A program made the position numbers and the translations under genes. The notes below the pieces were generated by a model. The model ran no database searches and was not told where the DNA came from. It saw only the letters and a list, made by a program, of their open reading frames with translations. DNA of 64,000 nucleotides from Sphaerodactylus townsendi. Its lineage: Eukaryota. This document shows positions 1 to 64,000 of the stretch, piece after piece; position 1 is the stretch's first letter, and the number at the start of each line of letters is the position of its first letter. Location of the stretch: positions 57,040,001 through 57,104,000 of the forward strand of contig NC_059437.1 in the NCBI RefSeq assembly GCF_021028975.2. The letters are read 5' to 3'.

Positions 1-364
1 AATTGATGCCTTCCGCTCCCTGCCCAGTCGGAAGTTGCAGAGTTCAGGCGCCAGCTGGAGCCCAACAAGACTTTGGGGGGTGTGAGTTTTCAAAAGTCAG
101 AACTTCCGTCATCTGGTGAAAGATATCTGACATGGGGAGCTTGGACTCTCGAAATCCCCCCAAATCTTGCTGGCTTCTAAGGCGCCGCTGGGCTTTGCTG
201 CAGCTCTTATCCTGCCGACCGACACAGGCGGCCCCTGATCTGCTCTGCTGCTTTTCAGTTCTAGACCTGGAGATGCTTTCAGGCTCGGGGGGCTTGCAGA
301 GGGGCGCCCCTTTGTCGTGCCCGCCTCCCCATCCTCCGCTGAACCCCCTCCTGGCCTCTTTCAG

Positions 365-522
365 GTTCAAAGCTACCTTGTGGATGTCGGAAGCGTTCCC
401 GCTCTCGCTTGTGGAACACGTGACTCCCATCATTGACCTGATGGCCAGGACCAGCGCCCACTTCGCTCGGCTCAAGGACTTCATCACCTTAGAATTCCCG
501 CCTGGATTTCCAGTCAAAATAG
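365..522 (+). CDS. ANKRD13A: ANKRD13A internal coding exon ([52 protein letters not shown])
   Basis: Peptide closely matches ANKRD13A as recalled; ttcag acceptor, G|gtact donor; phase fits next exon. Confidence 0.95.
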
Positions 523-777
523 GTACTGACTCTCTTCAGTTGCTTTGTGGGTTCCCCCCCGACTCCTGAGTGCGGCATCATGTGCTCCTGGGTAGTGCTT
601 GGTTCGAGCCCTCTTCCACATAGAGGAAGCTGAATGGGGTGAGGTCTCTGCTTAGTTAACCAGGAAAAGACTGTTCCCTGCTTGGAACTCTGGAGAGCCA
701 CTGGCCGTCAGAGGAGCCAGTGCTGGGCTGGGATCACAGCCCTGCTTGTCATTTCACCTCCTCTACCCCCCCACCAG

Positions 778-891
778 AAATCCCCTTGTTCCACATACTG
801 AATGCTCGCATTACCTTTGGGAACGTGAACAGCTGCAGCACCATGGAAGAGGCATCGCCCGAGACCCTGGAAGGGGCCCAGTGGCAGCCAG
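778..891 (+). CDS. ANKRD13A: ANKRD13A coding exon (EIPLFHILNARITFGNVNSCSTMEEASPETLEGAQWQP)
   Basis: ccag acceptor, G|gtaag donor; conserved EIPLFHxLNARITFGN motif. Confidence 0.95.
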
Positions 892-1560
892 GTAAGAAAG
901 CCAGGCGGTTGGTGGAGCACCCCTGTGGGTTTGCCTTCCCCTTGGCGCTTGAAAATCGCTGCCTTTGTTTTTGAACGGGACCCCTGCAAGAGTCCAGGTT
1001 CTCTGCTTGGGGCTCCCTCCAACCTGGATTGTGTAAGTTGAACTTGGGCCGGAGGAACTTCATGTATCATAGCAGAGCAGGCAAATTTTCTGTGGTTCTG
1101 TGCTTTAGGATGCAGCTGTGGATGGCCTTTTCTCTCACTCCCCTCCCCCCTTGACCAGCCTGCCATCATTTCTGCCTTTGCCCTAAGATGTACTCAGGTT
1201 TCTCTGCTGGGTTTGTGTGGAGTGTCTCCCTCATTTTGTTTTACTGGAAACAGAGAGGAAGTTAAGGGGCTGGGGGAGCAGGGCTTGAGGGGATGCTCGG
1301 GGGTGGGGGTGTTTCAGGCAGGCATCTTCTGTGGGCCTGTGAAGGCGTCACCCCAAGGGGAAAAGGAGGGATGCAGAAGTCGGTTTCCAAGGGATGCAGA
1401 GTCTGTCCAGGAGACTGGCAGCTCTCCTCTTTGCTGTGTGGGGGGGAAAGAGGTGGGGCCTCTGAGGTGCAAAGGGAAATGTGGGCCACCCCTCCGAAAA
1501 TCACACATGCCGCCCAAACCCTGTCTGCTCGCCATCCCTCTCTTCCATGTGCTGCTCCAG

Positions 1561-1712
1561 CCTCTGCCTTTGCAGTGGACCAGTCCGTCTTTGAGATCCC
1601 GAAATCCTACCGCGTTCAGGATGACTTCAGGAATGCGCGTGTTCAGGACGAAGACAACGAGATCATGCAGTTCGCCATTCAGCAGAGCCTGATGGAGTCC
1701 AGCCAGAACACA
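1561..1712 (+). CDS. ANKRD13A: ANKRD13A coding exon with first ubiquitin-interacting motif ([18 protein letters not shown])
   Basis: ctccag acceptor, gtgagt donor; VDQSVFEIP and UIM match ANKRD13A. Confidence 0.95.
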
Positions 1713-2815
1713 GTGAGTCTGCGGCGCAACCGGGAATGCTTCACCTACGCGTGGAGGGAGCGGGTGTGCTGCTTTTCTCCCTCCCCATGTCCATTTCCAC
1801 GTGAATTACTTGCCCCGGACCCAGGAAGCCGAGTTTTTTCCTGACCTCCCGCAGCATTGTGGCACATTCCTGCACCTTCTGGGGTTTCCCAAACCTGCTG
1901 TGCTCTGAAATTTTGGGAAAGATCACAGCAAAGCCTGCAGAGCTGCCTTGTAGGCGAGAAAGTTTGCATTTTTCCAGTTCCTTCTACATGGCAGCCATTT
2001 CCCCTTTTCAGCCAAGGCGGAGGTTTTATTTTAAATCAGCAACTGAGTATCATTATAGCAGTATAACATTATAATGAGCTGTGTACCGGGTTCTCTGAAT
2101 TTCCAGACTTTTCATTTAAAAAGTCTCTTGCCATTTTCATTACAGAGATATGCCTTTCCCCTTACATCTCCATAATGAAAAAGGATAAACGTTTATAAGT
2201 GAAAGCTGGCATTTAGAGAAATAGTTACATAAATTATTATTACAATATTCAAGTACTTCGTTGTTGTTTTTAATGAAGAAAATGACCGGTGGCATGGGGG
2301 GAAGGGGAGAATATCATTGCCATAGGACCAAGACAAGGATTCTGTGTGGAAACCTTCCTTGTGGAAGTCTTGTGTGCTGTGGAAGCCGTTGTGCTGCGTT
2401 AGTAGCCTCTGCAGCAAGAAGGAAATGGTGCATACCTGTGAAAAACACCTTAGTCAAAGTTTTTTTTGGGGGGGGTTGTCTGAAAGAGCCCCTCAAAGAG
2501 CTTTGCTGAGAGTTGGGGGAGCCTGGCTACTTCCACCATCAAAATAGCGAGCCAGCCCCACAATCTACTTGGAAGCCTCCGGAATGAGGCTCTGCACATG
2601 CCCCAAAGCTGAAATTACTCATTCTTCTGCAGCGCCTGCATGTGAATTTGCTGCTCTGTCCGTGTCTCCGATGCTGCCCTTTCTACCTGCATTCTGGGAG
2701 TGCCAGGCCAGCCTCCCCTCCCCTCCCCTCCCCATCTGGCCTCTGTCGCATGCAAATCACAGGCAACCTGTAGTGTGTGTTCAAAACTCCAGGGCTGTTT
2801 TGGTCTCTTTTCCAG

Positions 2816-2883
2816 GAGGCCTTGAGTGCCACCTCCAACGGGGCAGTTTCCTACTCTGAGGACCTCAACCTTCAGTACCAAAG
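2816..2883 (+). CDS. ANKRD13A: ANKRD13A small coding exon (EALSATSNGAVSYSEDLNLQYQR)
   Basis: Polypyrimidine tract plus ccag, AG|gtaaa donor; phase 0 to 2 bridges the flanking exons; resembles SNGG...QYER segment. Confidence 0.85.
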
Positions 2884-3854
2884 GTAAAAGGCCTCCTGTG
2901 TGCCTTAACATGAAGAGCTCCTCCACCGCCACTGGCCGGGTCTCAGAGCCCTGCAAAGTTTAGGGTACCCGGTGGCGGTTGCTGGCCACTTGCAGCCTTG
3001 GTGACCTTGTGGAAGTTATCCCCCTCTCCCCATGGTGCCCTTTGGTCCTGGGCATCTCTAGAGGCTCTTGGGAGGGGTGACTGGGAAGGCCCTTTCCCTG
3101 CACCTGGGAGCATTGCTGTCTGTGGTCAGAGCAGCCTGGGATGGCTCCTGGGGTACCAAGCAAACTGCCTCTGGACAATGCTTGGCGTCCTTGAGCTGGG
3201 GTTCCATAGGGAGGCTGCTCTTTCCTGCAATCCCAGCTGGCCAGAAATTTGTACCACTTAGCATATTGGGTGTGCAGCAACCACCGCTTCTGTCTGCATA
3301 GCTCAGATGTTGCTGAGTGCACTACAGGGACCTGTTTGTGTTCTCCAGCAGGTAGTGGTGGGTAATTCGAGGGTCCTTTGGTCTGTTCCGGTCTTTTTAT
3401 CCAGTGGAAACGGGCTGTGTTGGAAGCCAGAGGGCGAGAGGGGCCGTGGCCAGGGATCCCCCTTCTCAACCTCCAGGCAATGCAAATGTGATCCACCCTA
3501 ATCACTTACAGGGTGCAGATTGGATGAGGCACCTGTGCGGAAGGGGGCGATGCGTGGCTTTTAGTGTGGCCAGGCTGCTTGTGAAGATGGCAAGCTGCTG
3601 CGTCCATCTCTTGAGCTCAGCCTGTCTTCTCTGACTGACAGCTGCTCAGGGAGATCCTCTTTCTCCCGGCCTGCTAGCGGAGGTCCTTGTGTTAGGGAGG
3701 CTGTGGGTTGAGCTGCAGAGTTGGCGCCTCTGGCCCAGCAGCCTCTGAGAAGGCCAGCTTGGAAATGCCGGGCTCTTCTCCCCCTGCAGAGCGGGTCCAG
3801 CGGGGCTCTCTGTCTTTTGACAGCTGCTCGACGGTGTTCCTCTGTTTTGCTCAG

Positions 3855-4053
3855 GGCCTTGCAGGAGAGCCTCCTCGTGGACGCCAGCCCCGCTGCCCCG
3901 GCGGCCCCGCTGAGAGACTCCTCCAGCTTTGACCGGGACTTGCAGCTGGCCATGGAGCTTTCTGTCCGTGAGCAGCAGGAGCTGAAGCGGCGGCAGGAGG
4001 AAGAGGAAGCCGAGCTGCAGCAAGCCCTCCAGCTCTCCCTCCTGGAGAATTAG
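3855..4053 (+). CDS. ANKRD13A: ANKRD13A terminal coding exon with UIMs (ALQESL...[15 protein letters not shown]...[17 protein letters not shown])
   Basis: ctcag acceptor; tandem UIMs; TAG at 4051-4053. Confidence 0.95.
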
Positions 4054-6682
4054 GCACTGGGGGCAGCTGCAGCGTGCACCAGAAAGCGACGGGGAAGCCG
4101 CTCGTGGCAGCAGCTCTGAGAACTGCAGTGACTCAGCAGCCCAGAGCCCTGGAGTGGCCGTCTGTGGTTCAGGGGAGCTGCCAGAACCATCCCTTGGCGC
4201 ACCGTGCACCACCCCCCGTTCTCTTTCCTTGCACTGCCTTCACATCCATTGCCCAGTTGCCTTCCTGGAAAGACGGGTGGGACCTTTGCCGGGCGTGATT
4301 CCCCTGGAGAGCTTGACTAAGGGGGGGGCGGGGGAGAGGATTGCCTCACCCTGTGCCAAAGAGAGGGGCAGCGCCCCAGGTTTTGTTGAGTTTTGAAGGC
4401 TCCCGTAAAGCGTGGCGCTTCTTTGTTGGGGCTGTGGGAGAGCAATTTCTCTGACTCCCCGCTTCTTCCTCCCTGCTCCGCCTCCCTCGTGTAGCCATTC
4501 CAGACTCCATTCCCTTGCCTCCTCTCTCCCTGCAAGAACCTCTGGCTCTAACTGGTGCTTTGTACAGCTTCCTCTCGGGTTGTTTTTAAAGCCACTTACA
4601 GGAACCGTCCTCTGTGATGAATTCCCACGGCAAACCGCCTCTGGCTTCCTTTTAAAAGGGGTCGATAAACAGCTGACTGCCTTGAGGACTAGCCTCTTGG
4701 GGTGTTCCCAGGGCCTTGCTTTCTGGGTCCTGCTGCCCTGATTGGCAGCGCAGAGGCTGGGCCTGTGTCTGTGCATGCCTGTTCCTCCCCTCCTCTCCTG
4801 CAGTCTCTTGGCAAAGTCCACCAGCCACGGGTGGGGACCAAGAGCCCCCCTTCCTCATTGCTCCCCCCAGTTCCAGGAAGTGAGCAGAGGGATGGTGGCG
4901 CCAGGGGCGGAACCAGACCGTACCCCTTTGGTGTGGATCCTGTGCTTGAGGCTGAAGGGTTTTCCCTCTCTCCTTGTGCCCTGCTGCCATAAAGCTCTTC
5001 CTGTGTCTGCTGCGCACTGCAAACGCCAAAGGCAGCCTGGCCCTTCTGAACAGGGGGGGCTTCTCTAGTGCTTGAGTCCCACCTCAGGGTGCAAACTCCC
5101 TCCACCAAGTCCCGTCCTTCTGCAATAAACCTGCTGGGGGTTTGCCAGGCCTTATGAAGCCGCCTTCTGTTGTGGCCAGCACCCGTGGCTGGCCAGATGT
5201 TGCCTCACAGGGACCTGTCCCCCCTCCTTCTGGGGCGGATCCCGGCAGCATCCAGAAGCCCCAGCAAGTGGGCCAAGTTCCTGGGCTGCGTTTGTGCCTG
5301 GCCTGGGAGCTTCCTTTCTCTTTCAAATAAAGAGCAAAAAGCACTTTGCAAAAAAGCACTTTGTTTGGTACTGTGGATCCTCCTCCGTACATGGCAGGTG
5401 GGGTCTCCAGAGGAGGCTTCCGCCCCCTCACCCCGCCCCCTCACCTGAATAGGGATGTGGGACTCTTGTCTCACTACAGATGCTAATTTTGGGTCCCTAA
5501 GCTGATGACAATCTGCCTTGCACCTGCGCATCCTGTTTCCTTGCTCTGAACACCCCTCCCCCCACCCCGCACTTCAGACTTGGATATAAGTACTCTGGGA
5601 ACTCCATCCTGCTTTTTTTTTTAACTCTCGAAAGCTGGTGGCATCTAGTGCGCAAAGGAAGTGGAGAGTCATAAATGTGCAAGTGGAGAGGATCTACTAG
5701 AGTGGATGGCAGGACCAAGCAAGCAGGTAGCGGTTGCTGCCTTCGTGTGTTGCGTGTGGGTCCCCTGACAGGGCCTGAAGTATCACAGGTCAAACCACCT
5801 CTGTCAAGAGTGACATGTCTGTCCTGGAATGGAGGAGTCTGTCACTCACAGCAGCAGTCCCCTGGATGCCCAGTGCCTCGACCCCTCTGACTCTCTGGTC
5901 TGAGGTGAAGAGACAGCACAGAGTCCTTCACTTCCAACAACAGAGGAAGTAGGTTAGAGTGAGAGAGCAGCTGCCTCCCCCCCCCCCCAGTCTGCAGTTC
6001 CAGGGGCAGAGTTTCCTCACGTTGCTTGTAGCAATTTGTGGATCAAAACTTATCACAGCAACAAGAACTGTCTCAAAACAGCACAGAACTGGCCCAAGGA
6101 GCGTTGGGATGCTTTGTGGCTTCTCTTCCACACCTCAGTTCCACCCCAGATTGCGCAGGAGGGGCAGCGACAGTTCTTTGGCAGTGTTACGTCTTAGCCC
6201 CCCCCCCTCTCAGTTGGACTCTTCCCCCGCAAGGGACCAGCCGGGAGCCCCCTTCTTGCCTGCAGAATCTGTCTCTGGAGGGCTGCAGCTCTGGGAGTTG
6301 TTGCTCGTTCGTCACGTCAGCTGAGAATGTGACGGGTGGCATTTGCTCTGCTGCCGCTGGGCTCCCTAAATGCACTCTGTGACGAACAGGAACCCGTTGG
6401 CAGTCACGGGACGGTGGTGGCACCGACAAAATAGCCTTCCAGCATAATACGGGGAGAAGGAACTGATCTTAACCTGACCCCAGGAGGTCTAACGATGGTT
6501 TGGTGTTTAGTGGCCCAATGACGCTCTTGAGGAACACCCACCGTCTCCTATCATGGAAGGGCTGTGCCATTTACATTAGAGTCCTGGATGGGTAATTGGA
6601 TCAAGCGCTGCCCAAAAGCCATTAAAAGCCACTGTCTATGGCTGTGCTTCGATTTTACGTATTTATAAATTGTACTAGAGTC

Positions 6683-6688
6683 AATAAA
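6683..6688 (+). terminator. Probable ANKRD13A polyadenylation signal (AATAAA), implying about 2.6 kb of 3' UTR
   Basis: AATAAA after an AU-rich stretch (gattttacgtatttataaattgta), just before a CR1 insertion; other AATAAA near 5124 and 5325. Confidence 0.5.
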
Positions 6689-6769
6689 GCCATGGTTGGA
6701 TGCCTGCCCACGCTTTTGCGCTCCTTTATGCAGCCCAGTAATCTAACTTCTGCAAAATCCCGTTTTCAT

Positions 6770-7260
6770 GGTAGCAGAGTATTCCATAGTCCCAACAGCT
6801 TTTACCGTCAGGAAGTTCTTCCTGATGTTTAGGTGGAATCTCTTTCCCTGCACATTGAATCCATTACTCCGTGTCCTAGTCTCTGAGGCAGCAGAAAACG
6901 AGCTTGATCCCTCACCAACACGACATCCCTTCAAATATAGAAACTTGGCTACCGTGTCACCCCTTAACCTTATTTTCTCCAGACAAAACTTACCGAGCTC
7001 CCTGCGTCTTTTCTCATGGGGCATGGAATCCAGACCTTTGACCATTTCGGTTGCCCTCCTCTGGGCCAGTTCCAGCTTGTAAATATCCTTCCTGAATTCT
7101 AATGAGCAGAACTTGGACTTAGTATTCCAGGTGAGGTCTGCAGTATAAAGTGGTACTTTTACATCCCTTGATCTAGACACTATACTCCCATTGATGCATC
7201 CCTGAATTGCATTGGCTTTCTTGGCTGCTGCATCACACTGCTGACTCATGTTCAGTTAAG
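6770..7260 (-). mobile_element. CR1 LINE fragment (ORF2 C-terminal region)
   Basis: Minus ORF MSQQCDAAAKKANAIQGCI...LELAQRRATEMVKGL...FHLNIRKNFLTV is the typical CR1 ORF2 end. Confidence 0.9.
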
Positions 7261-9134
7261 ACTCCCAGATCCCTTTCGCATATCTAACAATGCAGGTGCA
7301 AATCCTGGTTTGTTTTTTTAAGCCATAAGTTGTGACAAAAGCCCCAACCTTAAACTCCATGTCACCTAGAGAGTAAAGTTATGCTGCTCTGTAGGGGTTG
7401 CTGGAGGCATCTCTGAAGAAACAGAACCGGAGGCCTCTGGCTGTGGGCCTTTCATCCAGACTGCTAGAATGGTCTGCACGAGAATGCAGTGATGGTTTAA
7501 CTTCTTTGAGAGTAACACTCCTCTTCAGGCTGGGAGGGGTGGAGCAAGGAGCATTTAGAGCAGGGGGAAGAGAACAACCTTCGGCGGTCATGATCCTGCA
7601 ATGCGGATGGTTCCTTTTGGGAAAAGCCCCAGGTTGTGGGCAAGAGGGGAGGGTGTGGTACACTTAATACAGAGACCCTCTTGGTTAGGGTTTCCATGGT
7701 TCCCTTGCTTGCTTTAATTATTGTTCTCATGATTACTTTGTAAACCACATCGAGCAGTTCTCTGGAGAAGCCACAGGTACATTTTTTTTTAATAAGGAGA
7801 GATTCAACTTGTCCGTCAAGCAGGAGAGATCCCCCCCCCCCTCCAAGGCTGGCCCTCACAAGGGAAATGAAAATGTAGGAATCACAACCTCCTTGGACTT
7901 CCCCTTCTCTTCCATCCCCATTTCCCCTCACCAGCACAGGAGTTTTCTGAAACCCCGTCGGTGCCACTTTCTGTTCCACCTTCGATTGCCCGGCCTGTGA
8001 CATCCCAGCTGTACTCCACCTGTTTCAGGCTACATCCGGTGCCAAGGTTGCTAAGCCTGCGGGAGTGACCTTGAAGGCTTCTAGCACCACCTCCCAGCCC
8101 CGATCAGAAGGAGCAGGTCCCACGCAACTCGTTGTTCCCCTTGGCCAAGGAGTCTGTGGGCATTTCTCCCCTCCTCTCTGCTGAAGTTCAGGACCAGTAG
8201 AATTGAGCTCCATCCACCCAACATCACAATGATTGTGGAGGCCTTTCTGTGGGCTCTCGTGGGTGAGTAGAAGCAAGGGAAGGGTTTTTTTCCTCCTTCA
8301 GGGACCAGGTTGAGGGGGGGGGGCAGAGGAGAAGCAGTGTCTACCAGGTGGTCGGCGGCACCGAGGAAGTCGCTTCCTCCTAGATCTCCGCTTAACTTGC
8401 ACAGAGATGGGATCTGGGTCTAGCTGCAGGTAGGCCTTTGCTGCTGGGGAGCAGATATTGCTCCGGTCAGTTCCAAGAGCGGAGGCCTGCTGGGAATCTT
8501 ACATCGCCTGACGGAAGCAAAGAGGAGAGAGATGTCAGTAGAAATGAAGCTTTGGCGCTCAGTTTGCAAACATCTGGAGTTTGGGGGTGGGGTGGAGTTC
8601 CAGATGCTGGACACAGGGACACGCGTGGAGCTGCTTATCTTGGGGCAGGCTGTCCGTGGGCTCTCCAGGCCACTTGCCTCTGACTAGCTGCCATTTCCAG
8701 GATCTCAGCTGGATTTCTGACCCTTTGCCAGCATCTTGATTTTAAAACCGGCGGTGCTGCCAGGCCTGGTGGCTTGAGGGGGTGGGATAAGGACTCTGAG
8801 GCAAACTGCCCACTGGATTGAGTATTGTCCTCAGCTCCAGCCTTCCCTGTGGGATTCTTTAAATTCTAGCTGCCCACTAACAGGCAAAGGGGGGATTCAT
8901 GTAAAGGTCGGGTGGGGTGTCAGGCTGGAATAATTTGTGAGGCACAAAGAAATTGCTTTTTCAGAGACATTTGACTAGACAGACAAGACACAACTGGGGA
9001 TGACCAACAAAAGTTTATTTAACAGGAAAATGTAGGGTAAATGCTTTGTGTTGATGGTTTCAGTATATATGGGAATTGCTTCAGTCCCGCAAGGCCTATC
9101 AGGTGGAGCTGATCCACCTGGCCTTAAGCCAGGC

Positions 9135-11900
9135 AGAGGCGAGGCTACTTCATGGGGACATCCGGGACAGGTCTCGGCGCCACCTTGTGGTGGGCAAAAA
9201 CTGCAGGTCTCAAGTAGTGGCTCTTTTTCTATTTTCTGTGGTTTTTTCCCATTTCTCTCACCCAGGCGCTGTTTTAGGCTAGCAGCACCAAACTTCTCAG
9301 ATTCATTAAGCAGGACTCCTGATGATACCAGCCAAGTTTGGTGCAGTTTGGTCTTAGGGTCCAATGCCATGGACTCCACAAAATGGGTGTAGGACCCTAT
9401 ACCCATTATTTCCAATGGGAGCTTCAATAGTAAACGGGCGCTACCATCTTTGAGGGTCCATAACTTTGGATCCTCTGAACCAAACTTCACTCTCAAACCT
9501 AGGTGGTATCATATAAGGATAGTCTCCTCTGTTGATAGCTAATCTTAGGCTCTGGTGCAGTTTGTTCAGGGGTCCAGTTATGGACCCCCCAAAGGCTCCA
9601 TCCTCCATTGCTCTGTAACGGGGAGCTAATGGGTAGATGGGGCCACCCTTTGAGGGTCCATAACTTTGGGCTTCCTGGAACCAAACTCTACCTGCTAAAC
9701 CTGGGTGGTCAACTCAGGAGAGTCTCTCAAGATAGCCCAAAAGCTCTGTACTGTTAGCGTAGCTACTTGCCCTGACAGGCACCTCATTTTCCCCAGGTTC
9801 TCTTAAATCCACCTCCCTTTGGAGGGATTTAAAGGAGAATCTGGGCCCCTAGATTAAAAAAAACATTAAAAAGCATTGTTGAAGGCTTCAAAACCAGATT
9901 CAATTGGTATTGTGGGAGCTTTTATTAGAGCCGTGTAGCCGTATTCGATAGGATCTTGTTCCTAATATTACCAGACCTGTGGTTGGCATTCGTGAAGTGT
10001 ATCAAGCATAGAGAGAAGTCTGTTATAAGAGAAGTTGGCTGACACAGTGTACTAGACTCTCCCGTGATACACCTCCTTCGGAAAAAAATACCGTTTCGCA
10101 TTTGCGGTACCATTAGGAACAAGATACACCCAGACCACGGCCACAATAAGCCCAGAAAACCCATTATCATCCGCCAACATTGAAAGTTTAGATGCTGCCT
10201 AAAGGGAATCACCCCTGGAAAACAGCACTCACTTCAAATGTTGGCTTTTAAACTAGGAGCCTGTGAGCATCCCCTTAAGGGGTGGATTTGAGAATCTTGG
10301 CTCTTAGGTTTAAACACATTAAAAAGTGATGCTGTTTCAGGTGGGATTCCCTCCCAAAAAAAAAGGAGGCACTCACTCTCTCTAAATGTTGTTTAAACTA
10401 GGGAGCCCTGTGTGTCTATAGACTTGTGTGTTGGGCCAGCGTTCTATAAATGCAAATGGGTGGGGACTTTGAGATGACCTGGGTGCAAAAAATGCTGTTT
10501 GGTCGTGGTTGGGGCAACAAGTGGAGGCGTAGCCATGGGAGACATCCGGGGACAAGTGCGGGCACCACCTGTGGTGGTATAAAATTGCAGGAATTAGATT
10601 AGTGGCTTTTTCTATTTTCAGGGTTTTCCATTTCTGGCCTGCAGGGGGGGGCGCTGTTTTAGTGCTTGGCGCAAACTTTCAGACTATTGCCAGGTGACTC
10701 TCCTGATGATACCAATAGGATTTGAATTTTAGTTTGGTTCAGGGGTCCAACGGTATGGACCCACAAAATGGAGTGACCCCATACTCCATTATTTCAGGGC
10801 TAATAGTATGGCTACCATTTGAGGGTCCATAACTTTGGATCCCCTGGATCAAGCTTCACTAAACCTAGGTGGTATCATGAGGATGGTCTCCTGCTGACAC
10901 CAGGTTCAATTACGGTTGGTCAGAGATCCCAAAGATTATGAACTAAGGTAACTCCATCCTCCATTGTTTCCAATGGGGCTGGTGGTGAGGCCTTTGAGGT
11001 CCATAGCTTTGGGCTTCCTGAACCAAACTTCACTAAACCTGGGTGGTTTTTAATCAGGAGAGTCTTCTGAAGATAGCTAAAAGTTTGTTACTGTTAGTAA
11101 ACATTGCTCCCCTGACAGGCACCCACTACACATTTCCCTCAGGTTCTCTCCTTTAAAATCCACCTCCTTTGGAGTGGATTTAAAGGAAAATCTGAACTCC
11201 TAGATAAAAAAACATTAAAGTATTGTTGAAGGCTTTCCAAAAACCAGATTCAACTGGTAGTTGTGAGTTTACAGGCTGTGTAGCCGTGGTCTGATAGATC
11301 TTGTTCTAACATTTTAGCTGCATCTGTGGCTGGCATCGCTTCCAGAAGTGTATCTGAAGAAGTCTGTTATAAGAGAAGGCTGGACACAGTGTATGTGGAG
11401 CTTCTCTCTGTGATACACTGTCTGATACCAATGCACAGATGCAGGTGAAACATTAGGAACGAGATACACCAGACCGACCACACAGCCAGAAAACCCACAA
11501 TAACCAACATTGAAAATGATGCTGTTTGGGGTGGGGAATCTACCTGAAACAGCATCACTTTCAATAATTGTTTTAAACTCTAGGAGCCAGAGTATCAGCA
11601 AGATTGGATTTAAAGGAGAATCTAGGGCTCTGTAGTTTTAAACAACATTAAAAATGATGCTGTTTCAAGGTGGATTCCATAAAAAAATAGCATCACTTTC
11701 AATGTTGTTTAAACTAGGGAGCCCTGGGTGTGTTCAGATTTGTGTGTTGGGCCATGTTCTATAATGCAATGGTGACTTTGAGATGACCTGGTGCAAAAAA
11801 TGTTGTTTGGTCGTGGTGGGGGAGGGAGGCTGCCCAAATGGGGGGGGGGCGCAAAACTCAGATTTTGCCCCGGGCTCCATTTACCCTAGCTACACCCCTG
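9135..11900. mobile_element. Two tandem ~1.38-kb copies of a non-autonomous DNA-transposon-like repeat (about 9135-10520 and 10521-11900), each with the same inverted Penelope-like insert
   Basis: Collinear similarity of both halves; internal modules gggtccataactttgg...ccaaacttcac; terminus gctacacccctg at 11900. Confidence 0.65.
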
Positions 11901-13487
11901 GGGGGCAGCAATGGCCGTTCCCACTTGGCCGGCTTCCCATCTACTGATTTCTATTGTGTGGAGTATGGGAAAATATTGACATTTTAATTGCTCCCTCCCT
12001 CTCGTCGGATACTATATTTAAGGCGCCAGGTTTTATTGTTATGTTATTGTTAGAGAGAGAGTGTGTGTGTATCCATACATGCACAAACTTTGTAGCTTAG
12101 CCACAGTTAATATAAATAACCCCGAGGGAAGATTTGATCTCCCTTTCTCCTGTGAGGTTACCTCAGCTGACTGGATTTCACCTGAATCTACTCTCACAAC
12201 TGACAGGATTCTTCTGCAGGTTCCAGGTTGCTCTTTTAACACAGAGAGTTCCTGTCCACAGAGCCCATGCACATAACATAGAAATGTCAGACCTTTACAG
12301 GGTGCTCACTTGTCTCCCTGAGCCAACCCCAACACCGTAACTAAAAAACAAAAACAAACCAACCTGGCTAAGGGGGACGCTCTCCTCCCGAGCCACCAAA
12401 ATCCGGGGGGGGGTGGAGAGATTTCCCTCCCCGTTTATGCTGAGACTGGCTTGGCCCCTCCCAACCAGTGGGATTCCATGGGCCCTGATTGGCTGACTGT
12501 CAGGTGGATCTGCATGACGCTAAAATCTCAAGGATTGGTTTGGAGGAGAGGTGGGACTTTGGGGCATGATTTCCACACCAGGAAGTGCACCTGGGCCTTT
12601 CTACCTGCCAAGCAGGTGCTCTTGCGCTGGATCACTGTTGCCTCCCTGTATGATGTCTTGCTTGAACTTAAGCCAGGCTCATTTGCACTGGTTGTACTGA
12701 GGCTGAATTCATGTATTTGCTTGCCCTTGTAAGGTGTATGTGTATGGAGGGTACAAATTCCTCCCCTTATCTAAGAGTATGGAATGGATACCAAGCAATT
12801 TAGGCTGCTGTTCCTGCTCTGAATGGCCCACACTTAGTGTTCCCACTGGGCTGAAACAAGAATAAAAGCATTGATCTCCTTCAGGCAAGCAGAAAACAGA
12901 GAGGAAAGAAGTGGGTATGACAGCTGGGCAGAGGAACACATAAGGCATATTGTTGGCAGAGGATTTCACTGTGCCCACTTCCATCCCAGGCTGTGGGCTT
13001 TGCAGCAGTGGAGGCGGCGGCACCCTTTTTATCACTGCCGTGCGGTATATGTGAGATCAGCGGAATTAAATGTCGCTTTTCCTTCCCACCCACAAAGAAG
13101 GGAGAAAACAGAAAGGGACAGCGGGGAGGTTGCCGATTTGGAAGAAGTGCAGTTTCAGATTGTGTTGCCATTGGAGACAGGGCCCAAGCAGCAGCCAGTA
13201 CGTTTTATACTTCGTCCATTCCGCGCAGCACAAATAAGACCTAAAACCCGAGAACCTAAAAAATTGTGTCTTGGGAAGGAATACCCACACTGCTTTTTTC
13301 CCAAGACAGCCTCAGGACACCTTGTTTCAGTTCAAGGTGTGTTTTCCTGAAAATGCTTCAAGGTGCACCTTTTCCCCTTAAGGCAGCTGCAAAGACGTCC
13401 CCTGCCTGGCTGTGCGAAATGCCAAGCTCAGGAGGTAGCTTATTTTATCCACCTTACCATTTTGCTCTCTGATCAGTTCCATCATCA

Positions 13488-13741
13488 TAAGAACATAAGA
13501 GAGAGCCTGCTGGATCAGACCAGAGTCCATCTAGTCCAGCTCTCTGCTACTCGCAGTGGCCCACCAGGTGCCTTTGGGAGCTCACAGGCAGGGTGTGAAA
13601 GCAATGGCCTTCGGCAGCTGCTGCTCCTGAGCACCTGGTCTGCTCAGGCATTTGCAATCTGAGATCAAAGAGGATCAAGATTGGTAGCCATACATCGACT
13701 TCTCTCCATAAATCTGTCCAAGCCCCTTTTAAAGCTATCCT
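13488..13741 (-). mobile_element. CR1-type LINE 3' end (ATAAGAAC tail); sister copies at 35124-35335 and, in opposite orientation, 63960-64000
   Basis: ataagaacataaga...ggatcagaccagagtccatctagtccagc shared with the 35.1 kb copy; gtggcc...caggtgcctttgggagctcac also at the window end. Confidence 0.7.
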
Positions 13742-13797
13742 ATCTGCTTATGTCTGACATTTTCTCCCTGTCTCCATTTGCTGAAGGTTCCTCCAGG

Positions 13798-13867
13798 ATG
13801 TTTGCTCTGCATGCTCTGGGCACTTTTTTGACCCACATAGCTGTACTCTGCTTGTCCTGCCAATCTG
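13798..13867 (+). CDS. Candidate leader exon for the Ig-like receptor (MFALHALGTFLTHIAVLCLSCQS-G)
   Basis: aggATG context, upstream polypyrimidine/AG, hydrophobic peptide ending in phase 1, but only a weak GC donor (TG|gcaata). Confidence 0.2.
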
Positions 13868-14172
13868 GCAATATATAGGTTTCCTATTTTTTTTTTATTT
13901 TTGAGGAGCTGTCTTGGGTAGACCTGTCCTCTGACAGTCTTATTTTTCTGTGCAGTTAAAAAAAACTCTAAGATGTCCATGGAGGGCAGGTCTACTCAGT
14001 GTGTCTCAATGGGAGGTAAAGCAGCTCTCTGAGTGGGTAAGATTCTCTTAAGTGTCTGTGTATCTTCAAAGATAGGTCCTTGAATTTTTTAAAAAATGAA
14101 AACTGTATATTGCCTGAATCGGCAGGACAAGCTGGGTACTTTTCAGGCTGAAATGGTGCCCAGGACCGGAGC

Positions 14173-14713
14173 CAGTGGTGGGATCCAAAAATTTTAGTAA
14201 CAGGTTCCCTCGCCAGCCCCCCCTCAGCAAAGGGGGCAGAGGCGTACCTAGGCAAACCTGAGCCCTGGGCAAAACCTGAGTTGGATGCCCCCCCATGGGC
14301 AGCCACCCCACTCAATAATGCGACCCCCAAAAAAAAATTTTTTTTTTGCACCCAGGTCATTTCTAAATCATCATCTGCATTATAGCCATTACTTTAATTC
14401 AGAAATCTGAACTTACCTTAATGGTGAAACACACATGGTTCCCTTTGATAGGAGACAGGTGAGATAAAAGGTAATGAAAGGCTGAGGAATCAATGGTTGC
14501 AGTACCTGAAAGGGATTCACCCAGTTCAGGGAGTGACATTATTAGTCGCAATTGCTATATGGAACCTTCACGTTCAAAGGCAGGATGCCTCTTGGGGAGG
14601 CGAGGGCGTGGAGACAGAAAAGCGGACCCAATGAGTCACCCCCTCTTGGCACACACAAATAATTAGTAACCCCCTCTCGGGAACTGGTGAGAGCCTGCTG
14701 GATCCCACCTCTG
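14173..14713. mobile_element. hAT-type MITE (CAGTGGTGGGATCC...GGATCCCACCTCTG)
   Basis: Terminal inverted repeats and perfect 8-bp TSD ACCGGAGC at 14165-14172 and 14714-14721. Confidence 0.9.
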
Positions 14714-15437
14714 ACCGGAGCCTGCAGAGCAGACGTCCTGGGGCAATCTTCAGTAAATGGAGGCAGGGGAAAATCCCCTCACCAGCACACAAAATGGAGG
14801 CAGGGAGAGTCCCTTCACCAGCACAAGCGGAGGGCGAAACTGGCCAGAAAGTGAAACGGTTGAGCTAGAAAAGGCCTCTGTTCCCCTCTGATGCCTTTGC
14901 TGTCTAGAACCAAACCAGCAGCCGCCTCTTTTAAAGACATCCCCTGGACATCTGGTTTTGGGTGTCTGGAGTGAAAAGAAGCAGTCGCCTCTTTTTGAGA
15001 TGTCCCACAGATGTCTTTTTTGTGCTGTCCGGAACGGATGCTCCTTGACTGGCCTGAGCCCTCCCCTGCTGGGCCCTCCCCTTTTCCTGCCGCCGCCCAC
15101 TTTTCCTGCTTGATAGTCTTTCCGAGGGACTCTGGTCTTCTCAGTTCAATGAGGCTAAAGAACAGTAGCCTCAGTTTAGCCATTTTAGCTTCCAGGGACA
15201 GTTCAGGTTTGATTTGATCTAGAACTCACTGATTCTTTTTGGGCAGTCCACAGTATCCGTGACACTTTCTTCTGACACCCCATTTCAAAGGAATTAACTT
15301 TCTTCCTGCCTGTTTTCTTCATTGTCTAGTACACACACACACATACCTAGTAACAGGGAATACGATGGCATGAATTCGTTTGGTCTTGGTTGCCAGTGAC
15401 CTATCCTCATACTTCCAAATATTTTCTAGCTCCTTCA

Positions 15438-15746
15438 GGAGCAGCAGTGGCGTAGGAGGTTAAGAGCTCATATATCTAATCTGGAGGAACCGGGTTTGAT
15501 TCCCTGCTCTGCCGCCTGAGCTGTGGAGGCTTATCTGGGGAATTCAGATTAGCCTGTACACTCCCACACACGCCAGCTGGCTGACCTTGGGCTAGTCACA
15601 GCTTCTCAGAGCTCTCTCAGCCCCACCCACCTCACAGGGTGTTTGTTGTGAGGGGGGAAGGGCAAGGAGATTGTCAGCCCCTTTGAGTCTCCTTACAGGA
15701 GAGAAAGGGGGGATATAAATCCAAAACTCTTCTCTTCTTCTCTTCA
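15438..15746 (+). mobile_element. Full-length tRNA-derived SINE (Squam3-like)
   Basis: A-box-like agtggcgtagg, B-box gggtttgattccc, CORE-like gggtgaccttgggc region, TCT-rich tail; near-identical copies elsewhere in window. Confidence 0.85.
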
Positions 15747-15758
15747 TGGCTGCCTTTC

Positions 15759-16090
15759 TGTAAGGAACCTCAAAAGGACTAGAAACAAAGCAACTGTGTT
15801 CAGTTCATTTATTTCATAAACTTCGATGATCTCAATACACGCAATGCGGACTCTGACCTTCCCAGACCAAACATGTCGCTTTTATGGACACGGTGGCCCC
15901 CCTCCCCAAACTCCCAGGCACATTTCCCACAATAGAGCAAAAGCAAGCTTCAAACACACAAGCTGAAATCATACAAGATAAGCGTAGCAATGTTAAAGGC
16001 AGTAACCCTCCGGGGCGCACAGCCCAGACGGAGGAATGCGCCAAGGTCAGAATGATGGGGAAGAAACACAGATCAGCCACCTTCCTTACA
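15759..16090. mobile_element. Solo LTR, 332 bp
   Basis: TGTAAGGAA...TTCCTTACA perfect 9-bp inverted termini; 5-bp TSD CTTTC on both sides. Confidence 0.85.
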
Positions 16091-16856
16091 CTTTCCCAGC
16101 CTCAATCTCCTTCAGATTTTTGGGTTGCAGTCAACAGAATAATGTGTTTATTGTTCCTGTCACCTCCTCTGTAAAAAGGGCCATCAAAGGGTCCAATAAG
16201 GCTTTCTGCTGGTGACTTCCAGTCAAAAGGCATCTCATATTTTTTAAGAGCATCTGCGTGCCGGCCTTCCCATTCACAGGGCATTCTGCCTATCAGCTTA
16301 GGACCATGGTGGCAAACCTTTGGCACTCCAGATGTTATGGACTACAATTCCCATCAGTCCCTGCCAGCATGGGACTGATGGGAATTGTAGTCCATAACTT
16401 ATCCCCTAAAATTATAAAGGTCCTTCGGCTACCATATAGACTCCCTGAGAACTATGTAATGTAATGTGGATCAGTTTAGAATGATTTTGTTTTCATTGCA
16501 AGTGTTTTCTCCTGAGTAGTTGCCTTAATTTGTGTCTCTTGTCATTTATTGTTTTCTTGCCTGATAAAAGGAGTTGTGTTTATTTTAAACTCATTAGGTC
16601 AAAGAAGGTCTCTGTCAGTTTTTCTGGAAAGAGGCCTGACATACAACCGATAATATTTCCTTGTGCTGCCAGAGAGATGTTTGAACTGAGTAGGCCTAAT
16701 CGGCGTGTTTTATGCTGCTGTATTCAGGTCATGAGGCTTTTAAATCTCCAAGAGGCGAATGCAGTGTAGGCCTTTGGATTGGGTGTGATTTGCCCCAGCT
16801 GTTTGATGTTCCAATTCTTCTCTGTCCCCAACTCACTGGGATCTGGTTCCCCGCAG

Positions 16857-17234
16857 GTGCCTCCTCATCGCTTTCTGTGATTACCCCACAAAAGCTGTTC
16901 AGGGTCTACCCTGGCCAGACAGCTTTTCTCCGTCTCTCTCTCCAGTTCCGGCAACCAGAGTGGAAATATTTCCATGCCAAATGGAGATTCCTCACAAAGA
17001 ATGTGCCCGTCCTTTACTGTGCTGCGGAGTGCAAGGCTGGCTCCAGCTCAGCAAACCACACCTGCGAGTACACTGTGGAGAAGGACGGGGCGTACGAGGC
17101 ACGGGTGGACGTTCAGGAAGGCTGTTCACTGGTGCTGATGGATGTGTGGCCAGAGGATGCCGGGAAATATGAGGTGCGCGTCCTTGCCCTGGACGAGTCG
17201 GGCAGCGCATCCTTGGAGGTGGATGTCCTGGAAG
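16857..17234 (+). CDS. Orphan Ig-superfamily receptor, V-like domain 1 exon (GASSSLSVITPQKLFRVYPGQTAFLRLSL...KWRF...SLVLMDVWPEDAGKYEVRV...SASLEVDVLE)
   Basis: 378-nt symmetric phase-1 exon (ccgcag / G|gtaatg), stop-free; C-strand Trp, SLxLxxVxxxDAGxY V-set motif, N-glycosylation sequon NHT. Confidence 0.85.
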
Positions 17235-17549
17235 GTAATGGAAGAGATCTGAGCTCCCCAGGGCCACGGCAGCCCCAGGGATCAGCCAACCCTGTGTCAA
17301 GAAAAGGAGCACGGGGCCGTTCAGGGTTTCCAATTACAGTGGAGCCCACATTGTCTACAAAAGAAGGTAACGGGGGGGGGGGGGCGGGCAAAATAGGCCA
17401 TGCTTGAAAGGTGCATGAAGAACAGAAAAGTCTTAAGATATTGGATGTTCTGGGAAAAGAGATGGGGTGAGCATCCCTCTGCCGGCCATCCCTGCAAGGA
17501 AAGCCATCTTGGGCCAAAGGGTCACGGCTACCTTTCTGGACCAAACAAG

Positions 17550-17592
17550 ATGCGGCTCTGGCTTCTGTTCATAAGCTCTTTACTTCTGTCAG
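17550..17592 (+). CDS. Candidate internal leader exon upstream of V-like domain 2 (MRLWLLFISSLLLS-G)
   Basis: aacaagATG context, typical signal-peptide composition, ends in phase 1 at CAG|gccgtt (weak non-canonical GC donor). Confidence 0.3.
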
Positions 17593-18482
17593 GCCGTTAA
17601 CAACACTCCTGCAAGCTTGAGCCCACACACCACAGCACTACACCAACCTCTTCCATCCCAACCTGGTTCCTGTTTAGCATTCTCAGGAGGTTCCCTCCCT
17701 CCTGGGAGCCCCTTGCTCCAACCTCCTAGAGATTGTCGAGCTTGCCCTGCTGACCTGAAGCTGGCTCTTCAACCTTTCTGGCCCTCCTCCTTGATTGCAG
17801 CCTGGCTGGGGCTGTGCTGACCCCACCTCATTCTCTAAGGCTGCAGTGGGCTGCTGATTGCAGCTTGGCTAGGGTTGTGCTGCCTCCACCCTGTTACCTG
17901 GAACTGCTGAGGCTTGCTCTTGCTGCTCGGGTTCTCCTGCCATTTCTCTAATGTTCCTTCTTGCTGCTGGCTTCCTGGAGGTCCCTGCTCCAGGGACGGA
18001 GAAGAGAATGGTGTAAACTGCATTCCCTTTCGGGAGAAAGGCCAGATATAAATTAAGAAAATAATGGTGATAATAATTAATGTGCATTCAACTCCTAAAG
18101 ACCACATGCTCTGGGATCTCCTATTTCTCCATTGGGCAAACTGTACTATATAAGGTGAAAAAGTAATCACCCTGGATGGAACTTGTTGGAAGCAATGCGG
18201 TGGATCCAAGCCCTCTCCTGTCACTTCACTGGGTCTCTGTGTGGGCATTTGTGGCAAGAAGGGGGGTGGACGTTGCAGCTGCCAGTGAATGGGACTAGAT
18301 CCTTGGCACACCGGCGACTTTTGAAAGAGTTGCACTGGTGGGACTGAAGCACACTGGCCTTCTCCATTTACTGGGACCAGTTGGAAGCTGTGTGAGATTT
18401 TGACTTTGGACATCTTGGTGTCTTGACTGTACAGGACATCTCCTATGTAAAGACTCCAACTGCCCTCTTCTTTCGCCCCCAG

Positions 18483-18875
18483 GTCTGCCCTCGTCTGATT
18501 TGGTTTCCTGGCCGCTGCGTGCCATCTCTGCCGCTGTCCACCACACAGCTTGGCTGCCCATCCAGCCTCTGGACCACGCCTGGACGTTCCTTATCATCAA
18601 ATGGGAGTTTGTCACCACCAACAGGAGCAGACCTATCCTGGTCTACTTCGTGGACAGTTGCAACGGGACCATAGGTGAATGGTGGGAGAGGGAATGCACC
18701 ATTCACAAAACAGTGGCTGTCGAGTACCAGCAGCGGGTGAACATCCTCAGGAATGGTACTTTGGTGATTCACAGCGTGGACTTCAAGGATGCTGGAGTGT
18801 ACCAGGCCACCATATGGACCTCGAGTGGCAAAGTCCAGGCAGCAGTGAATCTCACAGTGATTCCTGGGCAGAAAG
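18483..18875 (+). CDS. Orphan Ig-superfamily receptor, V-like domain 2 exon (GLPSSDLVSWPLRAISAAVHHTAWLPI...IKWEF...NGTLVIHSVDFKDAGVYQATI...AAVNLTVIPGQK)
   Basis: 393-nt symmetric phase-1 exon (ccccag / G|gtgggt), stop-free; CD2/CEACAM-like RVxIxxNGTLxIxxVxxxDAGxY motif; four N-glycosylation sequons. Confidence 0.85.
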
Positions 18876-20052
18876 GTGGGTGGCCTGCAGGTTCTAGATG
18901 TAGTAATCAACAACAACAGGCAGAGAGGAACATAAACCACTGACTTGAGCTGTACCTGCTGGAGGGATTTATTCCCTCTGTGGCTCTGGTGTGATCTTCA
19001 GGGCCAAGATTCAGAGATGCCTCCTGGAAGTACAGACCTTGTCATGCTCAGCTTCAACGTACTGGTGAGCAGGCAACCCAAATGCTTCTCTGGCTTAGAG
19101 GGGATATCTGTGTCCTCCCATCCCCCACAGAGCCACGTCTTCTCTGTCTGTGGCTGCTGGTGTTGCACAAACTGTGGAAGTTCTCTGCCTCTTTTCCTTT
19201 GGGAGAGCCCTTCAGGGTTGATCCAAGGGGGTGGGGGAGGATCCAAGGAAAGAGTTCCACCCCGCCCTGCACACTATGCAGTCCACTAATAGGTGCAATG
19301 AATGAAACATAGAATGCAAGCCTGATGAAGACATTGCCTAAAGATAAGAAGACGAGGCCTAGAGGGTTAGGGTGGATTGCCTTGCCTTTCCATGCGCAGG
19401 GTCCCGGGTAAGCTCTGTGGCACATTCAGGTAAAAGACCAGAGTGAAAAATGCGGAAGCCCCACTTTTAAGAAAGCTCTGCCCCTTGGAAGGCACGGGAA
19501 ATATCCTCAGGGCGGGTAGATCTTAAGAGCAGAGAAAATGGCTGGAACATACTGTGGTGGCCCATGGCTGTCAACACCACCTCTGTCTCTATCAGTCACT
19601 CGCGACTACAAGGGGTGGTGGTGGTGGAAAGTACCGTCAAGGCATCACCAACTCACAGTGACCCCATCAGGTTTTCAAGATAAGAGGCAGACAGAGGTGG
19701 TTTCCCATGGCCGGCCTCTGCGTAGCAGCCCTGGACTCCCTTGGGGGTCTCCTGTCAAAGCGCTGATCAGGGGTGGCCTTGCTTAGCTTCTGAGATCGGA
19801 TCGGCTCAGGCCAGCCTGGGCCGTCCAAGTCAGGATTACTGCGAGGGAGCTGGCTACAATCCAGGGTGTCCCTTTTGCCGGGAACCCTCCAGAGATTCTG
19901 TGAGAAGGGGCGAGGCTCATCAGTCCCACAAGCAGAGAAAGAAGAGGAGTTTGCATTGATGCCCCACCTTTCTCTCCTGTAAGGAGTCTCAGCTTACAAA
20001 TTCACTCTCCTTCCTCTCTGAGAGGGCTAAAACCTCCTGAGAGGGCTAAAAA

Positions 20053-20360
20053 GGGAGCAGCAGTGGCGTAGGAGGTTAAGAGCTCGTGTATCTAATCTGG
20101 AGGAACCGGGTTTGATTCCCCGCTCTGCCGCCTGAGCTGTGGAGGCTTATCTGAGGAATTCAGATTAGCCTGTGCACTCCCACACATGCCAGCTGGGTGA
20201 CCTTGGGCTAGTCACAGCTTCTCGGAGCTCTCTCAGCCCCACCTATCTCACAGGGTGTTTGTTGTGAAGGGGGAAGGGCAAGGAGATTGTAAGCCCCTTT
20301 GAGTCTCCTACAGGAGAGAAAGGGGGGGATATAAATCCAAACTCTTCTTCTTCTTCTTCT
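20053..20360 (+). mobile_element. Young Squam3-like SINE inserted into an older, oppositely oriented copy (about 19940-20530)
   Basis: Near-identical to 15438-15746; flanks are the two halves of a diverged minus-strand copy. Confidence 0.85.
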
Positions 20361-20634
20361 CTCCCCACAACAGACATCATGTGTAGCGAGAATTAGAGTG
20401 AGAGCGAAAATTCTCAGAGAACTGTGACTGGCCTAGAAGTCACCCAGTAGAGGAAACTTTCATGTCTATAAAGGAACAGGGAAACAAACCCCATTCACCA
20501 GATCAGAACCCGCTGCTCTTGATCACTGCTCCACGCCAGCTCTTGGCGGCACTTCAGAGAGATACCTTTGTTCAAAAACCAGAAAGTGATGCATTTTGCT
20601 TTTTCTCTTTGGAAATCCTCCCCTCCCATTGCAG

Positions 20635-20723
20635 GGACTTCAAGAAGCCTCCACCTTGAAAATGTTGCCCGAATTATTTTGGCTGGCATTCTCCTCTGCT
20701 TCCTGGGGCTGTTGGTAGGGGAG
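20635..20723 (+). CDS. Orphan Ig receptor transmembrane exon (GTSRSLHLENVARIILAGILLCFLGLLVGE)
   Basis: ttgcag acceptor in phase 1, strong GAG|gtgagt donor; hydrophobic helix with ENxxR...LAG...LG...E pattern of FcR-gamma-coupled receptors. Confidence 0.8.
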
Positions 20724-20839
20724 GTGAGTGAGTTCTTTGGAGAAAAGCAAAAGGGAGGGAATTTGATGTGAGTGTTTGTGTGTGTGTGTTTGTGTGTGTG
20801 TGTGTGGACTCTGTTTTCTTTCTCCCTTCCCTTGGTCAG

Positions 20840-20923
20840 ATGCTCTGGCTATGCCAGACCACTCCTCTCAGACAGACCCTGTCTTCTCAGCCTTGTTTGA
20901 ACAGTTCTCAGACACCTTCCTAG
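20840..20923 (+). CDS. Probable terminal exon of orphan Ig receptor: short cytoplasmic tail (MLWLCQTTPLRQTLSSQPCLNSSQTPS*)
   Basis: First good polypyrimidine tract plus cag after the TM donor (116-nt intron), phase 0, TAG at 20921-20923; candidate AATAAA at 22955-22960. Confidence 0.55.
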   Translation: MLWLCQTTPLRQTLSSQPCLNSSQTPS

Positions 20924-21249
20924 CTCTTAAGTGTGCAGCTCACAGCAGCCACATCCACACAAAGCTGCTTTGACATTGGACGGCTCTTAAGGCCTGAACC
21001 TCTTTGTGTATGACTAGTGTGCATGTTTGGAGAATGGGGCTGTCCATAGCACAAGCTGTGCCCTACCACAAGGAAGGGGTTGGAGACAGTGGCCTTGGGA
21101 AGGGGGAGGGGCTTGGAGAAAGTGGGGGGGCATGCCTGCCTTTGCTGCAGCTTCATCTTTGTTTGGGGTCAAGAGGAGCATCTCCTTGTGTTCCTCCATA
21201 CCTTCCTTCAGGGTGTGTTGCCTCCCCTTTGATATAGTGGCTTCTTCTG

Positions 21250-21513
21250 TGTATCTAATCTGGAGGAACCGGGTTTGATTCCCCGCTCTGCCGCCTGAGC
21301 TGTGGAGGCTTATCTGGGGAATTCAGATTAGCCTGTGCACTCCCACACACGCCAGCTGGGTGACCTTGGGCTAGTCACAGCTTCTCGGAGCTCTCTCAGC
21401 CCCACCTACCTCACAGGGTGTTTGTGTGAGGGGGAGGGGCAAGGAGATTGTCAGCCCCTTTGAGTCTCCTGCAGGAGAGAAAGGGGGGATATAAATCCAA
21501 ACTCTTCTTCTTC
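21250..21513 (+). mobile_element. 5'-truncated Squam3-like SINE
   Basis: Near-identical to other copies from gtgtatctaatctggagg to the TCT tail. Confidence 0.85.
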
Positions 21514-23560
21514 TACTGTCTTGCCTTTGGTGCCACTGGAGAAGATGCCTCCATGACTCTGGCCCTTAGAGCTTTCTTTTCACTGTGGCGCTGTCCGTGG
21601 TGCTGGTGCTTCCTGTCCCCAGCTCTTGTGGTCTGACAGCCACAGTCCGGACCTGGACATTGGTGAGGTCATAACTCTGGCTCTTCCTGGCTCTGGTGCT
21701 GTGTGAGTTTCTGTTTCTAGCTCAGTGAGTCTTGGATCTGGGAAGGTGGAAGACCTCGGTCTTCTGTGGGTTGTGAGCGTGGTGGACAGAGAGCTTTGCT
21801 TCCTTGTTGCATAGAACTGGAACACTGCTGGTGTGAAACAAATGTATGGGGAGTCTGCTAAAGCTCTGAGGACTGATGAGTTTCCTTTACTTTCCCCAGC
21901 ATGTCTGGACAACCATCTGCCCTGGACCTCCAAGCCAGGCCAGGAAAGGGGACGGAGCTCTGCTATGACTGGGCTTGACAAGAAGGATGGACCCATCGAC
22001 CCCTTTCATGGATCAACCTTCTTTGGAAGGCTGGGAAATTCCCATCATGCATTTGCCTCAATGCCCCGCCATCACTGCTTGATATTTTGCAAGACTGTTG
22101 TGTCACCTGCAGCTCTCTCTCACACAGTGATGTGAAACTTGATCTGGATATTCCAGAACCCTGATGGAAGGAACACCCAGGGGCAAGCACATGGCGCATA
22201 CTTATGCGCACGGAGGCAAAATTATTCCATGGCATTTGGCTTTCTATGCCCCAAACCATGTTGAGGGTGCATATGGCCAGTAGTATTACATGCAAATTGA
22301 CAGTTTCAGATCTCTGTAATGCACGGCAGCACCTTCTACCAACTCTCAGCTGGCTGTGCCAACTGCAGCCTTCTCTCGAGAGGAATCACTCAGCCATGGC
22401 TGGCAAGACCCTGGACATACAGCAGCGGGCGCTGGGAGAGTGGGGGGAGATCGCAGTGAATCTCCTGTGTTGAGCAGGGGTTGGACTACGGTGGATTCTG
22501 CACAGAGTTTTGGGGGAGAACTTTGCACAGCTCTCTTCCCCAAAATGAATTCAGCACGTTATATTTCTCTCAACCTGGGTTTTTCAAAGATCGCCAACCA
22601 AGTAACCTTTTCCCCTCAACCTGGGTTGAGGATGATTCCTGCCTGGTGAACAGTGGCATAGCACCAAGGGGTGGCAGGTGCACGATTTACCGGGCACGCA
22701 CCAGTGCAGGGGTGTGGCAGGGCAGGCGAGGGCACGTGCCCCAGGCATAATTCCTCCTCGCTCTGGCCCTGTTGCTGAGCAAATGCCAGCAGGCCGGAAA
22801 CGTTTTATTTCTCCCGCCCAAACTTCTTACTTTCATTTTCGCTGCTCCTGCCTGCCAGTTTGTGGTTTGCAGGAGATTCTCCGTGGAGATTCCCCATGGA
22901 AGTTTCCACTGCTTGCAGCCCATCCATTTGCTATTTCATTGTAAAAAGTAGACAAATAAAGTTTGTTTTGCCTAGCGATCCCATGCATGTGTCATTTCCC
23001 CCCATTTTTTTTGCTGTTTTGGGGGGGATATCTGCAAAGTGGTTCTCACAGATGTGAAGACATCAAAGTGCAATTTGCCATGGATTTTTTGAGCCCAATT
23101 ACAGGAAAAACTGACCCTCTGGCGGTCTTCCTGGAACAAAGTTCCATTCCCAGGGAAAGGGAATGCTGTGAGAAATGGTTTGATTGGATTAAGACCTGGA
23201 AGCGCCCAACTCTTGATGAGTTTTGACCTGCTAAAACAAAGAAACTCTGGAAGATTGATGACCCTTCATAGCTGGATAGGAGGTTTAAGATTGAGTTAAC
23301 ATTTGGGAGAAAACTGCGCAGTGTGATCTAGCTGGTGTGCAGATGAAATCAAGGTGTGGCCATTTGCAAGCTCGTTGTGAAGTTGGAACCAGGTGTACCA
23401 TCTTACCACATTCAAGCGCAGCTGAGCCCTCATGACACTGTCTGAAGCCATGCATACTTAATTTGGGAGAGAAAAGACAGACACCACGTGTCAGTCAGAC
23501 CCTCTTGATATCAAAGTCCTTGAGTTAAGGTTGGGGCGCCATCTTACCCTTGCTCTATGC

Positions 23561-23706
23561 CAGTGGTGGTGAACCTTTGGCGCTCCAGATGTTATGGACT
23601 ACAATTCCCATCAGCCCCTTCCAGCATGGCCAATTGGCCATGCTGGAAGGGGCTGATGGGAATTGTAGTCCATAACATCTGGAGCGCCAAAGGTTCGCCA
23701 CCACGG
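23561..23706. mobile_element. Palindromic 146-bp hAT (Buster/Charlie-type) MITE
   Basis: Near-perfect inverted repeat centred on ccaattgg; 8-bp TSD CTCTATGC; partial sister copy at about 16304-16398. Confidence 0.9.
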
Positions 23707-23814
23707 CTCTATGCCATGAGTCTGGGCTGTCTCTGATATCAAGATTATGACTGGAAGGGGTCCCAGAAATGCTGCCACCCCCATCTGACTCTAGCTCGCT
23801 TGGGTATCAAAGGG

Positions 23815-23952
23815 AGATGGGGAGCTCCCCGTCACTGACAATCTTCAAGCAGCAGCTGAACAAACACTTGTCAGGGATGCTCTAGGCTGATCCGGCATGG
23901 CCAAGGGGGTTGTCCTAGATGGCCTGTCTGGCCCCTCCCAACTCTATGATTC
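23815..23952 (+). mobile_element. CR1 3' end fragment
   Basis: tccccgtcactg...cttcaagcagcagctg...ccaactctatgattc. Confidence 0.65.
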
Positions 23953-24891
23953 CCTTTGGGCTGCAAAATGGGATTAATGCAAACCCATATAAACAAATAA
24001 GGTACTTATCAGAATAACAGCAGTAGCAAAGTTTCTGGGTGCAGGAATGACATTTTGAGCATGTTTGTGATGATGTGGGCAAGTGTGGATGGAGAACTCA
24101 GAACCCAACCCTCCCTTTCAGCCACATACTGGTTGGGGAGTCCTCAGCCCAACCCCCTCCCTGAGGAAGAGCAGAAGCCCGGGGCGGGGGGGGTCTGCTT
24201 TCAGGGGTCCCAGCAAGCATAAAGTCATGTACGGTTGCAGCTGCCCCCATAACTAGGATGGAAAAGAAATGACTCGTCACCACCAGGAATCCGTTCTGTG
24301 AAGCCACCACTTTTTAACACTTTTTTGACAGAGTGACACAACCTCACCCCCTCCAAGAGCACTCAGCCCCCGATGCCCCAAAGATGTCAGCAGGATGGGT
24401 GGGGCAGAGGACACAGGCTGAAGCCTACTAAATAATAATAAGCGAAGACAGTGGCAAAGTCCATCCTTTGTTACATTTCAAAGGTTTCAGAACTATACAG
24501 CTAGTTTGGAGACACAAATGCCCAAAAAACAAAACAACCCCCCTCCCCACATATACACACAATAGCAGCTTTCACCACGAACACCTTCAGCCAGCCTGCA
24601 GGCTATGTCTTGCAGCTGAGCATCTGAAAGAACCCCATACATGGGTACAAGTGACAAACACACTGTGAGCTTGTGGTGTCCTCTAGTGCAGGTGGAGGAG
24701 TTAGAAGTCCTTGCAGGAGAGCGGTCTTCCCAGTGCTGATTCCAAGAGGAACCGGTGGGCACCGGAGCAACCCAGTCCGAGGCTTGAGTTTGGTCGAGGG
24801 CACCTGTTTTAAAGGGAGGGTGGAGCCTCACATGCAAACACACTCCTTTGAGGGCCCCCCCCCCCATGAAAGCATGGGAATTGATCTATAG

Positions 24892-25176
24892 CCGTGGTGG
24901 CGAATCTATGGCACTCCAGATGTTCATGGACTACAATTCCCATCAGCCCTTGCCAGCATGGCCAATTGGTTGATACACACCCCATCAGCCCCTGCCAGGC
25001 AATGGCCACATTGGTTGATGGGAATTGTAGTTCATGAACATCTGGAGTGCTATAGGTTCGCCACCTTGTAATTGTAGTTCATGAACATCTGGAGTGCTAT
25101 AGGTTCGCCACCTTGTAATTGTAGTTCATGAACATCTGGAGTGCTATAGGTTCGCCACCTAGGTTCGCCACCACTT
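24892..25176. mobile_element. Palindromic hAT MITE with triplicated right arm
   Basis: 8-bp TSD ATCTATAG at 24884-24891 and 25177-25184; 47-bp unit repeated three times. Confidence 0.85.
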
Positions 25177-25695
25177 ATCTATAGCTTTGAGCCTTGTAAT
25201 ACATCTGGAAGCACTCCTGGCTTTCTGAGAGGGCACCTACATTTTGGCTACACAAGAACGAAAGCTCCACGAGTAGAAGGAGAAGCCCCACTGAATCCAC
25301 TGAAGAGGGAACAGAAACAGACTGAAGCCAGCTCAATATGGGACCACCTAACTGCTTCAGGGAACCTGGGGAAGAAACACCCCTGAATTCCACAGCAGGT
25401 ATTTGGGGGTGCCCACTGTAATCATGGGTCATTTCAAGCTCTCTCTGCACAGCACAAGGAAACAGCGCACCGGAGTTGCCGGAACACACAAGCCTTTTCC
25501 CAAGCTCACTTTGCACCCTGATGGAGCCAGCCAGGCTGGGCAGGGACAGCTTTCCTGCAAGCAGGCCGAACTGTCCCTGGCCAGTGGTGGGTGGGCCCAG
25601 CAGATGGAAGCCGGTGGATCAACATCACGCTTCAGGGCCTTTTCCAGAGGTCCAGCACTGAAGATCTACTGATCCCTTCACAACTTGGGGACAGG

Positions 25696-26295
25696 CTGTT
25701 GAGGGTTTTCCGGGCTGTGTGACCAGGGGCTGGCAATTGTTGCTCCTAATGCTTCACCTGCATATATGGCTGCCATGTTCAGAGACTATAGGTTCGATGT
25801 AAGATGTCACCCATGGTAAGATGTCACCCAGACGCATGAAAATACGCCTCACTGCCCTGTAAGCGTGCATCCCACCATGCAGTCACTCCGCACGGTGCCA
25901 CGGAGAGGAACTCATCTCACCGTGACATGCTTCTGAAGATGGCAACCATAAATGCAGGCGGAACGTTAAGAGCTAAAACCACCAAACCAGGACCATGCAG
26001 CTTAGAAAAATCACAACAGCCCGTTGATTCCAACCACAAAAGCCTTCGCCAAGACTTGGAGACACATTTCCAAGTTCATCACACCTAACAAAGCAATCCT
26101 TGTCGAAGGCTTTCAAGGCTGGACTCTCATCCGAGTTGTTACTGGAAGTTCCAGGCTGTGTGGCCATGGTCTGGTAGATCTTGTTCCTAACATTTCGCCT
26201 GCATCTGTGGCTGGCAAGATGCAGGTGAAACATTAGGAACAAAGATCTAATTGCGACCACGGCCAATACGAGCCTGGAAAAAGTCGCCCACAACA
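25696..26295. mobile_element. Two adjacent degenerate inverted Penelope-like termini
   Basis: gggttttccgggctgt...cacctgcat / ctgaagatggc...gcagg...aaagccttcg motifs shared with the 54824-55053 element. Confidence 0.65.
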
Positions 26296-27031
26296 AACTC
26301 AGAAGGAGTTCTTAACAGTTGCACCACTGTTCTGTCCACTGGAGCCAATGGGCCGGCTATTGATTAACTCCTGATTTGACGATTTCACTGACTTTTCAGT
26401 GTACTGACGACTTCTCAAGGATGACAACATTATGAACAGAAGCTTCTTGGGTGCCCTGGGCAAAATGGTCTGGGCATCTTTCAAGAGAACTGGAAGGTGT
26501 GCCTTTGCCCAAACAGCTCAGAAGTACAAACAGTCCTGACAAATACACACACACTGCTGGAAGCACAGTGGACCGGGAACAACTCCTCTAGCATCACAAG
26601 ATTACAGCCAACAAAGCAGTCCCTGACCCAAGACAGCCAGATAAAGGTTTCATGAATGCAGAAAATCTCCACCCTCAGCGCTAGGGAAGGCAAGGGATTC
26701 TCTGCATCCTTGAAAGCCTGTTAGTTTAGCAGCGCCTGACCTGAAACACTCAGCATTAAGGATGTCGCTCCTCTTTGCTGACCCACAAGTTCCTGAGGAT
26801 CCTTCTATGTCAACAAAACTACAGCACAGCCGCTACCACAACAGCAGCGATCCGGCCAGGAGCAAAACAGCTAAAATCAAAACCAGCAGCTCCACCCCAG
26901 CCCCCTCAATCCTATCATCAGCCAGTTCTTCAAGTGCGTCCAGTGAGGCATGAGGGTCAAGGAAGATGGGGGTCAGTGTGGGTGTTCCAGTCCAGTCCAG
27001 CTCACGAGCCAGCTGAGGCCTGCTCCTTGGG

Positions 27032-27117
27032 CTACCGTCGGCGAAGGGGCTTGTAGACACACACGGCCATCAAGATCATGACGATCAGCAAGATGCCAAA
27101 GACGCTCCCCATCAGAG
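27032..27117 (-). CDS. C12orf76: C12orf76 homologue exon 2 (ALMGSVFGILLIVMILMAVCVYKPLRRR*)
   Basis: Matches recalled C12orf76 C-terminus VLMGTIFSILLVTVILMAFCVYKPIRRR; ttgcag acceptor, phase 1; adjacent to ANKRD13A as in human. Confidence 0.92.
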
Positions 27118-28849
27118 CTGCAAGAGGAAGGAAGAGCATGAGCTGGCGAGGGGCACAGGAAAGCACCAGGTGCCGTGGGTGGGTGGGATGGGGCTGTAGT
27201 ACACCAATTGCCAAAGTCAGATGCTGGTAGCCAAGCTAAAGGGGCATCTTAAGACCCGGCAGACAAAGAACTGGCCAAACTGCTTGGGCGCCTGTAAAAA
27301 AGCACAGAGATCAATTTCACCCACCCCTGGCCCAAGAACTCCTCACTAGTCCTTAAAACTACTTTGGCACCCTCCCATGGAGTTGTTCTTTGGAGGCAGG
27401 CCCCGATCTCCCCTTCTCAGCTTCAAGGCGCTCTCTGTTTATGTCTTCACCACCTCAGTAGGTGAGGAGGACTCTGGTGTTTTGAATTTTAACTGGCAGG
27501 CTCCCCCCGGTGAATTTGGTTACCAGGCACCTCCCTTCCTCAGTATTACTTGCTTATACGTTGTGATTGCATTATTTTATAATTAAATGTTGCTTTTAAT
27601 GGTTAAAATGTTTTAAATTTGTTTATGCTCGTTGCCTTACAGACACTAATTGTGTGGAAGGGCGGGATAACAGTGATTTTAGATACATAGAAATACATCA
27701 AATTTAGCCCATTCCTCCACATTTCCAATTCTGTGGCGAATTCGGGCCGCGGCTCCATTAGCGTGAGGGGCGAGCTGCTCGCTCTTGGGTTCCATTCCTG
27801 AAAGGCCCCTTTGAACACTAACGGACGGAGGAATTCATTGCAGCGGCTCTTCAGTTTTTACTGCTGTCCTGTAAGAAATGTGATTTCTGCTGCCCAGCCA
27901 GCCTTGTGACCAATGGGATGTGGCCGCCGGACAAACAGAACTCAGGAGTCGGTGCCCCTGTTCCGATCTGCAAGGCGCCGTTACAATAAATGAAACACGG
28001 ACCAGCATGAGGGAAGGCCACCTTTTATATTTCAGTTCCAGGAGGCTGCACAATCTACGCACAAACAAGGTCAGAGGTGGGGGGGGGGGCAGGGAAAGAA
28101 GGTAAAAAAAATCTAGCAGAGAGCTGGATTCAAGTCCAGGAGTATCTTTGAGAGCCACAAAAGAGTCAGGATATGAGGTTCTGAGAGTCCCACTGGCCCT
28201 GAATCCTGCTCTTCTCCTGCAGGCCGCCTGCTTGCCCTCGCCAACTCTCTCCAAACCATCTTGCCAGCCTCCCTGCCGCATACAAAGGGCACAGGAAGGG
28301 ATGGGCATCTCCTCTGCCCTTCACATCAGGGGGGGGGGAGGCTCAGCTGCTTCCCAGACAGCCACGAGCTCCCTCGGGTGAAGTCTCTTGGCTCCCATCC
28401 AGGCTCCCCGGCCTGGAGAGAATGTGGCCGGGCCAAGGCTAACGAAGAGGCCTACTCCGGTAGGGTTGCTGAAGGTTAGGCCGAGAGCATAGAGCAGCCT
28501 TTCTAGGGGCTGGAAGACAAGCTGCCCAGTGGCTTAGGGGGTGGGGGTGCCGCGTCCTCTGCAAAGTTGGCCCATGAAACCCTTCCCGGGGATTCATTCT
28601 GCTGACCTTTGACACAGGGCTGCCTGGCCCTATTTAGGAAGCCTCTGGAGATAATGGGGGGGATGGAGGGGGGAGAGCGACCTCGGTGGGGCCCAGAGAC
28701 AGGGACCCCGCCCCCAAGAATCATCCCTTTTCTCCTGGGGGACTCTCTGTCGTCTGGACAGCGCCTGTCAGTCAGGGGGTGCCTACCGGGAGGCTGGTCT
28801 CCCTATGTTGCCCCCACCCCCATCTGTCACCCAATGCAGAGATTCGGGG

Positions 28850-29900
28850 GGGGAGGGGAGCCCAGGAGGATGCCCTGCGGTCCCACCCCCCACCCCCGGC
28901 AGCCGGCCCGTCCCTGGCTCAGGGGCTGCAATGCGGGCGCCGCCGATTGACATTTGGGGGCGCGCGGCGCTTAAGCCGGAGCAGCGGGTCCCTCCCTCCC
29001 TCCCTCCCTCCCCAGCCCCGGCCGCTCGTGCTCCTGCTCCGCGGGGGCCCCCACCAGGACCCCCCCCCGCCCGCCCCAGCCTCACCCAGGTTCTGCGCCC
29101 GCAGTACGGCGTAGGGCCGCCCCCGCTCGTCGTCCTCCTCCCCGCCGCCGGCGCCCTGGGCCAGCGCCAGCCCCGGCAGCAGCAGCAGCAGCAGCAGCAT
29201 CCTTTCCCGGGCCAGGCGGAGCCGCAGCCGAGCCCAGCACCGCCCCTCCGCTCCCCCGCCTCCGCCCCCGAGCATGTGCAGAGTGCGCCGCTCCTCCCGG
29301 AGGGGACACCGCGAGGGCCGGCGGGGCGGGGCTTCGGGAGTTGGCAACCTGGCATGTCCCCTCCCGGCCGCTGGCTCTGCCGCGAGGCTGCCCAGCAAGC
29401 CCCCGCCACCCTCTCTTGGGGAGGGAGGTTTCAGGGACCCCTGGCGATCCTCTCCTGAGCGGTGCATTCTGGGACTGGCAGTTCGGCAGAGGCAGCCGCC
29501 CGGGATTCTCCTTCTGAAGCTCCGCCCGAGCAGCGGGCACCGGCGGAGGGCATCATGGCTGCAGCCGGGGGGCGGGGGCGGGGGCGGGGGGCACAGCTTT
29601 CCTTGCATTTGGAACAGGTGGAAGAATGCGGGGCTCCCCAGCCCGGCCTGGGCCAAAAGGGCCCCTCCAAGCCCTGCGCCTCTTGGCCCTTGGCTCTGGG
29701 GTGACGTGACGGGCAGAGGAGAGGTCATGTGCCCAGTCCGGTGCCCTCGCAGCCTCACCCCCCTCTCCTGCCAGCCAGTCGATCCCGGCACAGAATTACA
29801 GGCCTGTGCTGTCCCCTTGCCTCCCTGCCCCGAAGTGGAAAAGGGCCTCACGGAGGGGCGGGGTGGACGAGGGGCGCCTTCTTCATCCAGGAGTCAGAAG
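28850..29900. promoter_or_regulatory. CpG island / promoter of C12orf76
   Basis: High GC and CpG density, tandem GGGGCGGGG Sp1 boxes at about 29570-29590, TGACGTGA CRE-like motif near 29702. Confidence 0.8.
29086..29200 (-). CDS. C12orf76: C12orf76 homologue exon 1 (MLLLLLLLPGLALAQGAGGGEEDDERGRPYAVLRAQNL); alternative in-frame ATG at 29275
   Basis: Signal peptide plus conserved RPYAVLRxQNL; G|gtgagg donor; lies in a CpG island. Confidence 0.9.
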
Positions 29901-30829
29901 ATTCCTCAGAGGCCGCCAGAGGTTGGGCGTGCAGCAGGGGCTGAAGACCCCCAGGCCTTTTCATGGGCCACACCAGCTCTGCTTGGGGGACTCCTGCAGA
30001 TTTGGGAGTGCCTCCTGGAGAGGGTGGGGGTTGGGAAGGGCAGCAGGGACAATGCCCCTCCCACTGGACCCTCCTTCGCTCCCAGGGAACGGACCTCTGT
30101 TGTCTGGAGGACTGTTGTAATGCTGGGATATTTGCACCCCCCTCCCCAGCCGGCCAGAAGGTCGGCCAACCCTCCCTAGCTTGTCACTACCAAAAGGTTT
30201 GAGAAGACAGGACCGTCCATGTCGTGTGAACAGGGCGTGAAGGAACCACACATCTCTCAGAAGTGCGCTTGTCTGAAGCTGACTGGGGGGTCTTAGGTCA
30301 GCCCCCCCCCCAGGATGGTTCTTGAGAGCAAGTGGATGAGGGAGGACAGGAGGAGGCCCTTCGGGGTCCCCATTGGACAGGAAAGCAAGGCTATAAATGA
30401 AGTACAGATTTAAAAAGAGTGGACATTTTGGAACTGGCTGGCTGGCTGAGGAATGAGCGCAGCTTTGGGTCAAGACTCCCTCAAGTGGGCCTTCTCCATT
30501 GTTCCTAATGTGAGGGGCCGGGCTTGTGAACATTGATGAAGAGAGCCCTCTTCAACGTGATGCAGTCAGAACTTTCAGGCACGTGGTCAGAGCTAAGGAA
30601 GAGCCGGCCTCTGGCAGCCAGGCAGAGCTGGAGTCTCCTGGCTGCCTCCAGCAGCTGCACACAGATGCTTTGTAAGGTTCCCGAGGGCAGCCAGGCCCCT
30701 ACGCTGGCTCTGGTGGTGGACTCAGCCTGGCTGCTGGGCCACACATGTCTGGGAGGGAAAGGACCGGAGCCCCTTGCCGAGGGTGACAGGAGGCCCGGAA
30801 TGCCCCTATGTTGCGTGCCATTTCATCAT

Positions 30830-31100
30830 CGGCACACCCAATATAATATCCTAATCTACACCATGCCCCCGCCTGGCTCCTTGGGTTCGGCGCCACACAT
30901 TTTATAATCTTTATTGTTATAAATGCACTGTACTGATGCTAGTTTTATGAATTTTGTAATTTGTTTTAACCTGTTCTAATTTATTTATTTGATGTATTGT
31001 TGTTCTGGCCATTGTATGTTCGGCCTAGTGTACTCAGAGCCCTTCGGGGGTGGGCGGTTTATAAATCTAATATATAAATTAAATAAATAAATAAATAAAC
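30830..31100 (+). mobile_element. LINE (L2-like) 3' tail
   Basis: T-rich UTR, gagcccttcgggg...gggcggtttataaat stem, (TAAA)n tail. Confidence 0.55.
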
Positions 31101-31776
31101 TTGTCTCTATGGAGGTGTGTGTACTCAGGAGTGGGGAAACAGCCACGACCCTCCTTTGCTTGGCCTTCCCTGTGGCAGTGCAGTGAGGCAAGCAGAAGAG
31201 GGCATCGGTCTTCCTCCCTGCCTCTGCCCAGGGTTCTCTCCTCCCGCCCCGCTCAGCTTTAAATAGGTGCTCTTCCTGTCCTCCCTGGGAGACCAGGCTG
31301 CCCCCGAGCCCCCCCCCCACTTCCCCAAAGGATACTAGAGCAATTCTCACACCAACATGCATGTCGCAGTCAGGCGTCCTGAGGACAAATCTTGACGTTA
31401 ACCACCATGTGACAAACGGGACAAACAGAAAATGTGCAGGAGCTGGAGGGAGGGGGGTTAGAGGAGAGCCCAGGCAGCGGCAGCAGCAGCCCAGGCCTCA
31501 GCAACTCTAGCTGGGAAACTTCACTTGGCATCGCTGCAGCCGGGCATGAGGGTTGCCCAGGTGGGGCTTGGCATTCAGCAGGCACGGAGAGCTCTTTGGG
31601 CCTGGTTTGTAGGCATGGACTCTGGCCCTAAATTGTGTCCGGTCCATCGGGAGAGAACCACAGAGATAGCTGGTCGTTGGTGGGGTTCCACAGTCCTTGT
31701 CGCTCCTGAGTTGTTTTTTGTAGTGGCAAAAAACTGTCTGTTTTTCCCTTGAAGGTGGCAGGTCAATGCAGAGCCT

Positions 31777-31864
31777 TTAAGGGGCTGGCACCATGCCCAC
31801 CCTGGATCTGCTTTGCTGCTCCCTTTGGTCTTCTAAGTGCCCAAGGCAGCACACTCGCGAGGCG
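31777..31864 (-). CDS. slc6a4b: slc6a4b-like terminal coding exon (RLA...KTKG...VGMVPAP*), indel-disrupted as written
   Basis: Expected position; CGC CTC GCG start after aag and GTG GGC ATG GTG CCA GCC CCT TAA end; frame broken internally. Confidence 0.5.
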
Positions 31865-32231
31865 CTTGACGGTCAATCAATAAAAGAAAGGAGATCGGAG
31901 TGATGCGGTTTCTCACGCTTCACTCAGGAGCCTATGAAAGAAACGGGGGATGGCGGGGGGGGGGCTGTAGCCCCTGCCAGATTCATCTTGCACCATTTAT
32001 TATTAATTAATTAATTGGGTTTCTAAGTCACCCCCCCCCCAAAGGGCTCAGGGCATTGTACAACATTCAATATAAACACAATAAAATCAATGGAATACTC
32101 GCAAGTGCCCCACACCTTCTCTGTGTAAATACCACTGAGTTTAACGTGCTCTTCCTCTCTAGCAAGGAAGCTCTCACGCCCACAAGGAGAGCGTTTCCCC
32201 TGCCCTGCTCCTGGCCTCCCGCTGCCCTGAC

Positions 32232-32399
32232 CTGCTTGAGAGGTCCTGGGGTCCAGACAAGCTTGTAGGCCATGTAGACAGGGATGCAGAGGAAGGAGGA
32301 GGCGCCAATGAGGTATCCCACCGAGATGCTCCAGGCTGGGTATTGGTAGTCAAACAGCGTGAGCGGCGGCTGCTCCATCAGAGAGCTGATGATGATGAA
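32232..32399 (-). CDS. slc6a4b: slc6a4b-like exon, TM12 ([56 protein letters not shown])
   Basis: 168 nt, equal to the homologous SLC6A4 exon; canonical splice sites. Confidence 0.93.
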
Positions 32400-33131
32400 C
32401 TAGACAGGGGGGGAAACAGCGGGGTGAGGGAGGAAGGAGTCAGGAGCCAACCCTCCCCCCCAGTCTTTTCCTGTCTTCTTGATGGGCTAAGTAAGGTTGG
32501 CACCACCCAGGGCGGGAGCTGGGGCACCCTGTACAGTTGCCAGCACCCACCGAGATGTCTGGAAGAAGCATTCAGACTAAGAGGACATGGGTATGTGGCC
32601 CAGCCTTTGATCTGACAGACACCCCATTCAGGAGTTTCTAATTGATTATTTCCTCATTTTCTTTTCTATTTTTTCTTCCTTTTTGGTGCTGCAAGCAACA
32701 CAAGGAATGCATAATTAGTGTGCAAAAATCAGTGGAGGGTGCCAAGGAGAAGAGCTGAGGCAGAGGTGTCCACAGTGTGAAACTCAGAGTTTTTCTACCT
32801 GATCAGCTATCCTGGAATAACAACCAGAATCCCCGATTCCAAAGCATTAGAATTTCCCCCCTGTAATGCTGAGAGCTGGAAACTTGCTCTGTTGACTTGT
32901 AGTGTGACCTATGGAAGGGTCCCAGTGGAGGCTTCTGGGAATTCAAACTGCCCTGTAAATGTCCTGAGGACAAGTCTGTTTGCTTGCATTGTTCCTTGCC
33001 CGGACTCTTGGTCCCTGCCCACCCATCCCCTGAACTGAAACCTCCTTGGGGGCTACTAGGGCCTGCCTGCTTTGCCTTCTCTGCAAGGTACAGCTCAACC
33101 AAGGGCGTCATCGTCATCACTTGCTACTCAC

Positions 33132-33232
33132 TGCCAGGAAGGTTGGGCTGATGGCCACCCAGCACACCTGCCAGTAGATCCCCGGCGTAAACCCCAGCAT
33201 GGCCTTCACGTCACTGCAGAACTGCTGGATTC
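33132..33232 (-). CDS. slc6a4b: slc6a4b-like exon ([34 protein letters not shown])
   Basis: 101 nt, canonical sites, SERT TM11 homology. Confidence 0.93.
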
Positions 33233-33955
33233 CTAAGAAGCAGAGAAAAGGTGAACCCAGCTCCTCGTCGTACCCTTGCTGTTCCTGGGGACCGGGCCTT
33301 AGATGAATCTTGGGTCCCCAAGACCTGTGAAGTGGAGCCCCATCCCCAACCTGAGGGGGGAGCCCTCCAAGGAGGGCAAGGCAACCTCCAGACAGGACCT
33401 ACAGAATTCCCAGCAAGGTCCTGGCATTACAGCTGATCTCCAAACTGCTGCAATCCACTCCTCAGGAGAAAGTATCTGCTTTGGAGGGTGGAGTCTGTGG
33501 CATTATGCCCCTCCCACACACACACACTAATGTCCCTCCCACTCTAACGTGGATGGCCCAGGCCAGCCTGAACTCATCAGCTCTTAGAAACCAAGCAGGG
33601 TCATCCCTGATAGTACCGGGAGTGAGGACCACAGAGGAATGCCTGGATCCCTCTTGAGAGGAAGGCGATGCTGAACTACCTCTGCTAGCCTCCACAGCTC
33701 CCAGAATGGCCTGCTGTGATTGGCAGCAGCAGAAGAGAGCCTTCCTCCACACCGGCTCCCTGAGCAGAGAGGCCAAAGGCCAAACCCGGGACTTTGTACA
33801 AGCAAAGCAAGGATTTGGCCCCCAAATATTGATGGCACCTCTCCACAGATTGGATGCCTTCCCTGTCTAGTCTGGCCCTTAAGGGAGGGGGGGGCCTGAT
33901 TTTGATGGTAGGGCAGAGCATTCTCCCTCCCCCCGAAGGTCAGGCCTCCTGCACT

Positions 33956-34076
33956 CATAAAACCAGGAGACAGCAACGCTTCTACAGGAGCACCCACTTG
34001 GCTGGAAAATGGAGCAAGCCGAAAGCACCAAAGAGCCTCTTCCAAAAGAGTTTTCACAATGGTATAGGATCCCCCC
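33956..34076 (-). CDS. slc6a4b: slc6a4b-like exon, TM10 (GGSY...VK..LLEE...VAVSWFY), indel-disrupted as written
   Basis: Recognisable fragments in shifting frames; about 121 nt versus 100 nt expected. Confidence 0.7.
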
Positions 34077-34689
34077 CTGTAACGTGAAGAACTGAGATTT
34101 CAGGCTGACTGCAAAATTTGGCGGGGCGGCAACTCTGCTGGCTGTAAATTCCTCAGCTAATTTTCTGAGCAGTCGCCAAAGGTTCCCCCAACCCCTAGAA
34201 TCTGGCCACAGGCTGCGGACGGTCTCTAGGCTGTCCTTGAAATAAAGAATCCTGGTGGGGTTTGGGGATGATGTCCTCTCATTACAAGATGGGCGGCAGT
34301 GGCTGGGATGGGATGGGGGGAATCAAAGAGACCTGCTGAGTGGGTCTCAGTGCAAAAGCCTGTAGTTTGGAGTGGAATTAGGGTTGCTGCCTTGGGGACC
34401 CTATTTGGATAGAAAGGAGGCTAGAAAGAAAAATAGAAGTTGGTTTTTACACCTTGCTTTACTTTGACTCTAAGTCTAAGGAGTCTCAAAGTGGCAGAGC
34501 GGGGAATCAAACCCGGTTCTTCCAGATTAGAATGCACCTGCTCTTAACCTACTACACCACTGCTGCTCCTGTGGGCAACACATACTCTGTGAAATTCAGC
34601 ACAGATCTGCGGCCAGGGCCCTTGAAGGTGGTGTGTTGGGAAGCTTGGGAAGTCCTTCCCCTGCCCTCCAATAATAATAATTCAGGTAG

Positions 34690-34693
<4 letters not shown>

Positions 34694-34731
<38 letters not shown>
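34694..34731. repeat. (GA)n microsatellite
   Basis: Direct reading. Confidence 0.95.
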
Positions 34732-34733
<2 letters not shown>

Positions 34734-34758
34734 CAAAACTCTCCCCTCAGCCACTCAC

Positions 34759-34890
34759 ATTGGTCAGGGTGGCCAGAGAACCGAGAAAGCACACGGTGAT
34801 CAGCCCCAAGACAAACCGCTCTCTTCGCTTAGCCAGGAGATGTGGATATTCGTCCATGATGGCCGTGATCACAGCTTCCAGGCCCCCAAA
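34759..34890 (-). CDS. slc6a4b: slc6a4b-like exon ([44 protein letters not shown])
   Basis: 132 nt, canonical sites, SERT TM8-9 homology. Confidence 0.93.
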
Positions 34891-35751
34891 CTGCAAATCC
34901 CCCACACACAAAAGAAACACTTTTCAGCCTGAATCCCCAGAGCCAGCCTGCTGGAGATCTCTGGTGGACGCTGGTCAGTGTAGCCGCCCTCTGGTGTTGC
35001 CCAAGTTTGCCACCTGGTTTACAGCCGGACCCCATAACTCTGTTCCACAAACACCAGGCACGGAGCTTTCCCCACCACTGGAGGCTTTAGGCCCATCCTC
35101 CGTCTTTTGGACAGAAAAGTTCATAAGAACATAAGAACATAAGAACAAGCCAGCTGGATCAGACCAGAGTCCATCTAGTCCAGCTCTCTGCTACTCGCAG
35201 TGGCCCACCAGGTGCCTTTGGGAGCTCACGTGGGTGATGTGAAAGCAATGGCCTCTGCAGGCTTTTGTAATTCGATCACCTGGACTGCTAAGACATATGC
35301 AATCTCAGATCAAAGAGGATCAAGATTGGTAGCCAAAGCAACTGAGGAAGATACCCAGGGTTGCTAACCTCCAGGTGGCTGCTGGAGGGGTTTCCAGACT
35401 ACAGCTGTCAGAGGATTCGACTGGAGAAATGGCGAAGAAACTTTGGAGGGTTACGGGCTCTATGTCTTGCCTCTCCCACGAGTCCCCTCGCCTACCCTCC
35501 CATGTTATGTGGGAGGGGACGGTCTCAGAAGGTGCTGTTGGAGGGATTCCTACTCTGCCCCATGACGGTTGACTTGTGGGGTACTGCAGGGTTCCACTTT
35601 ATTCCTCCATGCTACTTAATGTGCATACAAAGCTGCTGGGAGAGACTGACAGGAGATGAGGGCTGCGAGGTCACCAAGAGGTGGAATAATAGTCAGTTCT
35701 TTCTTTCCACCTAATTCCAAGGATGTTGTTGACAGCCTAAGCCAGTGCCTA

Positions 35752-37187
35752 TGTAAACCCCATGCTCAGAATGGGTTGACCCAGTAAGGGGTGGAGACTC
35801 AAAGCAGCAGAAGGCTGCAGAGCCCGCGAAGTTTGGAGAGAAGCAAGGTACCGCCAGACTTCGACCTTGATTTGAATAAGCCCTTAACAAAGGTTTCTTT
35901 TGCTTGATTGTAATGGGTGAGAGTTCTCCTGGAAACCTTCATCATATTGAATCCTGTTCACCAAGCCCTTGGAGTCTTCAGGACCCAACCCACTTGCAAG
36001 AAGAATTGGACTTGGCAGTATCAGTAGACTGTAAATATAAGGACTTGAAAATGCAACCTGAACAGGACCTTGAAGTGTGATGTTAAATGTTGATGTTATA
36101 TGTCAGTGGTGGCGAACCTTATGGCACGGGTGCTAGCCAGGTGGCACTCAGAGCTCCTCACTGTGGGCACGCTGTAAACAGAGTCAGCCTCCCACACATA
36201 CATACATCTAGGCTGGCTCTGGGCCTCTGGAAGCTTAAATTATTGAAGCGATTAAACCTAAGACCTAGTTTTGAACACAGGAAGCTGTGTAAGAGTAACC
36301 CTGTTAAAGTGCCTGTTAAACCCCACTGATTTTTTCTGTGAGAAGAACTAAAGCGCAACTTTAGCACCAGAGTAAGCCTGCAGTTGCTGCAATGGGGCTT
36401 GCTTCTAGAGTAAAACCTCCTAGGTCGCGGATTCACCCGCTGGAAGAAGTTGTACGGTTGCTTCAAAAGCAAAAGCCACCGACTGCCACCAAACTACTCC
36501 TGCGTAAGCGCCACCTCGGACTCCAGAGGTGGGGATCCAGCAGAGTTCTCGCTATGGTTCCCCGAGAGTAGGTTACTAATTGACTTTGTGTGCCGCAGAG
36601 GCTACTTCACCTCGCGAGGATTTTGCCACGCGGATTTTGCCTTTGAAGCTGGGCGCGCTCTCCTTCGCCAGCAGTAGTGCGCAGAACTTGAAGCAGTTCT
36701 TTAGCAGGAGGTGTTCATGCTATCGCGTGGCAGCCTGCACCTGCATGCATTTGTTTCGCCTAATGATCGCGAAATGCTGCATCCTTTGCCACAGCCCCTC
36801 CCAGGAATGCCGCTCGCTCGAATGCCTGTGGCCATGTCCCTCGTCAAGCCCAGCTCCAGCCCCATTGGCGCTACCCCAGTTTGAACTTCATCACCATGGG
36901 AACCTGTTACTAAAATTTTGGATCCCACCACTGCTCAGACCCAACCGCTTTCTAAACTAAAAGAACCTCAAGTATCTGTGGGTTAAAATTGTCGTGTTGG
37001 CACTTCTTTGCCCGATGAAATAAGTGGGTTATGGGTTGCAATTTGGGCACTCGGACTCAAAAAGGTTCGCCATCACTGTTATATGTTAATAAAGTAAACC
37101 ATTTTGTTGTTTTAAAAATTTGTTGTTGCAAACTCTATCTCAAGTACCGGCCCCACAGAACTCCATTGGCCAGATAGAGAGGTTACA
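35752..37187 (+). mobile_element. Probable solo LTR (about 450 bp net) split by nested MITEs
   Basis: TGTAAACC...GGTTACA termini, internal AATAAA near 37088, imperfect 4-bp TSD CCTA/CCTG. Confidence 0.45.
36104..37078. mobile_element. hAT MITE (same family as 58430-58919) with a second MITE nested at 36524-36933
   Basis: CAGTGGTGGCGAACC...GGTTCGCCATCACTG TIRs, 8-bp TSD TTATATGT; inner element has the termini of 14173-14713 in opposite orientation. Confidence 0.85.
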
Positions 37188-37299
37188 CCTGCAGCCAGTC
37201 ATGGAAGCTGGATTAGAGGTAGAACAAAGCTTGAAACTCGAGACTCTGACTGTAGTCGAAGGTTCCCCGGAGTTCGTGAGCAGGAAGAGCAAAACTGTG

Positions 37300-37880
37300 G
37301 GACCTTCAGACTGTCCTTGGATGGGGTTATGATGCTCCTTTTGGGAAACCAGCTTTGCAGCTTGGGAGTGCTGCTGGACCCAGCGGGCACCATGGAAAAC
37401 CAGTTGGCTGCTGCAGTCCAGCGTGTTTTTGCCCAGCTTCGACTGGTGCATCAGCTGCGTTCGTTCCAGGGACAGTCAGATCTGGCCACAGTGATCCATG
37501 CCTTGGCTGCATCTAGCCTGACTGCTTAAAATCTCCTCTGTTGGAGCTACAATTCTGGTGAAGAGTGTTCAGAGGCTGCACCAGTACTGCAGAACAATGC
37601 GTTGCCGGAACAGCTGGCTGGGGTCAGCTCTTGCCCTTGCGTGGTGACCCTAACATTTTACTGCTTTCATTTTCACGGTGGCTTCCACCAATTCGTTCCC
37701 TGCCCAATTCAAGGCCTTGTTTTCCCGTTCTAAAGCCCTGCATGACTTGGGACCAGAGTATCCGAAGGACCACCTCCTCCCAGATGTTCCTGCCCAGAAT
37801 CAGCATCACAGGGAGAGGCCCGTCAATCAAAGATGCTTGTCTGGTGGGTTTGTTTTGGTGGAAGTTCCACAATTGCAGAA
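37300..37880 (+). mobile_element. Degenerate L2 LINE ORF2 fragment
   Basis: SLGVLLDP...MENQLAAAVQRVFAQLRLVHQLR...DLATVIHAL is the L2 post-RT region. Confidence 0.8.
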
Positions 37881-38027
37881 CAACCTGTCCACTGGTTTTA
37901 TGCTTCCTTATTATAGTTGATTCATTTTGCCAGCTGCCTGGAGCGCCCTCGGAAGGAAGGTGGCAAAGAGAGAGGCCAAGCGAATGAATAAGCAGAGGGT
38001 CGGGGCAAGGGATCCACGCAGCCTTAC

Positions 38028-38155
38028 CGTGCTGTCCAGCCCCAGCGTTACCATCATGAGGAAGAAGAGGATGGCGAAGAAGGTGGAGCTTCGACCTCAT
38101 GTTGCCCGATGGCTCCCAGGGATAGGTGTGAGGGGATGAAGAGGGAGGCTGGGTC
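38028..38155 (-). CDS. slc6a4b: slc6a4b-like exon (PSL..FI..TYP..AI..NM..STFFAILFFLMMVTLGLDST); 5' half indel-disrupted
   Basis: 3' half intact with ACG|gtaagg donor; 5' half has extra bases (about 128 nt versus 113). Confidence 0.8.
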
Positions 38156-38287
38156 TCATGGAGGAACTGCATTGTGCCACCTTCCATCAGGCAGAGGCAC
38201 GGAGGAAACGGAGCCCAGGTGGGCCAAGAGAGACCCTCCTCTACATGGAGGCGGAGGACTTCCTCTCCCTCTCCCATCATACTAGGT

Positions 38288-38432
38288 CCGTGGTGGTGAA
38301 CCTTTGGCACTCCAGATGTTATGGACTGCTGGGTTTCAGCCCCCCTGCCAGCATGGCCAATTGCCATGCTGGCAGGGGCTGATTGGAATTGTAGTCCATA
38401 ACATCTGGAGTGCCAAAGGTTCGCCACCACTG
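38288..38432. mobile_element. Palindromic hAT MITE
   Basis: Same family as 23561-23706; 8-bp TSD TACTAGGT. Confidence 0.88.
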
Positions 38433-39307
38433 TACTAGGTCTTGGTGGGTGGTGGGGCACCCAGTGAAGGTGACTGGCAAAAGGAAGTACTTCTTTGCTG
38501 CAGGATGTCATCGTGGCAATAGCTTAAAGAGGTGGTGTGGCGCAGTGGCTAGAGTGTCAGACCAGCTTCTGGGAGCCCCTGATTCAAACGCCTCCAAATT
38601 GGTCATGAAGCTTATTGGGAGAGTTGGACCAGTCACTCTCCTTTTGCATCCCCTTCCTCACAGGGCCGTTGTGAAGGTAAAAAGGAGAAAAGGCCCGAGA
38701 TAGACTAGCTTAGCTGACTCTGAGGGGAGAAAGGGCCTCCATGTTTGGAGACAGTCTATCTGAATGCCAGGGCTGGGGGCAGCGACAGGGTAGGACTCTT
38801 CTGTGCTCTGCTTGTTGGCTTCTCATAGGCCTCGGGTTGGTCGCTGTGGGAAACAGGATTGGGGAGGGCTGGATGGACTATTTTCTGGTCTGGGGCGGCT
38901 GTTTAGGCAGAAAGTGGACTTTCCTTTCATTGTGATTTTCTCCTGGGAAACTTGTTAATGGATTTTCTGCTGCTCTGGGGATGGGATGCCTCGAAGTGGA
39001 CTATCCAGGCTCCTTGGAGCTCCCCAGAATATTCCCGGGGCTCAGGACTTAGAAGCGGGAGCCCCTCCCCCCTGCATTGATATCAGCCCTTGATGATGGC
39101 GTTAACATGCCAGAATTCAGTTTGGTCACCTGACCTACCCCAGCTCTCAGAGGCTCATGGACTGCAAGTCTTCCATCATCCCCGCCAGCATGGCCAACTG
39201 GCTGGCAGTGAAGGATGGGATTTGTAGTCCATGATTACCTCTGGAGAGCCTGCAGGTTGCAGACTCTCTTTTGCGCCAGATGGAGGGGGGGTGGGCGCTG
39301 CACTCAC

Positions 39308-39445
39308 TCTTGTCTCTTGCCACGTCCCTTCCACTTCCATGCCTCCATTTCAGGCCATGTAGCCCAAGACTGTGAAAAAAATGACAACCCCGGGAAGGAA
39401 GCTGGCAGAAGCTGGATGATGGTTGGTGGTGGACGACGGGCTGCC
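39308..39445 (-). CDS. slc6a4b: slc6a4b-like exon, TM7 (SFL..VI..FTVLGYMA..EM..DVARDK), indel-disrupted as written
   Basis: TTC ACA GTC TTG GGC TAC ATG GCC and GAC GTG GCA AGA GAC AAG before gtgagt; about 138 nt versus 128. Confidence 0.75.
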
Positions 39446-39746
39446 CTCGTATGTGTGTGGCGGCAGAGGTGGGAGGGGTGGGGTAGAGAAGAAAAGAGAG
39501 GAAACAGGCTGAGGAGGCTTGATCTAGGGTTGCCAACCTCCAGGTGAGAGGTGGAGATCTGGAATTACATCTGATCTCCAGATTATATGAATCACTTTGT
39601 TCAAAACATTTCTTTCATGTCTTCTGAAGCAAATGGCTGCCTGACACTAGACCTTACCCAGGTCCCTCCCTAGAGCCCCCTCTTCCAGGCCCCACCCTCC
39701 AGGTATTTTTGAATGGGGGGGGTGTCATAGGATCCTGGGTGCCTAC

Positions 39747-39850
39747 CTGTAGCAGTTGTTGTGGAATGGGTTGTAGCTGGCCAGAGCGAGAAGCACCCCA
39801 AAGCCTGGCCCCAGCGAGAAGAAGATCTGGGCAGCTGCGTCGACCCACAC
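39747..39850 (-). CDS. slc6a4b: slc6a4b-like exon, TM6 ([35 protein letters not shown])
   Basis: 104 nt, canonical sites; SERT-type [15 protein letters not shown]. Confidence 0.95.
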
Positions 39851-41443
39851 CTGGACAGACCCAGAGACAGAGAAGCTCCCGCTAAGAGCAGCCTGGTTGA
39901 GGGGCCCAGACCCGTCCTCAGATGCTGAGAGCAGCTGCACTCAGGACCCCAAGGGGCCCAGCAGTCTCCGGGGTCATTGGAGGGCCCCTTCCTTCTCATG
40001 CCACATCAGAAGGCCCTGACCTCACAGTCCCACAGTCCCACAGAATCCTTTCTGGGAATTCAGTCGCAGCATCTTCTGCCATATTGCCAATGATCCTGAG
40101 GTACCCCCCCCTGCACCCTGAAGCCTCTCACACTCCTTGCCCTGACTTAGCAGTCCCTGCACAAACACAGACATCAGGCAAAGTCTGGGAGGGCAGTCCT
40201 GTCAGCCTACACCAGGACAGCTGAGTTCTGAAACTCATCCCCTGAAGATCTTGGGGTCCCCTAAGGATGCTCCTGGACTCGACTCTCACACCCCAAGCAA
40301 GAGGTTGTGCCGTCTTCAGAGTCTAGGGAAAAGCAAGAAAAGTCTGGACACCTCCCCTACCCTTCCAGCCTACCTCTCTGAGTGGCATGAGCAGGATAAG
40401 GGGGTGTGTGTGTGTGTGTGTGTGCGTGCGTGCACAGAAGAACACCCCCCCCACCCCCTGCTCAATTGTACGTGGCCCCATCCTTGCAGAAGGGTTGGGT
40501 TCTTCTGCTGCATAGCATCCCCCCCCCCCCCATGGAATTACCATTAATGAAAATTCATGTGTGTGTTTGGCTCAGAGGTCCTGGCAGGCAGGAGAGCCAT
40601 TGTTGGGCTGGCTTTACAAAACGGAGGCTGAAAAGGAGCAGCCTCCGGGAGAGGAAACGCCCCCCCCCCCACCATCACACATAGACACAGACAACAAATC
40701 AGATGGGTGATTCAATTAGAGATTTGCATTTCTAAGGGCCTCTGTTTTCCAAGGGAATAATGAACCTCCTTGGACCCTCTGATCTTCTGTGGGGGCCCTG
40801 GCAGATGGAAGGGGGGGGGGCTCTCATGTGTATATAAACAAAGATGGTGGGGGGGGGGGGTCTTGGATTCAACAGGTGCAATAAATGATGCTTTGCCGTG
40901 AGCTGCTGGTCCCACTGGCTGCTCAGCTTTTTCACCAGGAAGATTCTGCCCTTCAGAACCAGGACTGGGCATCAAAAGTCCTGGAATACACTGATGGTGT
41001 CACCTGGCGGCCTGAAGTGAGGTCACCTGGCAGCCTATTTTCTTTTCACAGAGAGACCTACAGGATTCTGGGGGAGGGGGCTTTGGCTCTTGATCTTGGT
41101 TTGAACTGCCCAAGACAGAAGGGGGAGGGGCAGTAGAGAAATTCAATACCATAAATAAAACCAAAGACGATGGATGGAAAATTGTGTGAAGACGGCAGGC
41201 CAGGCACCATGACACACACTCAGGAGCCCTGATGCTAAGCACATTCAAACGCTGAATGCTGCTAAAACGGGGCGGGGGGGAGGGCAAATGAAAGGCACAG
41301 GACAGCAACATTCAACAGGTTTCCTGTGCAAGAGCTGCAAGCAAGAGTAGTCTATCTGAGCTGCGAGCCCTGGGATTTCCAACAGCACACCAATAGGCTG
41401 AGGTGCCCAGAACTCGTCACAAGATCAGGCCAATCAAGTAGTG

Positions 41444-41575
41444 CACAGGTGTCAAACTCGCGGCCCTCTAGATGTTATGGACTACAGTTCCCATCATCCC
41501 CTGCCAGGATGCTGGCAGGGGATGATGGGAACTGTAGTCCATAACATCTGGAGGACTGCGAGTTTGACACCTATG
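41444..41575. mobile_element. Palindromic hAT MITE, second family (CACAGGTGTCAAAC...GTTTGACACCTATG)
   Basis: Inverted repeat; TSD AAGTAGTG/GAGTAGTG. Confidence 0.85.
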
Positions 41576-41627
41576 GAGTAGTGGGTCTGCTCCACACATG
41601 CTCCAGTCTCTGGTCCAAGTGGAAGAC

Positions 41628-41723
41628 TGTAAGGTGGAAGACAACCACCCCGGGCACGAAGCCCAGAACGAGGAATGCGCCAAGGCCAGGCAGAAAGAGC
41701 AGAAACTAACCCCCACCCTTACA
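41628..41723. mobile_element. 96-bp miniature solo-LTR-like element
   Basis: TGTAAGG...CCTTACA termini, 5-bp TSD AAGAC, core motif shared with 15759-16090. Confidence 0.75.
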
Positions 41724-41935
41724 AAGACTGTCTGGGGGGCTGAAATCACCCTTGGCAGGACTGGCAGCCCTCTTTGGCTTCCTCCTACTGGCTACACTGT
41801 CTGGAAGCTCTGCCTGCCCTACAGCTGATAAATGCCGAGGCAGCTGGGGCGGGGGGGGGGGGGAGAAGCTGGCAGACCTCGCTGTGCAGTGTGAGGGAGC
41901 AACTGGCCACATCTGCATGCACCCAGCTGGCTTAC

Positions 41936-42070
41936 AGCTGTGCTCTTGAGCTTCTCCCAGTTGGGCTGCAGGTAGAAGACGATTCCTCTCCAGGCTCCGG
42001 GCAAAGTGGACCCACGGATCAGTAGGATGAGCAGAACAACGTAGGGGAGGGTGGCCGTCACCCACACCAC
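41936..42070 (-). CDS. slc6a4b: slc6a4b-like exon, TM5 ([45 protein letters not shown])
   Basis: 135 nt, canonical sites. Confidence 0.95.
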
Positions 42071-42493
42071 CTGCAAGGGAGAAAAACCCAGTGGCAATGT
42101 CCACGCCCGACACCCACATTCTAGATGCATTCTGCACCCCCATCCCAGTAGTGGTGGCTAAAGAGTCAGACGTGGGCCTGGGAGCCCCAGGTTCCAATTC
42201 CTCACTCTGCCGTGGAAGCTCTCGAGGTGACCTGGGGCCACTCATACTCTCTCAGCCTATCCTACCTCACAGGGTAGTTGTGAGGATGAAATGGAGGAGA
42301 GCAGAATTATGTCAGCTGCTTTGGACCCCCATTGCAGAGAAAGGGGGGGGGCATAAATGAAGTAAATTAACAGACATGGCAGCCGTCTGCAATCTTTCAA
42401 ATGCACGGGCTGTCCTGGGAACTTCTCCCCTCTTCCCACCGGGTTTGTTTCTGGCCAAAGCCCCAAACCATTTAAATGTGCCCTGGAATGTAC

Positions 42494-42632
42494 CTTTCCA
42501 GAGGTCTTGACCCCCTTCCAGAGGCTGAAGTAGACAATGGCAAAGATGGCGAAGAGGCAGAGGAGCAGGTGCCAGCGGATCTCGCCCACCTTGTCCAGGC
42601 CGTGCGAGTTCTGGAGCGCCAGAACTCTCCTC
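42494..42632 (-). CDS. slc6a4b: slc6a4b-like exon, TM4 (RRVLALQNSHGLDKVGEIRWHLLLCLFAIFAIVYFSLWKGVKTSGK)
   Basis: 139 nt, canonical sites. Confidence 0.95.
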
Positions 42633-43146
42633 CTGCAGCACAGAGAAATGGAAATGAGGCACCACACCCAGACTGGGCCAACAAGGCGTTTCCTGGAGCC
42701 CTGGGGGCCAGCTGCTCTGGTGGGAAAGGCCACGCTTTGGCCCCTGGGTCAGGGGCTAAGGAAGGCCTTTGCCGTGCCTGAGGCCCAGCAAGAGGAAACA
42801 GGAGATGCGCCAGCATTCGACCTCCAAGTGAGGACTCCGCATGGTGTTCCCAGGGGGACGTCAGCTGGACCCGCTGGGGGTGGAGGTGTGGGGCAGGAAT
42901 CTCCCTGTGGGAGAAAGGCCAGGAAGGGGCAGGATGGATTATTGTGCCTTGGTCTGACTTCTAAACATTTAGAAATAGATCAATTCACAACTGGTTCCCT
43001 TGGTGCACATCAGAGAGCCCTTCAAGACAACGGAATGAAGGTTAAGATTTCCAGAGGTTTTGCCATTTCTAGAGATGTTGGCCCCCTCTTTGCCAGGGCA
43101 CAGCTGCCTCTGCCCCCCCCAGGGCCCCCGCCAGCCCCCCCCTTAC

Positions 43147-43366
43147 ATGTAAAACTCCTCAGCTGGGGAGCTGGAGTCCTTCGTCCAGGTGACGTTGCTC
43201 CCCCCAAAGTAGCTGGTGCAGTTGGGGGTGTTCCAGGGGTTGCCACACGTGGTCCAGGGCAGAGTGGCAGTGAAGGAGGAGTAGAAATAGTAGAGGGCCC
43301 AGGCAATGATGGTGTTGTAGTAGAAGGAGACATAGAGGTTGATGATGCAGATGGCAAAGCCGATGC
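43147..43366 (-). CDS. slc6a4b: slc6a4b-like exon, TM3/EL2 ([73 protein letters not shown])
   Basis: 220 nt, canonical sites, EL2 disulfide CxxxWNTxxC. Confidence 0.95.
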
Positions 43367-44390
43367 CTGCAGGGAGAACAACCGGGCACTGAAAGGCCGG
43401 GCCGTGGGTCGCCGCCCCTCACTCCCCCTCCCAGCTACCCTGGGACCCAAAAACCCTGGAGCTTTTTCAATCAGATGGCCTCCAGATTAGGACTACTGGG
43501 CGAGGAGTGAGAGTTCACCTGGGAGGATGAAGTTCACCTGCAGGGGGCAAGAAAGGGGCCAGTCCCTCCAGGACCAGCAAGGACTGCTGCTGCCCAGCCT
43601 GTTCCACAGGTAGTAGCAGCAGGTCTGTAGAAACCTGAGGGTGACGCCTTGTATAGCCTGGAGCCAAACGGCTCAGGGGCTGCCTCCCTCAAGAAGATGC
43701 TGGTGTGTCTCCATGCCCAGACAGGGCCATTTTCTGCAGCTACAGGCAAAGTGGAGGAATGGCAAAGTCTCGTGTGAAGCCGGGCACATGCTTCATGCGT
43801 TGCTTTGCCTGCCAGTTTGGCTAATGCCAGCCTGTTCCTGGGTGTTGCTGGGGGCCCACAGGCCACCCTGTGCTACTGTGCTTTTGTCTCAGAGGCCGGA
43901 TGAAGTCCTGAAGTGGGTGGTACTTCTGTGAGTCGGTACCCCTGCAAGCAGAGGGGGGGGCAGCAGAGGAGAGCAGGAATTGGGGGCCATTTGATCTGGC
44001 ATCTGGGAACTGTCTCTGCCACTTCAGTTCAACTGCTTAAAGAAATTAATTTTGGAACGGGTGGAGTGAAATATGTCTCTGAATGATGAGACCCAACTTG
44101 ACTCAGTGTGTCCTGCATCTTAGAAGCCTGCAGCCCCCTCCCCTCCCCGGCACTTGCTTGGTTCCCTGGGCATATGCCTTGTTCCTTATTTAACTCGTCT
44201 TCTGACTCTCTGCCTCAGGGCAAGACTAAGCTCAGTGCTGCGGCCCTGTTAGGTTTAGGAAGACCAGTAGTGTTACCAAAAGAATAGATATTCCAAGGGG
44301 GTGTATTTGGAGGCCTCTCTTAATCCAAAGCTCTCAGCTTGTGCAGCTGGTACCCAAAACTGGCCCCAGAGCTCTTCCTTGCCTTTTTAC

Positions 44391-44525
44391 CTTTAAAGAT
44401 GGGGCAGATGTTCTTCCAGATGGGAATGGCCCCAACCCTGTGGAATTGCCCCAGAGCCAGCTCCATGTAAAAGAGGGGCACTCCTCCAAAAATGGCCATC
44501 AGGGCATATGGGATGAGGAAGGCTC
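44391..44525 (-). CDS. slc6a4b: slc6a4b-like exon, TM2 ([45 protein letters not shown])
   Basis: 135 nt, canonical sites. Confidence 0.95.
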
Positions 44526-44902
44526 CTGCAGAGAGAGGAAGGCAAAACCCAAGCGTTAAGGCACGACTTCCACGGGACCCTCCCAACTGGCAGCTGGTCT
44601 CTCCTGATATCTCTGGCAGCATCTTGGTGCCCAGGAAGGGGAAGTCTGGCCTTTTCTGCAGATGTGTCTGTTGTGGATTCTGGTTCCAAATCGCTCCAGT
44701 TCACCCCCTCCTTCCCTTATACATTTATGTGCCTCCAGTTTTTGCCTCATTCCCTCCCCTCCTGTTTCCTTTGAGACCACTTAAATGCTGTTAAGTCACC
44801 TCCAACTTATAGCAGTCCTATGAATCAGCGCCCCCCACCCCAAACATTCAAGCATTAACTGCCTTCTTCAGAGCAAACTGAAGGCCGTGGCTCCCTCTAC
44901 AG

Positions 44903-45037
44903 CATAGGCGTCAAACTCGTGGCCCTCCAGATGTTATGGACTACAGTTCCCATCATCCCCCACCAGCATCATGCTGGCAGGGGATGATGGGAACAGTAGT
45001 CCATAACATCTGGAGGGCCGCAAGTTTGACACCTGTG
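44903..45037. mobile_element. Palindromic hAT MITE, second family
   Basis: Inverted repeat; TSD CTCTACAG/CTCTGCAG. Confidence 0.85.
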
Positions 45038-47239
45038 CTCTGCAGACTACTGGCCCTTTTCTGGCAACCAGTTTTGGTTGTCTTTTTCCTTGTGCAAAAT
45101 GTCTTGGTCAACTCCCCACCCCAACCCCCCTTTTTCAATTATTGGATTGTCATCATCATCAAACTATGGCTTTTCCTCCCCTCCCCCAAAATATTTTCAT
45201 TTCAATTATGTTTGTACCCCGCCCTATCCCCGAAGGGCTTGGGGCGGCTCACAACCCAGCAAAAATACATACTAGCAATACAGCAAAACACATGGTAACA
45301 ATAATAAATACATACTGCTAAATAGCCTCATTTCAGATGGCGACTTAAATTACAAGTGATACAACTTCTAACACCATAAACAGCAGTACTAACAATAAAT
45401 ACAACTAATCCATGCAATACCTAAAGCTTAAAATACATCAATACATACAATAAATCAATACATATAATGGATCAATAATTTAACAGTATCAGAGTGGCAA
45501 TGCAAAACTAATAGAATTTAATGGATACTTCTCAACATTGTTAACGATGCACCAATATACACTAAACAGTACAAACTTCATGATAATACATAATCAAAAT
45601 CAACAAATAGCCAGGAATAGACTGTATGAACATTTCCAAACTAACTACCCTAAACTAGACTACCCTATAGCTGCTGCAAGGAATGACCTTACTGAATTAC
45701 TTAGTGCCTACACTACATTTACTAACATAAGGAGGAGACTACAATCCCTAACTAAGAACACTAACTAATTCACTAACAACACCTAATAGCCTGTACTCCT
45801 AATAGTAGCTACACTTAAGGAGGGACAACAAAATGGGGATGTAAAAGTTCAGCACAGGAGGGCCAGCCCCTCCTCGGATAACTCCGCCGCCAACCTTGTC
45901 ATTTTATCCATTGTTAACCGTCCGTTGGGGGTCACCACTGGGGTGTGTGTGTTGTTTTTTATTTTTCCTTTTAAAAGGCACTAAAATATTGATACAGTGA
46001 TATCATTTTGCAATTATTGTTTCAGCAAGTTTCCTACATTCCCAGTTTTCATTTTTAAAAAGAAAAGTAGGCCTTCCCTTACAGAGATAAAAGGAAAAAA
46101 GGTACCTCTCCACAAGGGAGGGGGGTGTAGAGACTTTTTAATGAAAACTGGGAACTGAATAGTTTAAACTATCACTGAAACACTACGTCAATATATTGAT
46201 ATTTTCATGCCCTTTTTAAAAAATGTGGCTGTGATATCCAGATAGCAAGATTTATTTATTTGTTCGGTTTTAGTATACCGCCCCATCCCCAAGGGGCTCC
46301 GGGCGGTGTATATACATATACATATACATCAGAAATGAAAAGGTGGGTGTTGCTGGGGTGCCACTGATGACAACTGAACCATCTCTAGAAAACCCTCATT
46401 ATTTAAGACATGTGCAGAAGAAAATAAACTGACCTCACAACTGTGAAATGCAGAGAGAAGGCAAACCTATGGAAGGAGCAGGCGCACCCCGATGCCCCTA
46501 CTTGTGAAATGACTACCAAGAAAACCAGAAGACCCCTGATCATGTGGAGAAGGCCCTCTCCACTGCAGGCCAGAGGGGGTTTGGCGGGGGATGGGGGTGG
46601 GGCGTGTGCTTCCATTGGCAGTCCTGACTTCTGGCTCAGGGAAAGTGGCATGAATTTGCATCCAGCCAGTGCAATTATGTGCATAATTAACAATCTAATT
46701 AGCATGACATACAACGAGGGGGCCATTGCACCTCATCCCAATTCCCTCACTCTCCCCAAATTTATCAAAGCATCTTCATAGAGTTAAGGTTGGGCTGGGC
46801 GGTTAGGAAAGCCACAGGTTCAGACCCCAGCAGCATCTCAGACCTCAGCAGGAGGGGGGGGGGGATAAGACTGTAACCCAATGCACACTTACTCAGAAGC
46901 AAGTCCTATTGGGGGGAGAGTAAACCTGCATAGGGTCAGGCTGCCTCCCCCCCCCCCACACACACACGGCTCAGTCTTGTTGCTTTTAGATGAATGTGGA
47001 AAGCAGGATGACTTTGGGGAATGCAGGAAATGAGGAAGAACCATTTGTCTTCTGCAAATCCCCTTCTGTTTCAGAGGTTTGAGGGCACATTCTGTGTTGT
47101 GCTGAGGGCACATGGGTCTGTTGTACTAACTGCTTTACGTATGGGGGATTTGTGTATGTGTGCACGTGCACACACTTCCCTGTTTGGGGAAGCACTGTTA
47201 GCTGCAGCTATCAAGCACAAGTCTACTGTGTGGCTGGGA

Positions 47240-47380
47240 TCATAGAATCATAGAATCATAGAGTTGGAAGAGACCCACCAGGGCCATCAAGTCCACCCCC
47301 CTGCCATGCCAGAATACACAATCAAAGCACTCCCAACACATGTTCACCCAGCCTCTGTTTAAAAACCTCCAAAGAAGGAT
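47240..47380 (-). mobile_element. CR1 3' tail
   Basis: (CATAGAAT)n tail followed by agagttggaagag...aagtcca. Confidence 0.75.
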
Positions 47381-48467
47381 TGAACTGGGAGACTCCTGCA
47401 TTTCTCTGCAAAGGATTCAGTGCCCCCACGAAATCAAAAAGTGTGGTTAGACCCAAAAGGCACACAGCTGCATCCTGAAATCAGACCAGGTAGGTGGGGA
47501 GTTCTACCGCAGAAGGTGCCTTCCCCTCACCCGCTCTGTGCCCCAGTCTGAGACAACCTTACACAAAAAGTAGTGGCTGATGCAAGACGAGGGACAGTTC
47601 TGATGGTAAATTCTGTGAAGTGAGACATTATTATGGGAGCAAAATGAATCAATGGTCTGGCCCATAATTACAAATTTTAAGTAGTGTGTGTGTGTGGGGG
47701 GGGGTTAACTATTGCCTGCCCCCTTTGGTAGCAAGGTGAACATCTTGCAACAGGGAGACACCCCAGACACATCTGCACTAACTCCCTCTCTGTTGGGCAA
47801 AGCCAACTTTGCAGAATCGCTGTTGGCTCACTAAATGCAGGAAAGTTCTCGCTTCCACTTCCTCGGATTTGGCTGAGAATATCTGAGTTGCTTCCAAGGA
47901 CGCTGTTAACTTTGAAGGTGCCCCCAGACTCCGGTGTGGGCTTAGTTGCCCAGGTGAATTCTCTGACTTTTCTGCAGCTTTTTCTTTCTCTGACCGTCTC
48001 TTCTTGTGGCCTTGTGAACACTAACCAGTTTGGGGTCATGATTTAAAAAAAAATATAAATCCCAGCATAGACTTCCTAGGTTCAGGTTGCTCGACCCCAA
48101 AGGCTTTCTTGCTACAAGAAGACCCGATTCATCTGCCAGGCGCCGCAGCCAACCGGCAGGAGTTCAGCACCACGGACAGCTCTCGGGAGAGGCAGCCCCT
48201 CCGTCCAGCGACGCCCAGCTGGCCAGGAGCCCCCGCGGGTGTGGGGTCAGCGGCAAAACCTGGTCGGAAAGGAGGGGGTGCCACACCTCCTTTCCGATTC
48301 CTGTTTGGAAGGTACCCCCCCACCCTACCCGGGAGGCTTGCTAAGAACACGCGCTCCAAAGCCACGACGAGAGAGACAAGATCTTGCAGAGAGAACCGTG
48401 GGGAACTTTATCTATTTGCTGGTGGAGGGGAGGGGGTCAGAAATGCCTCGGGGGGGGGGGTCCTTAC

Positions 48468-48660
48468 CGCCTCCGTTTTGGTAGCAGATGTAGGGGAACC
48501 GCCAGACGTTGCCCAGATCGACGGCAAATCCGATCACCGACAGAAGGAAATCCACCTTCCTCCTCCACCTGTCCCGGGCAGGTGACTGAGCCACCAGGGG
48601 CGCCGAGGTGGGGGCAGGGGTCCCCGCGGACTCAGGCAGGGGCCCCCCTGGAGCTGCCAT
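48468..48660 (-). CDS. slc6a4b: slc6a4b-like first recognisable coding exon, TM1 (MAAPGG...[36 protein letters not shown])
   Basis: SLC6 signature with monoamine-transporter Asp and SERT-type [17 protein letters not shown]; G|gtaagg donor; start codon uncertain. Confidence 0.9.
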
Positions 48661-50754
48661 CACCCCTCGCCTGGAAGTCCCTGCAGGATTTCAGCGGAAG
48701 GTGCTGGGGGGAAAGAGGTAGACCCCAGAAGGGGAGGGCCTGCCAGGAGGAGGTGGGAGGGAGGAAGACTAGCCTCGCCACTGCCCTCCCCCCAGCAGAC
48801 TGGCCTTGGGATCCGAGAGGAGGGCAGAGAAGGGGAGGGGGGCTCAGTGCGTGAGCGTGCAGATCTTTCCTCTCCAGCACACACTTTGCAGGGCTGTTGT
48901 GAGGTGGGCCTGGGGCTCCAGAGACCACAAAGGCCTCCCCAGCTTATTGCTGCTCAGGAGGCTGCCCAAAGGGGGCGGCAGGCAGCTCGGCAGGCAGAGG
49001 AGACCCCAGAGGAGGCAGACTGTATTCGCTGGGCTGTTCTGGCTTCTTCCTGGAGGGGGGAGGGGGGGCAGAGCTTTACAGAGAGAAGGTCACCTGTTCC
49101 CATCGGAGGAGCCTCTAAGCCAGAGGAGGGTCTCTCGGTTGCTGCTGAGGGACCTGCTTTCTGCTCTGAGCCCAGTTCATTTTGCAGGAGGGCGGGGGGG
49201 GGAGCAGTTTGCCCCCCTTGCCAATAGACAGCCCAGCAGCCCCCCTTGCCAGCACATGGCCCCGCGTGCTGCTGCTTCAGGCTTCCTGAGTGTTCCCTGC
49301 TCTGGTGAAACTGCTGTGTGTTTCTGTGATGGTTGCCCAGGACAAGTGGGCCCCTCCCTTACTTCACCGGGAGGGGGGCCCCGTGGACCTTTAAGCGTCC
49401 TCCTCTGGCCTCTTGACCTTCTTCAGTGGGGCAGCAGCGGGGTGGTTTGAGGAGTGCCAGGTTTGCAGATCAAGGGCCCTGGGCAATAGGAGCTTGGATG
49501 GGAAGATTCTCACTCAGGGCCTGGGGGCAAGGATGCCTTTTCTGCTGTGGGTGGGGAAGAGGGGTCCAGGATGGGAGGTTGGGCAGGGCAGGCAAAGGAG
49601 TCAGGCCAGAGAAGTTCTGGGGGTCACATTCAACAGGGAAGTTGCTTGAGGTGGGGCTCAAGCGCAAGGGAGGGGCAACAGACAAGCCATATTATGTGGA
49701 GCGTCTGGCTGGCTGAGAAGAAGTTGGGAGGTGGGGGGGGGGCTGCAGAGTGGCTGCATTTGTTGTGGAGTCACTGTTGGGAAGATTAGGGAATTCAGGA
49801 GCCGGAAGCTGAACAGGTCGGAGCACCTTCTGTGCGCGGGAAGGCTGGCAGTCTTTGGGGGCTTTAAGTTAAGAATAAGGGAGGGGGGCATACATAAAAG
49901 TTTAGAAAATTATTCATGGGGTGGAGAAAGTGAACAGAGAGGAACCTGTCCCCTCTTCCCATAATATTAGACATTCAGGTCACCAAAGAAGCTACTTCTT
50001 GTCCCAGCATGTCATTGGCTTGAGAAATTTGCTGCCCCCAGGAGTGGGGACGGCCGGTGCCTCTGTTGGGCCTGAAAGGGGACGTGGTGCCAGCCAGGAC
50101 TCTGACCCACAGAGTGGGGTCCCAGTAGAGTCCAAACCTCACCACGCCCTGGCCAGTGACACTGAGATCTGGCGCTAGGATGCTCTGCTTTGCTGCCTGG
50201 CTGTGTGATTCTCATCATCTGCATGGCCATACTGCACGCACATGATGTGGCAACTCAAATCCTTGGGAAGAAAGCCTCCCCCCTCCTGCTGCCCCCCCCT
50301 TGAATTGCAGGTCTTTTCATCAGCCTCTTTGCTCCCCTTCTGTGCCCCGTCAGGTTGATGTTCAGAGCTCTTGTCCTTCTCAGCAGACCAGGCTCTCGAG
50401 GTTGTCAGTCAAGGGAGCAGCGGAGGGCAGACATTTGAGGAGATGCACTCCAGGCTAGAACCTCTGACCTTGTGAGCACCAGATCCATCATGCATGGTGG
50501 ACAGGTCTGCTGTGCTTGGTCAGGCTCTCCTGCTGCCTGGCTGGTTGCCTCCTGGCACTCTGGGCCGAGCATCCTGCTGTTGAACAGTCAGGGGAAGGTG
50601 AGCTTAGAGACCTGGAAATCACCAAGAAGGGCATGATGGGAACGAACAAAGGAACGCAAACCAGGGGAGGTGAACAGAAATGCTGTGATATCTGGCACAT
50701 TTGTCTCCTGAACAGACCCAAAGTGGCATGCAGGGCACAACAGAACCACTAACT

Positions 50755-51312
50755 CAAGCTGCATAAAAGCTGGAGACCGCATCACCCCATATGTCCCTGC
50801 ACGGCCTCTCCGTTCAGCTGAGGTCAATTTGCTGGTGGTTCCTGGCCCCTCAATGATGCGGCTGGCCTCCACGCGGACCAGGGCCTTTACGGCTCTGGCC
50901 CCAGCCTGGTGGAACGCTCTTCCTCCAGCTGTCCGGGCCCTGCGGGACCTTTGGCCGAAGTTCCGCGAGGGGCCTGTAAAGGACGTGTGGGAGCTGTTCC
51001 GCCGGGTCTTTGGAGGAACTGGCCGCTGATGTGGTGCCCCCCTCCCTGTTTGGCCCTTGTCTGACCCTGACATCTGGGTCATTTGTCATCTCACGGGGCC
51101 ACCATGCCTCCCTTTGGGGGGTGGGGAGGGAATCTTAAAATTAAGATGCTGGACCCCATTTATATTTTCATTCCCCCGATGATTATTGCTTAATTGTTGC
51201 TGCCTTTTAATGTTTTTACTTACCCTGTATTGTTGCTTTTATTTGTTGTACACTGCCCAGAGCTCTTTGGGGATGGGGCAGTATAAAAGCCTCAAAAATA
51301 AATAAATAAACA
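50755..51312 (+). mobile_element. L2 LINE 3' end
   Basis: ITPYVPARPLRSAEVNLLVVPGP...RAFTALAPAWWNALP ORF2 end and (AAAT)n tail. Confidence 0.8.
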
Positions 51313-51802
51313 AAACCTGAAATGGGTCACCGGACCATGTACGTCCCATCCACCCTGAAACTGAGCTTCCTAACAGTCAGGAGGGTGGGGTGCATTCCTT
51401 TCAGGTTCAGGGGAGCAACTGCACTGGAAAGGGCTAAACAGAAAGGGTGGGGTTTGTGACATTGTTTGTTTGTTTCGAAGAAGCAAAATTGCTCGGACAG
51501 TTGGGGGAGGCTCCTCCCAGGCGAGAGAGCCCTTCAGCTGGGGGGCTGTCAGGTCCAGAAGGGCTGGAAATGTGATAAGAAACTCCTGGAACCGAACTCT
51601 GCAACCAACTGGCAGCCCATGCAGAGACTCCAGATGTGTGTGATGGGCATGACAGGACAGGGAGAGGAGGAATCTCCTGCGCAAGCTCCTGCTGGTCACA
51701 GCACAACACAATCACACAACAGCCTTCCTCTGCTGCCTGTCCTGAGTATCTGGTACCAAAATGTTATTTCCTTGGTACACGGGCTGACAGATCTTTCTTT
51801 GC

Positions 51803-51985
51803 ATTGTCAAAAACTTCCACAGCCAGAATCACTAGGGTGTTGTGGGTTTTCTGGGTTGTACGTCTGTGTTCCAGTAGCATTTTCTCCTGACATTTCACCT
51901 GTGTCTGTGGCTGGCATCTTCAGAGGATTGAAACATCAGGAGAAAATGCTACTGGAACACAGTCACGGAACACGGAACCTGGAAC
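51803..51985. mobile_element. Inverted Penelope-like termini with a decayed minus-strand hammerhead motif (51885-51927)
   Basis: Homologous to 54824-55053. Confidence 0.7.
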
Positions 51986-53680
51986 CCGGAATCTTTTTTT
52001 AAAAAAAATTCTCACTTTTAAAGAAAAGCCATCCAAGCTAGCACTTGGCCTGTCCTTCACGCAACCCAGCGGTGTATCAGAGGGGACAGTCCCTTGTGAG
52101 GCTTGGAGATTTCCATCTGGCTCAGTTGCAACCTCTAGAAAACTTCAACATGGGAATAAAACCCTAGTGGGGACGGGCAAAAGAGAAAAACCTCAGACCA
52201 GCAGGGACAGCCTGAGGATTGTTTGCAGGACAAGGGATCCCTGCACACAAAGGACCTCCCCGGCTAGAACCAGAGCCTGGATTGAGGCCGGGGGGTGGGC
52301 GGCGCCAGAGCAGCTGCCACAGAACAGGCAGGATGCATGTCTGCCACCCTAAACCAGATATCAAATGGAAATCTGCATTCTGCAACAGAAGAAGCAGTCT
52401 TCAAGGGCAGTCCCATGTGATGAGAGTCTAGTAGTCAAGCCTAGGAGCCCTAAAAGCAGGGACTAGAGAAAGAATGGACAGCTTGCCAACCGACCTGAAC
52501 AATTAAAAGGCACCTGCTCCTGGGCCTGGCACAACAGCAGCAGGTGAAGCGTTTCCCAGCATAAATATAAGTTCTTCCACTTGCAGGTACGGACTGAGGT
52601 GCTGCCACGGCTGCAGGAGCCAGAGTCAGTGAAAAGACTGGCAGCCCCACAACAGTTTAGTGTTTGGCTAAGTATAACCTTTCAAAGCACGCCAACGCTC
52701 CTCCTTCCCTCAGAAAAGGAGCCATTTCAGTGCAACTTGTGGTTCGGTGGCAGCAGCGATTGCCCTTGTGTGCAGCACCACCTTGTTTAAACCGCGCTCT
52801 GTCTGATGCACAGGAGTTGTGCAGCCCTCTGGACCCTAACCCTGCCCAGCACACACAGATGTTTTTGCAGCTGGCACTGCAGCCTAGTGTAAAGCAGACA
52901 TTGTGCCCTTGCCAAGCTTCATGGGGAAATGCCATGCCCACCAGCCACATTTCACTCCAGGCCTGAGAGAACGAGAGAGGAGAAACTGTGGGGGCGGGGC
53001 GGGGTGGGGAGGTGGTCACGCTCTTGGGCTGCAGGCTGGCAGTCTGGGGAGCAGGCCCAGGGAGGCAGCAGCATGGTCCCATTTTTGGTTCCTGCTCCAA
53101 AGTCCAGAAGTTGCCCTGTGAAGTCAGCCCTGAACTGCAGAGTGATGGGAAGCGACAGGCCTTGGCTGATCCAATGTTCATTGGCCTGGAGGGGTGCAGG
53201 AAGATTGACAGGAGTGGAGATTTCAGAAGACCCCCCCAAGCTTCAGCCAGCAACGGCACGAAAGCCGCCCCTCCCTGTCGTTCCTGCAGGGCTTCTCCTG
53301 ACCCAGGTGCGCTACCGGAGTGCAGAGTGACCAAATGCACAGCTCCCTCTGGTGGGCATGCTGGCCTTCAGAAGGACGCAGACAGCCCTCAAACCCGGAA
53401 GTTTCCTGCACAAAGTCACACCTCAGCGTGACGTACCCAGCACTTCACAGTCCGTCTGCAGCTCTGAGGGATCATAGGGCTGGCCTACTTTACAGGACAG
53501 TTGTAAGGGAAACAGAAGTACTGTGTCCCTTGAGCATGGCGAGGCTGCTCCTGTGTGTGCTAATAATTCAGCCGTGTTAGATTGAGTCTCTGCTCATATT
53601 GTAATGATTGCAAAACTCTCTGTGGACATCTGGCAGCCTTTTCAGTGGTGCGTGGATGTGGTTTGGGTTCTTTTCAAGAA

Positions 53681-54005
53681 GAAGAGTTTGGATGTATATT
53701 ATCCCACCTTTCTCTCCTGTAAGGAGTGTCAAGGTGGCTTACAAAGTCCTTTTCCCTTCCTCTCCCCACGGCAGACCCCTTGTGAAGTAGGTGGGGCTGA
53801 GAAAAATGGGAGTAGGCCAAGGTCACCCAGCTGGCTTCATGCGAAGGAGTGGGGAACGAACCCAGTTCACCAAATAAGAAGGAACGAACCCAGTTCACCA
53901 AATAAGAATCCACTGCTCCACATGAGCAGTGGATTCTTATTTGGTGAACTGGGTCCATTAAACCCGGCTCTCCAGATTAGAGTTCACCACTCTTCACCCA
54001 CTATA
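53681..54005 (-). mobile_element. Squam3-like SINE with internal duplication and inversion
   Basis: gaagaagagtttgga...ccttgtgaagtaggtggggctgag...aaacccggctctccagattag. Confidence 0.75.
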
Positions 54006-54823
54006 CCAGCTTCGCCCCCCCCCCCATCCTGCCCCAAGCCTTTAAGCCCACTTCCCTTCTCCTGGCTTTGGGGTATACATGAGCTTGCCAACCAGCCAGG
54101 TAGTTCTGAACAAACGCCAGGCGATTACCAGATGCCGGTCTAGTGCAATGATGAACAGACACTTATTTATTGAATGGTTTAATTCATTTTTACCCACCTT
54201 TCTCCCCAGTGGGGACCCAAACCAATTTACATCATTCTCCAGTCCTCCGTTTTATTGCCACCACAACCCCATAAAGTAGATCAGGCTCAGAGAATGACCG
54301 GTCCAAGGCCAGCCAGCCAGCTTCCACGGTATGAGTGGCAATTCGAACTCAGGTCTTCCAAATATTAGTCCAACACTCTTAACTACTGCTATGCCACCCT
54401 CGCTCTCATGATTGCATAAAAGCAGAAGCAGTACACACCGGAAACTTATTTTCAGTGTCAGGCTTTGCAACCTGGCTGGAGGGGATCGACTTGCGGGGTG
54501 GTGGTGGTGGTGGTGGTGGTGATGGGAAGCAGGCATTACAAAGTGGGGGTTTGATAACATTTTTTCGAGGGTCTTCACGTCACTGAAGCATCGAGACTCT
54601 GGCCCATGATCAGTATTGCAACAGATGGACAAGATCTTGTCCATTACTTACTAATGAAACTGCCGGATGCCAACCAGTGCTTGGCTCTTCCCTCACCGAG
54701 TGGGACTTGGCTCATTCCTGGGGGCTCTGTAATCAGGGAGTCATAGAATCACAGAGTTGGAAGAGGCCAGAAGGGTCATCCAGTCCAACCCCTTCCCATG
54801 CAGGAACACACAATCAAAGCACT

Positions 54824-55053
54824 GTATTGTCAAAGGCTTTCACAGCCGGAATCACTGGGGTGCTGTGGGGTTTCCGGGCTGTATGGCCGTGTTCTAGCAG
54901 CATTCTCTCCTGACGTTTCGCCTGCATCTGTGGCTGAGGCATCTTCAGATCCTCTGAAGATCCTCTGAAGATGCCAGCCACAGATGCAGGCGAAACGTCA
55001 GGAGAGAATGCTGCTAGAACACGGCCATACAGCCCGGAAACCCCACAGCACCC
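54824..55053. mobile_element. Young Penelope-like element remnant: head-to-head inverted termini
   Basis: About 90-bp near-perfect inverted arms; 13-bp TSD CAATCAAAGCACT/CAATCCAAGCACT. Confidence 0.8.
54961..55003 (+). ncRNA. Minimal type I hammerhead ribozyme
   Basis: UCCU-CUGAAGA-U-GCC(loop)GGC-GAAA-CG-UC^AGGA: core nucleotides present, helix I UCCU/AGGA, helix II GCC/GGC, palindromic ACGU helix III. Confidence 0.8.
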
Positions 55054-55519
55054 CAATCCAAGCACTCCTGACAGATGGCCATCCAGCCTCTGTTTAAAGA
55101 CCTCCAAAGGAGACTCCCGCACTCCGCGAGGCAGTGAATGCCACTGTCCAACAGCCCTGACAGTCAGGAAGTTCTGGGGGCGCTCTTACAATGGGGTGGT
55201 TCAGGAAGATGCTTTAATCCAGGGCAAGACTATACTACCGTGGGCTATACCACACAGTACATGTGATCTGTTGCATGATCTTGCTTTGCCATTTCTGCAT
55301 CGTCCAACCTGCCTTGTTCATGCTTGTGTTTCTGATTTCTGCAACCCTCTTCGCTCTGCCCCACTGCTGACCGGAGGTCCTGCCCTATTGTTGGTGTTTC
55401 CTCCCCCGCCCCCCATCCACCTCAGTCCCAGTGAGAAAAGCGGACCATAAATAGCTATTAAAATCCATGGGAAATAAATAGTTCTTCAGAGCAAGGAAAG
55501 GCTCCTGCCTGGGTCCTGA

Positions 55520-56900
55520 GACCTCACCGGGGCCCCCGCCAGCTGCCCCCCCCGGGCTCTGGCTGCATCACCCCCGAGGGCCCCCGAGCTCCTGGAGCGA
55601 CCGCAGGCACAGCACCCGTGCGAGGCCAGGCCGAGGGGCACCAAGGCCGACCCCCCATGTTCAGTCCAAGTCACGTGCAGACCGGGGGGTCTCGGCGTCT
55701 CCCCGCCTGGCCTGGCCCACTTCAGGGTGGTCTCTCTTGCCCCCGGCCCGCCCAGCAGCAGCAGAGCCCTGCGGAATCAGCCCCCAGCAGAGAGACCCCC
55801 CAGCCCTCCGCCGCCGCCCCGCCGCAGGGGCAGGCAGGCAGGCAGGCTCGCCGTTCCTGGCCGTGGGGGGGGGGGGGGAGCGGCGGTTCCTGACTCCCTC
55901 CCCGGGGGAGGGGAGGACTGCTGCGGGGGGGGGGCGCCTCTTCTTGCGGGCGCTCTCCGGTCCGGCGGGCCCCAGGGGGGACCACTCCCCGGTGTGGCCG
56001 CGCCCCGAGCCTGCCTGCCTGCCTGCCTTGCGGGCTGGGCGTGTGGTGGGCCGGCGTGGTGCGGCCAGGGCCCGGCAAGCAGCAGGCGCGAGAGGCGGCG
56101 GCGGCGGCGGCGTGGTCCGTGGGCGCGCGCTCCTCCTCCTCCTCCTCCCCCCCCCCGCCCCGGCCGAGGGAGGCTCCGTGGGCTGCCGCTGCTGCTCCTG
56201 CAGGCCCTTCCGGCTGCGACGAGCGCGCCGCACCACCAGTGTCCAGCCGCCCGGGGCACCCGCCGCCGCCGCCAGTGCTGGCGGGAGGGCCGGGCGCGCC
56301 CCTTAGCGGCGGTCGGGAGTCAATCGGGGGGGTGTCCGTCCAGGCTGGGCGCGCGGCGGCGGCGGCGGCGGGATGGCTGCGGCTGCTGCGGCGGCTGCGG
56401 CGGGGTCTGGGGGCGTCCGGGGGGGCGGCGGGATGGCCGGGGGGTCGTCGGGGGCGGCGGCCCTGCGCGGCTGGACGCCCTCCTCGCTGCTGCTGCTGCC
56501 CGCCGAGGCCGAGACCCGCCAGCGCCTCCTGCGCACCGCCAAGAAGGAGGTACGGGCGGGGGGGGGGGCGACTGGAAGCCCCGGGGAGGGTGTGTGTGTG
56601 TGTGGGGGGGGTGAGTTGCCTCCCCGCAGAACCTGGGAAGCAGTCCCAGGGGGAGGGGTCGTGGCATGATTTTGGGGGGCTCCGCCCTCCCCGCTCATGG
56701 GCTCCAAGGCTTCGGGGGTCGCGGGGGAACGCTGCGCAGTGCACACACGCACCCGCTGGCTGGCTGGCAGGGGGCCTCTCGGGGTCCGAAGCCCCAGCGC
56801 CACCCACGGCCCTCTGCTTGCGATGGCTGCGCCCCTGGCGGGAGGGGGGATGTGGGCCCCCCAAGGAGGAGCCCCGGGAACCCCTTGGAAGAAGGCCAGG
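55520..56900. promoter_or_regulatory. CpG island / promoter of SGSM1
   Basis: Very high GC/CpG, (GGC)n runs, CACGTG E-box near 55672. Confidence 0.85.
56373..56549 (+). CDS. SGSM1: SGSM1 first coding exon (MAAAAAAAAA...PAEAETRQRLLRTAKKE); rest of gene not found in this window
   Basis: PAEAETRQRLLRTxKKE is the SGSM1 N-terminus as recalled; GAG|gtacgg donor at the conserved position. Confidence 0.85.
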
Positions 56901-58429
56901 CTTATTCTGGGGCTTCTGACTGACCAACCAGGAGGGGGGGGGCAACGTGGGTCGAGCCTGCTTGGAGACCCCCTCCTCTCTGTCGTCTCTTGCTTCACTA
57001 GTCTTGGGTGGGGATGGGAATTGCACTCTTTGTATGCTCGGTGGCTTTGTCGTGTCCTTCTGTATTAGGGCCCAGTGTTCACAGCAGACAGGCTTCCTGG
57101 AGCTGTGTCCAAAGTCTGGCCCAGGAAGGTGCTGACCAGGAGCTCAGCTGCAGAACAGGTGGACAGTTAAGAAAGAAGAGTGCCTCTGAGAATGGGCAGA
57201 GCACCTTTTTCCCCAGCAAAGGACTGTGACTGTCATCCTGCCAAGAGTTCCCCCCCCCCCCGCACAAACTTTCGTTGTGAGCCCTGAATGGGCGCAGGGG
57301 CGGCGTGTGGCCTCCCCCACCCCGACCCCCATTTTGCCTCCTGCTTTATCTGACCACCCAGGTCTCTGGCTGACTCCTGGCTGAGCCTCCAAGGTGCCTG
57401 TCCAAAGGAAGGGCCCATGGATCAAAACCCAGCGCCCCCACCTGGCCTGCTTGGCACTCACCTGTGCCCCAGTCTTGCACTCAGGACTAGCAGCCAGGTT
57501 CGAAGGCCCATCAGAGTCATCTGTGGGTGGTGTCTGTTGGGCTTATCCCAGGGGGTTCCAGTGGACGCTAGCATTCTGGGGAGGGCCTCAGAAGGGCCTC
57601 ATTGCCCCCCCCCCCAAGAGACCATCCCTGCCTCTCTCACAGGGTCTGTGCCTCTCGGAAGCCCCCATTTTAAGCCGATGAACCTCTGGCTGTGGACGAT
57701 CCTGGGAAGGGGGGCAGTGGGAAGGGGGCAGGGCAGACTGCTTGGCCATTGCAGGGAGGGGGCTGGGGGCTTCCCTCCCCACTCCCGGTGTCCCCTCGCT
57801 TGCTGCAGCCTCGTCCTTTGATTTTGCACTGCATCTGACGGCAGTTATGTAAAGGCCACGGGTGAGTTTCCTTCGGACTCCCCCCCTTTGGAGAGGAGAG
57901 CGTGAAAGAATTCCGTAGCACCTCCGAGGCTGGCTGCGTATTCTGGGATTGGTGCCATTTCCGAACATGTCGTGAGCACCTGGATGGACGGTTACGTTTC
58001 CAAGGAAACTGCAAGCAGGAGGTGGCTCTGGCGTGCTCGCTCTTCCCCGTGCCCGTCTTTGGTGATGCCCAAATGGTGCCCACCCCTTCTGCAAAACCAG
58101 CCCACTCTCCCACACTTTGCTTCTAACCTAGGGTGGCTCCAGGAAGCCAAGAAGAGGCCTTCGGCCCGTGGCTGCTGATGGCTGCAGGCCTCTTCTTGGC
58201 CGCCTGTTGCCACCTGGAGTTAGAAGTGGAAGGTGGGGGAGTAGGCTGGCTTTGTGGCCTGGTGCTGCAGCTGGGAAGGTTGGGCATTGCCAGTCTGTGA
58301 TTCCCACTGGTTCCCTAAGCCAGCAGGCACGTCACAAGGGAAGACCCACAAAACCCCCCTGTCTGGAATCATAGTATCATAGAGCTGGAAGGGACTCCAT
58401 CAAGTCCAACCCCTTGCAAAGGTCTAGGG

Positions 58430-58919
58430 CTGTGGTGGCGAACCTATGGCACGGGTGCCAGAGGTGGCACTCAGAGCCCTCTCTGTGGGCATACGTGCAC
58501 AGAGTTCGCCATGGGGGTGTTTTTTTGGAAAATTGCCCCCCCACATCTAGGCTGGCCTGGGCCGCTGGGCACGACATGTAGGTAACCCTGTTAAGTGCTG
58601 TTAAACCCCATTGATTTTCATGGGAAGAACTAAAGCGCAATCCTTTACCTGGGAGTAAAGATCGATTGCTGGCAATGGGGCTTGCTTCTAAACCCTCCTA
58701 GGGTCATGATTCACCCATCCGAAGCATTGCACGGTTGCTTCAAAGCCACCGACTACCACCAACTTACTCACAAGTAATGTGTGCCTTGCAACCAACTGGT
58801 TTTTTCTAAATTAAAACCTTAGTACTCAGGTTAAATTGCCATGTTGGCACTTTGCGATATATAAGTGGGGTTTGGGTTGCAGTTTGGGCACTCGGCCTCG
58901 AAAAGGTTCACCACCACTG
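58430..58919. mobile_element. hAT MITE, 490 bp
   Basis: TIRs CTGTGGTGGCGAACC / GGTTCACCACCACTG; perfect 8-bp TSD GTCTAGGG. Confidence 0.9.
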
Positions 58920-61121
58920 GTCTAGGGGTTGACTAAAGCAGAGGAACGCTCACTCATGGAAGGAGAGGGATGTGCCAAGCGCTGGGCAGGGCACGTGTGA
59001 ATCGGCCTCTCTCTCTCTCTCTCTAGAAAACGGGCCGTGGGCCTCAGGGACTCAAGGGGCCCCTTTGGTGCTCGAGCTTCTTTGCAGAACCGATTTGATG
59101 GATGGGTTTCAGGGCAACCATTTTAAGCCAATTCAAATTTGTTGTGATGGCATGGCAGGAAGAAGCTCTGTGGGTTGCCATAGCAACCACCCTGATTTTG
59201 GCAGGCCGTCCGTCACTTAACCCTCAAGCCCTGCTGGCACCCTCTGTGGCCAGGCAGCCTCCCTTAATGGAAACGGGGTCAGGTCCAGCCTGCAGTGGGC
59301 TGCGAATGTCTTTTAATTGTCTGCTCTGCTGGCAGCAGCAAGCCCGAGACATTTTTATTCATCCGTAATGGACAGGTCTGCCTTGAACACGCCGAGGCCT
59401 ATTCTTACAGACTGTCGGCAGTTGGGCACGGGCCGCGTGGAAGACAGTCTGGGCTTGCTGATAGGGCAGGTGGGCACTGCTCCACTGATGGACTGAACTG
59501 GGCACAGATTAGGCATAACGCTGGCACAGAGAATTAGACCACTGTTTGGCATGTTTTTTTTACCTCCCACACATTTTTAAAATTAGATTTGTGAACCTTA
59601 TTATCTGTCGCATGGTGTGTTTATTGTGCAATTGCCCATGAACCCAATATAAATCACTGGGATTTTAAAAAGGCAAGTTGTATACAGTGGCAACAATTCA
59701 TGACACCGCCCCCCCCCCCTCCCCGTCTTGGGAACTGCAGTTTGCCTTTCTGTGGGGGATCCCAGGCACCTGGGCACAGACTGCAGTTCTCACCATGGTT
59801 GCTCTGGGAAGTACTGACTTTCTCTGCCGACGCCTTGGAGGCTGGCAAGCGGTAGAAGATGCAGCAACTCTTATTTGGACTGAACCTGGGGCTTCGAAAG
59901 TAGTAGAAATGAAAACGCCCCCACGATCACGCTGGTCTCTCCCCTAAGAGCCTCAGCGGGATTCAAGGAAGATGATGAGGGAGAGCCAGAGGTCAGAGAG
60001 GCCACGATTTCCAGCTCCCCCCCCCAAAAAAAACGTTTCAGAAATAAGCAGAAGGGCCCTTTCATAGGCTCTGTGCTGCTGTGACGTTCTTCTAAAACAG
60101 GGGAGGTGTTTTATTTCTGTTCGAGGAGGCTGTAGGCCGTGGCTCACTGACAAGAGCTGCGCTCCAGGGCCTGCCGGAGAGAACCGCCTGTTCCCTTCCC
60201 GTTCTGAGTCCTGCTTCTTTGACAGCCGCTCAGGAAGCGGTCCTTGCTCCAGCCAGAAGCATTCCCTTCCTGGTCCAGTGGTGAGCACTCATCCTCCAGT
60301 GATGAGAGCACCATCTCGTTTCCAAGGAAACCTCAGCCTCCTGAGCCCAGCACCATCATTTCAGCAATGGTTAGGAGTATGTTGGGTGTGGAAGACGGAA
60401 GCTGAAACTCTGCAGACGCAACACTGTTGTGGGTGGGAAAGTGTGCAGCTCCCAAGCGACCACCCCTTTGCTCGTGGCCAGGCGGGGGCTCTGGGGGCTC
60501 CCATCCAGTGGTCTCTCTTCTGCTGCACATTCATTGGGCAGCCTCCAAAAGTATGATTCCCTCCCCTGCCCCAGCTCAGGAGTACGTCAAGGAGGCCAAG
60601 GAGTGTGCGCCGGCAGGCACCTTCTCTGGACACAGCTGGCTGGCCATGGGCCACTCCCAAGATACATTCGGCCAGGATACGGCCATGGGTCTTTGTGCAG
60701 AAGCCAAATATGCTGTGGCCACAAGACTCTCACTTCCCTTCTGGTTTTTCTTTTTCTTGGCATGATTCTAGTATTTTTCCTGAAATCCCTTTCGAAATGT
60801 GTTCAGCTCGTGTGAGCAGTTGGTCGGGAGGGAAAAACCTCCGCGCTCCCTGGCAAGGCTCACCGTGGATCGTGTGGGTCTCTTCTGTTGAGCTCACGGC
60901 TCATAACTTCCTGCCTGGCATTTCCAGAGAGGAGGGAGGCCACCAAGTCAGTGGGAATAAAAGCTGACTGCGTGGACGGGAGGCCCGAGTGATTCTCTGT
61001 GGGCCTGCAGGTTCTTGGCCTCTGCTTGGAAGGAAGAAGGCAGGCCACCTTGTAGGGAAGGAGGCCCCTTGGAGCACAGGAGCTGCCCAGCGGAAATCCA
61101 CCTCCTGTGCTTCACTGTGGT

Positions 61122-61422
61122 AGGAGCAGCAGTGGCATAATGGCTAAGAGCAGGTGCACTAATCTGAAGAACCGGGTTTGATTCCCTGCCCTGCCACTTG
61201 AGCTGTGGAGGCTTATCTGGGGAACCAGATTAGCTCGTGCACTCCAGCACATGCCAGCTGGGTGACCTTGGGCTAGTCACAGTTCTTCAGAGCTCTCTCA
61301 GCCCCACTCACCTCATAGGGTTTTTGTTGTTGCGGAGTGGGGGGGGGAGGAGGGAGATTGTCAGCCCCTTTGATTCTCCTTACAGGAGAGAAAGGGGGGA
61401 TATAAATTCAGACTCTTCTTCT
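61122..61422 (+). mobile_element. Full-length Squam3-like SINE
   Basis: Homologous to 15438-15746. Confidence 0.85.
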
Positions 61423-63050
61423 TTGCAGTTCAGGGGACATCAAAAGGGCCTTCCAAAATTGAGCAGGGGTGGTGGTTGTTGGGTCGTCAGGCTGCCTAAC
61501 ACTATGTCAGTTGCATTGGCCTCCTGGATGGCAAATTTGCAAACAGGTCGATGGCTGCCCCTGTGAAAGCAGGCCTTGAGCAGTCTGGGACTGTGGTATC
61601 TTTGGGACTGCATCTCCCCAGACTGCCCAGAGAGGCTCCTGTGAGCCCCCGATAGTCATTTACTGGTGGTCCCCAGCCCCAAGGACATTTGACTGTCTTC
61701 CAGGCTCCTAGTGGGTGGAACTCACTCCCAGCGGACATCAGGGCCCTGCAAGATATAAATAACTTCCACAGGGCTTGTAAGACGGAATTATTGTGAGTTC
61801 GGCTCACAACTAAAAATGTCTGGTCTGGTCTGAAATAATATCACCTTACCCCCTGAGTCTTCTCTCACCCATATAATTTATACAACCAGGGTGAAAGCTG
61901 GGATTGTTGTGGGTAAAATGTTATTACCGGTAAATCACCATCTACATAATTACTATACCTGGAATGTTTTGATTTATTATTATTTTAAAGTTGAAGATTG
62001 TGTTTTAAGGGTGTGTGTTAGCCATCCTGAGCGCGACCATAGTATCAAGGTAAATAAATAGAGTGGAATGGGGGGGGGGAGCCACACCTGGTCCGTGACT
62101 CACTTTTGAGGGCTCTGTGGGAGAGAGGAGGGGCTGGCCCCACGTGGAGGTGGCTGGGCCAAAGGAGTTGCCGGCCCCTACTTGAAATGCTCCAGCTGTC
62201 CATTCAGGGGGCTCACCTGTCACAGGAAACAGCCTAAGCCCTGCAACTTCCTGCAGCTCCAAGAAGGTGTGTGAGGCGAGGCAGCACAGCTGGCGGAAGT
62301 GCCACACCTGGGCGAGCAGGTGCTGGGAATGTTGACTTTGTGGAGGTGGGCCGCCCTCAACTGTGTGTGGGAAGTTGCTGAAAATAGGGCCTCAGCTTCA
62401 CCAAGTTTGACGTCAGCGGCCTTGACATTTAAAAAACCCAAAGGCTGAGTCCATGGCTTGCATTGAAGCAACAAGGAAAGTCAGGTGAAAGTATAGTCCG
62501 CTGCCTCCTGAGAAAGCCAGTGGAGGGCGGGGGCGTCTGTGCTGGCTCAGCTGTTATCAGGCTTTTGGGGGGGGGGGGTCACCCAGAGCAAACAGAGGCT
62601 GGAGGCCGGCAACCCTGCTGGCTGCCTTCCTTTTCTAATCAGCCACTGGGTGTTGTGTGTGCTTTTATCTGCAGCGGAGCTGCTCAGCTTCTCCCCACAG
62701 GATATTGGAATTGCCTGCTGGTGACAGCAGACAGATCATGTTGCGTTAAGAGGACGATAAATCTGCAGGCTGGAAGATCTGATCCTGACTTACACACACG
62801 CCTGCGTCAAAGGCAGGGAACAGGTTTTGCAGGGCTGCCGGGGCTGCTGGCTCGGTCAGAGTTTGTCTGGGAAAGGGCAGCTGCCAGCTTTGAGAAAGCC
62901 CCGCCTTGACCAGTGAGCCTTGAAAACCAGTCAGGTTGAGTGGGACGGGGCAGCTGGGTCTGCAGAGCCTTTGCTGTTGTCTCAAGGATGGGCACTGGTA
63001 TCAAATCTTAAAGCAGAGCGGCTCTTATTTTTAGAAGTTTTCCCTTTCTA

Positions 63051-63162
63051 GGGTGTTGTGGGTTTTCCGGAAACATCAGGAGAAAATGCTATTGCAGCAT
63101 GGCCATACAACCTGGAAAAAACACAACACCCAATTATTCTGGTCATGAAAGCCTTCCACAAT
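63051..63162. mobile_element. Short inverted Penelope-like remnant
   Basis: gggtgttgtgggttttcc / gaaacatcaggagaaaatgct...gaaagccttc. Confidence 0.6.
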
Positions 63163-64000
63163 ACTTTTTCCTTCCTACCCCATTTTTAAGCCCCCCACCC
63201 CCGCCATGGGAGCAGAGTACCCACGAGGCAGAAAAAAACCACCCAAGTGAGGGCACAGTGCGGGAAGAGCCAGGGATGCAGAGCAAACATCTTTTTTAAA
63301 AAAATCGGATGCTTTATTTTTCCACGGAAAATTTTCCGCCTCCTATAAGTAAAAATAGTCCGTGTATTTATAGTCACCGTTATTGTGCTGCAAATCAATC
63401 ATGCAAGATGCGCTCGATGTGCAGCATGAAGCATAAACTCCTCTGCTTGTATTTTCCTTCTTTTGTTAACTTTATTTACATATTTGTATTGGAAACTTTT
63501 TCAGACAATTTTCCAATTTCACATCTTTCTGAAAGACTCACATCACGGGTAAGAGCCAGGAAACCCATCTCGTAAATAATGAAACACGCCACCCTGGGCC
63601 CTCTGCTGCCTTGTGTAGAGCTGTGTCTCTCCTCAAAGTCTGCAGATGTTGGCACATTCATGACTTATTGCAGGGAAGTATTTAGACTTTCTTTCAGCTC
63701 AGAGCCCTGCCCACAAGAGGTGTGTGTGGGGGGGTGGGGGTGGGGGTGGGGGTCCTAAGTAGGGCTCCTCCTTGTGTGGGACACAGGCCACAGCTATCCT
63801 CGACTCAAGGTGGAAAAGTTTGTCACACTCTGGATAGTCAGAAATTCCTCCTTACCTAAGGGAAGGGAGGCGGCTTGCAAAAGGAGTGTGTGTTACTCTG
63901 GCCTTCAGGCATGCTCCATGCGTAGTTCCTCTACATGTCGCATAGGCTTGAGAGGGTGAATGTGAGCTCCCAAAGGCACCTGGAGGGCCACTGTGAGTAG

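What the first reader, a model, noticed from the sequence alone, without database searches (positions are those of the whole stretch)
16857..20923. Orphan Ig-superfamily receptor joining CD2/CEACAM-type V domains to an FcR-gamma-type activating transmembrane segment
Seen: four phase-compatible, stop-free exons with canonical splice sites (16857-17234, 18483-18875, 20635-20723, 20840-20923) encoding about 314 aa: V-like, V-like, TM, 27-aa tail with no tyrosine. The TM reads ENVARIILAGILLCFLGLLVGE. Established: ENxxR..LAG.....LG.L..E with an Arg at the outer end of the helix characterises activating leukocyte-receptor-complex proteins (LILRA, GPVI, FCAR, NKp46, OSCAR), which signal through FcR-gamma/CD3-zeta ITAM adaptors, but those use C2-type Ig domains. 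I recall no such gene between ANKRD13A and C12orf76 in human. Inference: a non-mammalian activating immune or thrombocyte receptor with a domain combination I cannot assign to a named family, located outside the known receptor clusters.
Basis: partly seen in the sequence, partly recalled or inferred. Interest (0 to 1): 0.88.

Follow-up and report, generated by a model that had tools for sequence, protein, structure and literature searches.

The report
Gecko V-domain receptor with FcR-gamma-type membrane anchor
This is a real, already annotated but unstudied gecko gene for a cell-surface protein with two antibody-like V domains and the membrane segment that activating immune receptors use to recruit the FcR-gamma signalling chain. 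It belongs to an unnamed family found across reptiles, a bird and amphibians, so it is not a one-off orphan.

Summary
The window is from Sphaerodactylus townsendi and the gene is NCBI LOC125443018, "uncharacterized protein".

**Exons**
Two other geckos and the NCBI models use 21900-21968 as the last coding exon, giving a 22-aa tail with no tyrosine.

**What the parts are**
- Both Ig domains fold as V-set domains. They lack the canonical disulfide and carry a conserved alternative Cys pair.
- They are no closer in structure to CD2, SLAM or CEACAM than to nectin, TIGIT or PD-L1.
- The TM fits the published "NxxR-TM" of FcR-gamma-associating LRC receptors: NVAR, with Glu-His at the inner end.
- Paralogues also carry the upstream DYT motif.

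**Context**
- Relatives occur in squamates, turtles, an alligator, a bird and amphibians, and none is characterised.
- Paralogues lie beside C-type lectin or butyrophilin-like genes.
- The gecko copy lies between ANKRD13A and a SERT-like gene.
- NxxR-TMs on non-LRC ectodomains are already known in Xenopus.

**Verdict:** a new variant of a known kind. FcR-gamma coupling is inferred, not shown. TM-skipping (soluble) isoforms may predominate.

The parts
8229..8262 (+). Leader (signal-peptide) exon, MIVEAFLWALV plus the first base of a Gly codon; donor GTGAGT at 8263
   Evidence: Found by a scan for ATG, a hydrophobic run and a phase-1 GT donor. The DNA is conserved in Paroedura and Gekko kuhli, including the ATG and the donor. 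It is the N-terminus of NCBI isoform X3, P0191.
16857..17234 (+). V1 exon (phase 1 to phase 1), a V-set Ig domain without the canonical disulfide
   Evidence: Open frame and splice sites. 61-67% aa identity in two other geckos. AF2 pLDDT 88.9. VIA Z 15-16 to IgV domains. An RNA-like unitig starts at 16856.
17235..17366 (+). Optional extension of the V1 exon to an alternative donor, adding a 44-aa linker (GNGRDLSS...STKEG)
   Evidence: Present in NCBI isoforms X1-X3. Run X4 covers this bin at exon-like depth. Turtle relatives have similar EGNRGEASP... stalks after V1.
18483..18875 (+). V2 exon (phase 1 to phase 1), a V-set Ig domain with the conserved C...WWERxC pair
   Evidence: 58-65% identity in other geckos. 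AF2 pLDDT 87. Foldseek and VIA hit IgV domains. RNA-like unitig 18481-18875 matches the exon.
20635..20723 (+). TM exon: G-TSRSLHLE-NVAR-IILAGILLCFLGLLVG-E, an NxxR-type transmembrane segment
   Evidence: 72-76% identity in other geckos with the Arg kept. Used in NCBI isoform X2 and in P0003. The motif matches the published description.
20840..20923 (+).
   Evidence: Open, with a good acceptor. No collinear counterpart in Paroedura or Gekko kuhli. Absent from all NCBI isoforms. No AATAAA on the + strand before 22955. Run X4 has some depth in 20802-20992, so occasional inclusion is not excluded.
21900..21968 (+). Conserved terminal coding exon: HVWTTICPGPPSQARKGDGALL plus TGA. When the TM exon is skipped it is read in another frame, giving a 78-aa tail on a soluble isoform
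   Evidence: Conserved in Gekko kuhli (E 5e-5) and Paroedura. An RNA-like unitig starts at 21898. NCBI isoforms X1-X4 use it.
22955..22960 (+). First AATAAA downstream on the + strand; candidate polyadenylation signal
   Evidence: inference only.

Best explanation
LOC125443018 of Sphaerodactylus townsendi is an intact gene under purifying selection. It encodes a type I membrane protein made of a signal peptide, two tandem V-set Ig domains, an NxxR-type transmembrane helix and a 22-residue tail without signalling motifs. Each V domain lacks the B-F disulfide and instead has a conserved Cys pair stapling the C'-C'' hairpin.

The most likely mechanism is as follows. The V domains bind an unknown ligand. 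The TM arginine pairs with the TM aspartate of an ITAM adaptor, most likely the FcR-gamma homodimer. Ligand engagement then signals through ITAM and Syk, as in LILRA, GPVI, FcalphaR, OSCAR and NKp46.

Shown here: the gene structure, its conservation, the V-set fold, the TM motif and family membership. Inferred: adaptor pairing, the activating function, and expression in leukocytes.

Alternative splicing that skips the TM exon would give a soluble form.

The gene is a dispersed gecko member of an unnamed family of sauropsids and amphibians. That family also contains tail-bearing forms and type-II-oriented forms with ITIM-like motifs, so it looks like a paired-receptor family.
For: - **Exons and frames:**
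- **NCBI models:** X3 has the leader; X2 has the TM and the HVW tail.
- **Gecko orthologues:** collinear, with dN/dS 0.25-0.5.
- **RNA-like run:** run X4 has unitig ends at three splice sites and zero depth in the V2-TM intron.
- **V-set assignment:** Pfam V-set hits in 14 of 15 family members, best E 2.7e-9. AF2 models have pLDDT 87 and 89. VIA Z is 14-16 over 100-120 residues against IgV domains.
- **Cysteines:** the Cys pair is invariant and there is no Cys at the B or F strand positions.
- **TM motif in the family:** my count on the output gives Arg in 26 of 37 distinct family TM cores, 20 of these with Asn at -3. The inner end reads Glu/Asp then His/Asn. DYT lies upstream in the squamate single-V clade.
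- **Literature:** the NxxR-TM is the most conserved LRC element. Its Arg is essential for FcR-gamma association, a DYT motif lies upstream, and acidic residues lie at the C-end. Xenopus receptors with this TM were shown to associate with FcR-gamma (PMC6557307, PMC2413239, PMC4536121).
Against: - No experiment or complex prediction links this protein to FcR-gamma.
- The window gene lacks the DYT motif (it reads SLHLE), and the Paroedura orthologue has lost the Asn (AVAR).
- Three of the four NCBI isoforms skip the TM exon.
- RNA-like depth is about 15 over the TM region, against about 45 on V2 and the last exon. The membrane form may therefore be the minor product.
- The tissue of run X4 is unknown, and its kind is not on record.
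- TM similarity to LRC receptors rests on motif agreement with published descriptions, not on a scored alignment. Two searches with the TM region found nothing outside the family.
Confidence: 0.6

Rival explanations
1. The main product is a secreted two-V-domain protein acting as a soluble decoy or ligand. The TM-bearing form is then a minor splice variant of little consequence.
For: NCBI isoforms X1, X3 and X4 join V2 directly to the last exon and lose the TM. Run X4 shows about a third of the depth over 20611-20992 compared with V2 and the terminal exon.
Against: The TM exon is the best conserved part among geckos (72-76% identity, dN/dS 0.25-0.5), and the in-frame HVW tail is conserved too. 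The frameshifted 78-aa tail of the skipping isoforms shows no sign of conservation. Depth figures come from contigs and are a poor measure of level.
Confidence: 0.2
2. It is an adhesion or co-receptor molecule of the nectin, CAR or SLAM kind that works without an ITAM adaptor. The Arg is then a juxtamembrane residue with no pairing role.
For: The closest structures are adhesion-type IgV domains such as nectin-1, CD166, NTB-A, CAR and MPZL1. About 11 of 37 family TM cores have Gln, His or Trp in place of Arg.
Against: Arg lies in a conserved N-x-x-R ... E-H frame that matches the published FcR-gamma TM subtype. Paralogues add the DYT motif. A charged residue is kept inside a helix over roughly 100 My of gecko divergence (a date from general knowledge). 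The tail is too short to carry motifs of its own.
Confidence: 0.12
3. It is a true member of the CEACAM or CD2/SLAM family that has moved away from the family locus.
For: The V domains lack the canonical disulfide. NCBI names amphibian relatives "CEACAM3-like". There are weak Pfam Receptor_2B4 hits. NTB-A, 2B4 and CD48 are among the tied structural matches for V2. Xenopus CD2/SLAM members use NxxR-TMs.
Against: The second domain is V-set, not C2. Reptile CEACAMs are reported at loci syntenic with the mammalian ones and signal through ITAM or ITIM tails (PMC13278318). No CEACAM appears in the top 50 by Z for either domain, and nectin, TIGIT and PD-L1 score as well or better.
Confidence: 0.08

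Closest known systems
FcR-gamma-associating receptors of the leukocyte receptor complex (LILRA2, PIR-A, FcalphaR/CD89, GPVI, OSCAR, NKp46, TARM1; chicken ggFcR)
   Same: Type I membrane protein. The TM has Arg in an N-x-x-R motif near the outer end and an acidic residue at the inner end, followed by His. The tail is short and has no motifs. Paralogues carry the upstream DYT motif.
   Different: The ectodomain is two V-set domains without the canonical disulfide, not C2-type LRC domains. The gene is not in an LRC-syntenic region. The window gene itself lacks DYT. Adaptor binding is untested.
Xenopus FCRL-like (XFL) and CD2/SLAM-family receptors with NxxR-TMs (Guselnikov et al. 2008, 2011, as cited in PMC2413239, PMC6557307 and PMC4536121)
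   Same: They show that the NxxR-TM module is shared by non-LRC Ig ectodomains. The CD2/SLAM case pairs it with a V domain lacking the disulfide. Association with FcR-gamma was shown for XFL2 and XFL1.7.
   Different: Those receptors are amphibian families with V-C2 or C2-type ectodomains. Here the ectodomain is V-V (or a single V) with its own Cys pair, and the family is in sauropsids. Direct homology of the ectodomains is not shown.
CEACAM family of reptiles and amphibians (Zimmermann and Kammerer; PMC13278318, PMC5112662)
   Same: IgV N domains without the canonical disulfide. Tandem N domains occur. There are paired activating and inhibitory members. NCBI labels some amphibian relatives of this family "CEACAM3-like".
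   Different: CEACAMs lie at loci syntenic with the mammalian CEACAM loci and signal through ITAM or ITIM/ITSM cytoplasmic tails. Neither of the two papers read mentions arginine, FcR or positively charged TMs. Structural searches do not favour CEACAM N domains.
Nectin/TIGIT/CAR/PD-L1-type IgV domains
   Same: These are the best structural matches: Z 14-16, rmsd 1.4-2.6 A over about 100-110 residues.
   Different: They keep the canonical disulfide. Sequence identity is only 13-27%. Domain architecture and membrane anchors differ.

Membership tests
NxxR-TM (FcR-gamma-associating) receptors of the LRC type | Arg in the outer part of the TM, embedded in N-x-x-R | tested here: met
   The window reads ENVARIIL. 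Arg is kept in Paroedura and Gekko kuhli; Asn is kept in Gekko (ENTAR) and lost in Paroedura (EAVAR). The definition comes from PMC6557307 and PMC2413239.
NxxR-TM (FcR-gamma-associating) receptors of the LRC type | [quoted passage not shown] | tested here: met
   ...LLVGE|H in the window and both gecko orthologues. Glu or Asp stands there in nearly all family TM cores.
NxxR-TM (FcR-gamma-associating) receptors of the LRC type | Consensus DYT motif just N-terminal of the TM | tested here: not met
   The window has SLHLE before NVAR. DYT or DYx is present in paralogues P0111, P0174, P0176, P0179, P0182 and P0187.
NxxR-TM (FcR-gamma-associating) receptors of the LRC type | C2-type LRC Ig domains and a location in the LRC | tested here: not met
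   Both domains are V-set. The gene lies between ANKRD13A and a SERT-like SLC6 gene.
NxxR-TM (FcR-gamma-associating) receptors of the LRC type | Physical and functional association with FcR-gamma | not testable with these tools
   No FcR-gamma sequence could be obtained, so no complex prediction was run. This needs co-expression and co-IP.
Ig V-set domain | V-set profile match and a fold with C' and C'' strands | tested here: met
   Pfam V-set hits in 14 of 15 family members (best E 2.7e-9). The window's V2 scores 20.7 bits (cutoff 26) and its I-set score is 25.5 (cutoff 23.7). The AF2 models have nine or more strands. Z is 14-16 against IgV structures.
CD2/SLAM family | N-terminal V domain without the canonical disulfide, followed by a C2 domain with two disulfides | tested here: not met
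   The V domains do lack the disulfide. The membrane-proximal domain, however, is a second V-set domain paralogous to the first (24% identity).
CD2/SLAM family | V domain closer to SLAM or CD2 than to other IgV families | tested here: inconclusive
   For V2, NTB-A scores Z 14.6, 2B4 14.0 and CD48 13.7, against nectin-1 at 15.4; these are tied within about 1-2 units. None appears in the top 50 for V1.
CEACAM family | Location syntenic with CEACAM loci, and ITAM or ITIM/ITSM tails or a GPI anchor | tested here: not met
   The locus is ANKRD13A / SERT-like. The tail has no tyrosine. The criteria come from PMC13278318.

The most novel reading that the evidence does not exclude
The gene is the visible tip of an undescribed paired-receptor system of sauropsids, with amphibian relatives. 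It is built on one special V domain that lacks the canonical disulfide and has a C'-C'' Cys staple. The system has at least three formats:
- Type I receptors with the FcR-gamma-type NxxR-TM.
- Type I receptors that have lost the Arg or carry tyrosine-bearing tails.
- Type-II-oriented receptors with N-terminal ITIM-like motifs, borrowed from C-type-lectin-like NK receptor genes next to which they lie.

If so, reptiles and some birds would have an MHC- or NKC-linked Ig-based counterpart of KIR and Ly49. It would also show that the NxxR-TM module kept being shuffled onto new ectodomains in amniotes.
Probability: 0.3. Interest if true: 0.7.

Novelty: new variant of a known kind. Interest (0 to 1): 0.5.

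Why it matters
Activating Ig-like receptors that signal through FcR-gamma are known in amniotes almost only from the leukocyte receptor complex, where they have C2-type domains. Outside it, the same TM module has been reported only in Xenopus FCRL and CD2/SLAM families.

This gecko gene and its relatives indicate that sauropsids also carry the module on a different, V-set ectodomain. The family has activating-like, tail-bearing and type-II members, and they sit next to lectin and butyrophilin-like genes.

That gives comparative immunologists a defined, testable candidate family for reptile and bird innate recognition, an area where very few receptors have been characterised. It does not change any textbook principle.

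Tried and rejected
- **Spliced model not joined.** Full-length stand-ins were the database proteins P0007 (Paroedura orthologue) and the NCBI isoforms P0001, P0002, P0190 and P0191.
Only the query came back, so this says nothing about TM relatives.
- **phmmer of the TM exon against PDB sequences**: no match. PDB rarely holds such TMs.
- **Sequence searches of V1, V2 and the family profile against PDB**: only generic E-F-G strand matches (contactin, Robo, CEACAM1, JAML). Not discriminating.
- **ESM Atlas**: never available.
- **RNA runs**: none on record as RNA. One of four runs (X4) behaves like RNA when laid, but the joints table was swamped by SINE repeats, so no exon-exon joint could be read.
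- **Exon 4 as a terminal exon:** rejected, because there is no poly(A) signal before 22955, no orthologue and no NCBI isoform.
- **Extra V exons in the window:** none.
- **C12orf76:**
- **Synteny outside geckos:** Pogona, Caretta, Trachemys and Calonectris relatives are not next to ANKRD13A. The Gekko kuhli flanks were too short to tell.
- **Literature search for six family LOC identifiers:** no paper.
- **Pseudogene or artefact reading:** rejected on intact frames in three geckos and dN/dS below 1.
Full report
**Identity of the locus**

A search with the V1 exon, embedded in its own stop-free ORF and scored over the exon only, returned 100%-identical proteins of Sphaerodactylus townsendi. These are LOC125443018, "uncharacterized protein", isoforms X2 and X4, plus a UniRef model and a 66%-identical Gekko kuhli protein. 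The window is therefore from Townsend's least gecko, and the gene is already predicted but unnamed.

Each exon was searched by reference. The database proteins P0007 (Paroedura orthologue) and the NCBI isoforms served as full-length stand-ins.

**Checking the observation**

The four stated intervals are open in the stated frames, with AG acceptors and GT donors.
- Exons 1-3 are phase 1. The TM exon ends in phase 0.
- Exons 1-3 are used in the NCBI models.
- Exons 1-3 lie in the same order in Paroedura picta (L001) and Gekko kuhli (L006). Identity is 61-67% for V1, 58-65% for V2 and 72-76% for the TM exon.
- Pairwise dN/dS is 0.25-0.51 for all three exons. This means purifying selection at the relaxed level usual for immune-type Ig receptors.

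The fourth exon does not hold up.
- In both other geckos the sequence after the TM exon is HVW(A/T)..., encoded by window 21900-21968 (HVWTTICPGPPSQARKGDGALL, then TGA).
- In Paroedura the intron between the TM exon and that exon is only 249 bp.
- None of the four NCBI isoforms uses it.
- There is no AATAAA on the + strand between it and 22955.

A scan for ATG, a hydrophobic run and a phase-1 GT donor found 8229-8262 (MIVEAFLWALV|G, donor GTGAGT). Its DNA is conserved in the three geckos, including the ATG and the donor. NCBI isoform X3 starts with exactly this peptide.

By exon lengths (34 + 378 + 393 + 89 + 66 coding bases) the TM-bearing product is about 320 aa. An alternative V1 donor (exon end 17366) adds a 44-aa linker in isoforms X1-X3. 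Isoforms X1, X3 and X4 skip the TM exon, which shifts the last exon into another frame and gives a soluble product.

**Transcription**

No run is on record as RNA. When the four holders were laid on 16600-22300, three behaved as genomic DNA. The fourth, X4, did not.
- X4 has zero depth in 18892-19464 and 20993-21183, and almost none in 21566-21756.
- Its unitigs end at splice sites: 16856-17208, 18481-18875 (the V2 exon plus two ambiguous bases), and one starting at 21898.
- I read X4 as RNA-derived. It supports the V1 and V2 exons and the 21900 exon.
- The V1-V2 intron is covered at exon-like depth, which suggests retention or the long-linker form.
This fits a dominant TM-skipping isoform.
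- Exon-exon joints could not be read, because SINE repeats at about 19850-20420 and 21184-21565 filled the joints table.

**The ectodomain**

Pfam gives weak Ig hits for the single exons. For V2, I-set scores 25.5 bits and V-set 20.7. At family level, V-set is hit by 14 of 15 members, with a best E of 2.7e-9.

The family alignment shows these invariant positions: one Leu, two Cys (V2 C59 and C71; V1 C58 and C69), a second Leu, and the D-x-G-x-Y motif. There is no Cys at the B-strand or F-strand positions. In the AF2 models (pLDDT 87.0 and 88.9) the two Cys flank the loop between two long neighbouring strands (47-60 and 70-77 in V2). That fits a staple across the C'-C'' hairpin.

Foldseek and VIA-align give generic IgV matches.
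- For V2: nectin-1 D1 (Z 15.4, rmsd 1.8, 107 aligned), CD166, NTB-A (14.6), BARF1, MPZL1, CD80, 2B4 (14.0), TIGIT and CD48 (13.7).
- For V1: aggrecan G1 (16.0), VCBP3, TIGIT, nectin-4, B7-H6, PD-L1, CAR and BTN3A (15-16).
- These rows are tied. CEACAM is absent from both top-50 lists.

So "V-set without the canonical disulfide" is shown, and "CD2/CEACAM-type" is not.

**The membrane anchor**

The literature defines an "NxxR-TM" (TM1) subtype as the most conserved element of the LRC.
- It is present in activating LILRs, PIR-A, NCR1, GPVI, FcalphaR, OSCAR, TARM1 and chicken ggFcR.
- Its Arg is essential for FcR-gamma association, Asn lies three residues before it, a DYT motif lies upstream, and acidic residues lie at the C-end.
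- It is also used by Xenopus FCRL-like and CD2/SLAM-family receptors. For two XFL proteins, association with FcR-gamma was shown experimentally (PMC6557307, PMC2413239, PMC4536121).

The window's exon reads SLHLE-NVAR-IILAGILLCFLGLLVG-E, followed by H. The NxxR and acidic-end features are met. DYT is not.

Across 37 distinct TM cores of family proteins, my count on the output gives 26 with the Arg, of which 20 have Asn at -3. Nearly all end in E/D-H/N. The squamate single-V clade reads (G)RDYT-x-x-N-I-I-R-LSLAGLILCLLG-x-IIAE-N/H, which is the full published signature.

I could not score the TM against real LRC sequences. Two searches with the TM region returned nothing outside the family. The link therefore rests on agreement with the published motif.

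**The family**

An exhaustive phmmer of V2 against 1.84 billion representatives found 54 proteins at E <= 1e-10. The short, full-domain hits are all uncharacterised proteins. They come from:
- geckos, Pogona, Lerista, Anolis, Varanus, Sceloporus and snakes;
- turtles (Caretta, Chelydra, Trachemys, Chrysemys, Pelodiscus);
- Alligator sinensis;
- a bird, Calonectris borealis;
- more distantly, a newt and a frog, which NCBI labels "CEACAM3-like".

A profile search added many squamate loci, again all "uncharacterized". No paper mentions six of these LOC identifiers.

A maximum-likelihood tree of 42 domains shows the following.
- The window's V1 falls in a supported clade (99/97) with the first domains of turtle, bird and alligator proteins.
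- V2 falls in a squamate V2 clade (100/100).
- The second domains of the turtle and bird proteins are on the same side of the tree as the squamate V2 clade, though that deeper fork is weakly supported.
- The V1/V2 split therefore appears to predate the sauropsid radiation.
- Separate clades hold a single-V squamate group and a type-II-oriented group. Members of the single-V group often have longer tails containing YxxM and a C-terminal LYC(S/T)I, and some have Arg replaced by Gln or His.

**Genomic context**

In the window, ANKRD13A ends near 4050 on the + strand (UIM-rich last exons). A SERT-like SLC6 gene occupies 32.0-48.7 kb on the - strand; its best PDB matches are serotonin transporters at 1e-20. 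Paroedura has the same three-gene order.

Relatives elsewhere are not at this site.
- The Calonectris gene lies between four C-type lectin genes on a 1.2-Mb record.
- One Pogona gene lies next to a butyrophilin-like gene (V-set, C2-set, PRY, SPRY).
- Another Pogona gene lies beside a SCAN-KRAB zinc-finger gene.
- A Chrysemys type-II member lies near a C-type lectin gene.
- The Caretta gene lies beside a maestro-HEAT gene.

The gecko copy is thus a dispersed member of a family that otherwise keeps company with MHC- or NKC-type genes. I could not verify C12orf76.

**How it most likely works**

Shown here:
- an intact, conserved, transcribed gene;
- a signal peptide;
- two V-set domains;
- an NxxR-type TM;
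- a 22-aa tail without tyrosine.

Inferred from the established behaviour of this TM subtype:
- The Arg pairs with the TM Asp of the FcR-gamma dimer.
- The receptor signals through ITAM and Syk.
- The ligand, the cell type and the balance between membrane and soluble isoforms are unknown.

I put about 0.6 on the FcR-gamma-coupled activating reading. About 0.2 goes to a mainly soluble role. The remainder goes to an adaptor-independent adhesion role or true CEACAM/SLAM membership.

**Novelty**

The gene is not an orphan, and the principle (a V domain lacking the disulfide, combined with an NxxR-TM) has a published amphibian precedent. What seems undescribed is this particular V-domain family in sauropsids, its use of the LRC-type TM outside the LRC, and its type-II relatives. 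I rate it a new variant of a known kind, of moderate interest.

Noticed in passing
L007:10001-15390 (Chrysemys picta); proteins P0036, P0038, P0061, P0077, P0095, P0137, P0162: Relatives of the same V domain occur in a type-II orientation. They have an N-terminal cytoplasmic part (ITIM-like VFYADL or TVYADL in turtles), then a TM, a stalk and a C-terminal V domain. In Chrysemys the four coding blocks are collinear on one strand, with a C-type lectin gene nearby. The squamate type-II domains form a 100/100 clade. An Ig V domain at the C-terminus of a type II protein is unusual. It suggests exon shuffling with lectin-type NK receptor genes, unless these are gene-model fusions.
   Followed up: partly
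window 32000-48700, - strand: A SERT-like SLC6 transporter gene: exon peptides match serotonin transporter structures best (E 1e-20) and dopamine or noradrenaline transporters less well. It has the same neighbour in Paroedura. Whether it is SLC6A4 itself or a paralogue was not resolved.
   Followed up: partly
window 18875/21900 junction; proteins P0001, P0190, P0191: Three of four NCBI isoforms skip the 89-bp TM exon. The last exon is then read in another frame, giving a 78-aa tail and a predicted soluble protein. RNA-like contig depth is lower over the TM region than over V2 and the last exon.
   Followed up: partly
window 16600-22300, run X4: One of four public runs of the genome study, with its kind not on record, behaves like RNA. 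It has zero depth in two intron stretches, and its unitigs end at three splice sites.
   Followed up: partly
window 19850-20420 and 21184-21565: Two copies of a very high-copy SINE-like repeat (summed contig depth 10^6-10^7) lie in the introns flanking the TM exon.
   Followed up: no
Pogona vitticeps cluster of P0005 (P0157, 487 aa): One older NCBI model fuses the two V domains of the Pogona family member to a protein named "tripartite motif-containing protein 10-like". The current neighbour is a butyrophilin-like V-C2-PRY-SPRY gene. This hints at an MHC-type neighbourhood.
   Followed up: no
window 28000-30000: A CpG-island-like stretch (GC 0.67) lies between the Ig gene and the 3' end of the SERT-like gene. 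Its ORFs have no Pfam hit.
   Followed up: partly
window 16857-17234: S. townsendi V1 has two extra cysteines (LYCAAEC and EGCSL) that Paroedura and Gekko kuhli V1 lack. Whether they pair is unknown.
   Followed up: no
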